A DNA stretch of 63,593 nt, the filler included, from Licmophora abbreviata (taxonomy: Eukaryota): assembly GCA_900291995.1 (NCBI GenBank). It is 15 parts of 15 records of this genome, joined end to end, with 100 filler letters (N's around TTAATTAATTAA, not from the genome) between each part and the next. Parts side by side here need not be neighbours in the genome. Positions count along the whole stretch, not along the records: positions 14,764 to 19,373 come from OLMU01001568.1; 14 more parts are not named here. The stretch is one strand, 5' to 3'. The position numbers and the translations under genes were made by a program. Under the pieces are notes generated by a model that saw only the letters and a list, made by a program, of their open reading frames with translations, made no database searches and was not told where the DNA came from. Position 1 is the stretch's first letter; every line of letters starts with the position of its first letter. Positions 1-63,593 of this stretch are shown here, piece after piece.

Positions 1-642
1 GCCATTGTGACCGACCGACTTGAGATGAGGCGTCGACGTTGGACTGTCGTTGCTGCCACTGTCGAAGGGATCATAGCAATAGTCTTCTTTATTCCCTGCT
101 GCATTCACGTCTCGTCGGCCTCCACAACCCGGGACCATAGTGGAATGAGCGTTGTCGAAACAAAGAAGCCGACCTTGACAATCAGCATCGGAGTCACAAT
201 CCCCCTCACAGACACTAAGAGGAAACGCAGAAGAAGGCCTGCCATTATTACCTACACCTGGCTTCAGTTGGGGTGTCGGACTGGGAGCAGGCATACTCAT
301 GGAAGAGTCATCGGACGAATAAAATGAATTGAGAAATCTTTCTTCTTCCAACGCAGCCGACGCCTTATCCCAGACATGCTTATTGAAAGCGCGTCGACGC
401 TTCCTCGACAACGGCGTCTCGATGCTCAAATGGTCATCATCATCTTGATCGTCACTAAGGTCGCGTCCAGCATCCAACGCAAACTCAGAGAGGTAATCAT
501 GATCCACCGAAAACATGTTGCCGGTCGTCAACTCCTTGTCATTGTTGAACCCGACGATTTGACGGAACAGCCCATGGAGATCAAAAGCATCAGTGGCATG
601 AGCCGAAAGCAAGCACACGGATAATATCAACGCATCCCTCAT
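1..642 (-). CDS. Frustulin-family cell-wall protein (ACR domain), 3' end runs off the window
   Basis: Not in the ORF track; translated by hand from ATG 642, open to base 1. Signal peptide MRDALILSVCLLSAHATDAF, then RKRRR and ERFL..SMSMP, then LSVCEGDCDSDADCQGRLLCF...VPGC...DYCYDP, which matches the frustulin C-E/Q-G-D-C-D repeat. A second unit seems to start at the edge (LKSVGHNG vs LKPGVGNNG). Confidence 0.88.
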   Translation of the reverse strand, partial: MRDALILSVCLLSAHATDAFDLHGLFRQIVGFNNDKELTTGNMFSVDHDYLSEFALDAGRDLSDDQDDDDHLSIETPLSRKRRRAFNKHVWDKASAALEEERFLNSFYSSDDSSMSMPAPSPTPQLKPGVGNNGRPSSAFPLSVCEGDCDSDADCQGRLLCFDNAHSTMVPGCGGRRDVNAAGNKEDYCYDPFDSGSNDSPTSTPHLKSVGHNG

Positions 643-1573
643 GGTGGATTCATACACATACGTTCAATGGGTGGTCGAATGTGTGCAGTGACTTGCCAAA
701 TTTGTGATTCGCGTCTCTCAACGCACGGAAACGCAAAATTTCGAATATCATCCGGCCAGTCTTGGACGCAAGGAACTCAACGGTTGTAGACATTTGCAAT
801 TATGGCATGCGACATATGCTGCTACTGCAAGTGTGACTAAAATTGAGTCGGGACACGTTTTGAAGATTCTAGAGTGAAGAGAGGTGCATGGCGTAAAATG
901 CTTAGCGGCTGACAGCAAAAGGTCAAAAGCCATTGACAACCGCACCCTCTCACATATGCTTTCACTGTTTGTTCCATCAAAGAGAACTTGATGATGTGGA
1001 GTGATGAGTCTCCGATGCATGTGCTCGCACGACCGCCATCGTGAACCCGGCAGGACCACGAGCAGGGCAGGACTCAGTAATCAGGTAATCAGCAACGTAT
1101 GTACTATTGAAAATCCCGTCACACCCTGAATGCCTCTCCGTGGTTCTGTGCGCGCGTGTTGGTAATGCATTATAGTTGTACATGAAGACAAATAAATTTA
1201 TAGATTCAAATCGATATTCCATATGTAAATTTGTCGCACTCCAATTCAAATCGAGTGGAACCGGGAAAATCTGAAGCCAGTCGTCCCACAAGCACTTTTG
1301 CCCCATTTTCATGACTGAGATGCATGGGGAGTGAGCGTGTGTCCAAGCGTGTGTGTCGTTCGACTCCATCATCAAAATTTTGCCTTGCGTCCGTCTTCAT
1401 TACCACCCAACCAACAGCAGCAGAGGTGCAGACAGCCTGAGGCGAAACACCTTTTGATCCACGAGCGATAGCAGGAGTCTGTGTGCAAGAAGAGACAAGC
1501 CTGTTTGTAGCCGCGCTCCGATAGCTTTTCCCCTGAGACGCTGATTGTGCAATCAAAGATCCATCAAAACACC

Positions 1574-3382
1574 ATGAAGAGCTCCTGTCGGCGAAGTATC
1601 TTGCCCTTGTTGGCGTTACTCACATACCATTGTGATGCTTCTACACCTCTGCGTCGGAAACGTCAAGTCTTTACGGTCGACGAGAACACTGCAGCCGTGG
1701 CAGACCCGGATCGAAACGCCTTACTTCACGACACTGATCTTCTTGGCTTTGGTGTTTCCGATATGGAGATCGAACGTCTGTTGACAGACATGGAAAGCAT
1801 GAGTGCTAGTTTCAGTTTTTCTATGTCAATGTCCATGTCAATGGGTGGTGGTGGGCCTCGGCCTCCTTCCGGTGGTGGCGGACCGATGCCTCCTTCTGGG
1901 GGAGGCCCCCCGTCCGCTGGTCCTCCATCGGGTGGACCCCCATCCGTTGGTCCTCCATCGGCTGGCCCCCCTTCGGTCAGCCCCCGTCGATTGGTCCACC
2001 CTCTGTCAGCCCTCCATCGGTCGGTCCACCGTCGGCACCGTCAATGCCGACCGCGCCAACTCCCCTACCACCCACGATGCCGACTCCCGGAGACTGTCTC
2101 GTCGGAACGACTCGCGAAGCGTACTTGTTGAACCGCCTCAGTGCCGTGACAGATCCAGCGACACTGATGGATCCTACTACTGCCGCCGGCATGGCCTATG
2201 ACTGGATGGTGAACAGCGACACGACGGACCCCTGCGGCAGCAACGCGGACCAGCGCTTTGCGCTTTCGACCTTCTACTACTCGACCAATGGTGATGGATG
2301 GACAACCAGCACCGACTGGCTCTCCACAACGGAATCTGAGTGTGAATGGTTTGGAGTCATGTGCAGTGCCGATGGAGCCGTGACGGGTCTTGTTCTTGGT
2401 AAGTCGTAGTGCCCAGAGGTTGAGTGTCACTGATGTAGTGTGGGACGCGTGGAATCTCATGATGTGTCTCTATGCTNNNNNNNNNNNNNNNNNNNNNNNN
2501 NNNNNNNNNNNNNNNNNNNNTTAATTAATTAANNNNNNNNNNNNNNNNNNNNNNNNNNNNNNNNNNNNNNNNNNNNCTATCCCAGGCGAGATTGGAGCAC
2601 TTCAGTCAATGACAGAACTCCTTGCCGATAATAACAACCTTATTGGTTCTATTCCATCGGGGCTGTTCTCTATTGGTTCCTTGCAATTCTTGCTGTTGAG
2701 CTTCAACGCCTTAACTGGAATTGTCCCGGGGAACATTGGAACCCTTTCGAATATGCTTGATTTCCGTCTCAATAGCAACAGACTGTCTGGATCGATCGCT
2801 GCGGGTGTTGGCAACATGAATAATGTCGGTAAGTATTCGCGGAATATTCGAATATGCCGCGACCTGTCCGCACAACAACCCCTGCTCACCCGGAAATGTC
2901 TCCGTCATCTCATGCTTCCTGTGTTTGCAGAAACATTTCGTCTGAACGACAACATGCTCGCCGGTGTGCTCCCAGACGAATTTAGCGGCTGGTCTTCAGT
3001 CGAGTTCTTTGACGTGGGATCCAACGAGTTCTCCGGCCCTTTCCCGTCAAGTCTCTTTTCCAACCCCGCTGCACTCGAGATTCTCTACTTACGGTCCAAC
3101 CAATTCTCCGGAACACTTCCTTCCAATTATGACAATGCTCCAAATCTAAAAGACTTTTTCGTGAACGACAATAGGTTCAGTGGAACGATTCCTCCAATTG
3201 GCTCCGGCTCGCTGCTCCAGCTGAACGAGTTCCTATTGCAGGAGAACGATCTGACCGCTGCCATGCCCGACTCCGTGTGCAACTTGCGAAGTGCGGGCGT
3301 TCTCGAAGATCTTTGGTCGGACTGTGCGCCACCCGCCGAGGTGGACTGTGACTTTCCTGACTGCTGTACGCGTTGCTTCTAA
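1574..3382 (+). CDS. Secreted leucine-rich-repeat protein with Pro/Gly/Ser-rich linker (multi-exon, frameshift near 1983, gap 2477-2576)
   Basis: Signal peptide, RLL and SMSMSM, GPPS repeats, diatom LRR N-cap (QRFALSTFYYSTNGDGW...ECEWFGVMC), plant-type LRRs LxxNxLxGxIP, and a C-cap ending CDFPDCCTRCF. Introns start at gtaagt near 2399 and 2829. Confidence 0.85.
1852..2042 (+). repeat. Coding ~15-bp tandem repeat (G/S)PPS(A/V/G)
   Basis: Repeated ggt/ggc-cct-cca-tcg-like units encoding GPPSA GPPSG GPPSV SPPSI. Confidence 0.8.
2477..2576. other. Artificial 100-nt assembly spacer (first of 14)
   Basis: N44-TTAATTAATTAA-N44 (stops in all six frames). Identical spacers start at 4413, 7320, 14664, 19374, 22875, 30850, 32751, 39818, 41203, 42580, 45760, 53694 and 59518. 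Confidence 0.98.
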
Positions 3383-3640
3383 GCAGGCTTTTCTATTAGT
3401 TGGGGGATACGATGATTATTAGAGATCGATGCCCCCCGATTTGTTCAATGGCAGTCTGCATTCATCATATTACGACCGGGAATAAAATGTGATAAGTTCC
3501 CTCTCATGGTTATTAACATGTCTGCTTGACATCTGTGGAATTCGTCTGTTGTGTTGAGATTCAGTTCTGTAGATACATGGGATGGTTCAGCTTCTTTTTT
3601 TCATGCAACACCTTGTCAATTTACGTCCATCGCCTTCCGT

Positions 3641-4345
3641 TTACTGAAACGCCAGCTTCCAAAAGATGGAGAGCACAATACATTGCATCACACCCCGGAA
3701 AATATGTCCCTCAGGATAGGGAAATGGCGGAATGCCGCCTCCCATCTCCGCATCATGCGTCGCCATGTAAACGTTGGCCGGCGTGACAGACAGAGTAAGG
3801 AGTCCCACGAGTGCAGCCGGAAGTTGGACGGGAATGGGAGAAATACCAAGTCCAGATGTAATCAACATGAGTCCACCCCCAATTTCACAAATGCCCGACC
3901 ACGTGCTGTGATACTCGGCGTAGGATAAGCCCAGTCTTTCCGCTCCCGGTGCCGGAATCTGCCATAACCCACCCCACGTGCCGAGAGGCGGTACAATGTT
4001 CATAAAGGCTTCCTTCATGGTAAAATGAGACACGCCTGCTGCCAGAAATATAAGTCCCATGGGGACGGGCCATGTATAGTCGCGCCACAGAGCGAACCAG
4101 CCATCCGGAAGGAGGCGTTCGAGGCCCGTCAGGATACCTATCATCAAGGCAGTGCCAGCGACTATGGATGCAGAGAGGCCGGCGAACCACAGTTTCTGGG
4201 AGGTAGCATCCTTGGCGGAAATGAGAATGGAGGGATCGGGACGAGTAGTCATGGCCTCGTCACTGGTTTCGGAGAGGAATAGAGGCGTCGAAGAAGGGCA
4301 CGAGGGCTGATGTCGGAGCGGCGACGACGAGCTTTTCCAAGGCAT
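3641..4345 (-). CDS. DoxX-like integral membrane protein (possibly 5'-truncated by the gap)
   Basis: AGVSHF...IVPP...W...[10 protein letters not shown]...TPANVYM motif set and several TM helices; the frame stays open up to the gap at 4413. Confidence 0.7.
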
Positions 4346-4609
4346 GGTGACCCATCGCTTGGGTTGTGTTTTCGACGTAAATAAAGCGAATTTCGATCCT
4401 CTTTTCAGAACCNNNNNNNNNNNNNNNNNNNNNNNNNNNNNNNNNNNNNNNNNNNNTTAATTAATTAANNNNNNNNNNNNNNNNNNNNNNNNNNNNNNNN
4501 NNNNNNNNNNNNCCTCCGATGATGGGTCCAGACTGCGCTGTGGGATCGTCGACAACGTATCATCATCATCGCTGCCGCTTCGTCGGTGTGTCCTTGGTTC
4601 TGACTAGCA

Positions 4610-5562
4610 ATGAGCATGTCGGCATTTCTTGTACGAGCGAGCTTCCTGGTGGTGTTAATTGTCTTTCCTAGCAATGGGTTCACCGTTGTTTCGAGTAGCC
4701 GTCGAAGGCCCGTCATCCAGGCCGATAGAGCGCGTCTTACTAGTGGAAGCGGACCATCGTCCTGTTCGACTTTCTCCCAAGACCGCATCGCATCCTCCTT
4801 TACTCGTTCTTCTTCTTGCTCTTCGAGATCGTGGACAACACAATTGTATGGAGGCAGTGGAGAGAGCGTCGTTGCCCGTATCTTGCGCCGAGTCATCGAG
4901 TGGTTCAAAGCAAGACTCTCCGGGCGGAGGAAACGGACGTCCGAGACAGCATTCCAAAACATTACATCGACGAGCACCACATCGTCAGCTATGAGACGTA
5001 TACAGTGATAGAAGCAGAAAAGTCACAGCCTGCTGGACCGCGATGGGCCATAGCAGCCAACACGACCGACCTCTCTGGAACGTGGAGGCCCATTGTCACT
5101 TCGGAGTTCAAAAAGACCTACGATGAATACCTGCAAAATTGCAGCCAGTCGGCCATATTTCGCAGACTGGTACTATCCACACTCAGGCTTACAGAAGATG
5201 AAATTCAACAAGACGGGCGTAATTTAACCATAACTGGAAAGAACCCAGCGGGCGCTTGGAAGCGAACACTGATAGCATCCGGTGCGGATCATGACACTGT
5301 GGACTACGAGCCGCTGGAGGTCAGAATCAAAGATCCTGACTCTGATCTGGTCCAAGTAGAAGCCTGGTGGGAACAGCAAGGAACGGTGCACAAGTCCGTC
5401 TTGAGAGGAAAGCCCCGTGTTCGAGGGGGAGAATTTGAAACGCTACGGTATTTGGAGAATGAAAATGTTCTGGTGACAGAGTCGCTCTTTCACCCCCCTC
5501 CCGAAGGATCGTCGTCGTTTCGACCAGGCTTTGTCAAGTGGAGGTTTCGGCGAATGTCATGA
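4610..5562 (+). CDS. Putative plastid-targeted protein with a calycin/FABP-like domain (frameshift near 4930)
   Basis: Signal peptide ending SNG-FTV and a Ser/Arg-rich transit region in one frame; DLSGTW...YDEYL...FRRL...EIQQDGRNLTIT in the overlapping frame. Confidence 0.55.
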
Positions 5563-5669
5563 AGTCCACCATGTGTGGTGAATACCTGGCTTTCGGTATG
5601 ATTGGTAGTTCTTTGACAGCGGGCTCCTCTACCGTGCATGTCCCCGAGAAGCCCCTGCCTCTACTACCG

Positions 5670-6374
5670 TTAGCTCGTTTTTGAATCCAGGCTCTTGTAC
5701 AGTAGAAAATGCGGTTTCTCTTCGGATTTCCTTCGCGTGCGCACTGTAGCAACTACCGTCCGTCCATCTCCGATGTAACCGCTCTCCTTGAAGAAGGCAA
5801 GTGCTGGCAAGTTGCTAGGCTCGACTTCCGCGTAGAGGACTGTTTCGTTCCAACCCTCGCTAGTACACAGCTCCTCACATCGACCCAGCAACAAGCTCCC
5901 GATCCCCTGTCCTCTGCACTTGGGATCAACAAGTAGGACTCCCACAGTAGAGCGACGCTCGCTCGATGTCACACCCATTTCCACCATGCCAACCACCGTA
6001 CCACGATGCTTGGCGACGAGCAAGGCGAACTTATTCCCACGCATGCGTTCGGCCTTTTGAACGTACTCCTCAAGAGTAGCTCTCTGTCGGTTCGTCTTTC
6101 GGAAGTTCCAATGCATCGATTCCCATAGTGATGACGATTCTGACTTGTTGTCGTTGGGTAGGTCGCTACTAGATTCATCGGCCTCGCTCCCGACTAGGAG
6201 GGCTGCCATTTGCCTCCATTCCTTGGTGGTGCGGGGAGGCTTGATTTCGACTGACAACGAGACGGAGCGAGGTGTCGACGAGAAGGCTGATGTACAAGAA
6301 GCAATGAGAATAACTAACAGGCAAACGATCATTACTTGACTCCGTAATGGCCGCTTGCGGCAGTCGACCATCAC
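5670..6374 (-). CDS. GNAT-family acetyltransferase, probably plastid-targeted
   Basis: Acetyl-CoA motif VDPKCRGQGIGSLLL and NLPALAFFKESGY; presequence ending CTSA-FSS. Confidence 0.85.
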   Translation of the reverse strand: MMVDCRKRPLRSQVMIVCLLVILIASCTSAFSSTPRSVSLSVEIKPPRTTKEWRQMAALLVGSEADESSSDLPNDNKSESSSLWESMHWNFRKTNRQRATLEEYVQKAERMRGNKFALLVAKHRGTVVGMVEMGVTSSERRSTVGVLLVDPKCRGQGIGSLLLGRCEELCTSEGWNETVLYAEVEPSNLPALAFFKESGYIGDGRTVVATVRTRRKSEEKPHFLLYKSLDSKTS

Positions 6375-6806
6375 AAGCAGAGGTCAGCAAGTCGGATTGA
6401 CTCGACTCGGCTCGTTGTCAAGCTGATTCGCCTTCAGTATTCGAGCACCGACGCAGCTCCTTGGAGCATCACTTCAAAGGAAGCTAGCAAGAATCTGCTT
6501 GTAGGGGCTTTGCAATGCAGCGGCGAACAAGGCGGCAACGTACACACAACATCATCGTCCGCGCCTCTCATTGCTGTGTTCGCGGTGATGATGTGTTATA
6601 CTTTCTCTGCCCACGAGCGGATACGAGCTATTTCGGACATTGCAATCGGAAATCGACGATCACGTCTAGTGCCAGAAGGTACAGTAACTTCGTCGCGGGG
6701 ATGAGGGGACTGCGGAAGAACCTGCTCCGAGAGCAAACATTCTCTAGATAGCTAACGTTGCTCTGGATTTCTCTGTCGGGTGGGCTATTCTCGCAATAGA
6801 ACGCTT

Positions 6807-8020
6807 TTATGATTCCTCTGATTCCTTTGTCTCGTCATTCGCTGCTTGTGCCGCAAGCTCCGCATCAAGTTTCTCCTTTTCTTCCTTCAAGTAAAACACT
6901 CTCTCTTCCAGGGCAACTTGGCCCGAAAAGTTCTGAACAATCCATCGAACAGGAAGCGGCTTTTCGTTTACCATCGTTCGAAGCCTCTCCTCGTCCACCG
7001 CGACACGGGGGTCCAACTGCAAACGCATGTGCAACAAGTCGATTTCCTCGGGTCCAATGTCATATGACTGATCAAAGTCACTCTGCAAGACTATTTCCAA
7101 GATATCTTGAAGTGTTTCCTTTTTGAGAATGTCCTGTGTTACAGTCAGTATTGAAGTAGGATGGATGAGCAAGCGAATGGCTTCCAAACACGATCACGGG
7201 ATGAGATGGCATCATACGTACATTCATTTCAGCTTGGATTTCGCCGTTCTCCTTTACTAAACTGACCAACTTCTCAACCGAGGTTCCTTGTTCTTTCGTG
7301 ATGACATCTAATTTCTCCTNNNNNNNNNNNNNNNNNNNNNNNNNNNNNNNNNNNNNNNNNNNNTTAATTAATTAANNNNNNNNNNNNNNNNNNNNNNNNN
7401 NNNNNNNNNNNNNNNNNNNGTTCTTTCGTGATGACATCTAATTTCTCCTCGCTTTCCTTCAAACTGCGAATACGAAAGCAATGAATCTCATGAATGAGGA
7501 TAAGCTTCCATCGTCAGGTAATTTGAGACAGCCAACGTACCGAGATACTTGAGTTTCCAGCTTGTTGATAGAAGACTCGAGTTTGTTGTTTTCAAGCTGT
7601 AACCTATTCACTTCCTTTCGCAGCATGTTTTGAACCTTTCGAAGAGCTGAGACATACGAGAGAAGGACAGAGTGTTAGTAGCAAATACCGGGATTGACTC
7701 ACGTTTTTACTATTTCCTTCCAATCTAAACTTACAGTCGGTATCCTGAAGATCCATCTGTCGCTTGATAACTACCGGTGCCACTAGACACGCAATGATTC
7801 CCGCGACAATCGTGACGGCACTCCCTTCAATCGCCATGGCAGCGACATTCAGTCCCAACGAGGCTCCGGCGACGCCTTGCCATAGTCTCGTCCAAAAGGA
7901 TCGTTCTCGGCGTTTTTTCCGTTTTGTGTCTTCATCTTCGTCTTCCTCCTCCAGCTTGAGGTCCTTGAGGGGCGAGTGTGCCGGAGGGGGTGGAGGCTTC
8001 GGTGTTTCGACGTCGACCAT
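6807..8020 (-). CDS. Hypothetical membrane protein: two TM helices, coiled coil, EF-hand-like loop (multi-exon, spans gap 7320-7419)
   Basis: Exon ORFs 7604-8062, 7078-7269 and 6807-7187 are joined by GT-AG introns; TM GVAGASLGLNVAAM / VTIVAGIIACLVAPVVI; loop DFDQSYDIGPEE. Confidence 0.6.
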
Positions 8021-8476
8021 GGTCAATCCAGTCTCAAGTCGTCTTGGATGAAGTGTCAACAAAGTGGTTCATGGTTTTTGTGGATCGCTATGTGGCGCGC
8101 GCGCGCTGTCGGATATTTTCAACCTGCAGCCTTTAATACTACGAGTGTCCGAACGGAAAAGAATTTTTATATCTATTGAGTTCTATATGTTCTTTATGCC
8201 TAAGAAAATATGGCGCGCCCAGTTTTCATTTTTGGCGCGCCCACCATGATGATGGAAGCCACCGTCGCTCCAACACACTCGTCCTTCTTCCTCTCATATT
8301 CAATATGCCCCCCTCTCTTCCCCAGTACTCCAAATGCTGTAGGTGCTACGTGGATATGGTGGTGATCTTTCCACTGATGAGAGGAGCAATGCTCTCATTT
8401 TCTGACAGCAGTAGCAAGGCGTGGTGGCAGCATCATCACGTTCATCGTCGCAGCACAGCGCCGTTGTCTCCTTGTC

Positions 8477-11400
8477 ATGTCCTTTCTCATTCGTAAAGGC
8501 GGTGGCGGTGGGCCTACCAGAGGTCCTCCTTCTCGCCTGGGAAGCAGCATGAGCTCGCAACGACGAAACGGCGGCAGCAGCAACACGACTGGCAAGATGG
8601 GTCGCTTTTCCACGTCGGAAGCGTCTCGCGGCGGCGGACGGATGCAACAGCAGCTGCAGCAGCATCGCCGTCCACAGCAAAAGCAACAAGAGAAGCACAA
8701 GGCGGCGCAAGGTGTCATTTCTATGGACGAAGGTAAGAAGCTCTGTCGCATGTCGTGATGAGTTCCACACCACGGCGCTGCGTGGGTCACACGTACGAAT
8801 CCTACGATAGGAAGATCTTTCGAACATGGGAGTGTTCTCGGTCCTACGGAGGCGATCTAAGAGATATGACCACACGCAGTCGCTCTCGAGAGCGCGTCTT
8901 GATCACAGAACTGACTAGCTCCTCACTGCTCTCGCCACAATGTAACTCTGCAGTCATGGCCGACCTCGAAGTCCTCGCCCAGCAGCAACGCGAATCGCAG
9001 CTAAAGCTCGAGCTCACCAAGACCACCAAGCAGCAGAAGCTTCAACAGCGCTCGACCTTGGAGAACAAGCTGGCGGATCTCAAGTATGCGGACGGCCAGA
9101 AACGAGCCCAGCTCTTGCGCGCTCGCAATGTCCTCAGTCGCAGCACGCGTGAGCTCGGGCGGTTCGTCTACTCGCAGGCCGTGCAGGAGACGACCTCAAG
9201 GCGTTTGACAAGCGCTTGAAACGTGCCTTCTTGTGCAATCGCAATCTTCAGGTATCACGCCGCAAGGTGGATTCCAATCTCATGGTACTACGTAGCAAGC
9301 TTTCCATTGCGAGTCGGCTCAAGGCAGAAGCCATCGACAAGGTCCGTGCGGTGCAGCGGGAGCGTGACGATGTCCGACAGGAGGAAGAGTCGCTGCGTCG
9401 GACCATTCAAGAACACATGCGCCATGCGAGTCAGCTTGTGGAAGAAACGACCAACACTCGCTCTGAAATATCGGTTCTCGAGCAAGGTCTGGCGGCTGCC
9501 CAACAAAACGAGTCGGCTGCCAAGCTTCGTCTGGAAGGTGTTGCGGTGGACATGGAGGCTGAGGACAAGCGTCACAAGGAAGCCATGGAGTCGATGCACA
9601 GCATTCTCAAGAAGTGTCACGACCAACAAGCCAAGGCGGACGAGCAGCGCAAGGCCACGCAAGGCGACTTCGAACGGAAGAAGGTGCATCTCGCAGAGCT
9701 CTGGAAGCGCTATGTCAAGTACCAGCAACATCAAGGGATGGAGGTCTCTCCCGAGCCGCCGCAAGATGGATCACCGCTGCCCGTACTCGACCTTGACAAT
9801 CTCCGTACAAAGCTTCGAACCGGCGAGACGGCCTGCAGAAAGAGCGCTCCGACCGCGACGGGCTGCGCAAGAAGGTGGAGAAGCAGAAAGAAGAGCTCGA
9901 TCGCCTCGAGTCGGAAACGGCTGCAGCCACGGAAGCTGCGACGAAGACTCGCTCAACCGCAATGGCCGCCAAAGAAGTCGAAATGACCCGTCGTGAAACG
10001 AGCGAGAAGATCTTACGCGCTTTCGAAAAGGAAAAGAGTGAGGTGCTTGAACTTCGACGTTCTGTTGCACAACTCATGGCTTCACGCGACCAGCAGCATC
10101 AGAGCATTGAGGAACGGTGCACGAACAAAGCCGAGGAAATCGAGAAGCTCAATGTCGAAGTCGAGGAAGAGAAAGACCGCATAGCTTCAGAAGAAAAGTC
10201 GATCTCCATCCTTCGCGCAGAAATGGAGCAGGATGCCATCGAGCATGCGGAACGGATTGCGTGTACCAAGAAGGCCGCCGCCGACGCCAAGGCTGCAGTG
10301 GAGGAGGGACGCGACGAACTGGGCATTCTGAAGAACCGTCTCTCGACGAAGATGACGATCGAGATGGAACACCACCGACGCACTCATAGCATGATGCTCG
10401 AGGACTCGCGCGACGACTTGATCCAACTGTTGACTGGTAAGTTTATACGATGGAGCCGCGACTGACATACGTCAAACCTACCAACGTTCCACAGCTCACT
10501 TGCGAACCTCTTTTATGTCTCCCGGCTCTACAGACTATCCAGAACTCGACGATGTAGAAATCGTCTACGATGCCACCCAAACTGCCGAGGAGCAGGCTCG
10601 CATAGTGCTTGCGTCTATTCGCGACGGTTGCGAGAAGCGTATCAAGGAAGCTCGCAAGAGACGCGATCGCCTTACACATCACATGGAGGACAAAAAACGA
10701 GTACGGAAGGCTGTGCAAGGCGAAGAGGGGCTGCAGACAGAGTCGAAGCGTGCGCGCAAGAGCCATGAACGAGGCGAGACGAAGAAAGGAGACTTGAAAA
10801 AGCGTAAAACCAGCACGCTGTCACAGCTGGGTGGCTCTGACGAAGAGGACGACGACCATCCCTTCTGGAATGACCAAGAGCCCGCAACACAGATGACACA
10901 AGCTTCACAGAAGAGCGTCCGATGGGAAGACAGCAATGCCGGCACCATCGCCGAGGAATCGAAGTCGGTAAAGCCTCATTCGCCACGTGTCGACCACCCA
11001 CAGAACACCAAACAAGCTCGGTCCAAGACGTACGGCCGTCGAGACCTCCAGACGACGGGCGGTCGTGCTCCATCGTCCAAGTCTAGTCGAAAGGAAGTTT
11101 CTTCAATTCTCAAGACTAAGGATCGCGCTCACAGATCTGGAAGCGAAGGCATGTCCTCCACGAACCAACGGTCCTCTGGCTCATCTGTCCCGAAGCGGTC
11201 TGCGGACAGGGCAGAATCTGCCGAAAGGACCAGTTCCAAGCGTCTCAAAACCGAACAAAGCAGCCGCAGCCAATCGAGTCGCTCTGACGGTTGCACAAAG
11301 GGGACCTCATCTCTCAAGCGCGGTGCCTCCGCTTCGAAACAGGTCGCGAAGAAGCCGTCGAACGAAGATAGAGGTAGCAGCAAACCGGCACATCGCAAGA

Positions 11401-11846
11401 TCGAGAGCAGTCAGAGTCGTTCCAAGACGGAAAGTTCAGAATCCGAACGCCGCAAGTCCTCGGGCAAGCCATCGTCCAGCTTATCTCGTTCGAAGGAAAA
11501 GCTGGAGACATCCGTGGCCGGTTCAAAGCCGTCTAGCTCGAAGACCACCACTGGTTCACGCAGTGATTCTGCCAAGTCGTCGTACTCGAGCGCGAAGAAA
11601 ACTTCGAGTAAGACGACCGTAGCCCTTCCGTTGTCGAAGCGCAACGATAGCCGTTCGAAGACGCCAAAGGTCTCTAAAAAGCCGTCTGGCCAGACCTCTG
11701 GGATCTCGTCGATGGAAGGAGCTACCAAGACCGTTCCGGGAGTGTCGCGTCATCGCCGCCGCAAGAAGAAGAACAGACAGGCTCCAAGCAAGCCGAAGAA
11801 TGGGTTTCACCTGGAAAGTGTTGAGGACTTCGACTTTCACTTCTGA
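8477..11846 (+). CDS. Large hypothetical coiled-coil protein with Lys/Ser-rich disordered C-terminus (introns ~8733-8953 and ~10437-10533; frameshifts ~9160 and ~9835)
   Basis: Consecutive heptad-rich ORFs can be joined; gtaag donors and cag acceptors restore frame; NLS-like RHRRRKKK. Confidence 0.6.
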
Positions 11847-12046
11847 AGTGATCACGCCTACTTGGAGACTGCCCATTGATCTGACTTGGCTCATGTGGGT
11901 ACGCCTATGACGACTATGAATCTATCGCGTGATTCCTACCCTTCATTGCTCCTTTGCGTATCTAGAGAATTGTTGTGTACAAGCCTATCTCGTACTGAAA
12001 GGACTTCTTGTAGTAAGTGATCAATTACGAGTGGCTCCAGCAGGAT

Positions 12047-13266
12047 TTATCTTCCAGCTTTGGCTTTCTTTGACTCCAAACGGGCGATGATGTTGTGAGC
12101 GTCCTCGACACTTTCGAAACGAGACCCCCCTGCTGCCCGACGAGCCACGAGATCCCTTGCTCTCGCTGCGACTTCGACTTCGCCGTCGTCGATGCCTGTG
12201 ACTTCGACCACGCCCTCGCGAGCCAGAGTCGCTCTTGTCGCTAGATCCCTCTTCGCCGCGTCCGCGCTTACCTGGTGCATCTAAACCTCGACTATGCCGA
12301 TCTATCTTCTCGTCGCCACGCCCACCGCGACCCCGCCTATCCTCGCGAGAATCGTCGCTAACACTCCGACTCCGTCTCCGGCGTCGCTTGTGACTGTCGC
12401 GCCTATGCTTCCTATGCTTTCGTACTTCCTTTCGGCGACGCGACTCTTTCGGTTCATCTCGCTTCTTGCGTCGCTTTTTATCTCGCCGCCTCGATTCCTC
12501 GGAAGAGCTACGAGATGGACCGCGTCGTTCCCCTACTGGTCCATCTTGGTTCGTCGCTGTCATCCAAGCTGGCAGGGTCATGCCCCTACCTCGTCCCATG
12601 GGTTTTGCAGGCTCAGGAGCAACAGCCAACTGCTTCGCCGGAGGAGGATCTGGTTCACCTTCCTCATCGCCCACAAGGGCGTATCCGTTGATGAGCGTCT
12701 TGTTCCTGTCTCGCTCATGTTTCATGACCAATGATGACGACTGATAGTTCGCCATGGGATCCAACGCAACGCCCATGCCTATGCTAGAACTCAAGTTCTG
12801 TTCCAAAGCTCTTGACTGTGCATCTTTCTGTTGTCTCCCTTTACCATTCCCCAAATCACGCCCATCCTCCTGAGATGCATCCTTCATGGACAGCTGAATT
12901 TTGTGCCGCGTCTTGCCTTGGTCGTCTTGGGTTTCTGTCACAGCCAAGACTTTGACCCAAACTACATCATCCATCGAAACCGCATCGTCGACGCTTTCTA
13001 CTTTATACCTGTGAGTTTCAAGTACAGACGACCAGTGAGCAAGACGTCCAAGGCGTGACGAGGAAGAACATTATTGAACAAACTAACTACGAGTAAGCAT
13101 GAAAAGGTACTCACGATGTCAATTCGGAAATGTGAACCAAACCACGACCCCGAAAGTTTTCCAATTGGACAAAGGCACCATACGGTTCAATACGAACAAC
13201 AGTACCACGCTCGATTCTTCCTTCAGGCGGCGCGAACGGAACCCCAGGACGACGATGAGACGCCAT
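12047..13266 (-). CDS. S1 RNA-binding domain protein with Arg/Ser-rich tail (one intron, C-terminal frameshift)
   Basis: S1 signature GTVVRIEPYGAFVQL...GLVHISEL | YKVESVDDAVSMDDVVWVKVL...IQLSMK; GRGRGMTLPAWM; RS dipeptides. Confidence 0.8.
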
Positions 13267-13506
13267 GGTGAGGACGGGGTTTTGTGTCGTCGTGAGTTTT
13301 GGACGGGCCAATGACAGACGGACCAAAAGAGGTCCGGAGACGGTTGATAGACAGATCACGAGCATCTCACTTTTTCATCACGTCCTTTCTCGTGACTCGC
13401 ATGTCTTTACGCCTCGTGATCTGTAGAAGGATGATGAGCTGGTATTACCATAGGGCCTCTCAGAGTCACCTTGCTTGCGCTTCATGTGCCACAACTTTCT
13501 ATCATC

Positions 13507-14070
13507 ATGAACTATGAACCCCGAGACACCGAGCTGCACGTCGTCGCTTCGTCGGAGTGGCTTGGACGAGCACAACAGGCTGTGGCGGACCGAAAGATAG
13601 ATCTCGACGACATTCAAGAGATCTCGTCCCTGCACAGAAACGAGAAGAACAACAACAATAGCAAGTCCAAGAGACCAGGGGGCAAACGCAAGGAAGAGCA
13701 CGACTCACAAGTCGACGACGCCAAGTCGATCCAAGAACTCAAGCGAGCCATTCGCAACGTCCTTGGCGAGCTTGAGAAGGAGAGATTGCAACTCAAGTGC
13801 TATAAGTGGCAAGCGCGACTCAACCGGACCAAACTCGATCACGATAAGACCATATTGCGAGTTCAACAAATCAACCTCCAACGTGCTCAGGAACGATCTG
13901 CAATTATTGAGAGAAGTATCAAATCGTTGACTCAGAAGACGTTGAGTTTGCAGAGACAGAATGAGTTCACGACGAACTACCTCGAGAAATACCAGAGAGT
14001 AGTTCAACGACAACTTGACGAGGAGGAAGCGAGCGAAATGAAGAAGCCTCCGCGAAGACTTACTGTATGA
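13507..14070 (+). CDS. Hypothetical coiled-coil protein
   Basis: 187-aa ORF with heptad pattern, divergent from the S1 gene. Confidence 0.55.
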   Translation: MNYEPRDTELHVVASSEWLGRAQQAVADRKIDLDDIQEISSLHRNEKNNNNSKSKRPGGKRKEEHDSQVDDAKSIQELKRAIRNVLGELEKERLQLKCYKWQARLNRTKLDHDKTILRVQQINLQRAQERSAIIERSIKSLTQKTLSLQRQNEFTTNYLEKYQRVVQRQLDEEEASEMKKPPRRLTV

Positions 14071-14769
14071 TATGAATGGACGGCAGATGATCGCGTATCA
14101 CGTCCACCACGTCGTGACATAGTCATGCGCCGCCTGGCTGCTTCGCTTGCGTCGACAAGCGAATAGATGCTCCTTGCTACACAATACGTAAGGAACTAGA
14201 TATTTTAAAGTTCACTTTCTAAGCTAGACAATTTGTCCACGTCTGCTGCCATTGTTTCCAGGTAAAGTAGCGCTCCAATCCATTTACTTTCTCGACTCAA
14301 CTCGTGGTCCCGATCCGGATGGGGGTGCTTAAATGTCAAGGAGGCCCAAAGAGCAATACTAATAAGTATTCAGTACTGAAGTAGTGTATACTGATATTTA
14401 TTGGACAACATATATACAAGCGGTCATAATGACCATTTGGAAATATTTGAGACTACGGTCACAAATTGATATCATCAGGCAGCTAATGCATACTCGTAGT
14501 GCCTCACATTGTTTTGCGACAGGGCACAATTCGGATTTGCCAAACGCCTTGACTTCGCAGCCATTGATCTTGCTTGTAGGACCGTAGATTAGCCTTGAGT
14601 AGGCGATTGCCGAGGAAAAGGTGTGCCAAAACATTGAATGTGCGTCGCTAATTGTGAAGCACCNNNNNNNNNNNNNNNNNNNNNNNNNNNNNNNNNNNNN
14701 NNNNNNNTTAATTAATTAANNNNNNNNNNNNNNNNNNNNNNNNNNNNNNNNNNNNNNNNNNNNTATCCT

Positions 14770-16641
14770 TTGCAGAGACGACTAAACTTCAGCAAAACCC
14801 TCCGAAAGGTTGGCATCTACTTGACGTGGGGAGAGCTTCTGTTGCTCCTTCCTTTCCTTGCGGCCCTGCTCGTAGGAACTCTCTACAGTTTCGTTTCCCC
14901 AAGTGTATCGATCACTGGACATGCGTGTCGAACACCTCTAATCTTTGCTTTCGCTACTGCTATGCACAACTCTATCTTCACCCTTCTACTGGGAATTCCG
15001 TTTGAACGAGCACTGTGGTATCACAAGCTCTCGGGGCGGATTGCATTCGTCAACGCCATCTTGCATACGCACGTGTCCTTTTGGTATCCTGTTCCTCACG
15101 CGATTGATGCGTACACTAAGTCCAGAAAAGGAGAGGACACCGACTTTGTTGAATTTTCCTTCGCCGACCAGATCAACACGGCCGGGTCGATGCTGTTGAT
15201 CTTTATGTTTGTCATGCTGGCAACATCGATTCCGGCTATCAGGCACAAAGTCTTTGAGATATTTTACTATATTCACATCATCTTTGCTGTTGGCATGATT
15301 GGCTGTGCATTCTACCACTCTGGCGTGCTAGTTCCTATCCTCGCTGGGATGTGTTGGGGTGGCGACGTACTCACCCGAAAGTTGTTGATGGCGGTTGTTC
15401 GATATCCGAGGAGTGCGTCGATTCGCGCAATCAGCGACACAGTGGTCGAGCTAAGTTTCCCAAAGAGCAAGGGATTCGACTTTAACCCTGGTCAATACAT
15501 CTATCTCGCCCTCCCGGAACTGAGTGTGTTTGAGTGGCATCCGTTCAGCTTGTCTAGTAGCCCGCGACAGAAACTTGTCACTCTCCATATCCGGAAGTCA
15601 GGAGCATGGACGACGGCACTGTATGATCTGGCAAAGAGGAAGTCGGAGGTCTCGATCCTTTTTGAGGGGCCCTACGAGTCCTTAGGCGTCGATTTGATGA
15701 ACCGAGATAGGTACAAGATGGTCATGCTCTTTAGCGGCGGAATTGGAGTAACGCCCGGCCAGTCCATCTGCAACCAGCTACTGTATGAACATAGTACGAA
15801 GCAACGAGACCTGAAAAAGCTATCCTTCATATGGATTGAACGCGATCCTGTCGTCATGAAGAAGGTGGAAGTCCTTCGCCGAACATCCAGTGTCCGGTAC
15901 TCGATCAACATGAACGATCCTGAGTTGGAATCGGCTCTCGAGAGGGTCAGTGGTGAGCTGCACCCCGAGCGCGAGGAAACCGTGCCAATGGGCCTTGCTT
16001 CAACCATTCTAGCCTTGGTTCCAGTGAGCGGTACAACAGACGAACAGTTGGAAAAAGAGTATCCAATCGATGAACTTGTAGAGGATGGCGATGATGACGA
16101 GAAAGAGTATGACACTGACGACTTTAGCTCGTCCTTGGAGCTGTTTGGCCACTCGGCTCTTTTTCCAAGGATGCGCAATCGTCGAAAAAGCAATGAGAGC
16201 GACTTACGGCCGAGCACGATCGCAGGAAGTAACTCTTTCGTTTCGGACCAGGCACATCCTATGAGCATGTCATACACGACACCCGGGGAGAATAGACTAG
16301 GTGGAGACGACGGCACGTTCAGCGTCGCTGATACTTTTCTGGACAAGGCGTACAGCGGCCGGATTGAAGCTTCCACTGAGGAAGTCTTCGATCTACAGGT
16401 TTACCTGACGGAAGAACAATCGAGAAGTGCCATGTCCCACTTGCCCTTTGTCCAGATGGGAAGGCCGGACATCAAACAAATCTTCTTGAACATGAAGGAA
16501 GAGGCAATCGCCAAGGGGGAACGGCGCGTGGCCGTCTGTGTATGTGCTCCAGCATGCGTAGTCCATCTGTGTCGGAAGGCGTGTACAAAATATTCGGACA
16601 GGAACGTCTGCTTTGACTTCCATGAAGAGGTTTTCTCATAG
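14770..16641 (+). CDS. NADPH oxidase / ferric reductase (NOX/FRE) family flavocytochrome, 5' end in gap
   Basis: Paired heme His residues (WYHKLSG...ILHT; YIHI...FYH), FAD motif EWHPFS, GGIGVTP, C-terminal FHEEVFS. Confidence 0.92.
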   Translation: MQRRLNFSKTLRKVGIYLTWGELLLLLPFLAALLVGTLYSFVSPSVSITGHACRTPLIFAFATAMHNSIFTLLLGIPFERALWYHKLSGRIAFVNAILHTHVSFWYPVPHAIDAYTKSRKGEDTDFVEFSFADQINTAGSMLLIFMFVMLATSIPAIRHKVFEIFYYIHIIFAVGMIGCAFYHSGVLVPILAGMCWGGDVLTRKLLMAVVRYPRSASIRAISDTVVELSFPKSKGFDFNPGQYIYLALPELSVFEWHPFSLSSSPRQKLVTLHIRKSGAWTTALYDLAKRKSEVSILFEGPYESLGVDLMNRDRYKMVMLFSGGIGVTPGQSICNQLLYEHSTKQRDLKKLSFIWIERDPVVMKKVEVLRRTSSVRYSINMNDPELESALERVSGELHPEREETVPMGLASTILALVPVSGTTDEQLEKEYPIDELVEDGDDDEKEYDTDDFSSSLELFGHSALFPRMRNRRKSNESDLRPSTIAGSNSFVSDQAHPMSMSYTTPGENRLGGDDGTFSVADTFLDKAYSGRIEASTEEVFDLQVYLTEEQSRSAMSHLPFVQMGRPDIKQIFLNMKEEAIAKGERRVAVCVCAPACVVHLCRKACTKYSDRNVCFDFHEEVFS

Positions 16642-16700
16642 AAGACAGCACTAATGGCGTCTATAACATACAGTCATAACATACAAACATATATATCAAG

Positions 16701-17627
16701 CTACCTGTTGTACACGAGCGGATACAAGTCGAACGTATTGTACATTTCCGCCATGATCTCCGGTATGTCAGGGCCCAGATTGGTCATCATTGGAAACACG
16801 GTTTCAAGTGATTGTACAAGCGACTCCAGCGAGTCGTGCAATCGAACATAGGCATTCGGTGCTCCCAGAGTGGGACGAGGGTGAGAATCTACCAGAAGAA
16901 ATGGTAAGCCTTTTGCATCCTCTGGTATCGGATGTGGCGGCAGCGCCAACAGCACCGTCTCGGGCGTCTTGGTCATGATCACAGCCAACCATTCGTGATT
17001 ACCTTTTGTTTCTTCGAGGCATGCTTCGAGTATGGGTCGTAGTCCCAAGGGATGTGCGGGATCCGAACTTAGAATACCTTGGCGTACTCCCCCCTCAACC
17101 AAGCGAAGGTTTCGTTGAAAGAGGGGCAATTCGGTTCCTTCCATGGTGGACGACGCAGTCAGCTGCAGTACTTGTTCGGGCGACATGTGTTCCACAGTAG
17201 TACTACTAGTAGTACTAGTCGTTGTTTCTGGTAGACTCTGCAGAGCTCGATACGAAGCGATTCCTTCGTGAACGGTCGTCGAGATCCACTTGGACGACAA
17301 AAGACTACTAGGTGACAATAGCTCATCGCTCACCCTCATGTTTAGTCCCTCCAGCAGTCTAGCTGCACCCGTCAGGGCAATACAGGTACACGCCGATCGT
17401 CCATCGTCCACACTGTACTGACTGATACTACAATGAAGCATCGTGGGAGAGTGCACTGTAGCTGTGGCGTTTGTCGTTGCTCTTGTATCAGTCTCACCAT
17501 CACTACTCCCAACAACGGTGCCTCCTAGCAAGTAGTCAATGGCTCGCTCCACATTCCCATCCGACACGGTCCAAGCCACTTGCACTTGCGCTTCGTCAGA
17601 AAATCCCATGGCGACTAATTGATCCAT
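16701..17627 (-). CDS. UBA domain + viral-tegument-like (VTD / peptidase C76-like) deubiquitinase
   Basis: UBA (QLVAMGFSD...GNVERAIDYLL); SQYSVDDGRSACTCIAL with candidate catalytic Cys; FLLVDSHPR (D-x-H). Confidence 0.65.
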   Translation of the reverse strand: MDQLVAMGFSDEAQVQVAWTVSDGNVERAIDYLLGGTVVGSSDGETDTRATTNATATVHSPTMLHCSISQYSVDDGRSACTCIALTGAARLLEGLNMRVSDELLSPSSLLSSKWISTTVHEGIASYRALQSLPETTTSTTSSTTVEHMSPEQVLQLTASSTMEGTELPLFQRNLRLVEGGVRQGILSSDPAHPLGLRPILEACLEETKGNHEWLAVIMTKTPETVLLALPPHPIPEDAKGLPFLLVDSHPRPTLGAPNAYVRLHDSLESLVQSLETVFPMMTNLGPDIPEIMAEMYNTFDLYPLVYNR

Positions 17628-17996
17628 CTTGACGATGCTGTTCAACGTGACCAACAAAGGACTATACTAGCAGTGTAGAAGCGAGACGAGGGAAAGCGTG
17701 ATGCTCTAGATCTTTCACATCGTCAAAATAGAAAATAGTCGTCATTGTCAACACCGCACACTCGATTGTGTCTGCGTCTCGCTTGTGTTGGTTTGGCTGT
17801 TGAAAGTGCAAACGGGGTGATAGTTTGAGCTAAAAAGAATCAGCCGATCTGATTGTGTCTGTACCATGACGCCATCGTCCCCGCCGGCGGCGGCGTCACG
17901 AAGCACACACCAGCGAAGCACGCCTCCTTGCAGTCTCAAGTCGTTATCCCCTCCTCGTCACTCTCTTCCGACGCAGTCTCACATAGCAGCAGCTCA

Positions 17997-18587
17997 ATGT
18001 CATCTTCGAAAGAAGATTCCGCGAGCCCCACTCATGTTTCCGAAGCATCCATGGAATTCCTCATGCACGAAGTCTTCAAGTGGGTCGAGGAGCAGAGCAG
18101 CCGGAATACGACCGGCAAAAACACGGAAGAAGGTGCCATTTTGGCTGCTGAAATGGCCGCGGCGCGATTGGAACGCATGGGGTACTCGGTAGGATATCGT
18201 TTGTGCGAACGACTGGCACAGAATAAAGCATTTACGTCTCCCAATAACAAGACAGATCCAGGTCAAGCCGAGGCCACCATGCAGTTGGAGGCTGTCAAGT
18301 TTCTGTGCAAGGAATTTTGGATGGAAGTCTTTCGCAAGCAAGTGGATAAACTACAAACAAACCATCGGGGTGTCTTTGTCTTGAAGGATCTGGAATTGCG
18401 ATGGTTGACGCGACTCCCGTCCAACCAAGAAGAGGCGAGGGTCGCAACAATCAAAATTCTCGCCTTTCCATGTGGACTTCTAAGAGGAGCATTGGCGAAT
18501 CTCAATATTGCAGCGGTCGTGTCGTGCGACTTCTTGGCCGATGGGCAAAACATGGCGGCGTGTTCGTTCAACATCAAAATTAAATGA
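17997..18587 (+). CDS. TRAPPC6: TRAPP complex subunit Trs33/TRAPPC6
   Basis: LERMGYSVGYRLCERL, KFLCKEFW...KQVDKLQTNHRGVFVLKD, FPCGLLRGAL. Confidence 0.95.
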   Translation: MSSSKEDSASPTHVSEASMEFLMHEVFKWVEEQSSRNTTGKNTEEGAILAAEMAAARLERMGYSVGYRLCERLAQNKAFTSPNNKTDPGQAEATMQLEAVKFLCKEFWMEVFRKQVDKLQTNHRGVFVLKDLELRWLTRLPSNQEEARVATIKILAFPCGLLRGALANLNIAAVVSCDFLADGQNMAACSFNIKIK

Positions 18588-18659
18588 ATAGAGAGACACT
18601 CTACAATGCCGTCGCCAGGCTGACCGATGCTCTGGAGGTAGCTCATCATTCTGCTCTTA

Positions 18660-19129
18660 TTATATCTTGTCCGATGACTTTGTTACTTCTACCTTGGGGA
18701 GTGCCGTTGCACCTGAATCTGCAGTGATCGGTTCTAGATTCGGGACCTTTCCGTCCTCCGCCTCGACATGGCTGGCCTTGATCTTGACCTCTGCGTTCCC
18801 AGTAGGCAAAAGAGAATAAGACGACATGAGTCCTTCATCCTTCTCACCACCCCACTCTTGTTTCAAACAGTCTTACAACACTCACCGAAATTTCCACTCT
18901 TGTTCATTTCTCCCCTGACAATGCCATGCAGCAGCATGTCTTCGGCTTCGTCAATCATAGTAAAGAGTCCCTCCAGATGTGGTCCAGGCAAGACAGTACG
19001 ATTCTTGTCGAATTCGGTACGTATGGCAACTCTCGATTCTCTCATGGCCTTGTCGTCCCCTTGAAAGAGCAACCTCCGAGCGCGAAACAGACGGCGGTAT
19101 CCTGCCAAGGCGCGAGTAGTGCTGGTCAT
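18660..19129 (-). CDS. LYRM7: LYR-motif mitochondrial complex III assembly factor (Mzm1/LYRM7-like); exons 19129-18886 and 18790-18660
   Basis: YRRLFRARRLLFQGD...R.EF...EAEDML.HGIVRG; the splice restores NF-EVKI. Confidence 0.8.
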
Positions 19130-19500
19130 GACGCTTCAGTCACGGTTTGCCCTTCGTGGAGTCTGATCAATCGCAAAGACAGAAACGGAGACTCCCAGGC
19201 GTATGCACGGCAGTACAAGGCGAGTACAACACGATGAGTATCCCCATCAACGGTCGCGTCGTCGCGACACACCACAATGGCGGGGTTTGTTGAAGTCGAG
19301 ACCGCGAACAAAGGGCGGCGCGGGGCGGCGGCTCAAAAAACGTTTCCCGCCAAAATTTCAAACTTTTGGATCGNNNNNNNNNNNNNNNNNNNNNNNNNNN
19401 NNNNNNNNNNNNNNNNNTTAATTAATTAANNNNNNNNNNNNNNNNNNNNNNNNNNNNNNNNNNNNNNNNNNNNTAGAAGAGTACGATAAACTATACTCGA

Positions 19501-20265
19501 ATGTGTCCATCCGATCATCAGGACCACCAGGAGACGGATCCATGTACGTCTCTGCTGGCGGAGAAACTCTTGGAGTCAAAATGCGCCTCTTCCGAAGAAG
19601 AGGCATGGAGCGTCGCCGAGGCAATTGTCAGTTCTACTGGTGATGACTGTGACGATAGAAAGGCAGCCCTTGTCTCAGGCTTGCTCGACTTTTATAGCTG
19701 TTCCTTGTCACAGGAGCTAGCAGAGCAACTGGTTGATGGCATGCTTCGGGATATATCGGCTGAGCCGGGAGATGCTAGCGACGACGAGTCGTCTTTTGAC
19801 GAAACCAACTTGCAGTCTGACGACGACGACGAGACCGGTGCTGGTGACGATGGAGGGTTCATTGGAGAAGGCGAATGCGAGCTGTGCGAGCGATACATTC
19901 GGCTGACCAAGCATCACTTGATACCGAGATGTACGTGGCCGAGAATGGAAACGAAGTTGAAACATGCGGCGCAAGCTTGTAGAAGGGGAGACGATGCTCG
20001 GGCAACGGCTCTCTTGGGAGATGAACTGAAACATTTTCTGCCTGTGCTTAAGATGGATTCCAGCAGACGTAGCATTCGAACTTGTCTACAGAAAACTTGC
20101 GAGATCTGTCGGCCCTGTCACGATGCTGTGCACCGTACGCATGACAACATGACGCTTGCCCTCGAATTCAACCAAGTCGAGAAGCTACTTGCGGATGAGC
20201 AGACCTGCAAGTTTGCAAAATGGGCCAACAAACAAAAACCGGGCAAGTATTTTGTCAAAGCATGA
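19501..20265 (+). CDS. HNH-like zinc-finger protein (YisB-like)
   Basis: CELCER...LTKHHLIPR ... ICRPCHDAVH...N. Confidence 0.75.
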   Translation: MCPSDHQDHQETDPCTSLLAEKLLESKCASSEEEAWSVAEAIVSSTGDDCDDRKAALVSGLLDFYSCSLSQELAEQLVDGMLRDISAEPGDASDDESSFDETNLQSDDDDETGAGDDGGFIGEGECELCERYIRLTKHHLIPRCTWPRMETKLKHAAQACRRGDDARATALLGDELKHFLPVLKMDSSRRSIRTCLQKTCEICRPCHDAVHRTHDNMTLALEFNQVEKLLADEQTCKFAKWANKQKPGKYFVKA

Positions 20266-20394
20266 TCGATTAACCCTCCTTGAGTGTTTAGTAGTACGTC
20301 GTAGATTACTTGAGCTATACTTAGATTCCCCAATCGCGAGCTACCATACACACACATTCAAACAAGCAACACGAACAAGAACCGACTCTCGTCC

Positions 20395-22344
20395 CTAAAT
20401 TTCATTGTTCTTCACCATGTTACGATACTTATCCTGCATTTGCACACACGTCAGTCGTCAGTAAGCGTGAGATGGAACACAGCCATCCGCATCACGCTCA
20501 AAAAAGGAAAACGAGTCGTTTGGTCTTACCTTGATATTCATAGCCGTTCGGTTTCGCAAGATGACAGCAAAGTGAGGGTTTCTCTTCATTTGTTCCCAAT
20601 TTCCAACTCCATGTTCGGCGACGGCTTGGCGAATGGCCATAGTTTCCTCATCCGAAAACTTGATGCGCTTTCGTTGACCCCGGGCATCAGGCGCTACCTG
20701 GACCTTGCGAGGCGTGCGAACATGAGCATGCTCGGGGATTGCGCTCAACTGCACGCCTCCAGTGGCCACCGGTACCGCCTGTTCCTCTTCATCGTCCGAG
20801 CTGTCGAAAGCAATAGCCGTCGCGGACTTCTTCTTTTCATACAGATGGCTTCCGTCTCTCTTGGGCTGCCCCGCAGCTGTACTTGCGAGAGCGCTCATTT
20901 CTTCCAGCGGATCCGTGCCCTCATTGCGGAGGTTGCGTCGCGCTTCATGGAGATTCGCCAGACTGGGATCAATAACCGGCGCCGGAGATGGTTTGATTAC
21001 TTTCGCAGCCGGCTTCATCTCATTGTCGGCCTGCGTCACTTCCAAGACACGCTTATTGCCTTTGTTCGCTAGCACAGGCAATTCGTTCTCGTCATTCTCC
21101 TCGTCTTGGGCTTCTTCCGAGGCAGGAGCAGCGGCAAAAGGAGAAGTCGGTTCTGCCTGCGAAGGTGCTGATAGGGGCGTCGGTACTAATTGGTCCTGAT
21201 CATCTCCAGTGTATCCAAGCCTGGTCAACGTTGACTGCGCGTCCATACCTTCGTCACCCAAGCAGTCGCGCAGCCAACGCGTAATCAGCACCTGGAGCTT
21301 TTGCTGAAAGAAAAGGAGGCTGAAGGGCTTAGCTTTCAACAGGTCACGAAGTTTGCCTGGAGGAGCCAAGGAAATACCATTCGACCGTGTCGATCTACCC
21401 ACTTCCTCGCGAACCAGAAGCACTTCGAGCGCTTGGCGGACCGTCTCGTCGGCGTCCTCTTCGTCTAGGTTCGCGATGTGATCTCTGAGAGCAAATAATG
21501 AAAGAAGAACAACGAACATGAGACTTTTCAGTTTGCGAACAGGAATTCTTCTTATTCAACGACTCAAAAGTACATACGCAAACTTGCTCAACTGGGCCGC
21601 ATCGATCTTCACGGGTTTGCTACTCGCGGCTTCGTGAGCGACCTGTTGTTCTAGCTCCCAGCGAATGCTTGCCAACGCCCGGTGAAGCTGAATGAGACGA
21701 ACGATTTTCTGCAGCTGTTTGGTGTAAAGACCCTGACTGGCACGTTCCGTATCTTCGTCCTTGTCTTCTTCGTCTCCGTAATCTCCCTTCGAATCCTTGC
21801 GCACAAGAACTTCCTTGGCTTCCTCCAGTAGCCCCTCCAAGTCAATCCAATGATACTCCTTCCACGCCGCAAGGGGGAGTGCAGGAGAGAGGAGATTCTT
21901 CTTCTTTCTGGGAGCCTTCTGTGTCGATACTGCTTTCTGCTGCTCTTCCTCGACAGCAGCTTGGTATGCTTCGACACTGTACGGATCTGGGGAATGACAT
22001 ACGGCGGCGACAATCTTCGCTAGCTTGTACCGGACAAACGTGGGACCAAACGCGGGCGCCTCCAGTTTACTCCAAAAGAACTGGAATGTGATGATATCAC
22101 AGCAGCAGAGAACACATATGTGAGCAGAAAAGTCTTTGTCAATGTGATACTCCACAGATAGATTCCTCAAAATCAACAAAAATCAAAACATGCTCACAGA
22201 GCTGTCATTGATTGATCTTACCTCCAATGTTTTCCAATGATCGACCTTTTCCTCTGGATCTCTCAACACCTTGTCGAGTAGCCAGTTCAGAATATCCGCG
22301 GATACATGATGCGCCCTCGGCGTCACTTCTAGAGACGTGGGCAT
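20395..22344 (-). CDS. Telomere-repeat-binding-factor-like protein with C-terminal telobox Myb domain (about 4 exons)
   Basis: RKRIKFSDEETMAIRQAVAEHGVGNW...LRNRTAMNIK, spliced to a short last exon DKYRNMVKNNEI* (20395-20433); helical N-terminal exons. Confidence 0.75.
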
Positions 22345-22764
22345 GGTCGACGATGATGATGATGACAATGACGACGCTTCACAAAACTGGCGCGGGGGTC
22401 CAAAGTTCTACGTGATTTCTACGTTAATTTGGTACTGCGGTACATGGTGAATTCGGAACGCGAACGCCTGTCTGCCGCGGTCTGTATTTTGTACGGATAA
22501 GATGTGGTCCGCCCGTCGTCAGAAAGAATAATCGTGGATTATCATCACGCGAGCACGTTGTCATCGCGCGCCGTTGTCCGATGACGTTTGAAAAAGAAGA
22601 TCGAATCCATATTGCAATCCAAAGATACACCGTGCAAGGATGATGACAAGAGTCAGTTCATACAAGGAAGCACCAGCTTTACGGGGCTACTTTGTTGATC
22701 CCTCATGATTTGAGTTCATCATCGGTGACGTGGTTTTAGTAGAGACTCAAAGTATAACCTGATG

Positions 22765-23769
22765 GGTACCGCGGCATGAGTTACTCCCGGCAGGATTCTC
22801 CCGAAAGAAGTGACTTCCATGAGTACCGCGGTACCAGTTACTCCCGGCACAATAAAAGAATTGTTGGATCTTGGNNNNNNNNNNNNNNNNNNNNNNNNNN
22901 NNNNNNNNNNNNNNNNNNTTAATTAATTAANNNNNNNNNNNNNNNNNNNNNNNNNNNNNNNNNNNNNNNNNNNNGTGAAATTGAACAGATGAAACAGACT
23001 TTGAAAGATGATCTTCTGAAGCAGGTGGAGGAAGAATTTTATCGTCGTCGACGAGAGCGCCTCTTTCACTTTCTCTATGTTGTGTACAATCTGCTATACG
23101 CCGCTCTCGTCGAGTTCCCGACGTGGCTTTTTGACACATGCAGAAAAGTCAAATGAATGAGCACAAGGACGCCATAAGCGCCGCAAGAGTCCGGCCTAGG
23201 CAACAGCAATAACGAAACACACTTTTTTGGTAGATGTTTTACGATGTAGGTTCAGCACTGACATCGATTTGAATCTATAGATACTCCCCAAGAACAGCCT
23301 ATCCGTACACCGGTACCGTGCGGTATGATACAAACCCGGCGATATCTGTGAGTACCTCGCCGGTATACCTTCAGACGTCCGGATGATGACGTCCCTGCTC
23401 GATATTACTTATACTAACTTCGTAGAAGCACGGATTTTAGTAACCCGGCTCTTACCTTTCAAAGCTGATATGATATCCTGCTCCACCATGACGCAACCAC
23501 AACTTGGGCATGATGAGATATGTCATGCAGCATATGATGATGATGATAGCCATGCCGCCGAGCCCGACATGAAACAATCATGCTTTTCACACCTGAGTCA
23601 GCCTAGTCAGTCTACGTACCCGGTAGTCGAGTCACGCTGTGGTACTCGCTTCTACAGTCTTTCTTCAGGAAGTATGTGTACCTGATGATGTGTTCTCTTA
23701 GTCCTGACACGAGTGGCGGTGTGGCGGATTGCGGTAGATTGCGGTATGGTGGTACCAGGTACTCCCGGC
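22765..23769. repeat. Dispersed short repeat GTACC...TACTCCCGGC in a gene-poor stretch
   Basis: Copies at 22765-22791, 22823-22848 and 23751-23769; degenerate copy at ~23310-23340. Confidence 0.55.
22977..23156 (+). CDS. Possible 3' fragment of a gene cut by the gap (helix plus hydrophobic tail)
   Basis: Hand translation EIEQMKQTLKDDLLKQVEEEFYRRRRERLFHFLYVVYNLLYAALVEFPTWLFDTCRKVK*. Confidence 0.3.
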   Translation, partial: EIEQMKQTLKDDLLKQVEEEFYRRRRERLFHFLYVVYNLLYAALVEFPTWLFDTCRKVK

Positions 23770-23885
23770 GCGGTAAATGTTTTCGTCTTGGATTTCATTA
23801 ATGCATCACATTCACGGCATCGGCGACGTCGTTAAGTGTTTTGCACTGCCTTCTACTTGCGAAGAGCGAACAAACGAAGTCAAGC

Positions 23886-26082
23886 ATGCCACCCGTCGAC
23901 TCTGACAGTATCCATCAGTTGATTCTCCAATGTGGCGATGCAACCGCGACCGCAAGGCAGTTCTTGTCCAGTCCGGTGGGCAAAGCTCTTCTGGTTTTTC
24001 TAACGTGCGCCTTCGGGGAAAACCTCTTAACTGCCGCCATGATTGCATTTGCTTTGTATGAGGAAAGTGGCGGTTCAACCGCAACCGCAAGACTGTTCTT
24101 GTCGACTCCATTGGGCAAAGCTCTACTGGTTTTTTTGGCTTGCGCCATCGGGGAAAACCTCTTAATTGGTGCCATGATTGCATTTGCGTTGTATGAGGAA
24201 ACTGATGGCGGTACAACCGTGACGGCAACACATTTTTTGTCCACTCCAGCGGGCAAAGCTCTACTGGTTTTCTTAGCGTGTGCCTTGGGGGGAAACCTCT
24301 TCGCCGCCGCCATGGTTGCATTAGCTTTGTACGAGGCATGCGGCGGTACCGTCGGCGCGATTGCAAGGCGGATTTTGTCCGCATTTCTTGTATTTGATTT
24401 GTACGATGAAAGTGACAGTCGTGCGGCGACCGTAAGAGAATGTTTGTCCTCTCCAGCGGGAAGAGCTTTTCTATTGTTTTTAGCGTGTGCCTTCGGGAAC
24501 AATCTGCTCTCCGCCGCCTTGGTTGCACTGGTTTGTACGAGGAAAGCGGTGGCACAGTCGGCGCGACCGCAAGACAGGTTTTGTCCATTCCAGCGGGCAA
24601 AAGCCTTCTGTTGTTTTTAGTGTGTGCCTCTGGGGGTGCGTTCTTGGGCGACCTTCTATCAATCGCCGCCATGATTGCATTTGATTTGTATGGACCGAAT
24701 CAAGTGCAAAGGAGGGCTGCCACTACTTCTTGCGTTCAACCCGTGACGGTACCCGCCCTCGCAGTTCAGCAGCCGCAGCAGCAGCGTGCTCTTCCGGATT
24801 GTTCCGTTTGTAGCTCGGACCCTGGCGAGCTGACGTGCACCGGTACGGCTCCAACTCATCACTTTTGCATGGATTGCCTCAACGCATATGCGGTTGCGGC
24901 CTTTCAAGAGGGAGGGTCTTTCTGTCGAGAGATACAACAAGGAGCGGAGATTAGCCATGTGGAAGAACTTCCGTGTCCCTTTTTTGAACGTGACGGCTGT
25001 TCCTGCTCCGCCATACCTCATGCCGACCTCCGCAGTCACTTGTCGGAAGAATCGTTTGATCAATGGAGAAGAGCAAGCAACAGAATTGCTGTGGCAAGAG
25101 CTGATCAAGAGCGTCGGAACGTTGAACAAACACAGGAAAACCGCGCGGCCAAAATGGTGTAAATCATCTCCTTGAAGCCGTTCGGGAAGCTCTAAGCCTT
25201 GGAGCTAGTGTAGCGTGTCCGAATTGTGCCTTCCGAGGGGAGAAAGATGAAGCCTGTATGCACATCACGTGCGAGAACTGTCGTTCTCACTGGTGCTATT
25301 GCTGTGGTCGTCCTCGCCGTGTCGAGGCTGCAGTTGTGTGCACGACCTGTGATGTTCATGACATCTACATACAGAACCACCCAGGATGGAATCAGTATCA
25401 GCAAGAGCCAGGGGAGATTCTTGCGTTCGGTGCTCTACACGAGTTTCATCGGCGCAGAATGGCGTATTTTATTCGTCGTCTGACCGAAGGCGTACCTCAG
25501 GCACCATGGCAAGAGTTATGGGAGCAGCACGGCGAAATTCTCAACCAAGTCCCAACCCCAAATCGTCGTATTTCTCTTCAAGATATCGAGAACGCTGAAC
25601 CACCTGTTTTTGATCAGACCCCACTTGAGGCTGTACAGTGGCTGGGCGATATGGACCCCATTATGGCCAGACTCCGACAAGAATTGCCAGATCCAGCAAG
25701 AAGAAACATGGAAGACGACACGCCAGCACAGCCGCGACGACAACGCAGGCAACGTACGCCGGTACAGCCGCGAAGGCAACGCGAACAACGCGAACAAGAG
25801 CGGCACGACAACCACCAGGTGGAAATTGATGCACTTTTGCATGCTGCCGATATGGATCCCGAGATGACGCATGCCTTGATAGAAAGTCTTCTGCTGCAAG
25901 AGCAGGAAGTAATTGAGCCCCAAAATATCGATGTGACGCAGGAGGAGGAAGGAATAGAACCCCAAAATGTCGGTGCGACTCAGCCCGACGAGGAAGTAAT
26001 CGAGCCCCAAAGAACAAATGCCGGCCGTCGTCGACGTCGCATGCTCCCTTTTCGAAGGAGGCGGGGAAGAGTTGAGATTTGA
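23886..26082 (+). CDS. RBR-like E3 ubiquitin ligase with N-terminal hydrophobic tandem repeats and a UIM-like motif (frameshifts ~24530 and ~25150)
   Basis: RING1 CSVC...C...HHFCMDCL...CPF; Rcat CPNC...KDEACMHITCENCRSHWCYCC; UIM-like DPEMTHALIESL. Confidence 0.72.
23941..24690 (+). repeat. Coding tandem repeat, ~135-bp (45-aa) unit, five full copies and one internally deleted copy
   Basis: Units start near 23941, 24076, 24214, 24349 (short), 24421 and 24555; consensus TATARxFLSxPxGKALLVFLxCAxGxNLLxAAMIAFALYEESGG. Confidence 0.92.
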
Positions 26083-26489
26083 AGCTCTGGAAGAATTGTA
26101 TGTTAGCCTATGTTTATAGAGAGTATCCTCTAGTGCGCACTGTAGTCTTCGTTCCTCGCAACCGTTGTCCCATAATCCGCCGGTCCCCCCTCAATAGTTG
26201 AGTCGAACGATTGATTCTAAAAAGGGGACGCGCGTTTGACATTTTCTGTGACCGCCGCGCGGCGGACCGCGTGATGGCGACGATGGATGACGTTTCAAAA
26301 AAAGATCGCAAAAGATCAAAAGATCGAATCAATAAGCGCCGAAGGGATAATACGCTGTGAGTGACGAGTTCGGACAAAGATCCACCAGTATTCCAAATAC
26401 AGGCTCACAGCTTTGCCCAGTCTTCTTTGTTTTTCCTTCGCTGAGCTCAAACTTCTGGTTGTAAAACTTAGAGAAGATTCGAACCGAAA

Positions 26490-27425
26490 ATGACCATGTC
26501 GAAAAGCTGGATCGCTCTACTTCTTCTCTCTTTCTCTGCGACGACGAGATATGATTGTGTTTCGGCGTTTGTCGTTCCAACGACTCGACGCACTTTTGCA
26601 AGCCTTCGAGCTGATGCCAGTGACACCCTGAGTGATCAGCAAGAACATGCCCGTGAAGTCTTTCAAAAGTACGACATGGATGACAGTGGCACCATCAGTT
26701 CCAATGAACTGGGCGACATGCTTCGGGACTTGGATATTGACGCCGAAGAAGACGAAGCGCATGCCTTGTTTCGATATCTGGACGACGATGAAGATGGTGA
26801 GATAGATTTTGTTGACTTTCTTCCCTGGTACAGCGATGCAGCGGGAACGGCGCAAGAGATGGCGGCGAGCTTTCAATCGCTTCTGATTGGACGACGAACT
26901 GTAGAACAATTTGATCAGACTCCCGTCAGCGAGGATGTCTTGAAGCGAGCGGTGCAGTGTGCCATTGCAGCTCCGAATAGGAGTATGAGTGAACCCTGGA
27001 GATTCATCAAAGTGGGACCAAGGACGGTCGCCAAGTTTGCTGAACTCAATGCTATGATACGCATGAACATGGAAACTGATGACGGAGCGAGTTCAGTACT
27101 GGATTGGTCAACTGTTCCAGGCTGGTGTGTCGTGACAAGTAAAGTTACACCGAACGACGAGGAGATTGAATTGGAGAACTTTCGATCGACCAGTTGCGCT
27201 ATTCAAAACTTCATGCTGAGTATGTGGAGCGAAGGCATTGGAACCAAGTGGACGAGCGGCCCTGTCCAGAAGACGCAAGAGTTCGCTGATCTTTGCGGTG
27301 TCGATACTCAGTATGAAAAGGTGGTTGGCTGTATCTGGTATGGCTTTGCTGCTGGAGGTATTAAAAATGCGGATCCAAAGCGTCGGCTCAAGACTGTCGC
27401 TGACGTACTAACAAGTCTTCCTTGA
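26490..27425 (+). CDS. Plastid-targeted EF-hand pair + nitroreductase fusion
   Basis: VSA-FVVP presequence; DMDDSGTISSNE and DDDEDGEIDFVDF loops; RRTV..F, APN...EPWRF, AIQNFMLS.WSEGIGTKW. Confidence 0.9.
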   Translation: MTMSKSWIALLLLSFSATTRYDCVSAFVVPTTRRTFASLRADASDTLSDQQEHAREVFQKYDMDDSGTISSNELGDMLRDLDIDAEEDEAHALFRYLDDDEDGEIDFVDFLPWYSDAAGTAQEMAASFQSLLIGRRTVEQFDQTPVSEDVLKRAVQCAIAAPNRSMSEPWRFIKVGPRTVAKFAELNAMIRMNMETDDGASSVLDWSTVPGWCVVTSKVTPNDEEIELENFRSTSCAIQNFMLSMWSEGIGTKWTSGPVQKTQEFADLCGVDTQYEKVVGCIWYGFAAGGIKNADPKRRLKTVADVLTSLP

Positions 27426-27848
27426 ACACGAGACGGAGCGGGACTATTTTTATAGACCCCTGGAGAGGGTGGGATTGGGCGCACTTACTTACCTAACGTA
27501 TGGCAGCTTTTAATCATAATCGCGAGATGCTGCTCTCGTGCTTGCAGGGTACTTCCGCCTTTCGTATCAACCATCTTGGCCGTCGATTCAAGAGTGTCGT
27601 CTTTCAATCATGAATCATCGAAAGCATACCAAAAATCCACAATTCTCACATTATTTCTCAAAACTTTTCTCAAAAATGGTTACAGTAGTTTCAAATTCTG
27701 TGGCGACGACGCACGATGCGACCGACAGCGACGACGAGAGATCAAAGCAGCCATCACCTCTCGACCCTCCCCCGCAGCAATCTATCCACCAGGCCAGGCC
27801 ATTCTGCATCTTGTCTTCAAGCATCACTTAGCTACTTACTTCAATCTG

Positions 27849-28871
27849 ATGTTGAGAGCTCAGGGAATGCGTCGAGCGCGAACACTCGTAGAGCTGCGCG
27901 CGAACACGACGAAGCATCACTCACCGCCAGCCGGCTTCCGGCGGCTCTCCGATGCAGCTTCGCCTCGATCCCCCCACGTTGTCTCACGCCGCGTATACGA
28001 GGCACACCAGCGCCGTCATCCAACGAAAGAAACTCCTGCCTCGTCCTCTGCAAAAAAGGAAGAAAAACCCTGGCCTCGCTCGTTCCAGATTACGGGCTAC
28101 ACCATGGCGGCACTCGGGATTCCGTACTCGATTGCCTGGTTTGCTTCGAGCAACACCCAGACCCGAGAGACCTTGTCTTTACTCATACCCAACCTTGACG
28201 ATATGCTTCGTCATCATTTTGGAGACGAAGAACCCAACAGTGTGAGCTATTGCGATCGCTCGACGGACACGCCACACTTTCAACTCCCCGAGGAGCCAAC
28301 GTTCCAGCAGCGGCTGCAGCAGGAGCGTGTAAAGGAGCTGGATGCACAAGAAGTCAAAGTCCGAGTGCAGATGCGATACAATGGTAGTGATGATGAGGTG
28401 CAGCAGGTCCTAGAGGCGACCGTGTCAGGAAGGGTTCACGCGACACCGAAAGACATTTTACAGTCCGTGGGCTACAAGAACTACGACGCCCCGAATTCGC
28501 GAGTGTCGGTGGACTTTGCGAGTCTTCCCGCTCCAGATGGGGAAGAAGAGAGTGATTTGAATAGTGAAGACGAGATGGTGTCGCTGCCAGATGAAAACCC
28601 TTCTTCGAACCTGTTGCGAGAGACCAGCACATTCTCGACATGGCACTACGTTTCAGCCCCACCGCAGCAGCAAACGACAGCCTCGAGCGCTTCATCACAG
28701 TCATCGACTCAGATGGAAGTCTCACAGTTAAAGTATGAGATTGAGCAGCTTCAGAGCGATCTGTTGGATATCAATTGTACCCGAAATCGCGATGATATGC
28801 AACAAGAGTTGAAGGAAAAGAAGGGAGCCTTGCGAAGCCTCCAGTGGAAGCGACGCCTGCGATGGTCATGA
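27849..28871 (+). CDS. Hypothetical single-TM protein, possibly mitochondrial
   Basis: Arg-rich presequence-like N-terminus, TM ITGYTMAALGIPYSIAWF, C-terminal coiled coil. Confidence 0.55.
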   Translation: MLRAQGMRRARTLVELRANTTKHHSPPAGFRRLSDAASPRSPHVVSRRVYEAHQRRHPTKETPASSSAKKEEKPWPRSFQITGYTMAALGIPYSIAWFASSNTQTRETLSLLIPNLDDMLRHHFGDEEPNSVSYCDRSTDTPHFQLPEEPTFQQRLQQERVKELDAQEVKVRVQMRYNGSDDEVQQVLEATVSGRVHATPKDILQSVGYKNYDAPNSRVSVDFASLPAPDGEEESDLNSEDEMVSLPDENPSSNLLRETSTFSTWHYVSAPPQQQTTASSASSQSSTQMEVSQLKYEIEQLQSDLLDINCTRNRDDMQQELKEKKGALRSLQWKRRLRWS

Positions 28872-28954
28872 GTCCGTGAGTTAAACTGGAAAAGACAGTA
28901 TGATCATTGCCACACATTTATTCTAGCTTAGCTACATACGTTTCGACTGCCATC

Positions 28955-30016
28955 TTAGCTACGCTTTGAAGGCGGCGCGTTCATTCGCGTCGATACACCG
29001 CCTATTCTGGCCATTCGTCGCTCATATTCGTCCTGCGTCCTCCAATCCGGTCCCAAGGTCCACTCCAGTTGGGCATTCACCACTGTACGTTGTCCATTTT
29101 GGCGCATTTCCGTCACTCGTCGCAACTGATACGGCACATTGCGCTGGTTGCCATAGATGAACTCGCCCGTTGCGACATTGTACCCACGGTCGTGAATCCA
29201 GAAATCATCCGACCATAACGACAATTGATCTTTGATAAGTATTTCCGTTCCAGGAACCATTGTACTATTGACAATTGCTTGACCATGCACCATGACGGCG
29301 TGATGTTGATCAGCTTCTGGCTGATTTTGTCGTCCATGACTATGCGCGAGTGGGTGCTGGAGGGCGTACTCGTGGAGGACAGGATCCATGTCGCGACTCC
29401 ATCGAACCTCACACCGAGGAAGCTGCTTCAGTGTTGGTTCCTGCGGCGTACCGCTTTGAAACTCGTGAAAAATACGCGGCCATTGCATGGGATTCGGGGC
29501 GTGCCGAAGCTTCGCTTCCAGGTCAGGGTGCAGTGTGTGCAAGATCATGTCGACAGACGAGTCATTGCTATCTGTCAGCAGAATTCGATAATGCCGGAAT
29601 CGAAAGATGCGCTCCGGCATTCCCTCAAAGTAAAATGCGGCGAGTCTTGCCGAAGTTTCGGTCGGCCCGAGACTTACGTCGGTTTGCTCATCATCATCGT
29701 TCTTGTCGGATACGGGTATTAGCGTGCAGTGAATATGCTCGTGTCCTCCGCCCTCTCGTGGCAGCAGATTCTCCTGACGATCTTCGTAAACTTGATAATA
29801 GTTATCAAAGTCCCCTGAAAAGTGTTCCAACAGAGTCTTCCAAGTCTCGTACGAAGAGGAAGTACTAGCAGAGTCCCAAACTGCTGTTGATGATGAACGG
29901 CAGAAGGCCGGTGTCCTTATCCTCACCGATGGTCGAAGAGAAAATCCAACACAGACATAGACAAGTGTGCTACAGACGAGGTATGCCTTGAGGAATACCA
30001 CAGCAAACAGTCGCAT
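28955..30016 (-). CDS. cpcT: CpcT/CpeT (CRUMPLED LEAF-like) bilin lyase family protein, plastid-targeted
   Basis: FSGDFDNYYQ, HEHIH, RIFRFRHY, WIHDRG...GEFIYG...PYQLRRV; signal peptide ending CVG-FSL. Confidence 0.75.
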   Translation of the reverse strand: MRLFAVVFLKAYLVCSTLVYVCVGFSLRPSVRIRTPAFCRSSSTAVWDSASTSSSYETWKTLLEHFSGDFDNYYQVYEDRQENLLPREGGGHEHIHCTLIPVSDKNDDDEQTDVSLGPTETSARLAAFYFEGMPERIFRFRHYRILLTDSNDSSVDMILHTLHPDLEAKLRHAPNPMQWPRIFHEFQSGTPQEPTLKQLPRCEVRWSRDMDPVLHEYALQHPLAHSHGRQNQPEADQHHAVMVHGQAIVNSTMVPGTEILIKDQLSLWSDDFWIHDRGYNVATGEFIYGNQRNVPYQLRRVTEMRQNGQRTVVNAQLEWTLGPDWRTQDEYERRMARIGGVSTRMNAPPSKRS

Positions 30017-30259
30017 GGCGGATGGAACGGTATAGAGGGACAACAGAGTTGCTCCACCGCACAATGATGATGATGATCATGTTGAAGTTCAGACTGGGAA
30101 AGTGGGCGGTTTAGATTTTGACTTTTTTTGTGGCGCGCCAGTCTGTCCAGCCATCGGACAGCGAGCGAGGTGCAGGAGGACGAGCCAACGATGATGTGTA
30201 CGAGTAGACCCCTCTATGAGGCGTGTAACTGATGTCGTGGTATAGCAAGTCTGACGATG

Positions 30260-30849
30260 TTACGCCTCCCACCCAAGCTCGTCAAAGATTGCTTGTAGAG
30301 CATCTGTGGCACCAGATTCTAGTCGTAGGTCGACGTAGTTGCTCAACGGTGTCTCGACCGGGTTAATTTCAATACTTTGTTTTCCGGACAATGCGGCAGC
30401 ATTGACGTACTGAAACAGAGCACTAGTTCCAATGGATATGCTCAAATCATATATTCGAACTCTTGGCGCCATAGTCCACATGAGAGTGGACATGGATTCT
30501 CCAAGCCTGTCTTCGTAGGTCTGCACCGTTTCATCGCCCAGGTATTCATCAAACAGAACGACGCTTGGGCGCACCGCACCACCACACGTTGTACAAGGAG
30601 GAGGAAATTCAGCAACCTCATCGAGAGACTCATACGAGTCCACTTCAAACTTTGAATTGCAATCTGTACACCTCAGTTTGTACAATTCTCCGTGAAGACA
30701 CAAGACATCGGTCGATCCCGCTCGAGTATGCAGCGCGTCAATGTTTTGTGTCATTACCGTCACGGGGCCAGGTTTGATATGTTTCTCCATCTCTGCAACA
30801 AGGCGATGAGCCTGACTCGGTTCCGCTCCCCGGCATGCCAGCTCTATGC
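30260..30849 (-). CDS. Sirtuin (Sir2/CobB-like NAD-dependent deacylase), 5' end in gap
   Basis: TQNIDALH, LHGEL, CxxC...CxxC, RPSVVLFDE, GTS, IEINP. Confidence 0.92.
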
Positions 30850-31093
30850 NNNNNNNNNNNNNNNNNNNNNNNNNNNNNNNNNNNNNNNNNNNNTTAATTA
30901 ATTAANNNNNNNNNNNNNNNNNNNNNNNNNNNNNNNNNNNNNNNNNNNNTCCAAGCATCGGGAAATTTAGCGCGGCATATGATAGCCTGGGTATACGTTT
31001 ACAATTATATCAGGTAATAGCTATACAGCTGTCAAACATGAATAGTGGGAAAATGCTCCCTTTACATCTATCAATACTTCGATGCTTTTCCAT

Positions 31094-31447
31094 TCAGTCA
31101 GGCACGAAGAGACTAAAAAAATTGCGCGCCTTTTCGGAACAAAACGGCCATACGTGTCCGTAGGCCGTTGATAAGACAACATTGGAGAGAGGTGCTCCGA
31201 AGGGACGGCTTCGATGCGATAGAAAACGGGGCCCAATCGCTTCGGTTGCAACGCCATGAACGTACCGTTTGTCACGAACAGAGTCTCTGGTGAGAATCCG
31301 GATAAAAGGCGAGCGAGGGCCATCGGAATTCTTCGAAAGCCAGCGACGCCCAAGATGAGCCTGATCTGTAATCGCCACGGCATTCAGCGCGAGGGACGCA
31401 GTCAGTGAGAGCGCCCCAAGGACGACGCTTGACTGACGGATCCTCAT
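31094..31447 (-). CDS. Small hypothetical secreted protein
   Basis: Signal-peptide-like MRIRQSSVVLGALSLTASLALNAVA followed by RRWL; no recognised domain. Confidence 0.3.
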   Translation of the reverse strand: MRIRQSSVVLGALSLTASLALNAVAITDQAHLGRRWLSKNSDGPRSPFIRILTRDSVRDKRYVHGVATEAIGPRFLSHRSRPFGAPLSNVVLSTAYGHVWPFCSEKARNFFSLFVPD

Positions 31448-32037
31448 TGTCCTTCAATCGTCGCTATCGGGAAGGGCGAATAAACTACGCAGCGGAACTT
31501 GATATTCTACTCCGGATTTCGTGTGGTCCAAAGCAATACGATAATAGAGGCGAAGCACATGTTGTCATCAGTTGTCGCGCTTTCTCATCAGTTTTTCATT
31601 TCTCAATACGGATTCAAGAGAGCGCGTCGCCTTCGTCTCACCAGGCGTAGTGTTCGTACATGACGTCATTTGACCGTTGTCCGTTGTCGTCTCTCCAAAC
31701 GTTCACATTCCTTTTGTCATGATACTTCTCACTTACTTGGTACTTAGCTCGTGATACGAGTAGAAACGCTACGTTGGTTTTACGAACGAGCTCTATCCCT
31801 ATTCAAATGCTAGACGGAGATCGTTCCCATCGTTCCCTCCGAAAAAATGAGCTCACTTTTTTTTCCATCACAACGACCACATTTCATCGTCTTCATATCC
31901 TAGAACGCCTTGTGTCACTTATCATCTTCCTGATACGACGATCCGAGCTGCTCTTGAAGAGATTGTCATCCTAAGAAAACAGAGAGTAACACAGTCTATC
32001 GGGAATCGGGAAGTCAAAGAGAGTTGTTAGGAGAATC

Positions 32038-34356
32038 ATGAAGACATATGTCACACTTTTCCCGGGTCTCTTCCTTGTGGCAGTTGCATCGGGGTCCCCC
32101 CTCATTGCGAGCGACCCCAAACGCCTTCAGCAGAAGCACAATCGTACCCCTCTGCAGGATGGTCGTACGTACAGTGATGATGAGTCGGAGCTTTCGCTAG
32201 GATCGACTGGTTTGGCTCGAAACAGGCCTGGGCGAAGCATCAAAGGTAGCAATATTCGAGACACCGCCTCTTCCAGCACCACGTAAGTACCATGACTCTT
32301 TGTGTGCTGTTCTGCTTTCAAGGAAAGAGGGGTGACTATGTGCGAAAGCCACCGCCGACTATCACCGTCCCGGCGACTTTATACTGCCACTAGAAATTTA
32401 TGTCGGAGGGACAGAATTTTATGTCCTGATATTTTTACTCTAAAAGAAAGAGTGACGTTGCGGCAGTTTGCTCTTTGACAATAAGCATATTTTTCGAAGC
32501 GTCTCACTTTATCTTTTTCCCGCCACTGGCACCATACCGTCCGTCACATCAACGAACAACAGGCGTCGTTTGCAAACCAGTGTCCCCACCAGCAGCTCGA
32601 CGGGCAAGGGAGGAAACGGAAAAGGTGGCAGTTCAAAAATATCTAAAGGAAAAGGTGGAAAAGGCGGCAGCTCGAAGTCTCCTTCCTCCTCGAAAGCGTA
32701 CACAGCCCCTTCCGTCTCTGGCCAGGGGAGCTTTCCTGGAACAGGAACTCNNNNNNNNNNNNNNNNNNNNNNNNNNNNNNNNNNNNNNNNNNNNTTAATT
32801 AATTAANNNNNNNNNNNNNNNNNNNNNNNNNNNNNNNNNNNNNNNNNNNNAACAACTTCGGTCGGTACCAGATCCCTTCAGCCAAGCTTTTCTGCTTCCC
32901 CGTCCGTTACGGCAGGCACCGGGGCAACAGCTACTGTAGCCCCCAGCGTTCCTCCAGTAGCGCCATCTATCCCGACGGCTGGTGTAGACGGAGCATCTCA
33001 GACTGGTGCACCCGCTGCTGCCCCAACATCAAACTCGAAAGGAAAAACCTCATCCAAAGGTAAAAGCTCATCCAAAGGCAAAGGTTCGACTTCCCCTCCG
33101 CAGGTGGCGCCCTCCCCAGCCCCGACGGGTGCAGTCAGTGCAACATCACCCTCGACCTCACCAGCTGCGGCACCCGTTGGAGGAGCGTCACCGTCGAGCA
33201 CACCCGTCGCTACTCCAGTTCCTACAGGCGCACCCGTTGACTCCAGCCCACCAACGGAGAGCGAGAACTGGCGTGCGAACCTATTGTTGGTCCGACAGTG
33301 AGTACTACTATCACTTTCGAATACTTGATTGACATTGATGTTTCCTACAGGCCCGACTTTGTGGTTTCTGATATTGAGCTGGAGATGCTTTCTGCAGTTG
33401 CGAAAGAGGTCCTAGAGTGTGTAAATCCTGTCCGATCAAGGCGTCATCTCGCAGAAGAGAAGAGTGTGCGACTTTCGGCGGATCCCCAAGACACATATGG
33501 AGGCTCCTGTGGCACGGGCTGTGTCGTGGTCAACGGCGGCATGACGTTCGACACAATTGAAGGCGTATCTGCTGCGGCTGTAAACTGCACCATTGTAGAT
33601 GCGATCCGCAACTCCATGGGCGAGGTGCTCAACGCTGTCGACGGCTTGTTGTTCGTCGTGTTTATTCAGTCTGACACGATCTGCCCGCCTGATCTTGGTG
33701 ATACTACGAGCGACACGAGCGATGGAAGTTTCACCGATGAGACGACTGATGTGGTATCAGGTCAAGACAATGCTGACTCTTCTATCTCAAAAGGGGGTGT
33801 GACGGGGCTTGTAGTCGCCGGAAGCTTCATGGTTGTCCTGTTGGGCGCGTTGGTTGTATTCCGTCGCCGTGCACGTCGAGTCGAAGGGTCAAAAAATGGT
33901 CGGTCCTTCGCGGAAAGGAAGTCTATTGATGATGCCTTTTCGCTCGGTTCCACCAATCCACCTACAAACTTTTCGCCTACAAACTTTTCACCAACATTTT
34001 CCGACCAAAAGTCATCTTTTTGGGGCAAGGAAGGCGTTTTGTGTCTTGATTCGTCCGAAGAGCCGTCGTCCATCTACACAACCAATGGATGCGGGGATGT
34101 CTCAGACGATGTTGCTTCCCCACGAAACGAATGGAGCAGGCATTCGTCCATTGACATGACTTCTTCTGGAGACCAATCTGTGGAAATGCGGTTGGGTCAC
34201 TCCCCGGCGTCGTGCACGTCTCCCACGTGTGTTGCGTGTCGAAGCGGTGGTAGCCGCGGCACCAAGATGGTGAGGCTAAAACCCCAGAAGTTTTTCTCGG
34301 AGTCTTCTCTACAATGTGTCGATGGAGACGACAAGGGCTTGACGACATCTGTTTAG
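32038..34356 (+). CDS. Type I membrane protein resembling diatom silicalemma-associated proteins (SAP-like) with Lys/Ser/Gly-rich segments (intron, gap 32751-32850, frameshift ~33260)
   Basis: Signal peptide; RXL sites (RRRLQ, RSLQ, RRHL); KGGSSK and SSKGK clusters; Cys-containing domain FEYL...IELEML...C...S.DP.D...C...CVVVNGGMT; TM GLVVAGSFMVVLLGALVVF followed by RRRARR. Confidence 0.68.
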
Positions 34357-34805
34357 ACTGAGCTAGCCGAGTCCCTACTGGTGCTACCACGTGTTCTATC
34401 CGACTGACTCCATGGTGCTAATACCATGCATCTAACATGTGAATGTGATATTCAGCAGAAGCCTCTGCTTTTCAAGACCCATGGTATATAAATGGTTAAT
34501 GTTACGCATATAGGATCAGTGAAATAAGTATCGAAAATCATAGGTGGATGCTATGATCTCCTTTACCAACAGAAGAAACCGACAACGTAGCCTACGGTGG
34601 CAAGGTAACCGGACGACAGCCAGGTAACACGAAGCCACAGACGCGCGAGACGCGATGAGATCGAGCGTGTATGACCTTTTTTCGTTTTTCGTTTTTCGCC
34701 CCCTCCGCGGAGCTAGCTCATCACAATGATGAGAGATGCACGACCAGGTCGGGTGTAACAGTAGCTGTCCGCTTGTCGCTGCCTAGATAATCAGCGAACC
34801 CCGCC

Positions 34806-36524
34806 ATGAGTGCTCCTCCATCGATCAATCCCTTTTATATCGAACCTGCCGAAGTCGAAGATCGCTATGCGTGGCAAGACGACACGGACGACCTGGACGA
34901 GCTTCTCGAGCACGATGCATCTCCTGAAACCTACCACTCGCCTAGTAGTGGTAGCAGACGAAGTAGAAGGAGGGTTGGAAGACTCCCTGTATCGAATTTA
35001 GCCTATGACGATGACTTTGAGCATCTCAGTCAGATACAACGGCGCCGTCTTCGACTGGCCCTGCTGGGTCTCGCGTGCATGGTCCTGGTGTGGACGCTTG
35101 CGTCTCGGAAGACAACACCCCACACGGAGCAGAAGCCTATCAATGGACGATATGACGACGACGACGGAAATAATGACGATGACGTTGCGAGCCAGCAACC
35201 CCAGACTACGACTATTCAAGAGATTGCCGTGTTGGGCGAACGAGAATCGGGGGTCTCATGGCTTGCGAGCAAACTGAAGCAGTGCTATCCAGACCTATCC
35301 GTGTCGACATCTCTATCGCGCGAATACATGTGGTTTCAGGATGGGGAGCCATCGGTGACTCGTCCGTCGACAATGGTTGTGTCCGTCTTTCGAAATCCAT
35401 ATGACTGGGTGGAGCAGATGCGCCTGCATCCAAGATTCGCTCCATCGCATGCCCACTCCACATGGGAGGCCTTTGTGACCAAGCCATGGACTTTAGACGG
35501 ATATGTGAGCGACAGCGATGTGAATAATACAACATGTCAATTGGGTTTTCTCCGAATCGTGTTGCTCCATGCAAGAAAGATAATTCTTCCAATCCAGCAG
35601 TATATGAAATGAATCCGTCGGACGGCACTGTCTTTCCAAGCGTGGTGGACTTGAGAGCTGCCAAGATTCGCCATTTTGTCCAAGAGGTGGCAGCATATGC
35701 GCATGTTAAAGGGGTTGTGGTTGTAGAGTACGAACGGCTGGTGGGAGATGCACTGGATCGCCAACACGAGCACTCAGGGCTTCCGGGCCTGCTTACGACC
35801 TTGAATGACATCAAAGACAAAGCAAATGGCCTCGACTTTCACTGTGATGTGATATCTGACAAGTCCTTATTTGCACCCCCAAGCGACAATCACAAGAATC
35901 TGAAGCAAGACTTTGTCGATTGGATGAATGCGAATGTGAACTGGGACGCGGAAGAGCTTGTCGGCTATTCCCAGTGGACAAAAATCACTCCTTCGCAGGT
36001 CTTGTGGGACGCTTCCAATCCAGAGGGCCTCGCGCAGGACGACGATGATCTCGACAGTTACGATGATGATGACCTTTCGAATGATGTCAGCCCGTCCATC
36101 TCGCCATCGAAGAACAGTGAGGAGAATGAAACAACAACAGCCCAAGATCCAGTCGGCGGCAACCAGACTGCTAGTCCGGAAACACTTGCCACCAACTCTT
36201 GAACCTACTGCCGCTGACACGAGTGTTGAGTCGAACAGCACGATGGAGCCAACCTTGACACCGAACAACGCTACCGAGGGTGGAACTGGTACAGATCCGC
36301 CATCGTCCGAACCTACCGCCTTGGGTACGAATGATAACTCGGAGCCGCCGTCCGTTGAACCTACAGCCCCGGAAACGAATGGCGAAGATGAGACTGGCAC
36401 GACCGCGCCGACCCCGCAGGAAACGCATGATACTCACACCAACTTGACGATTGCCACAGAGCCACCTGTTGATAGCCCACCAAGCAATGAAACAGCTCCC
36501 CACGACGAGAACGACGTTCGATAG
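34806..36524 (+). CDS. Type II membrane protein with a sulfotransferase-like P-loop domain and Pro/Thr-rich tail (frameshifts ~35548 and ~36185)
   Basis: TM LALLGLACMVLVWTLA; VLGERESGVSW; VFRNPYDW; VEYERL. Confidence 0.6.
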
Positions 36525-36567
36525 AAGAATATTAGTACTCTCTTACTTACTGTCTATACTACTCCAT

Positions 36568-37722
36568 TCAATACTCTTTCTTGCACTTGTAGAATTGTCG
36601 AAGACGGTTAGTGCCGTACAAGAGATAATCAAAATCTTTGCACCCTTCCATGGCTGCCTGATTGACCGCCCACAGGCTCCAATAAACATGGTTCACCATG
36701 ACAAATGCATGCACCTGCTTGAGAAAGTCCTGAATCTCGGAACTCGTAGGCGAGGAATCGTTTGCACTATAACTCTGTAGATAGCACTGGACAAATTGCT
36801 GCTGCAGTTCTTCCGACGGAAACCATTCGTATTGTGGGACCCCATCCTCAGTACCGCCAGCAAACTCATTGAAGTGATTCGCAATGTCAAAGGCTCGAAA
36901 GTTGACACCGCCATATTCAAAGTCAATCAGTTGAATGTGCGGAGCATCAGTAGAAGTCTCATCTCCCGACAACAGCAAAATATTGGCCGCCAAGACATCG
37001 TTGTGACAAAAGGAGACTGGAGCATCGTGAGGGACGACAGTATCGTGAAGCCATGCGATTTCCTTCTGGACCTGGGGTAGGTCCAGCTTGGCAGCCCGTT
37101 GCGTGTCATTCTCGCACTGAAACTTGGAATTCAATGCTTGTTGCATCCATGTCTCAATCTGTGTCCAAAGGGAAGGCTGTGATGGAGGATGATAGGGCCG
37201 TAGGTGCTCTGGAACCTCAAAGGTCGCATGCATCGTACCAAGCTGGGTCGCAATCGCCCGGGAGTAGTCCATGTTGGCCAGTTCCCGAATTTCCAATGCT
37301 CGTGCCGGCAACCAACCCTCCAACCGTCCATTCTGAAAGCGACCATGATACGGAGGCGCCAGTTTGACCCTCGATAGTGCCGCATACAAGGAATTCTCCA
37401 CATCTCGATCAATCATGCCTTCAGCGCCAAAGACTCGCACCAGCCCATCGTGCATCCCTGACGACTCGTCATTCGCCGGCTCCCATGAGACACGAAAGAG
37501 CTGGTTCGTGATGCCTCCCGAGACCTTACTGACTTTCATGGCAGATTTTACATTCTCCTGGAGTCCCAATAACTCTATGACGACCCTCTCAATCGTCTCT
37601 GGATCGTCGCATTCCACCTTCAAGAAAGGCATGTACGGTGCGTCGTCAATCTGAACGCGAAAACTAGCATCGGCTTTCTGCGGATGCTCCTCGCGAGCTT
37701 TCACGTAGTCTGGAGGAGCCAT
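36568..37722 (-). CDS. ETNK: Ethanolamine/choline kinase
   Basis: SGGITNQL, Brenner motif FCHNDVLAANI, IDFEYGG...FDIANHFNE. Confidence 0.95.
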   Translation of the reverse strand: MAPPDYVKAREEHPQKADASFRVQIDDAPYMPFLKVECDDPETIERVVIELLGLQENVKSAMKVSKVSGGITNQLFRVSWEPANDESSGMHDGLVRVFGAEGMIDRDVENSLYAALSRVKLAPPYHGRFQNGRLEGWLPARALEIRELANMDYSRAIATQLGTMHATFEVPEHLRPYHPPSQPSLWTQIETWMQQALNSKFQCENDTQRAAKLDLPQVQKEIAWLHDTVVPHDAPVSFCHNDVLAANILLLSGDETSTDAPHIQLIDFEYGGVNFRAFDIANHFNEFAGGTEDGVPQYEWFPSEELQQQFVQCYLQSYSANDSSPTSSEIQDFLKQVHAFVMVNHVYWSLWAVNQAAMEGCKDFDYLLYGTNRLRQFYKCKKEY

Positions 37723-38132
37723 GATTTGAGGTGCAGGAGCGAAGGGTATTCAATGACTGAGCAAGAGGACGCGGTGGCACTACTGAGCACGGTACCAGCA
37801 GTATTCGGCAGAGTCACGTTCACGCCATGGTGGGTGGTGAACATAGCATTGCAAAAAACCCAAAAAAGAAGAGCTTGCGTGGCCTGAAATTTGAAATTCG
37901 CATCGACGATCCGTGACTGCGTGACTCACGACCCACAGTTGGGTCCCGGATTTGAGTCCTGTACACCCCGGAGTTTCAAACTTGATACCAATGACATCAT
38001 GACGGACATGGCCAAGCTTTAAGGAGGCGTTTGACATTGCGACATCATCAACAATAATCAACAACCCAAGCATTTCGAAACAAAGAAACCATTCTTACTC
38101 TCATTCACACCCACATCACTGTCTGTGTAGCA

Positions 38133-38963
38133 ACGAAGACTATCAATGTTGTTTCATCATATCTTGTGGCAGCCACTTGGGTCGGCGATACCTGTGCGTT
38201 TGCTCCGGTGAAGAATCCACGAGTTCTTGTAGTGCCGAGAATCGCCGGCGCGCCTCTCGTTGCGGCCAGTTCGCCTCTGTGGAGCAGCAGTGCTGTAGAT
38301 TCCTAGTTGATTGGAGCAGCTGCCTCTTTGTTTTGACGAAGATACTCACGCACGCCTGGTTGGCCCTATTGTCATTCGTCTGACCTTGCTCTCCTGGAAG
38401 TCGATCAAGATGAGGCCAAGAAAGAGATTGCCACGAATTGTGGGATGGATTCTCAATTCTGGAATTCTATTCATGCTCGGAGGATCCGCGTCACTATTTC
38501 TACCCATCTACTCCAGTAGTATCGCATACAATGGAATGCGCATCTCACTAGTGGCCATTGGCTTGGTTAGTCTATTGGGCCTGTTTACCGCCGAAAAGGG
38601 CTTTCGTGTCAAGGCTGGCTTGCTCGGTTCCTTTCAGCTGTTTCTCGCCACCCGCATGTACAAGTTCCCATTTACAGTATGCACATTCTGACGGTGGTCA
38701 CTCTCGCTTCAACAATCGGGGAGGGCCTTCACGAGGTGACATTTGCGATTTAGAATCGGAGCATGCTTCGTTGGGAGTTCAATGCTTTGAGTGGTCTGGG
38801 CTCGATTGCCGTCGCTGGCTATTGTGCTTTCAATATGCCCGTGTCCTCCTTCGTTGTCCCTGGTATCACTCTGGGTGTCAATAGGATGACACTCGGTGTC
38901 GCCAAGGTTGCACTTGGTCTATTCGGTCAAGTCGAATCGAAGAAGACGATCGATTCGTCTTAG
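38133..38963 (+). pseudogene. Disrupted gene for a plastid-targeted multi-TM protein
   Basis: ACG-KTINVVSSYLVAATWVGDTCA-FAP (ACG where ATG is expected), an in-frame TAG near 38304, then hydrophobic ORF pieces in shifting frames. Confidence 0.4.
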
Positions 38964-39176
38964 GAGAACAACAAGCCAAGCTCGAAGATGCACTTTTACA
39001 CAATGACACTAAGATCGCGCTACGATGTAGCGATATACCAATAATTCACTTTCATCGAGACTACTAGCTATTGCTGGTTGGTATGTTATACGCATAATGT
39101 AACCCTACATGTTTGGCTCGGCCTTCCACTTTTTCATTGCCACTTTGTCCTGTCAACCTATCTCTTTTCATTTTGC

Positions 39177-42100
39177 TCAAGATGAGGTGTCTTCCTTAGC
39201 CTTGACAGCTTCACACTCGGGGACCACACCCTCACCACAGCAGCTGCACTCCATATCGCAACTCAAACGTACCTGCTCTGAGTTATCCATCAAGAGATCG
39301 AGCGCCGAGCAAACTTTGTCAGGCACACTCCCTGTCATTCGGTTGCGGTCCAAGCGAAGAGTTTCTGAAAATATTGAAAGAAGACAGCACCTACCGTGAG
39401 CGGTTTCTTCGATACAGTGAAGATTTAAGTCTCTGCCGATGAAGTAAGCAACACAGGAACTCACCGAGCTTCACTAGACGCCCAAATGACTCTGGCAAAG
39501 ATCCACTTATCTCGTTGTCAGACAGCATGAGAGTACTCAGTTCATTCATGCGACCCATGCGACTAGGCAACTTGCCCGTGAGAACGTTGGATGTGAAATC
39601 CATGTGACCTGTCAAACGCAGAAAGCGATTCGATGAGTTTGAACTCTTGCTTTTATGGATTGTGAGTACAGCGCATATAGCTCGACTTACGAAGTTCTTG
39701 AAGATCGGCTAGATCGACCGGGATGCTTCCATCCATTCGATTGCCACGTAGGTCAAGCACCTCCAGCCTGGATAGGTCTCCGTAGCTTTCCGGAATAGGT
39801 CCTGAGATGTCGCAGTTNNNNNNNNNNNNNNNNNNNNNNNNNNNNNNNNNNNNNNNNNNNNTTAATTAATTAANNNNNNNNNNNNNNNNNNNNNNNNNNN
39901 NNNNNNNNNNNNNNNNNCCACGGGAGGAAAGGTCAGCTACGAAAAGGTGCCATCCAAAGACAAAGATAACTTATTTCCGGCTTACCGATATAGTCCAGGC
40001 CCTGCAACCCTGGAGGAATCGTCCCGAAAAGATTATTTTCGGAATAGTCGATAAAAGTCAGCGACTCCCCAAACGTTTCTGGCAAGGATCCATCAAACGC
40101 GTTACGTGAGAAGTCAACATACTCTAAGTTCGAACCTGCAAAACCGAGTACGTTGCCGTGGAATAAATTTCCCGACAAATCGATCTTTCTTAGGGTCGGT
40201 AGATCTTGAAAGTGATCAGAAATCGTTCCTCCAAAGAGATTATTCGAGAAGTCGATCTCGCGCAGCCGGAGGTCCCCTGTTTTCCAGGTGGACGTAAAGC
40301 CCAATTTCGTGTCGACACTAGATGGAACGATCGAAATTGTACCTGACAAACGATTATTGCTCACACTAACTTTCTCTTTTCGGAGAATAGCGTCGTAAAA
40401 CAACGGGAGAGTGCCTGTAAGTTCGTTGTTGTCTAGGTGGAGGAACGCTACATCCTCCATTCGCATCAAGTCTGAAGGGATTGCTCCTCCGAAGTGGTTG
40501 TTCCTTAAGTCAACCTTGGCTGCGAAAACAGAAGTACCAGGACTGCGTGAGTTGAACGACGAGTAACCCTTGTGTGCCGACTATCAAACAGAACGGAACT
40601 TACACAGATACCTTAGGTCCCCGAATTTGCCGCTGATAGTCCCGGTAAGTCGATTGAAGCTCAAGTCCAATGACCTGAGTTTCTGTAGGCCAAAGAAATT
40701 CTCTTTCAAAGCCCCAGTGAGATGATTGCCACTCAAGTCTAAGCTACTCAGCGCTGATAGACCACCGAAATCTGGGATAGTTCCAGTGATTTTGTTGTCA
40801 TTCAATCGAATCATGTGAAGAGAAGTAAGATCCGCAATCGTCTCCGGAAGGCTACCAGTCAAATTGTTCCCGCTCAAGTGAAGTCCTTCGAGGTGGGAGA
40901 GAAACTTCAACTCATGCGGAAGCCGCCCCGTCAAATTGTTCCGGTTCAGTTCAAGCGAAACAGCTTGGCCCTGTCTACATGCGATTGATGGCCCCCAATC
41001 ACACTCCTGCGCGTCTGGGTCTAGCCAGCCACCTTGGGTACGCCACCCTACTTCGCCTTGAGTGGCAAAATACAATACCACGAGGACGTATCGTTGAATC
41101 AAAGCCTGTGAGGCAGGGGCAGTCCAGGGTAGATCTAAGCCGTCTTGATTCGCCAGCCAGAAGGAGGCGGAGTGTTGGGGAGTTCCTATCGTGGTAAGAT
41201 CTNNNNNNNNNNNNNNNNNNNNNNNNNNNNNNNNNNNNNNNNNNNNTTAATTAATTAANNNNNNNNNNNNNNNNNNNNNNNNNNNNNNNNNNNNNNNNNN
41301 NNAGTGCAACAACCAGCTCGTCGAGCTGCACTGTTGGCATCGGTGTAGGAGCATGCGTGGGAGCTTCATCGACAACGGAGCCGTTACTGCCGCTCCCCAG
41401 AAAAGCGCCTAGAAATATCCCGGCGATCACGAAAATGATGAAAAGAGCGGAGCAAAAGCAAATCTTACATTTGCGCGGCATCCGCTTCACCCGAATCACG
41501 TCAGCCACAACAACAGAAATGTCATCTACTGCCGTCGCCTGAACGATGCTCTCAAGTCCATCGCTGAAGAACGACACCAGTGAGAAGGTGGACGCTGTGG
41601 TAGTTGAGCCCCTCATTTCACTTTCCATACAATCACGCCTTGAGTATTGCGGCCAGTTAGGAGCTAGCCCAAACGCTCGTCCCTCCATTGGCACCGCCCC
41701 TGGCTGCTCAGCCCGAGGGAAGTTTCGATGGCTGCTACGGCGATTGCCGCCAAGAGGGGCTTGCGTGTGCGTGCTTTGCTCGGCAGGACGATTTGTGGGC
41801 GTGGTCGATCGGCTCGGGACCGGAGATCCCTGGCGATTCGGGCCAGAGGATCCGGTGGCATGCTGATGGTTTGCTGTGTCAACTTCCGCCTGTCCCGCCT
41901 CAAGATCAGACCTACTATTCTCTACAGTGACAATAGACGGGCTGCTTGGGATCCGGACAGTTGTCCCTTTGCCCCTTGTCGGAAAAGCACTAGAATTTGC
42001 ATAGTGGTTCATCTTGGATTCCTTCAATGGTGCTGTCCTTTTGGCCGCCATGCTGCTCAGAAATCTGTCGAGACGAGAAGGTTCCTCTGAACCGGAAGCT

Positions 42101-42899
42101 AAGTTCCTCTTCGAGATGACGTCGGTCAACATCATTGTTTCCTTAGAGACGCCTTCGGTTTGAATAGCAAGATGCCGGTCAGGGGTGTAGGAGGTCGCGC
42201 CGGACAAGGCGCCACCTAATATCTCCGCCTCCTTCGACACTTCGGCAGTGCAGTTCACACCAGCAGTGGCAAATGGGAGAGAGCGGGAGTCCTCCTGATA
42301 GTCGATCATATTACTCGCCTCGTGCGCCACGCCGACCCGGATGGTCGACTCGAATACCGCGCCACTTTGATCCAATGGTGTCGAGCTTTCTGTGGAGCTT
42401 GATCGTCCGTCGACCTGATCACCTAGCATTGCGTTCAACAGGTCCCGGTCGCTACGGGAAGCTTCTCGCATCGAAGTAGATCTGTCGGGCTTCGTCTTTG
42501 ACGCCTCGAACTGGTGAACCAACTCTTCCATCTCATTCTGATCATGATCCTCGGCCGTCGTGGTCCTCTTGCTCCCGGGNNNNNNNNNNNNNNNNNNNNN
42601 NNNNNNNNNNNNNNNNNNNNNNNTTAATTAATTAANNNNNNNNNNNNNNNNNNNNNNNNNNNNNNNNNNNNNNNNNNNNTCCCGGGCATTGCTTTCTTCT
42701 TCGTTTCACGTTGTTTGGTTTTCAAAAGAGCTTCCGCATAAGCATCTGTCGTACCAGGAAAATTCCCCGAAGAGTGGGCAGAGTCCTCTGAATCTGTTGC
42801 GCCATTGCTCTGCCTTTCCAAGAGACGAGCCAGCGACCTATCACGACCACCACCGCTGTCATCCTTTCCACCCGAGGTGGATTGACGAGGATCGCTCAT
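39177..42899 (-). CDS. Diatom-type membrane-anchored LRR receptor-like protein (multi-exon, spans three gaps)
   Basis: Disordered N-terminus with PGAV motif; TM ICFCSALFIIFVIAGIFLGAFL; PT linker; N-cap QRYVLVVLYFAT...W...ECDW; many LxxNxLxGxLP repeats; CxCC C-cap. Confidence 0.85.
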
Positions 42900-43309
42900 G
42901 TTTTCAGTCAATACATTCCATGCCCCGCGCAAGTTCACAATCCGAAGTTGCTGTTGGCATGGGCGGAAAATGTTTTCGTTTCGTCGATTGGTTTTTATCA
43001 ACTATGCCCAAAGGGTCACTATCGGCATAAATGTAAAGTATCAAAAGATGACCTTGACACATTCAATCTTGGTTGAACTCAATTATCAACGAGAGCTCTC
43101 GACCCAAAGTTTTACAGAGGAAAACGGAGCTCGGAATGATCATTGGCATTAAAATCATGCCCTATCCACACATGTATACCTTTCAAAATGTCGCCAAAAA
43201 ATTTGGATGTTGGATGTTGGATCGCCGGATCAATCAATGGGGCTTCATTCGCCACTTTCCCCCTTCGTTCTGTCTACAAGGTAGAACAAGCACTCCTAGT
43301 CACACCACA

Positions 43310-43979
43310 ATGGTGCAAAAGATTCTCGACAAAGTCCTCAACGCTTGCTGCGCAGACGGGCTTCCTTTTGGAAAGCAGGACGAAGAACCGGAGCAGGAGG
43401 TCACCGCGGCGACGAAGACGGCAGCGCCCGCCACGAAGTCTAGGGCCGTCATCAAGCCCGTAAAGAGGTAAGTGTTCGAATCAGCTGACTTCTACCAACA
43501 GGAATGCACTTCACTTCTTCTGTGACACTGGCTTCCAATAACAACTACCCTCGTCACTTTTTCTGTTTCACAGTGCCGGCCAGTTTACGGGAAAACAAAC
43601 CAAGTACTTGGACTACAAGCACAAGGATGCGCCCGCGAAGGTCCAGAAGGCCATTATCACACTCGGTTTTACGGAGTCCGATTGGCCAAACGCCTGGCCC
43701 GAGTCTGAAAACATGTGGTTCGAGGATCTCACGGAAGAGCAACAGGAGGCTGCCAAGACACTTGGATTCGATGCCACGAGCTGGAACACGTTCTACGAAG
43801 GCAAGTCCTGGAGTGAGTTGCCAGAGGGTGTTAAGAAAGCAGCAAAGGTTGCTGGATTAACCATGGAGACATGGGAGAGTCAAGATTGGCCAGAGAGCAC
43901 GGACAAGTCGTGGGAAGATCTGGACGAAGACGTACAGAAGGCCATGATGGTTTTTGGGTACAGCAAGAACTGGTGGTGA
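43310..43979 (+). CDS. Small protein with ~30-aa Trp-rich repeats; exons 43310-43467 and 43574-43979
   Basis: The splice restores frame; repeats W.DL...Q.AA..LG....W; CC motif near the N-terminus. Confidence 0.75.
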
Positions 43980-44154
43980 CCGGCAAGCATGTTTTATGTC
44001 CAGTGTAAGACGGACGGAACATACACACGAAGCGGTCCATACAGTCCACCCACCCCCAAAGAGGTAGAACCAAGCAAAATGTCAATGACACTGATCAAAT
44101 CTCTGACCTGCATGAAAATGAGTAGCTAGCGAATGAAGCACCTCAGAGATACTT

Positions 44155-45294
44155 CTATATGTTACTCTTGTATAGGGTATTGGTCCCCGGCCGAAACCCT
44201 ACAGGCAATGTATCCGGGAGCATTCCTGCACGAGCATCTTGCAGCGCCCGTTCAATATTCGCATTCATTTCCTGATACACAGGCGAGCCTTGCCACAGCT
44301 CCTGACTGGCATAGTCATGAAAAGGCATCCACTTGAGATCCGCAATCTCCTCCTCTTGCAAGCTTGGAGTCTGACTTTCATCCACCAATTTCATCAAGCA
44401 AATAAAGAACAAGTCAGAAGTCTGATTGGTATTGTGGTTGTGCGCCTGTCTCATACACACAATCCGTTCCATACACGCGTCCAACCCAGTCTCTTCTTGC
44501 AACTCTCGTATCGCTGCATCTCCAATATCTTCCCCCGGATCCAGTAGTCCCGTCGGCATTTTCCACAGCTTCCGTTTCGCAGCTGGTCCCGTCTTTTCTT
44601 GTACCACAAGCATATGTCCATCACTCTTTCGAATCACCAAGGCTCCCACGCCCACTTGATGCGTGGGGCCAAAGGGAAGTCGAGAGGGGGACGATAACAA
44701 CCATTTCTTCAAAATCAATACACCATGGTGTTGTTGTTGTTGATGATGATGAACGACATCATGAAATTCAAAGTCATGCTCCATAATGCTGGGTATCAAG
44801 TGACTAAGACGCTTGGGTACGTGTACCCAGACACCGCGCTTTTTCGTGTTGTGCTCCGTATCGTCGTCGGTGATGCCGTGGGTCCAGACATCCAGTGCGG
44901 CTGCGAGGGCCTTCTGAAAGGTGTTCGGGTCGTGAAAGGATTCATCGAGGTGTTCCAGTAGCAGTGTGATGCCCTGATACGTGTCTTCCTGAAGACAGTC
45001 GTCGTCAAATAGCAACGAAGCTCTTCTGCCGTCGACAATGATGGGTGATGTAGTGGCGGAGGACATGTTCTTGTGATCGTTACAGACAGCCTGCTGGTCA
45101 CCAGCAGTCATCGAATTGGAAGGTAAGATACCTCGAGCCAAGATGGATGATGGGCGTCTGTTTAGCTTTGGTACAAACGCAGAAACGGCTGTTGCAGGCA
45201 ACAGCGACAAGGAGTCTAGAGCAACGACAAGGCCAATACAACGAATCAGATTGCGAGCAAACTTATTCCAAGCACGCTGGTGCTCTAGCTTCAT
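44155..45294 (-). CDS. Nudix hydrolase (NUDT6 / plant NUDT2-8 type), probably plastid-targeted
   Basis: Nudix box GLLDPGEDIGDAAIRELQEETG; LP.GPTHQVGVG; presequence VSA-FVP. Confidence 0.92.
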   Translation of the reverse strand: MKLEHQRAWNKFARNLIRCIGLVVALDSLSLLPATAVSAFVPKLNRRPSSILARGILPSNSMTAGDQQAVCNDHKNMSSATTSPIIVDGRRASLLFDDDCLQEDTYQGITLLLEHLDESFHDPNTFQKALAAALDVWTHGITDDDTEHNTKKRGVWVHVPKRLSHLIPSIMEHDFEFHDVVHHHQQQQHHGVLILKKWLLSSPSRLPFGPTHQVGVGALVIRKSDGHMLVVQEKTGPAAKRKLWKMPTGLLDPGEDIGDAAIRELQEETGLDACMERIVCMRQAHNHNTNQTSDLFFICLMKLVDESQTPSLQEEEIADLKWMPFHDYASQELWQGSPVYQEMNANIERALQDARAGMLPDTLPVGFRPGTNTLYKSNI

Positions 45295-45874
45295 GAAACG
45301 TCGTCAAGCTGAGGTTTTAGAGAAGTAGTAGAAGGAATGTACGAGTACAGCAGTGCAATTGGACCGTCCGATGGATACAGTCCGTGCAAAACGATGAGTC
45401 TGATGATGACTAAACTATACATTCGACGTCGTGCTGTGGTGTGTTTCGAACACGGATGAGGCGCGATGAGCAAAACTGAAAAAATACTGAGGTGGAGCGA
45501 GAAAAAGCCGGGTCTCTTTCACCTCATCACGTAGACTGCAGTACGAAACTATAGTCTACGAAGCATACGCAGCTCGACTACGCGCGTGCCGGGCATAACT
45601 TCATACTTTCGCTCCAATAAGCTCTCGTCATCGCGCTGCGGCGACCATGGGGACGACCGCGGCGTTGAATACGTTGTAGAAGAACAGCACTGCTCAGCTT
45701 GTATTTCAAGTTTCCCACGGCGTGTTGTCTTCCTTCCTGCACTTCTTACTTTGATATATNNNNNNNNNNNNNNNNNNNNNNNNNNNNNNNNNNNNNNNNN
45801 NNNTTAATTAATTAANNNNNNNNNNNNNNNNNNNNNNNNNNNNNNNNNNNNNNNNNNNNTGTAACAATTTCAGC

Positions 45875-47022
45875 ATGACAGATCTGCTGCTGGAACCGCA
45901 GCCCGACGACGAGACCGCAAAGTCTACTACTGACTTGTCGCAAGACTCGTTTTCCCTCCGCATCAAGTCCTCCGCCATGTTTCAGGACGTCTTTGTGACT
46001 GTCACTCCAGAGACGACCATTCAAGAATGTAAAAGTCTCGTTCGTACCGAACTGGGAGGAGGTGACTACGAGACTCGCTACTTGCGACTTATAAGTCACG
46101 GACGACTCCTAGCACCTGATACTAGTACGCTGGGTGCCTTTCAATTGAAGCATCAAGATGTCGTACATGCGGTCTTTGCAGCTGCAGGAGTACGAGGAGG
46201 ACAGCAGGCCTTGTTGGCGCGTGGAATGAGCAATAGTAGTGGTGGCAATGCACACCGGCGGTATCGAGGGACTGGATTGAATTCGCAGGGACGGGCAGTT
46301 CGTTCCAGTGGTGCGTGGAGTGATGAGGATGAACATGACGGAGATCAATCGGATGGGACGGATGACGAAGAACAAGGACGAGAACGACTGGGCTTTGATC
46401 GACTGAGACTGGTACGTCATGATGCGTGTTTTTTTCTTTGCGTGTCGTCGCTCAAGCTCATTTACACTGTTACTTCTCGTCTGTATTGGGTTTTCTCTCA
46501 AAATTTCTCCATGATCAGTCCGGCATGTCAAGACTCGAGATATCGGCGGTTCGTTCCTACTTTTCTCGACACGTCGACCGCTACGCCACGGAACATCCCG
46601 AAGCTTTGAGCGACGCAAATACTACCGACAACGAGGCCACTACTTCCAACGCCGAAGACCCTACCAACGACCCCGCACGTAGACGCCTCCTCTACGAAGA
46701 TGCTTGGATGCAAGCTCAAGGCCCGCTGTCGGAATTTCGACTTAATTTGAATCAAAACTTGAGCACGTCCTTATGGACGGGGGCACGTGGCGATACGACG
46801 GCTCCTCCCTCACCTCTCTTGGCCACGCGCATGGGCACGGACCGTGATTTCATGTTTGGAATTCTGCTCGGATTTTTTGTAGGTTATTTTATGCTGCTTT
46901 GGGTATGGATGCCGACGGTGCCTCACAAGCAAAAGTTGGGAATACTGACTGGGATATCGATCCAGCTGGTACTGACCTTGCTTCGGAACGAGGAAGAAGT
47001 GCCTGTGGATTTGGATGAGTGA
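45875..47022 (+). CDS. DSC3: DSC E3 ligase complex subunit 3-like protein (ubiquitin-like domain + DUF2407 C-terminus); intron ~46412-46518
   Basis: Ubl domain (LRLISHGRLL); GFDRL..SGMSRLEISAVRSYF; DFMFGILLGFF TM hairpin. Confidence 0.8.
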
Positions 47023-47121
47023 CAGGCACATGTCGAATAGCGAAGATCAATTATCATATTAGGATTATGAATGTTCTTAAAGTAAAACAAGAGAAGCTAC
47101 ATCATCAAGGCGTTAGTTGCT

Positions 47122-50100
47122 CTAGCTAATTGCATTGTCCTCCAAGCGCGACCCCAACATATTGCGGCAATACTCTTCTTCCTTGGCGCTATCTCCGTTG
47201 AAGGCGTACCACTCCCAGAAAGGCACGTGCAACACGGTCCATCCAAGCTTTCGAAGCAAACGTTCCTTCAGACTCGTCGAGCCATTCTTCTGCTGTCGAT
47301 TGTCCCACTTGAATTGGAACTCAAGTTTGTTATTGGAAACTCTTGTGAATCCACTTGCTGGTTCCTGAGGAGACCATGTGTCCAGGACGCTAATGAAATG
47401 AGCCGGGCCGTCCACTTCAACGCCGATCTTATCGTCGACATTGGCAACGTCGATCGAGAGAATCTCCAGAGGCTGCGATGGAAGCTGCACTCCGTGATTC
47501 TGCACCAAGTCCTTCATGGTGATGACATGTTCTTGTACATGCTCGAATCCAACTCGGTTCAACGCAGTGCTCACGTCCTTCTGGATCTTGCTTGTGCTAA
47601 GTGTCAGCATCGACGACAGCATCTCAAGCATGTCTTCAATCTCGCCAGACTCGCCAACGAGATCCCATCCATCGGGGAAACCCTCGGGCAATATCAAGTC
47701 ATTCTCTGGGTATTCCAGATCCATGGCCAGTTGTACCTGAAAGGTATTAAATGATAAGATTGTAGCGATATTACGTGAGAACGAGACACCAGTCGATCTC
47801 GTGTAGAATGGAGGAACTTGCATGCACTTACATAGAGCAGCGACATGGTAGCTTGTCGCTGTAGCCCTCCATCACCGTAGACTTTTCGCAGATAGTCTGG
47901 GTCACACTCGTCATCACGTCCAACCAGCCCCGTATAGAGCAGCCTCAAGAAACTCGCATCGTAGTAGCCCTCGACAGCACAGCTCCAAGCTATGTTTGCC
48001 AGTTCTTGTCGCTTGAAATGTTTCGCAATCGTTTCGGCCCGTACGATACCTCCACGCGAGCACATCTTCGCCATGTACGGCGCGGCCACATGCAAGATAT
48101 CAGAAATGTCATGACCAAGACTGGCAGAAGCCCATATTATATTGGCAAGCTCCTGGCCTTTGAAAGCGGCTGCCCTACTCGTCGCAGAAAGACTAAAAGA
48201 TCGAAGGAGCTGCCAAAGTAAGAGGTACGATGCAGGACACACAGGACGACTGACCGGCCGTCTCAAACTTCCTCCCAAGCCACGTACCGGCGCACCACTT
48301 GACAGGAAAGAGCGTCAAAGAAAGGCCCGTGTCGCAACCCAAGTACTGCAAACGCCCAAATAGTGTTGCTCATGTCTTGCGCCTTTAGCTTGGACAGCCC
48401 GTCTGGACAAGGAGACACAAGGAGCAGCTTGGAATCAGTATCACACACGACAGTCTGCCGTTCCACAATCAAACACGCAATGCAACACGGAAACAGAACG
48501 TACCATGCTTGCGTAGGTCCGCGTCCGCGAAGGCATTGAAGAGTCGTCGTACAAGACTCTCGCCGACATCAACACAGATGGTAGAGTACACAGCAAGTCT
48601 GCCAGTTTTCTCTCGAGTGTAGCTTGCTATTCGCTCGGCCGCCTGTGTCGCTAGTTGAGCTTGCTTCGCGTAGCTCCAGGACAGGTTGCCGATGCCTTGA
48701 GGTGAAAATTCGTCAAGCCCGCGACCGATGTGGATTCTACCCTGGGGAACGGGTTCCGATTCAGAGCCCACGAGATGCTCCGCAATCGTTTTGAAGAGCC
48801 GTGGGTGACGCATTCCGACCTTCGAAAAACTCCACATCACATCCTTTATCTCCTGCGACTTGAACTGCTGCGGACGACGCATTAGCTCGTTGGAGGCTGC
48901 AGCAAAGCAGAGCGTCACTGGGTCATCAGACATATCGGCAAGAGAAGACCTCTTAGTCGGTGGAATCAGTGAGGTCTCGAACGCGTCGAGATACTTTGGG
49001 ATCACCCCCGCCGTCGCGAGCGCCCAAACTGAGTTGCTAAGTTCCTGGGGTTTGAACTGATTCGCACGATCAACAGTCAGCCGTGAAGCAATCATTCGAT
49101 AGACATCCTCGTCGAAGTACTCAACAGTCGCAAAAGCCCACAAGGTCGTGCCGATATCTTGCCCCGTAATCTGACGTCGCGGAAACCCGAACTGCCGCCC
49201 GATTCCCTTATACAATGCGGTTGATTCCTTTCGCTCTAACCTTGCAAAAGCCCATGCAATGTTATTAAGCTCCTGCGACCGAAATTTCGGTAGTTTAGGA
49301 ATGGCCGCTTGCGCCACTGCATCCAGGGCATTAGCCATAAGCTGCCTGTCACCTGCCATATCGTCCGTCCGCAGGAAAACATAGTTGTTCAGAACACTAG
49401 CGCTACTTTCGGATTCACTCATTCCAAAGCCCAGTGTTGCGAACGCCCAAGCTGTGTTACTCAATTCCTGCGACTTGAACTCGTCCGCGCGGACCGTAAT
49501 TGCGCGGGCAATATGGCGCAGTATTCTTAGGACGACCCGATCCTCTTTTTCAAGCTCTTCTGGAGAATAGCTGTGGCTGCCAGAACCACGCTTGAGCGAA
49601 ACAATCGTGGCAATACCCCATGCTGTATTGCTCAGCTCTTGCGCAATGAACTCTCCGACAAACTCCGGTCGCTTGTCGAGTATATCGGCCACATGTCGAA
49701 TAAGGTTCGATTCGCTCTCTCCGTGAATCTGCGCTGTCGCAAACGCCCAGACTGAGTTACTCAGCTCCTGTGGTTTAGGTTGTTGCTTAAAACCATCCTG
49801 CACAAGTTTGGAAGCAATGTGCTGAAACACACGTTCATCAGCACGTTGAGAGGTCGCAAAGGCCCACAGCAAGTTGGCCATCTCTTGGGTGTTAAACACT
49901 GTTTTTGATTTCAAAATGGACACGGCAATACTATCGAGAAGCTGTCCCGCCATCGTAGATAAGGCAGGAATCCAGTTCTTTTGTTGCTGCTGCGAATTAC
50001 GATTTCGGGCCGCCTCCAATACCAACTCGCGAACGCGACACGATGTTTGGACTAATTCTTCCAGCACAGTCTCCTCCAGATTTACGTCAAGAGTGCTCTT

Positions 50101-50865
50101 GGGTGGAGCCAAGCGTAGCTTTGCCAGTGCCCATGCTATGTTTGAACATTCACGAGAGTTGAATGCAATCGAAAGCTGTTTCTTTTTCGTCTCCGACGAT
50201 GGGTCTTGATACCCAACAAACGCTTCGCTGAGGGAACACAAAAACAGGGCAAATCGTGGATCTGATAGAGTTCTGGCGCGATCGTCGCGGGCATACTGCA
50301 AGTGCCGTGCGATTCGATGAACGGCAGTCGAAAAGTTGACTGAATTCAGTGTCTGCCCTCCCGCTGGCTTCGTCATGGCATCCGGTATGGAAGCAAGGAG
50401 CGCTAAGACGTCCAATGGCGTCTCACACGCAATCAGTTTCTTGTTGGTGGCAATAGCCACAGAAATATCGTTGTCCCTGCTGGGTCTTTTATTTAACTTT
50501 CGGGGTGGACCTTTCCGAGGTGCCGCATTGCGTTGTGGTGTTGTTGTGCGATCTGACGGCTCGCCGCCCTTGGCGACAAGCAGGGGTGAGCGGCAAGTGC
50601 TACGATTTTGAAAGAATTGCATCGGCTGCGTACGAGAGTCATGACGTCGACTGTCTTGCACGACATGAAATCGACTAAGCAAAGCCGAACCAGTGTTCAG
50701 ATATGCATTCGATCCGGGAAACAGGATAACGGCAATCCACACAAGCCATCGGGTGTCGAATAGTACTCGCATGGACTGTGTCGGTGAATCTTCTGTAGCT
50801 ATTTTTCCATAGGACCATTCCGATGAATTTCTTCGTCTTTTCTGTCTTTTTCTGGACTGGCTCAT
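47122..50865 (-). CDS. OPR/FAST-repeat + RAP domain organellar RNA-binding protein (4 exons)
   Basis: More than ten F.xQELSN..WAFA repeats; RAP domain SIDVA...GVEVDGPAHF...STSLKERLLRKLGWTVLHVPFWEW; GT-AG introns ~48503-48403, ~48287-48193 and ~47831-47737; signal peptide from Met at 50772 ending SNA-Y. Confidence 0.9.
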
Positions 50866-51421
50866 CTTGATGATTCTTTAGAGTAAAACTCAAATCCTGG
50901 GCATGTAAAGACGTCGGGAAAGGCTCAAGCACCGAAAGATACGGCAAAGTACCATCGTCGTCCCATCACACCCATCACATCACATGTTCAACTTTCACCG
51001 CGCGGTCTCGCTGATGACGTCAAGATCTGATGGCGGGCAGAGATCCATGCGTACGTACGTCGCTCGATATTGATTTCTGGCGAGGGACTGGAGTGACTCG
51101 ACTCACTCGACTCATCCTCCCTATCTCGCTAGTAGGTCCTGAGTAGGAACTAAGCTTTTCAAACGCAATGCCTGTCGACCCTATGAGCCTATTTCGATAG
51201 CACCATCTGACTGTTGTACAAGAATAAGCTCTATTAGGTGTAAACTCGAGTCTCCAAGGTGCAGAAAGGCATACTGATTTGATTCCCTGGAGAGCGGCAC
51301 CATTCTGTCGTTGTGTTGCTTTGGAGCTTATTCCAGACATGCAATGCCGGGTGGTGACACCCGAAACGCTGATTTCTTCGTGTCTTTGATGCTTTCTGGG
51401 TGCGCTGTGTCTGAAACCTTA

Positions 51422-54400
51422 CTAATGGAACATTCTATTCTGTCGATCTCGAATCTGATCGTGTAATTGGTGATTCTCGCCCTGAAGCGACAGGATTGTG
51501 GCTAAAAGTTCCCCTTTCATCTTTCGAAATTCCTTTGTCAATCTCTCCTTTTCCCGGCGAGCTTCACTCGCCTCTGCCCTCAAGTTTTCGGTGTTCTTGG
51601 CCGATGCAGACTTCTTACCCTTCACACGAGCCAGCTCTGCCTTGACCTTCTCGTGTTGCACAAGAGAAATCGATTCATTCTGAGCCAACTCAAATTCTTT
51701 CTGCAGAAGGTTATATTTCTCAGACAAGGCAGTGAGTTCGCGCTTGAGGTTGTTCTCTGACGCTCGAGGCTTTCTGCCCATTGGAGCCTCGTTCTCCAAG
51801 CGCTCATTAATGTCTAGGAGTTCTTCGTTGATCAATTGGGCCGCCACTACTTCAGCCTCAGTCTCGGAGAGTCTCGTCAGAGCTCTTCGACCCTCTTCTG
51901 AAGCGCCTCGATCTCTTTCCCAGCTTCGAGCACAAGCGCCTCTTGCTCCTCGGCGACCTGGCGCTGAAGATCGGTCTCGAACTTCTTCCTTCGCTCTGTT
52001 TCCTCCTCAAGCCGAGTCTCCAGATTGATTTGTTCTTCCATAACTGATAGAAGCTCCGACATTTGGTTCTTACCCTCAGTAATCTTGTTCTCGAGAGCAG
52101 CTTCGTTTTGCGAAGCCAAGCGGATCTCGTTCTCAAGTTCCGACAGGCGGCAGAGGGAGTCTTCGAGACTCTTTGTCGTCTTCTGGAGCTCGGCCGACAA
52201 CGCTCGCGATCCGTCTCGGGCTTGAGTGGCTTCCTTTTCTCCGCCGGTCAAGGCTTGTTTGACGGCAAAATTATCGATTTGGAGCACAAGAAGCTGCGAC
52301 GCCAGATTTTCCGCCTCCTCACTCCTCGTAGCTTCGAGCTGCGCCTTGCTCTGTCCAAGTCTTGAGATCTGCGCAGCTAAGGCGTCGCGGGCTTCCAGAA
52401 GTGCTTCTTTTTCTTTAGAAAGAATCTGATTCTCTTTATTGGAGGCATTCAGGCGTGCCTCCATGCTCTCCGCTGATTTTGAAGTCAGAGCAAGCTGCTT
52501 CGATAAGCGACGCTTCTCCGTTTCCAGTTCATCGAGCCGACCCTCTGCGTTCTTGAATTCTTTCGTTGCAAGAGAAAGTGATTCCTTGAGGGAGACTTGC
52601 GAAGAGACGGCTTCATCGCGTTCCTTAGTCAACGAATCCAATTTCGAGTTCTGGTCCTTGAGCTGTCCAATAAGAGACTGTTTTCCTACCGAAAGTTTTC
52701 GCACTCTCGTTTCCAGCTTGGTGACGTGGTCTTGAAGTGTTGTCGACGTCCCGTCGAACGAGGGGGATTGACTTGTAGAAGATGAATGGTTCTCGCCCAT
52801 AGAACGCTGCTCAAGTTGCGAAGTGAGGCTCTCAGTGAAATGACAGGACATGTCCGCGATGCGGGATTTCATCTTGGTCTCTCGAGCCCTCTTATTGACA
52901 AAGTAATCCAATGTCCCATAAGCCCAAAGAGAGAAATCAAACTCACGCATGACCATTTGTCCTGAAGGAAACACAAACTGACGTTTGACTCCTTCGTACA
53001 AAGCCGTTTCCTTCATACGTCCAAGCCGTGAAAATGCCCACACAAGATCAGTGAGTTCCTCAGATTGAAAGTGAGAAAGCCTTGGAATGGCCGTCTTCTC
53101 CAATGCCTCAAACGCGTTGACCATAAGTTGCTTGTCGCCTGCAATGTCATCCGTCTGTAGGTCCATGATGGAGCTGTGCAGCACAGCGCTGAGCTCCGAT
53201 TCTTCCAGTCCAAACCCAAGGGTCGCAAAGGCAAACGCTGTCCTGCTTAACTCTTGCGTGCTGAACTCGTCGGCATGCGCCACAGTTGCGCGAGCGACAC
53301 GCCGCAACAATCGCACAATGACCTGATCCTCGTCGGTGACGTCTTGGGCGCTCAGAGAGCGCCTCTTGTGCGAGACGATATTGGCAATGCTCCAGACCGT
53401 ATCGCTGAGCTCTTCGGCATCAAAATCGTCCATCATTTCTGGTCGATTGTCCAACAAGTCGGCCACGTGTCGGATCAGGTCCGATTCGCCTTCACCGTGA
53501 ACCTTCGCTTCCACAAAAGGACTTAGGGAAGCAGTTATATCGTGGGGTCTCAGGGCTTGCTGATGTAAGTCATTTTGTACAAACTGAGAGACCGCGTGAT
53601 CAAACACACGGGCATCGGCTCGTTGGGAGGTCGCAAGTGCCGACAACAAGTCGATCGTCTCTTGGGTGTTGAACGAAGTCTTGGCACTCCGCGNNNNNNN
53701 NNNNNNNNNNNNNNNNNNNNNNNNNNNNNNNNNNNNNTTAATTAATTAANNNNNNNNNNNNNNNNNNNNNNNNNNNNNNNNNNNNNNNNNNNNCTAGTAC
53801 TCTAGCCGCCACCAGCGACAACACTGGAATCCATCGCTTTGACTGATGCTGTCCCTCCATACGACTGCGTGCCACCTCCATCACGAGTTCGCGGACGCAA
53901 CCCGTTGCATGGACGAGCTGCTGCGTCGCAGTCTCCTCCAGATTGACTCCCAGCGTACTCTTGGGTGGCGCCAGGTGTAAGTGGGCTAGGGACTGTGCAA
54001 TCTTTACAAGGTCGCGTGAGGTAAACTGTAAGGACAATGAGCTCGAAGACGGAGAGTCCTCAGTTCCGTCGTACCCGACCAATGCTTCGCCGAGAGCGCA
54101 GAGGAACATGGCAAAGCGCGGATCCGATAGGGTTCTGGCGCGGTCCTTGCGGGAGTCCTCGAGATGGTGAGCAATCTTGTGGAGGGCAGCGGAGAATTGG
54201 GTCGAATTTAGTTTCTGTCCTCCAGCCGGTTGCGTCATTGCGCCAGCTATCGAAGCAAGTACTGCCAAGACATTCGAGGAAGTTTCGCACGCGATCAGCC
54301 TCTCGTCGATCGTTTTGTCGATGCTGACAGCGGCAGTGGAGTTTTGGACGGTCGTGTCGGACTTGAGGGGAGGCGCCGTCAGTGTCGGTTTCTGGAGATC

Positions 54401-54823
54401 AGGTTTGACAGTATCGGCGTGAAACAAAGACGAACGCGACGAATGATCTCGAAAGAGCTGTTGCCTCGTCGTCTTACGCGGGCTGGTGTGCACGCGACTG
54501 GATGGAATCCGCAGAAGAAGATGATTCATGTATCCATTCGACTTGGGAAGCAACAAGGCTGCGGACAAAAGAATTAGCATGGCAGAGACCGGAGACGCTC
54601 GTCTACCAAGACCAGTTTCGAACCGCAATTCGGAACGTAGTTTGGGGCCTCTCGGCTCATCGCGATGGCGCCCTTTCATTATCGTTTTCTCGATTCTGCG
54701 TTTACAAGGAGGCTTCCTGCCAAAGGGGTTGCAGAGGCAGCAGCTGGATAGGCTCGAGGTACGATACGAACCACAAGTCTTCTCAGACGATCCTTCAACA
54801 ACATCAACACCCTTTTTGTCCAT
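51422..54823 (-). CDS. Paralog 2: truncated OPR-repeat region fused to a long coiled coil, no RAP (gap 53694-53793, frameshift ~51880)
   Basis: N-terminus clearly homologous to the RAP gene (IACETS..VLA.LAS...PAGGQKL...RARTLSDPRFA.FLC); C-terminus homologous to paralog 3. Confidence 0.82.
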
Positions 54824-55325
54824 GTTTTTCGAAATCCAACAACGTGTTCTCTCACAAAGTGAACTTCGTCACTCGCAGCAACATTCCGAATTCTCAAATA
54901 ACACCAGCGTGGCATTGTCGATGCGCCATAAGTAAATATTTCTCATGAGCTTGCACGCGCGCGAGGCGAGTGAGCACATTGAACATTGCATCATGGCGCG
55001 ACCGACCGAGAGGAAGGAAGATACTCCTCGCTTTGCCGTAGCTTAGCCGGTACACCGGGTATGCTACATATCTTAAGTGTGATTGTACTTGCTACACAAC
55101 CAACTAGTATTGTTACACTCAATGGACTGGCGTAGGCGGTATACTGCTGACAAAGAAATGGACGGTGATCATTTGGTTCGACATGACATGACATGATATA
55201 TTCGTCCGACAGTAGAAGTGTTCTGGTTACTGTCATTCACTGTGGTTGTACGATGGCACTAAGCTCGTCGTTGATGTTGGTCTTCCCCCAGAACCCCCCA
55301 GGTGGGCAGTGATAAGCTGCGACTG

Positions 55326-58300
55326 CTAGCTCAATCCCCCATATCGTTGAATTCGAATCTGGTGGTGCAACTCATGATTCTCGTTCTGAAGAGCCGCAAT
55401 TGTGGCCGACAACTCTTGTTTCATCCTCATGACGTCCGCGGTCGACTTTTCCTTTTCGACCTGAGCTTGGTTTAACTGAGCCCTAAGATTCTCCCCTTGT
55501 TGTGCCGCTGCGAAGTTTGCTGCCCGGACACGACCCAGCTCCGCCTTCATCCCCTCGATTTCTCGCTGGTGCTCGCCGTGAGAAATGGATGCTTCCCGAA
55601 AGGACTCCACTTCCGCCTGCAGCTCACTTTTCTTTTCGGAAAGGGACGTGATTTTGCCTCTCAGCGCATCTTGCGATTCTCGAGCTACTTTGGCCTTTAG
55701 TTCCTTGGCTTTTAAGCGCCAGTTCTGATCCTGAAGCTCTTCATTTTCTTGCTGCGCAGCTGCCGCTTCTACCTGTATTTCAGAAAGGGACGCCTGTAGC
55801 TGTTCGACCTTGCTTCGAAGAGATTTTATCTCAGTCGAGGCTTTGGCCCGTTCCTTGTCAGTCTTGCGTCGAAGCTGGGATTCTGAAAGCTCCCGCCGAT
55901 CAACATCCTCCTGCATGCGAGCTGCAACACGGAGTGTCTGTTCCTGCAAGTCGTCCAGCTCTGACTCAAGCTTTTCTTTCTCGTTGGCAGTTCGTATGGA
56001 TAGTTCGCGGAGCTTCTTTTCCAGTTTCGAGCGGTGACTTACGGAGTCTTGCAGAGCCTTCGTTGTTTGCTGGAGCTCTTTTGACGAAGCCTGAACATCA
56101 TCCTGAAGTTGTGTCATGTTCTTGTTGGCGTCTGCCAGCAGGTTGTTTGTTTTACGTAGCTCATGCTCAAGTTCTGCCTGGCGACGAGCCGAGTCTTGAA
56201 GACGCGTCGTCTTCTTTCGGATGGTCTCCGATGATGACTGAGCTTCAGCTTGAAACTGTGATGCTTCCCTCTGGGCGTCCTTTACAAGTTGTTTCATCTT
56301 GCGGAGATCATTCTCGAGGTCTGACTGCCGCCGAGCCGCCTCCGCAAGACTACTTCTCTGCTCCTGCAGTTCATCCGTCGCTGCCTGTGCTTCGATCTGG
56401 GCTTCTGCAACTTCCGCTTTCCCTTCAGCCAAAATTTTCCTCAGTTCATAGCTCTCATACTCAAGAGTCATTAGCTTGACCTTCAGCTCTTTATCGGCCT
56501 CGCCCTTACTCATTGACGAGAGCCGCTCTTGGTCTTGTCGGAGTTTTGAGACCTGTGCATCCAGCGCGTCACGAGCCTTGAGAAGCGAATCCTTTTCCGT
56601 CGCGAGAGCCTGAGTCTGACGCGTCGCCTCCTCTAAGCGTGTTTCGAGATCCTCCGTTGATGCGGAAAGCATATCTAGCTTCGCCGACATTTCGCGCTTT
56701 TCAGACTCCACTTCCTCAAGTTGTCCACGGACGCTTTCTAAATCGTCCATCGTTGAATCGAGTTTTTCTGTCAAGAAAGCCTGCGAAGCAACCGCTTCGT
56801 CGCGTTCCCTCACCAACGAAGCAAGCGTCAAATCCTGGTCCTCGGACTGATCAGTCTGTGCCTGTTTTTCGAGAAGTACTTTTTCAATTCTCGCTTCCAG
56901 CTCTGCGACACGGTCTTCGAGCTTACTCTTACTCGCTTCAAGAAAAGCAGCCCGATCGGTGACTTCAATTTTTTCAGAGGAGAGTTGCTCCAATTGGAGA
57001 ATACTGGCGTCAAGCCGACACTGCATGGCGCTAAGGGCTTTCCATTCTTCCTTGTAGGGACTATGAGCCTGAGAGGCAGCCTCATAATATTGATGACGCT
57101 GTTCGGGAATCTCAGCCGTGTCATTTTCCATTTCAAGGCTCATGTTGTTTACTACCGACTCAGTCTCGTCGGTCGCACTTTCCTCGTACATCTGACTTGC
57201 AATTCTATCTGCTGCTTTGCTGGCAAGTTGAGCTTGTCTCTCATAGCTCCAAGACAAGTCTTCGATGCCTTGTACGTCATGCCCCATCTCATCCGTTGGT
57301 ACAAGTACCGATTCAGGTCCAACCATGTACTCAGCGATTGTCTCAAACAAACGAGGATGCCGAACACCGACCTTGGAAAAGCTCCATAGTACATCATTGA
57401 TATCCTGCAACATGAACTGCTGCGGATGCTTCATCAGCTCGTCGGCGGCTGCGCCAAAACAAAGAGTGATGGGATCATCGGAAGTGTCGGGTCGCGTGAC
57501 TCTGGTCTTCGACGAAAGTAACGAAGTTTCAAATGCGTCCAAATACTTGGGAGTTACCCCCGCCGTTGCCAAGCCCCAAACTACGTCGATGAGGGCCTTA
57601 GGCTCAAGCTCGTTTGCGTGCTCGATGGTCAACTGAGAAGCGATGGTCCGGTAGACGTCTTCGTCGAAGTATTCCAAGCTTGCAAAAGCCGACAAGGTAG
57701 TTAGGACATCTTGTCCAGAAACCTTGCGCCGTGGAAGACCAAATTGACTTCCGATAGCTTCGTACAACTCTGTGGACGATTTCCGCTCTAGATGTGCGAA
57801 CGCCCACGCCAGATTTCCAAGCTCTTCCGAGCGAAACTCAGGTAGTCTCGGAAGCGCCGACTCTGCTACGGCATGTAGCGCATTCGCCATTAGCTCATGC
57901 TCATCTGCTGATTCGTCGGTCTGTAGAACGGCATTGTCACTCCCCGTAGATTTATCACTGTTCTGGGATTTACGCATCCCAAAGCCCAACGTTGCAAAGG
58001 CCCAGACAGTGTTAGCCAGCTCCTGCGATTTGAACTCGTCTGCTCGAGCTGCAAGGGAGCGGGAGATATGCCGCAGTGTCCGCCGAACAACCCTATCTTC
58101 TTCTTCCAGCGCCCCCGGACTATAGTGGCCGATACCGGAGGCCCGTTTGTCGGAGATGATTGTGGCTATTCCCCATGCTGTATCGCTCAATTCCTGTGCA
58201 TTGAAGTCATCCACCATCGCCGGCCGCTCGTCCAGTAAATCAGCAACGCAACGAATCAGATTCGATTCGCCCTCTCCATGAATCTGAGCCGCGGCAAATG

Positions 58301-59411
58301 CCCATATAGAATTGCTCAGCTCCTGGGGTTTCAACTGATGCTGTAGGTCGTCCTGTACCAATGCAGCTGCGATGTGGTCAAACACTCGTTTGTCAGAACG
58401 GTGCGTCGTCGCAAATGCCCGAAGCAAGTTCGACATTTCCTGCGCATTGAAAACAGTTTTGAATTTCAAAGTAGACAGTGCAATAATATCCAGCAACTTT
58501 CCTGCCACCAACGACAATGCGGGGATCCAGTGCTTTTGATGCGGTTGTTCTCCGTTCCGATTACGTGCTGCTTCGAGTACAGACGTGCGTACTTCAAACG
58601 ACGATTGAACCAGTTCGTCCATCACACTGTCCTTCAGATTGACGTCAAGAGTGCTCCTGGGTGGAGCCAAGCGTAGTTTTGCCAATGCCCAAGCTACCTT
58701 TGAGCACTCAAGTGAGCTGAAAAGAATCGAAAGTTTGTTTGCTGACGACTCTTCGTCTACGTCCTGGTACCCGACCATGGCTTCGCTGAGCGAACACAAG
58801 AGGAGGGCGAACCGTGGATCCGACAGTGTCATGGCGCGATTGTCACGGGAGTACTGTAAGTGCCGCGCGATTCGGTGTATGGCAGTGGAGAAATCAGACG
58901 AATCCAGTTTCCGTCCTCCCGCAGGTCTCGTCATGACGCCCGGAATAGAAGCGAGGAGTGTCAATACGTCTGAGGAAGTTTCACATTCAATCAGTTTTTT
59001 GTGATTGTCGGATATCACAATAGCACGATCTTCGATATTGAGGTTGCGCAGCTTTTCGTGTCTTTTCGGAGATGAGACTCCATGGGATTCTGAGCTTTGG
59101 GTAGGTTTCGAAGCCTGGTCAGTTCTCCCGCCTTTTGCGAGCAACTGTGTTGAAGACTGCTGGTGATGCCTAGCCTTGTCGAGCAGAACCTCATGACGCC
59201 ATCTGACAGGGGCCAGGAAATTGTTTGAAAAGGCGTTCGACGTAGGTAGCAACAGAGACACCAGGAAAAGCAGCCAGCCAATATCCAGGTGAATTCTGCA
59301 ACAGGGTGCCGCCTCAACAGCCAATGCCGAATCTTGTAGGTTGTATCCTTCCTTTGGAAGGCATACGGGCGCTCTCCCTCTCCTTCGCATACCAGCGTCT
59401 CGCCGCTTCAT
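55326..59411 (-). CDS. Paralog 3: OPR-repeat region fused to a ~570-aa coiled coil, no RAP, single 1361-aa ORF
   Basis: Colinear with exon 1 of the RAP gene up to LSWSY..QAQLA..AA.RIAS, then a heptad-rich tail; signal peptide ending SNA-F. Confidence 0.88.
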   Translation of the reverse strand: MKRRDAGMRRRGRAPVCLPKEGYNLQDSALAVEAAPCCRIHLDIGWLLFLVSLLLPTSNAFSNNFLAPVRWRHEVLLDKARHHQQSSTQLLAKGGRTDQASKPTQSSESHGVSSPKRHEKLRNLNIEDRAIVISDNHKKLIECETSSDVLTLLASIPGVMTRPAGGRKLDSSDFSTAIHRIARHLQYSRDNRAMTLSDPRFALLLCSLSEAMVGYQDVDEESSANKLSILFSSLECSKVAWALAKLRLAPPRSTLDVNLKDSVMDELVQSSFEVRTSVLEAARNRNGEQPHQKHWIPALSLVAGKLLDIIALSTLKFKTVFNAQEMSNLLRAFATTHRSDKRVFDHIAAALVQDDLQHQLKPQELSNSIWAFAAAQIHGEGESNLIRCVADLLDERPAMVDDFNAQELSDTAWGIATIISDKRASGIGHYSPGALEEEDRVVRRTLRHISRSLAARADEFKSQELANTVWAFATLGFGMRKSQNSDKSTGSDNAVLQTDESADEHELMANALHAVAESALPRLPEFRSEELGNLAWAFAHLERKSSTELYEAIGSQFGLPRRKVSGQDVLTTLSAFASLEYFDEDVYRTIASQLTIEHANELEPKALIDVVWGLATAGVTPKYLDAFETSLLSSKTRVTRPDTSDDPITLCFGAAADELMKHPQQFMLQDINDVLWSFSKVGVRHPRLFETIAEYMVGPESVLVPTDEMGHDVQGIEDLSWSYERQAQLASKAADRIASQMYEESATDETESVVNNMSLEMENDTAEIPEQRHQYYEAASQAHSPYKEEWKALSAMQCRLDASILQLEQLSSEKIEVTDRAAFLEASKSKLEDRVAELEARIEKVLLEKQAQTDQSEDQDLTLASLVRERDEAVASQAFLTEKLDSTMDDLESVRGQLEEVESEKREMSAKLDMLSASTEDLETRLEEATRQTQALATEKDSLLKARDALDAQVSKLRQDQERLSSMSKGEADKELKVKLMTLEYESYELRKILAEGKAEVAEAQIEAQAATDELQEQRSSLAEAARRQSDLENDLRKMKQLVKDAQREASQFQAEAQSSSETIRKKTTRLQDSARRQAELEHELRKTNNLLADANKNMTQLQDDVQASSKELQQTTKALQDSVSHRSKLEKKLRELSIRTANEKEKLESELDDLQEQTLRVAARMQEDVDRRELSESQLRRKTDKERAKASTEIKSLRSKVEQLQASLSEIQVEAAAAQQENEELQDQNWRLKAKELKAKVARESQDALRGKITSLSEKKSELQAEVESFREASISHGEHQREIEGMKAELGRVRAANFAAAQQGENLRAQLNQAQVEKEKSTADVMRMKQELSATIAALQNENHELHHQIRIQRYGGLS

Positions 59412-59617
59412 TCGTAAATTGAAATCTTGCCGTAAAGACTGCTAAGTGATGTTGAACGACTCGTTCCGTTCAACACGAAACCATGGTCAATCTTCAATTT
59501 TCTAAATTTTGGTAGCANNNNNNNNNNNNNNNNNNNNNNNNNNNNNNNNNNNNNNNNNNNNTTAATTAATTAANNNNNNNNNNNNNNNNNNNNNNNNNNN
59601 NNNNNNNNNNNNNNNNN

Positions 59618-62600
59618 CCAGACACATTCATCCGTCTTCCAGTCTTCCGATCGACGCCAAGGAGAACAAGGATGGTCATCAGACGGATACAAATGTTGCC
59701 AGTGGGGAGAAACGGACGGATCTAAAGTCTGACGACAGTCCATCATACAGTAGCCGACACTGGTCGTCTCGTACAGAGTCGTCTCCTTCCGTAATGATGT
59801 CGGAAGGACAGCACAGACCCACTACTCCAGCTCGCTTGATTCGATCAGAATCACTTTCGTGGACAGTTAGTTGGTCAGATACTAACGAATGTGTTCCTTT
59901 GAGACTAGCCTTGTGGGATGGTCCCAGCAGGCAAAAAAGCAATCATGATGCGTTGCTTCCTCTCTCCCTCCGACGCATACCCTTTTCTCGTGTACCCACC
60001 GACATTTTTGGTGATTTCTCGACCCTCTTTGGGATTGGACAGCATGTCACGTTAACTCTGGACAATCCTCACGCTAGCCACCACACTACGAACGATGTCA
60101 ATTTGGAAGAACACTGGATTTCACTGGCATGTGCTATTTTGGACCGACACGACCACCGGTCCTCACCCTGGACGCTCATTAGCATTCTGAGCTCTCTGTT
60201 GCAAACTGCTTTGAATTGTGCGGTAGCAAACTGTCAGTCGCGTATACCAGTCTTTGGCTGGTGGGGTGTCTACGATTTGGCGCGGGATGCGCATCAGGAC
60301 CATCGATACTTGCAGCTCTTTCCGCCGTGGATGGCGTCCAAGTCGTCGGCAGACCGGATTGTGTCCGCCGCCACCCGCCAACGGCAACAGCAGGGACTGT
60401 CGTCCTTCTTTCGGAAAGCCGATAGAAATCGGAACGAGAAACGGTCTCAGTCTGTCAATCGACACTATATTGCTCCTGTCCTGGCGGCCAAAGTGTCACT
60501 GGACGAGGAGAGCGATGCTGCCTTTTGGGTGGGAGTCTTGCCCGGACGGAATCTAGCCGCAGACAGTCGGCTTACTGTATGGGGACAGATGCTACTGAGG
60601 CATTGTCCTCCATCCACCAATTCGGTTGTTCTCTGTGGGGCGCGACATATATACACTTATCTAAAGCCCACGAAATCACTCTTTCCGAGACACCAGGCAT
60701 CCGGAGACGGTAGTAACATGACGAGCGACGAAGACGAACAGAGTCGAACCGCGAATGGAAAAGACTCGTTGAACGAACCGGCATTGTTGGAAGAATATCG
60801 CTTGCAATGCCGGCAGTACACACTGAGCCTGCTGGAACGAGCAGTCAATGTTTCGCGAGAAGAACCGTTATGGGGGCCGTCAGACGACCCGGTGGCAAGC
60901 GTTCATTGCACAGTGACATGGAACGGACAGCCATCTGAAGACGACGACAGTGCAAGCGAGCCCCTTCTGTCACTACCCCTACGCATTCGATCGCAACAAG
61001 TCATGACGCGACAGGACTGGATCGATATGGAGGACTCTGTGGAACGCACCCTTTTAGATCCGATGATAGCATCATCCTTCGCGGTTCGTATTCATTGGGA
61101 CAAGGAAACTTCGGTAACATCTCTTGCGGCGAATCAGCGATGTGTGCTTGCGTCATTGATACGGGCGGCGACTCTCCCATCGTCGATTCTCCTGCAGCAT
61201 CTGACGAATGAGTCTGTTGTAGATGACTGGGGCGCCGATGTCGACGAGCACGCCGCGACGAACATTATGGACCACGCCCAGGTCAACGTATTGACACGAC
61301 ACCTTGTCGAAGCCATGGACTGGACAAGCATCGGGGATCACATGATCGAACCATGGGAGGCCAAGAAGATACTGAATATGATATTTGACGGAACGATGAC
61401 ACTCGGATATCCGACCCCCCCGCCGAAAGTATTTGATTGCGATGAATATTCCAAAGATGATTTGTTTTCTCCGCTCTTGAGGGCTGCTCCAGTGGGGCGA
61501 CTGCTGTCCATGCTTTTTGTTCACATGTCGAGACTTCGCGGGCCTTCATCGATGGCAGTAGTCTGGACCATGTTCGTTCGTGATCTTAGAGGTCGCTGGG
61601 ATCGCCGTGAAAGCCTGCCGAATATGACCTACGTGCCTGGTTTGGACCCACCTCCTGAATCTTTGATAACCAAGCGATGTGTCTCGTCTATTGGCGTGGA
61701 AGCAGAGTGCTCATCGTTTGTTCATAGCTCTGAACCAGATCCGGACGACACTTACTGCCTCATTGGTCAGAAACTCCAGGTATGCTCTAGTCTCTGCTGC
61801 TTGATGCATGTCTTGCATGATAGCAATCTCACATGGCCCATGTACTTGCATTATAGGTATTCAATGTCGGTATCGAATGCACAATAGCGGCGGAGATACT
61901 GGAAGCACATAATATTCGAAAACTGGAGCGAGATGAGATGCGTTCAAAGTTGACGATTGTAAATCGAGAAGGGGAAGAAGAAGCAATCCGAGATGAAGGG
62001 AAGCGATCAGTCGACATCGCTCCGATTATACCGAGCGAGAGAACATCACCCCTTGCTTGCGCAGGGGAGGAGCCGCTTCATAAAAGGCTAGATGTGCGGT
62101 CCACACCTCCAGACAACACGTTTGGAGTAACTGAAGAGCGCAGCTTAGACGAGTCACAAACTAGCGATAGCTCGAAACAAGACTTCTACGATGCTGTCGA
62201 CGACAACGAAAACACCGTGAGTGAAGAAACACCGGTCTGTGATGCGTCCTTGGTAGCTACCGAGCATACGGATCATATGAGTCTGCGACCAGCTCGTCAC
62301 GGAGCCCGCTGTCCTGTTCATGGCGCGAGCCTTGTCTCTAGCGGCGACCAGCTGTTCGCACCCTATCTTCATAGACCATTTCCGCTCACCGACGACGTTG
62401 TACTCGAAAGGCGGATGATGCTTTCGAGCGGACGCACGAACGATTTGAAATCTAGCTCTGTTGGGATTCAGGAACAAATAGAGATATCACAACGACTGCA
62501 GAAGCCGAAACTTCTGAGTGATATGTGTGCTTTCAAAGCGGCAAATCCTGGTGCCGTGTTCCGCGATTTCACCAGCTGGTATGGCAATCCGGGAAGTCCG

Positions 62601-63458
62601 CTGGACGACTACAGCGAAGGCTTGTACTCGGACCCAAGACAAGCCCTTCTGTCCGCTAAACAATCAATTGCGAAGAAGCTCGACGACGCAACTCAGGCAA
62701 TGAACGTGCTGAATGCTACACGTGATTTCTGGTCGGACACTTGGGATGAAGCTAGGCCTCTCCAGGCAACTGAGCAGCAACCTCTTTTTGATTCATCAAG
62801 CATGGTGGAAATGACTCTTGATAACTTTGAAACTATGCACCCGGCCAATCTCCTGAACCAGATTTTGGCGGTGAGCTTGTCGTCTTCCTATAGCATCTTG
62901 GTCGCCGCGGCCAGCGACACACTGCATGTTGGCGTGGTAAGAGCTGCTGTGCAGCAGCTCCGTGAAAAGACGGAACTTGCCCTGGAACTTCTTTCCAGAG
63001 ATGCAACGCTAGGGGCAATATCGTCCTTCCACGACGACGCCCACGACAGAACTGAACGAGTGCCCAGGCACGCGTCCCTGGAGGCTATCCAAGCGTGTGA
63101 TGGCGTTTGCGATGCTATGGGCACTGCTGAAGCTGCAATTTGCCGAGCCACAACGCTGCTTGATAAATTCCCAAAGCAGTATCAAGTCGTCCACGACATG
63201 CTTACACGCCCGGAACACGATACTGTCATGTTAAACAATGCTCAAGGGCGCAATGGCATCCTCAGTGCTATTCAACGACAAGGACAAACTACTGACAGCT
63301 TACCGGTTCCTTCTTTGAGAGAATACGTCCTTCGAAATACAGAGGAAGAGAGCCCCTGCCAGCTGTCCGTTCGGTTCGGCAACGAAGGGGCTTTCCACGG
63401 GATTGATGCCGATGGTGGTGTTCTGGTTTGCCTGACGAAGTGCAACTCGGATAGCTAG
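59618..63458 (+). CDS. RAB3GAP1: Rab3 GTPase-activating protein catalytic subunit (intron 61780-61856; frame open back to the gap)
   Basis: PD...CLIGQKLQ|VFNVGIE; LLSDMCAFKAANPGAVFRDFTSWY; W..A.PL.A.EQ.PLFD. Confidence 0.9.
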
Positions 63459-63593
63459 GTCGCTAGCGATCTAGTTTTGAGAGTGAATGAACAAGATAGC
63501 CACTTTTTAGAAATAAGAGGTCTAATTCGACCGAAAATAACTTGCCAACATATATATGCACAGCACATTACGGAATCGACCCACTCCTATCAA

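Follow-up and report, generated by a model that had tools for sequence, protein, structure and literature searches.

Previous work showed that Wc-VTD1 of Waddlia chondrophila (structures 8ADB and 8ADC) is a VTD deubiquitinase (DUB) specific for K6-linked ubiquitin chains, and that a K6 preference is found in the Waddlia, Naegleria and two fungal VTDs tested (PMC9741609). SnVTD of Simkania is also K6-specific and has a membrane anchor (PMC10643670). All five tested enzymes of the group, Wc-VTD1 and the Sn, Nf, Si and Sl enzymes, prefer K6 (PMC9741609, PMC10643670). In Wc-VTD1, E363/N364 are required for cleavage, residues 421-423 are shifted by the ubiquitin tail, and loss of Leu481 abolishes cleavage; a C-terminal helix, alpha-9, is reported for all K6 VTDs and as missing from other VTDs (PMC9741609). 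Stramenopile and alveolate VTDs were assigned to the fungal/protist group, and Erven et al. traced K6-type VTDs back to an ancestor shared by alveolates and stramenopiles (PMC9741609). According to the text of that paper, the classical families are not known to include a eukaryotic DUB that is truly K6-specific, and the role of the K6-specific VTDs is enigmatic (PMC9741609).

The locus compared here with these enzymes lies in a window of 63,593 nucleotides from the diatom Licmophora abbreviata (GCA_900291995.1), the window being the whole stretch of DNA analysed.

The gene and its surroundings

The gene occupies one open frame on the minus strand (16701-17627, read from 17627 to 16701) that encodes 308 aa, is stop-free and requires no intron, and homologues align with its product, P0001, over 79-100% of its length. 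It lies within one 4.6-kb contig (G000:C1568), and four of four runs hold short contigs nearly identical to stretches of the ORF, which they cover in part. Its neighbours are a ferric reductase gene, tail to tail, and a TRAPP subunit gene, head to head. No signal or membrane anchor was found in P0001, which has no hydrophobic stretch (maximum KD19 1.06). The best reading is that P0001 is soluble and the product of an ordinary chromosomal gene among housekeeping genes.

Three other views of the locus were considered and rejected. A transposon origin was set aside because none of the 33 other window ORFs scanned belongs to a mobile-element family, with transposase, helicase and HUH families all absent from them. 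A functional tie to the flanking genes was set aside because TRAPP lies beside the VTD gene in 4 of 70 loci, LYR in 5 of 70 and ferric reductase in none of the 70, and gene order is shuffled (27 loci of at least 4 kb). Finally, plastid (SELMA) targeting was rejected because the UBA domain begins at residue 2 and an upstream in-frame Met is absent; the UBA start within 20 residues of the N-terminus in 227 of 270 proteins likewise counts against such targeting.

The window consists of contigs chained by artificial N-linkers, for example at 14664-14763 and 19374-19473. In loci L048 and L055 the VTD gene has genes of adjoining window contigs beside it, and the order of the contigs may therefore mirror real synteny. 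An IBR-domain (RBR ligase-type) ORF is present at 25126-26082, on a separate contig about 8 kb from the VTD gene. Elsewhere the window has a cluster of at least four FAST-kinase-like/RAP-domain ORFs (47122-59441, minus strand), a CpeT/CpcT-family ORF (28955-30076) and an ORF fusing an EF-hand to a nitroreductase (26472-27425).

The UBA domain and linker

A preliminary description of this DNA had proposed an N-terminal UBA domain, and the domain is real: Pfam PF00627 matches residues 2-33 (17529-17624, minus strand) with an E value of 4.9e-7 and 29.9 bits against a cut-off of 22.4. The same Pfam scan gave nothing in the rest of the protein. In the AlphaFold2 model the UBA has three helices (residues 2-6, 12-21 and 26-34; pLDDT about 90) and an MGF loop, which is kept in similar form in 261 of 264 homologues. 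By a profile of our own, a UBA is present in 266 of 319 full-domain homologues. Residues 37-58 (17454-17519, minus strand) form a flexible, low-complexity linker with pLDDT below 50 at residues 37-50, and the median distance from the UBA end to the conserved Gln of the catalytic domain is 35 aa (261 homologues).

The catalytic domain and its family

Residues 61-308 (16704-17447, minus strand) make up the catalytic domain. As a single sequence P0001 matches 8ADB weakly (E 0.05); profiles match it strongly, with E values of 6.6e-23 for the family profile and 6.9e-22 for a VTD-only profile. At E<=10 the VTD-only profile found no PDB sequence besides 8ADB, the herpes and Helitron structures being unmatched. 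In the AlphaFold2 model (pLDDT 87.6) a linker that is disordered at 37-50 joins the three-helix UBA to the catalytic domain. Foldseek gave six matches at E<=0.001, all of them VTD or M48 entries (8ADC, 8ADB, 8ADD and 2J7Q) spanning 5e-10 to 5e-7, the best being 8ADC (E 4.9e-10, target TM 0.74). In the VIA comparison the Helitron VTD scored Z 19.6, M48 18.9 and Wc-VTD1 17.9, followed by AvrPphB at 11.1; of the three VTD entries 8ADB had the lowest rmsd (2.7) and the highest identity (25%). By predicted fold, motif and sequence, P0001 thus falls within the VTD family, and the fold and family given in the preliminary description are borne out by the profile and structure searches.

The herpes-tegument type named in the same description needs a correction. 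The fold is shared by the herpes enzymes (M48, UL36, BPLF1) and Helitron DrT1-VTD2 (Foldseek E 1e-7 to 5e-7, Z 18.9-19.6), and the herpes and Helitron VTDs (2J7Q, 8ADD) have a D-x-H site like that of P0001; at 12-19% identity there is no sequence-level match, and the closest sequence is the Waddlia K6-type enzyme. The Pfam Herpes_teg_N HMM (PF04843) did not match P0001, and it matched 1 of 15 members of family A4, at E 0.039. Arthropod members predominate in the nearest Atlas clusters (0.95), and in two of the three Herpes_teg_N is found in 11-17% of members; with known families skipped, the best Atlas value was 0.88, giving leads only. The herpes and Helitron VTDs lack alpha-9 and cleave K48, K63 and K11 chains (PMC9741609). 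YopT/AvrPphB-like proteases, the next-best fold (Z 11.1), have the conventional Cys-His-Asp order, in contrast to the D-x-H of P0001.

With Wc-VTD1, P0001 shares the fold, the Cys and D-x-H site, a VEH-x-S-x-E motif, the TK turn, the C-terminal helix and an N-S-F motif. It differs in being a eukaryotic gene product with an N-terminal UBA, in its low identity (22-25% in structure alignments), and in that the P383/F384 loop and L481 of Wc-VTD1 are not clearly kept. Where SnVTD has a membrane anchor, P0001 has the UBA. The fungal and protist Nf-, Si- and Sl-VTDs have intact active sites, as P0001 does; in most fungal VTDs the partner is an RBR ligase, and Nf-VTD is a short protein (PMC9741609), whereas P0001 carries a UBA.

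Active-site motifs

Both catalytic motifs were correctly placed at the outset. The first, S-Q-x5-G-x3-C, is S69-Q70-x5-G76-x3-C80, with the Cys codon at 17388-17390; the second, hydrophobic-D-S-H-x-R, is V-D247-S-H249-P-R251, with D-S-H at 16881-16889. Among 190 stop-free stretches of at least 100 aa in the window, either motif is found in P0001 alone. In 200,000 shuffles of P0001 the motifs arose singly 165 and 163 times and never both in order, a lenient control because the patterns were derived from P0001 itself. Stronger evidence is the retention of Q70, C80, D247 and H249 in 121 of 121 aligned sequences. A larger set comprised the 309 homologues spanning at least 90% of the catalytic domain; these are about 27-60% identical and, having been collected by similarity, are biased toward intact motifs.

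Cys80, the putative nucleophile (17388-17390, minus strand), aligns to Cys313 of Wc-VTD1, and the Asp247-Ser-His249 of the VTD D-x-H motif (minus strand) corresponds to D440 and H442; Cys80, Asp247 and His249 are each kept in 309 of 309. Gln70 (17418-17420, minus strand) is present in 306 of 309 and aligned to a Gln of 8ADB. A Gln has an oxyanion role in herpes UL36/BPLF1-type enzymes and VTDs, and we take Gln70 to be the oxyanion residue. As a word, 'oxyanion' is absent from the VTD paper PMC9741609.

The segment H147-x-S-x-E151-Q152 (17172-17189, minus strand) aligns to E363/N364 of Wc-VTD1. An acidic residue, E or D, occupies position 151 in 279 of 309 homologues, and an E-E pair is usual at 151-152 (235 and 257 of 309, respectively). 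H147 itself (17187-17189) is a second invariant His (309/309), shared with Wc-VTD1, for which no role was found in PMC9741609. The T-K-T-P-E-T hairpin turn (16956-16973, minus strand) aligns to Wc-VTD1 421-423, with K220 kept in 308 and E223 in all 309. A loop and C-terminal helix at residues 284-297 (16737-16778, minus strand) are equivalent to the K6-associated alpha-9 region; Y296, the counterpart of F483, is present in 300 of 309 and L284, the counterpart of Y472, in 267, and across the homologues the helix carries a near-invariant M-Y-N.

On this sequence evidence P0001 is very probably an active DUB. Two observations bear on how that could be judged. The Nf-, Si- and Sl-VTDs and SnVTD cut K6 di-ubiquitin without reacting with Ub-PA (PMC9741609, PMC10643670), so absent Ub-PA labelling would not disprove DUB activity. 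Nor would a model with the His out of line disprove it, because in crystals of M48 and Wc-VTD1 the catalytic His has a non-productive placement (PMC9741609).

Linkage preference

The reading we favour, by a little better than an even chance, is that P0001 is a soluble, chromosomally encoded VTD DUB of the fungal/protist/Waddlia group, most likely K6-preferring. Taken by itself, a preference for K6-linked chains is somewhat probable from the sequence. The predicted helix at 290-296 aligns to alpha-9 of Wc-VTD1 (474-486), with Y296 at F483. Of the Wc-VTD1 residues required for K6 cleavage, Y301 is matched by Y or F in 304 of 309 homologues, K310 by R or K in 264, F483 by Y in 300 and E363 by E or D in 279. 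From the alpha-9-like helix and these conserved equivalents of Y301, K310, E363 and F483 we infer a Wc-VTD1-like mode of action. Other positions among the Wc-VTD1 contacts with proximal and distal ubiquitin are less well kept: at Leu481 P0001 has Glu294 (across the 309 homologues, Met occurs there in 128 and Glu in 19), D306 has no conserved equivalent among the 309, Y472 is replaced by Leu in P0001, and the P383/F384 loop gave no clean alignment. Neither the VIA structure scores nor the Atlas language-model features favour the K6 group for P0001. When residues 60-308 were modelled in complex with ubiquitin of this genome, without an alignment, the best score was 0.14 against a mark of 0.34, a result that we count neither for nor against the reading.

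By analogy with Wc-VTD1, the tail of the distal ubiquitin would pass the TKxPET turn and the H-x-S-x-E-E/Q motif to reach Cys80, while the C-terminal helix would contact the Ile36 patch of that ubiquitin. The helix, Tyr71 and Arg77 would provide the site for a K6-linked proximal ubiquitin, a site formed by alpha-1 and alpha-9 and accepting K6 geometry, and His249 may become productive on chains only. UBA domains bind the Ile44 patch of ubiquitin. From this general behaviour, the UBA of P0001 most likely holds a further ubiquitin; on its linker of about 35 residues it would take the Ile44 patch, and its grip would tether the enzyme to longer chains or to ubiquitinated substrates.

It is possible, if on the unlikely side, that P0001 is an active VTD DUB with another or broad linkage preference (K48, K63 or K11), and that the UBA, not the catalytic domain, selects substrates. 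Both the VIA Z scores and the Atlas features lean to the K48-type group, the homologues' E-E pair at 151-152 resembles D376/E377 of the Helitron enzyme, and P0001 has Glu at the Leu481 position; moreover, the K63-specific Wc-VTD2 shows that VTDs can switch linkage (PMC9741609). Against this, Wc-VTD1 is the sole solved structure linked to P0001 by sequence, and P0001 has the alpha-9-like helix with its near-invariant M-Y-N, a helix that the non-K6 VTDs described lack (PMC9741609).

A further alternative is a protease for a ubiquitin-like modifier such as NEDD8, or for ubiquitin precursors, and not for chains. One branch of the homologues bears a UBA_4-type domain instead of a UBA. Neddylation factors, DCN1 among them, contain UBA_4. 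Ubiquitin fusion genes occur in this genome, and BPLF1 doubles as a deneddylase while UFSP2 and ATG4 share the D-x-H triad (PMC9741609). We nevertheless consider such a protease improbable: every characterised VTD cleaves ubiquitin, the tested K6-group enzymes are unreactive to NEDD8 probes or NEDD8-AMC (PMC9741609), and the UFSP and ATG4 folds reach just Z 5.7-7.0 in VIA. One of the fusion genes (L005:3-629) joins ubiquitin in frame to a sequence that presumably resembles nickel superoxide dismutase. A ubiquitin-nickel superoxide dismutase fusion has previously been described in algae. Most improbable is a catalytically silent ubiquitin-binding adaptor, as the inactive VTDs known in insects are without active-site residues (PMC9741609) and Cys, Asp and His are kept in 309 of 309 homologues here.

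Distribution of the fusion

A whole-protein search gave 197 matches; among the 120 listed, all nine with organism names are diatoms. A full HMMER scan whose query was just the catalytic domain found 265 representatives at E<=0.001, and a profile of 20 distant members added six brown-algal and four diatom names among 94 matches. A cluster look-up gave a MAST-4 stramenopile protein with a UBA_4-type domain and intact motifs. Of 336 proteins collected, 319 span at least 80% of the VTD domain; these counts are of sequences, near-identical cluster members included, and not of independent lineages. Fifty-three of the 319 lack a UBA by our own profile, many of them being N-terminal fragments or UBA_4 carriers, and one homologue has two RanBP-type zinc fingers in place of the UBA. 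Swapped or added ubiquitin-related modules on the VTD domain are found in P0333, P0238, P0243, P0268, P0341, P0127 and P0332, and include two RanBP-type zinc fingers, UBA_4, two UBAs and a weak U-box match. A search for longer fused forms gave two matches among 8000 scored candidates, one a UBA-VTD with a long tail and one with the UBA only, which is weak evidence.

A tree of 59 domains, with an unresolved backbone and long branches, was used for local grouping only. It puts P0001 in a 17-row group with all the named diatoms (support 91/95) and the brown algae in a clade of their own; as it includes no Naegleria, fungal or Simkania sequence, it does not allow the family to be assigned to the K6 clade.

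Outside eukaryotes, a single-pattern search for viral relatives, a weak search, gave 14 matches in viral contigs, none of them confirmed. For prokaryotes 1 of 15 pattern matches was confirmed (L008); Waddlia and Simkania were missed, their motif differing. The confirmed match (L008:2785-3687), a UBA-VTD gene, lies on a contig of 412 kb from a MAG that bears the label Alphaproteobacteria. The contig is probably misbinned algal DNA, because the flanks look eukaryotic, and we do not read the match as gene transfer. A ubiquitin search of this MAG, in itself uninformative, found nothing.

This genome has a second, divergent VTD (L002; G000:C6716:1-1119, minus strand) on a 1.1-kb contig, with a frame open at both contig ends. 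Its Cys and D-S-H are intact, and it matches by hhalign at E 1e-22 and 8ADB at E 7e-4. In the tree it groups at 100/95 with P0235, a protein of 2018 aa that carries two VTD domains and matches FYVE weakly. By eye, P0235 also has a U-box-like stretch and a Cys/His-rich tail, and it recalls the fungal VTD-ligase fusions.

Novelty and significance

P0001 is a real, intact and new architectural variant, a UBA fusion, of a published DUB family. The words 'UBA' and 'diatom' are absent from the main text and three text supplements of PMC9741609, whose figures and source data may show such sequences. Our literature search, with most subscription papers outside it, found neither a title nor an abstract dealing with a VTD that has a UBA or comes from a diatom. 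The fusion therefore appears undescribed, as first suggested; its confinement to diatoms does not hold, since brown algae share it and the MAST-4 protein has a UBA-like form. Databases label the homologues merely 'UBA domain protein'.

A wider proposal, which we regard as doubtful, is that the family is a dedicated K6 'reader-eraser' of the stramenopiles. The UBA would catch the Ile44 patch freed when alpha-9 opens compact K6 chains, and MAST-4, diatoms and brown algae would all have conserved the arrangement, alongside another VTD, perhaps one joined to ligase-type domains. If this were true, these algae would have a signalling circuit based on K6 chains, and knockout of an endogenous gene would give a handle on what such chains do.

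If P0001 is not K6-specific, it is still a modest extension of a known family, and a predicted, previously unannotated DUB is added to diatom and brown-algal genomes. Tests of K6 VTDs have to date covered bacterial proteins, domains from fungi and a single protein from an amoeba. P0001 might serve as a better K6 reagent, and as a small, soluble and conserved stramenopile member with its own ubiquitin-binding domain it would make the role of the K6 VTDs testable in algae.

Follow-up and report, generated by a model that had tools for sequence, protein, structure and literature searches.

Three adjacent paralogous genes were found in tandem on the minus strand at 47122-59411 of the window, the whole stretch of 63,593 nucleotides analysed here from Licmophora abbreviata (GCA_900291995.1). 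The open reading frames and the pairwise BLASTP E-values among the three copies (0 to 1e-28, a likeness beyond chance) confirmed the trio that a first-pass annotation of the sequence had proposed. The window consists of contigs of ~1.3-8 kb joined by 14 identical 100-nt linkers, each made up of 44 N, a 12-base all-frame stop tag and 44 N, and one of these linkers lies inside copy 2 (Table 1).

Copy 1 has the four exons ending in a RAP domain that had been described for it. The exons are located at 50865-48504, 48402-48288, 48192-47832 and 47736-47125, followed by a stop codon at 47122-47124, and are separated by introns of 101, 95 and 95 nt with canonical GT-AG borders. The spliced coding sequence is open over 3450 nt (1150 codons), with an alternative start Met at 50772, and matches the Pfam domains FAST_1 (E 6.9e-11) and RAP (E 1.8e-13). 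When the copy-1 tail was searched against the window with tblastn (E<=10), only copy 1 itself was recovered and no second RAP-like stretch. Copy 1 belongs, as its slowly evolving orthologue, to a family that occurs across diatoms, and has the shortest branch in the tree.

Table 1 Features of the three-gene locus, ordered by position in the window.
Feature	Position	Strand	Basis and details
Copy 1, complete gene, helical-repeat and RAP protein	47122..50865	-	Splice sites, open spliced CDS, Pfam
RAP domain of copy 1, exon 4	47176..47421	-	PF08373, residues 151-232 of 249-aa fragment; 50.7 bits (cut-off 24.2)
Copy 1 hydrophobic presequence segment, SNA end then Y	50701..50751	-	Maximum 15-residue Kyte-Doolittle mean 1.81
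Copy 2 rod tail, shifted frame, 149 open codons	51422..51871	-	Stop 51422-51424; 46% identity to copy-3 C-terminus, E 5e-28
1-nt deletion in copy 2 compared with copy 3, between 51881 and 51880	51877..51881	-	In-frame TGA 51877-51879
Copy 2 12-residue filler, then rod homologous to that of copy 3 from 52863	51880..52899	-	Alignment; heptad z 7.2
Copy 2 helical-repeat part, 264 residues, aligned to copy-3 residues 325-592	52900..53691	-	48% identity to copy 3
Contig linker within copy 2	53694..53793	.	12-base stop tag with 44 N on each side; gap of ~7 copy-2 residues
Copy 2 5' half, presequence and N-domain	53795..54679	-	ORF; candidate starts 54679, 54580 or 54823
Copy 2 hydrophobic segment, SNG end then Y	54530-54583	-	Met/hydropathy reading
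Copy 3, intact single-exon ORF	55326..59411	-	1361 codons from first Met 59411; second Met 59390; stop 55326-55328
Copy 3 helical rod, coiled-coil-like, ~565-570 residues	55350..57041	-	Pro-free, long helices, windowed heptads
Copy 3 rod part homologous to kinesin-motor protein C-terminal stalk	55353..56660	-	phmmer, BLASTP
Copy 3 acidic linker with swap junction, residues ~751-800	57042..57191	-	22% Glu; low pLDDT
Copy 3 alpha-solenoid of helical repeats, with N-domain; homologous to copy 1	57192..59024	-	BLASTP; AlphaFold2; PDB matches
Copy 3 hydrophobic presequence segment, SNA end then F	59229..59279	-	Kyte-Doolittle 2.06

Copy 3 is a single open frame that runs from stop to stop over 55326-59441 (1371 codons). 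Its identity to copy 1 is 58% across 760 BLASTP columns, up to about residue 748, and it carries a FAST_1 match (Pfam, E 1.5e-08). The homology ends at residue ~751-758 of the copy-1 ORF, 33-40 residues before exon 1 ends at residue 791, in agreement with the ~35 aa given by the first-pass annotation. It is followed by a linker of ~50 residues, modelled at pLDDT <50 over most of its length (model residues 53-84 and 86-100) and resembling neither the copy-1 tail nor copy 2 in DNA or protein sequence. The linker leads into ~570 residues of helix, which bears out the coiled coil of that length reported before. With Pfam at E<=0.1, none of the frame pieces from copies 2 and 3 matched RAP. Copy 3 is intact, and purifying selection appears to have kept it.

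Copy 2 crosses the linker at 53694-53793. Its 5' half sits on the same contig as copy 3 and is 54% identical to copy-3 residues 149-317, and by their alignment ends the two halves fit across the linker. The repeat homology stops at the residue matching copy-3 residue 592 (coordinate 52900), which is earlier than the switch in copy 3, and ~205 residues across the junction are absent relative to copy 3. The earlier switch point of copy 2 is best read as a later deletion of these residues.

Presequences, helical repeats and the origin of the rod

Plastid-targeted proteins of diatoms carry a bipartite presequence in which an aromatic residue stands at position +1 behind an ER signal peptide (the ASAFAP motif). 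The hydrophobic segments of the three presequences end in SNA-Y (copy 1), SNA-F (copy 3) and SNG-Y (copy 2), and 7 orthologues have a hydrophobic N-terminus that is followed by F. The hydrophobic segment may be a signal peptide with an aromatic +1 residue, and the proteins may be targeted to the plastid. In copy 3 no Met stands beside the segment, so the start lies farther upstream, by 37-44 residues, and its targeting is uncertain.

The helical-repeat array of copy 3 (residues 140-760) was modelled by AlphaFold2 from a 38-row alignment as an all-helical fold with pLDDT 88.4 and pTM 0.86. The array matched 24 PDB chains at E<=1e-3, down to 4e-08, with TM values of 0.35-0.63, and the top matches were RESC subunits and repeat proteins of the Toxoplasma, Polytomella and Chlamydomonas mitoribosomes. 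The FAST_1 profile (PF06743) scored 42.3 bits in copy 1, 34.9 in copy 3 and 27.6 in copy 2, the last barely reaching the cut-off of 27.4. The earlier label 'OPR' is therefore acceptable only in a broad sense, since what was tested is a set of FAST_1 matches and an alpha-solenoid nearest to RESC and mitoribosomal repeat proteins.

The rods of copies 2 and 3 are 33% to 47% identical to each other and almost devoid of proline, with none in 563 residues of copy 3 and one in 304 residues of copy 2. In the structure model the copy 3 rod forms near-continuous helices, including ones of 202 and 182 residues (pLDDT 60-89). Windowed power at the 3.5-residue heptad period was high in both rods (z 6.1 in copy 3 and 7.2 in copy 2, against 0.5-0.7 in the repeat arrays). 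In copy 3 the signal is windowed only, the global one being absent (z -0.1), and the copy 2 rod tail reaches a z of only 1.0.

The first-pass annotation had also called for the donor of the coiled coil to be traced, and its family can now be named. Over its last 300-430 residues the rod shares homology with the C-terminal stalk of kinesin-motor proteins. In an exhaustive phmmer search of 1.84e9 representatives with the rod, only 4 were recovered at E<=1e-3 and the best two belonged to one family, P0057 (E 9.9e-14) and P0058 (E 1e-05, query 168-603). BLASTP gave P0058 (E 2e-19) and P0061 (E 9e-17), and the copy 2 tail is 34% identical to the fragment P0057 (E 5e-10). The N-terminus of P0058 matches the final 28 positions of the Pfam Kinesin profile (E 0.0034), and P0061, which is 50% identical to P0058, contains the Pfam Kinesin motor (E 9.3e-18). 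The alignment of rod and kinesin stalk is collinear over ~300 columns, and the likeness to this family extends collinearly over ~300-430 residues, as far as the final heptads of both copies 2 and 3. Unlike the kinesin proteins, copies 2 and 3 are devoid of a motor domain (no Pfam Kinesin match) and end ~75-90 residues before the kinesin C-terminus, at an identity of 28-35%. These homologies identify the C-terminal stalk of kinesin-motor proteins as the donor family of the rod. From the kinesin-stalk homology and the heptads, the rod may be predicted to pair.

Order of events and state of the RAP-less copies

In the tree, the three copies form one clade (support 100/100) with branch lengths of 0.10 for copy 1, 0.41 for copy 3 and 0.92 for copy 2. 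Copies 2 and 3 are sisters (99/95), although this grouping brings together the clade's two longest branches. A sister relation of copies 1 and 3 is rejected by the AU test (p 0.022). These results support one swap followed by duplication, not two independent switches. The proposal of a duplication plus domain swap thus holds as to the replacement of RAP by a helical rod.

The comparison of dN/dS among the copies suggested earlier yielded 0.12-0.15 in the repeat part between copies 1 and 3 and 0.19-0.33 in comparisons with copy 2, with dS saturated at 1.7-2.3, and for the rod it is not estimable (0.31 by NG86 and 1.26 by YN00). In every part, the tail of copy 2 behind the frameshift among them, conservation is lowest at third codon positions. 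Saturated dS, open frames and low repeat-part dN/dS together argue that copies 2 and 3 are not old pseudogenes.

The first-pass annotation had overlooked two flaws of copy 2, the contig linker and a frameshift. The earlier switch, the shared rod and the quoted protein ends are all present, but the quoted C-terminal end is out of frame with the rest because of a 1-nt deletion at 51881/51880. The resulting TGA falls 150 codons early, and its context is not a homopolymer. None of the run contigs compared extends over this position, and the exact end of one X1 contig at 51881 could mark a variant in the population. Since the shifted tail is open for 149 codons, is the best-conserved part of the rod and shows a coding-type pattern (codon-position identity 0.65/0.66/0.42), the frameshift is very recent or an assembly error. 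We give somewhat less than an even chance to the alternative in which copy 3 is the working gene and copy 2 is a pseudogene, or encodes a truncated product without the last 150 rod residues. The premature stop outside a homopolymer, the longest branch, the internal loss of ~205 residues, the FAST_1 score hardly above the cut-off and the retention of only 36 of 77 near-invariant residues (see below) all fit it, whereas the shifted frame ends near the end position of copy 3 and has kept its 46% identity and coding-type pattern.

Near-invariant positions were defined as the 77 columns conserved at >=90% in 35 orthologues, of which 75 are retained by copy 1, 53 by copy 3 and 36 by copy 2. The 24 and 41 residues lost in copies 3 and 2 include Trp, Gln and Asn of the repeat signature, and these losses could mean that RNA binding has been lost or that decay is ongoing. 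As copies 3 and 2 keep just 53 and 36 of the columns, it is doubtful that they act on the same transcripts as copy 1. The missing signature residues in several repeats would also suit fusions that are expressed with a degenerate solenoid no longer reading RNA, as structural or scaffolding rod proteins whose array is a protein-binding or localisation module, and the PDB matches do include alpha-solenoids of the same fold class that serve as structural subunits of mitoribosomes and ATP synthase. We regard this as unlikely, given the 53 positions retained by copy 3 and the low dN/dS of the array.

RAP is present in 34 of the 40 best database relatives. The 6 RAP-less ones, read whole, end at conserved intron positions or at protein ends, and the rod occurs in none of them. 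An orthologue of the fused repeat and rod form was not found in any collection searched, so the architecture rests on a single assembly, which only marine metagenome runs contain in part. By the RAP criterion, copies 2 and 3 are, on their sequences, descendants of the RAP family and not members of it. The lack of a fused orthologue elsewhere would be expected if both were non-functional chimeric relics, decaying after a rearrangement that was dead on arrival, as would branches four (copy 3) and nine (copy 2) times that of copy 1, the many family-invariant residues gone and a rod dN/dS compatible with 1 by one method. We find this quite improbable: at saturated dS, copy 3 is still open over 1361 codons and copy 2 carries one disruption, repeat-part dN/dS stays at 0.12-0.33, the rods keep local heptads and 0-1 Pro in 304-563 residues despite 33% identity, and the copy 3 solenoid is still confidently folded in the model.

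Misassembly of the repeat/rod junctions had been raised from the outset. Both joins lie within contigs and within continuous frames, and copies 2 and 3 have the same join, each in one frame on one contig, at 33-47% rod identity. The sequencing-run contig X4 (180 nt, 52829-53008, 1 mismatch, >=99% identity) bridges the copy 2 junction with 71 and 109 nt on either side. The same join in two diverged paralogues and the bridging run contig thus argue that the joins are not misassemblies. Assembly artefacts, such as the false joining of a repeat gene and an independent coiled-coil gene, might be invited by paralogous repeats in a fragmented, metagenome-type assembly with a linker inside copy 2, but are very hard to reconcile with joins internal to contigs, one architecture in two copies with about half of their nucleotides different, a run contig across one join and copy 2 halves that agree to within ~7 residues.

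Related systems and proposed function

Copy 1 has the full layout of the FASTK/RAP helical-repeat proteins (human FASTKD1-5, apicomplexan RAP and heptatricopeptide proteins, and OPR-RAP proteins of Chlamydomonas and plants), namely an organelle-type presequence, a FAST_1 alpha-solenoid and a C-terminal RAP, and its probable role is to bind and process plastid RNA. The solenoid is common to copies 2 and 3 as well, but these lack RAP and the last three repeats and have a helical rod of 450-570 residues instead. A conserved nuclease-like C-terminus is the feature by which reviews delimit the FASTK family (PMC12687428).

The Chlamydomonas NCL cluster, described in the relevant passages as 10 tandemly duplicated OPR-RAP genes (PMC13126933), resembles the trio in genomic arrangement only, as a tandem, lineage-specific and fast-diverging expansion of repeat and RAP genes. 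The NCL paralogues are described there as OPR-RAP in a green alga, whereas here two of three copies, in a diatom-like stramenopile, have swapped RAP for an unrelated module. In the same paper RAP is reported in only 163 of 1067 OPR candidates (PMC13126933), so RAP-less repeat proteins are the rule there. The RAP-less OPR/PPR-type stabilisers and translation activators of green-lineage plastids share with copies 2 and 3 the proposed non-cleaving mode of transcript binding. They differ in that the array here comes from a RAP-bearing ancestor by a traceable swap, and the passages of the domain table in PMC13126933 contain no coiled-coil partner. Among weaker matches, the dinoflagellate FAST_1-repeat proteins P0043-P0056 have the non-RAP Pfam partners PF00849, PF01494 and PF02784 in precomputed annotations, which suggests that module exchange at array ends recurs in evolution. 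Their partners are enzyme families and not a structural rod, at 22-29% identity over 14-38% of the query.

The explanation that we consider the best overall, and moderately probable, is a duplication, a swap of RAP for a kinesin-stalk rod and a second duplication, leading to a putative bivalent non-cleaving plastid RNA binder. The gene structures and homologies, the succession of events, the family of the donor, the helical rod and coding-type evolution were worked out directly, and from there the explanation extends to putative plastid targeting, RNA binding, dimerisation, expression and interplay with copy 1. The diatom-wide protein of which copy 1 is the orthologue has a presequence, an N-domain, a FAST_1/heptatrico-octotricopeptide-like alpha-solenoid and a C-terminal RAP (PD-(D/E)XK-like). 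An ancestral tandem duplicate would have been broken within exon 1, losing the last three repeats and RAP and gaining ~600 residues from the C-terminal stalk of a kinesin-like gene. Duplication of the fused gene would then have given copies 3 and 2, with copy 2 afterwards losing ~205 residues across the junction and becoming the fastest-evolving copy. The RAP-less solenoid, imported into the plastid, may still bind RNA, with a specificity that has probably altered, and the helical rod would pair solenoids, so that the resulting bivalent, non-cleaving binder could protect, tether or sequester transcripts.

In a wider reading, which we think a rather long shot, the fusions would represent a new class of plastid RNA factor, arisen in a diatom lineage, with a motor-protein stalk on a sequence-reading solenoid. 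Bivalent or filamentous scaffolds, formed as the rod pairs or bundles the proteins, would fix particular plastid transcripts at one site, such as the surface of the thylakoid, nucleoid or pyrenoid, shielded from the RAP-bearing copy 1. If true, the tandem trio would be a nuclease/anti-nuclease pair that evolved in situ.

Copy 1 and the diatom repeat-RAP family

Copy 1, the helical-repeat gene that ends in a RAP domain, consists of four minus-strand frame pieces separated by GT-AG introns of 101, 95 and 95 nt. Its spliced coding sequence comprises 3450 nt, or 1150 stop-free codons, with Pfam matches to FAST_1 in exon 1 (E 6.9e-11) and to RAP in exon 4 (E 1.8e-13). Several RAP-less database relatives finish in short unrelated tails exactly at the intron sites of copy 1; because these tails start at the introns, the intron positions are read as conserved and the relatives concerned as truncated gene models.

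A word-indexed search with copy 3, the single-frame paralogue whose repeat array runs into a helical rod, returned 56 proteins. The 40 best relatives (E 5e-125 to 3e-71, 30-42% identity) covered at most 51% of the query, corresponding to the repeat half only. RAP was present in 34 of these 40 according to precomputed Pfam annotations, and no rod was found when the sequences of the other six were read. Named relatives belong to Chaetoceros, Amphora, Nitzschia, Thalassiosira, Skeletonema, Epithemia and Cyclotella, and the family therefore spans centric and pennate diatoms.

The N-termini of the relatives carry a hydrophobic segment followed by F, and the corresponding segment ends in SNA-Y, SNA-F and SNG-Y in the three window copies; we take this hydrophobic segment with its aromatic residue to be a putative diatom bipartite plastid presequence. 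In all three copies, the hydrophobic segment is preceded by an open, Arg/Lys-rich run of about 33-45 codons that includes a Met, unlike the relatives, which mostly begin right at that segment. This run may represent an N-terminal extension specific to the lineage, or may provide alternative starts with different targeting.

A 38-row alignment gave a confident alpha-solenoid model for copy 3 residues 140-760 (pLDDT 88.4, pTM 0.86), the best solved matches of which were trypanosomal RESC subunits and mitoribosome repeat proteins of Toxoplasma, Polytomella and Chlamydomonas. On this predicted fold, the array is assigned to the class of organellar RNA-binding solenoids.

The rod of copy 3 and its donor family

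Copies 1 and 3 are 58% identical over 760 aligned columns. The first-pass annotation had proposed that copy 3 leaves copy 1 shortly before the end of exon 1, and the alignment agrees, with homology stopping at residue ~748 (57192), 33-40 residues short of that end. An acidic stretch of ~50 residues follows the array, most of it modelled with low confidence (model residues 53-84 and 86-100 have pLDDT below 50). Beyond it, residues ~797-1368 form nearly unbroken predicted helices, two of them 202 and 182 residues long (pLDDT 60-89). The rod contains no proline in 563 residues. A global Fourier test over the whole rod gave no 3.5-residue periodicity (z -0.1), but heptad periodicity was clear in 42-residue windows (z 6.1; 24 of the 75 windows), compared with z 0.5-0.7 for the repeat arrays in the same windowed test. 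Periodicity that is windowed but not global is consistent with a coiled coil whose register shifts. A complex prediction for two copies of residues 1072-1371 scored 0.10, with a mark of 0.32.

Pfam gave no RAP match in copy 3, and no RAP-like remnant was found downstream. The junction and linker DNA of copy 3 showed only chance-level matches to the copy 1 tail, copy 2 and the window by blastn and tblastn, and thus no readable trace of the breakpoint mechanism.

An exhaustive phmmer search with the C-terminal 611 residues of copy 3 against 1.84 billion representatives returned four proteins at E<=1e-3. The best two, P0057 (E 9.9e-14) and P0058 (E 1e-05), have similar C-termini, and P0058 opens with the final 28 positions of the Pfam Kinesin motor profile (E 0.0034). 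P0061, which matches that profile at E 9.3e-18, is 50% identical to P0058 across its C-terminal 321 residues. Copy 3 itself aligned to P0058 over 415 columns (E 2e-19) and, with its last 173 residues, to P0061 1242-1421 (35% identity, E 9e-17). The multiple alignment of the rod with the kinesins is collinear over about 300 columns, the kinesins extending 75-90 residues further. On these matches and the collinear alignment, the rod derives from a kinesin-type stalk, which supplies a donor family, with P0057 as best match, for the coiled coil that the first-pass annotation had left to be traced. The C-terminal tail of copy 2, the paralogue sharing this rod, also matched P0057 (E 5e-10). In a protein atlas, P0058 fell with kinesin clusters at 0.81-0.89, which is a lead only.

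The remaining two phmmer matches, P0059 and P0060, were weak. In P0059 (641 residues), a signal-peptide-like start followed by F is joined by a PAP_fibrillin domain (E 3.5e-18) and an N-terminal coiled coil of ~350 residues with weak similarity to the start of the copy 3 rod (E 7e-05); long coiled coils are thus found on further stramenopile proteins putatively directed to the plastid. Judged by eye and from BLAST self-matches, a diverged module of ~47 residues recurs about three times in the copy 3 rod, at residues ~1020-1160. This module is present only once in copy 2, and P0058 carries larger tandem repeats of a related one. Tandem Repeats Finder reported just one 17-nt microsatellite in 51400-59500; the internal repeats are too diverged for DNA-level detection.

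Copy 2, the assembly and the order of events

The window is built of contigs of ~1.3-8 kb chained by 14 identical linkers, and any feature crossing a linker owes its continuity to a scaffolder or curator and not to read sequence. Copy 2 is split over two successive contigs: its 3' two-thirds share one with copy 1, and its 5' third shares the next with the whole of copy 3. ORFs of at least 100 codons touch both sides on one strand at 5 of the 14 linkers, including that of copy 2; as a test of contig order, Pfam matches of ORFs flanking the other linkers were uninformative.

Coordinates of the trio, the linkers and other genes in the window
Feature	Position	Strand	Remark
Copy 1 exons	50865-48504, 48402-48288, 48192-47832, 47736-47125	-	splice sites read directly
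Copy 2, 5' piece	53795-54868	-	54% identity to copy 3 residues 149-317
Copy 2, 3' piece	51880-53691	-	48% identity to copy 3 residues 328-592
Copy 3, single frame	55326-59441	-	first Met 59411
Copy 3, ~47-residue repeats	55800-56500	-	
Arg/Lys-rich N-terminal stretches	50772-50865, 54580-54679, 59279-59411	-	
Linker starts	2477, 4413, 7320, 14664, 19374, 22875, 30850, 32751, 39818, 41203, 42580, 45760, 53694, 59518		100 nt each: 44 N, 12-base tag (stops in all frames), 44 N
Linkers relevant to the trio	45760-45859, 53694-53793, 59518-59617		
Ferric-reductase-like frame	14764-16638	+	625 codons, starts right after a linker
Frames of a possible leucine-rich repeat gene	40587-43001	-	205, 425 and 107 codons
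Middle contig of these frames	41305-42579		open end to end
Dsc3_N / ubiquitin-like domain frames	45860-47022	+	E 7e-08; convergent to copy 1 3' end
Frame from linker	59620-61884	+	755 codons; divergent from copy 3

Elsewhere in the window, the three frames at 40587-43001 share a strand and touch two linkers in a row; the 3' piece has leucine-rich repeats (LRR_1 E 3.7e-17), and the three may be one large LRR gene split over three contigs. The 625-codon frame carries Ferric_reduct, FAD_binding_8 and NAD_binding_6 and is therefore of NOX / ferric-reductase type. A frame change near 46423-46609 in the Dsc3_N frames suggests an intron, and the 755-codon frame matched no Pfam family at E<=0.01.

The two halves of copy 2 fit across their linker, with about 7 residues missing there. 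Repeat homology in copy 2 ends at 52900 and is followed by 12 unrelated residues, and the rod starts at 52863, equivalent to copy 3 residue ~802; about 205 junction residues of copy 3 are therefore absent. Sequencing runs matching the region comprised seven marine-metagenome rows from 2 studies, each with 0.06-0.15 of the sampled words, and included no RNA run. Eleven short contigs from 3 of 4 runs were placed on 45860-53693. One of them, of 180 nt (52829-53008, one mismatch), bridges the join of array and rod with flanks of 71 and 109 nt and comes from a run that may or may not be an assembly source.

Compared with copy 3, one base is absent between 51881 and 51880, producing a TGA at 51877-51879. 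The shifted frame stays open for 149 codons with 46% identity to the copy 3 C-terminus and stops at nearly the same point as copy 3, a few residues apart at most; the C-terminal end reported for copy 2 at first pass is present, but in this shifted frame. A tiny intron does not account for the frame change, as homology to copy 3 runs unbroken across the site. None of the 11 placed contigs covers the frameshift. One ends exactly at 51881, a coincidence that we estimate at ~1% by chance given 22 contig ends in 7.8 kb; this could mark a variant and is only a hint. Copy 2 is about equally likely to be intact or dead.

A tree was computed from the roughly 501-505 columns that every copy occupies and from 18 of the 40 best relatives, sampled across the list (22 omitted). 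In it the three copies formed one clade (100/100), within which copies 2 and 3 grouped together (99/95), a grouping that joins the clade's two long branches. End branches measured 0.10 for copy 1, 0.41 for copy 3 and 0.92 for copy 2. When copies 1 and 3 were constrained to group together, the log-likelihood fell by 9.3 units (AU p 0.022). In the simplest history, a single swap preceded duplication of the fused gene, and copy 2 underwent its internal deletion last.

Synonymous divergence was saturated in all comparisons among the copies (dS 1.7-2.3 or not computable). The dN/dS ratio was 0.12-0.15 between copies 1 and 3 and 0.19-0.33 in comparisons with copy 2; that of the rod, 0.31 or 1.26 by method, is unreliable. 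Third codon positions were the least conserved everywhere (0.44, 0.37, 0.38 and 0.42, versus 0.54-0.80 at positions 1 and 2) in alignments made on protein, which favours low third-position identity, and the pattern extends to the post-frameshift tail of copy 2. The 1361 open codons of copy 3 after such divergence argue against long neutrality. A set of 35 orthologues defines 77 near-invariant columns (conservation of at least 90%) in which none of the three copies has a gap; copy 1 kept 75 of these, copy 3 kept 53 and copy 2 kept 36, and the constraint on the fused copies has clearly changed.

A solenoid with a borrowed stalk

A kinesin-type stalk normally pairs two chains. RAP is regarded as a PD-(D/E)XK-like nuclease fold needed for FASTK functions (PMC5449608, PMC12687428). 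Removal of RAP would leave a binder unable to cut, and the fused product would most likely be imported into the plastid and act there as a paired solenoid that protects, tethers or sequesters RNA without cleaving it, its specificity drifting away from that of copy 1. We regard the evolutionary part of this account as quite likely and the functional part as tentative; the account as a whole seems somewhat probable.

RAP-less repeat proteins are common among green-algal OPR candidates, where RAP occurs in 163 of 1067, and tandem OPR-RAP clusters are already known, according to one study (PMC13126933). Among the weak matches of the copy 3 search were FAST_1 arrays with other enzyme domains attached. 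None of the 56 + 4 database matches showed RAP exchanged for a rod. A search for shorter proteins with copy 3 residues 640-1371 found none, metagenome contigs searched with residues 601-1000 gave 135 pattern matches and 0 confirmed, and the protein atlas gave no usable match to copy 3. The fusion was not described in the titles and abstract openings of literature on octotricopeptide/coiled-coil proteins, diatom plastid RNA-binding and FAST kinase. The new element, found nowhere else in these searches and known from one fragmented assembly, is thus a RAP domain exchanged for a structural rod traceable to a kinesin stalk.

Post-transcriptional control in diatom complex plastids is described as an open field in PMC13126933, and only 0-6 RAP proteins were counted in heterokonts and Rhizaria in PMC8190603. 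The locus yields a conserved diatom repeat and RAP protein with conserved intron positions, together with a natural experiment in which a nuclease-like module was swapped for the rod of a nameable donor family. Without expression of the fused copies, the locus would represent ordinary exon shuffling and slow decay. If they are expressed, they would offer a direct route to the contribution of the RAP domain and would show whether plastids use paired RNA-binding solenoids.
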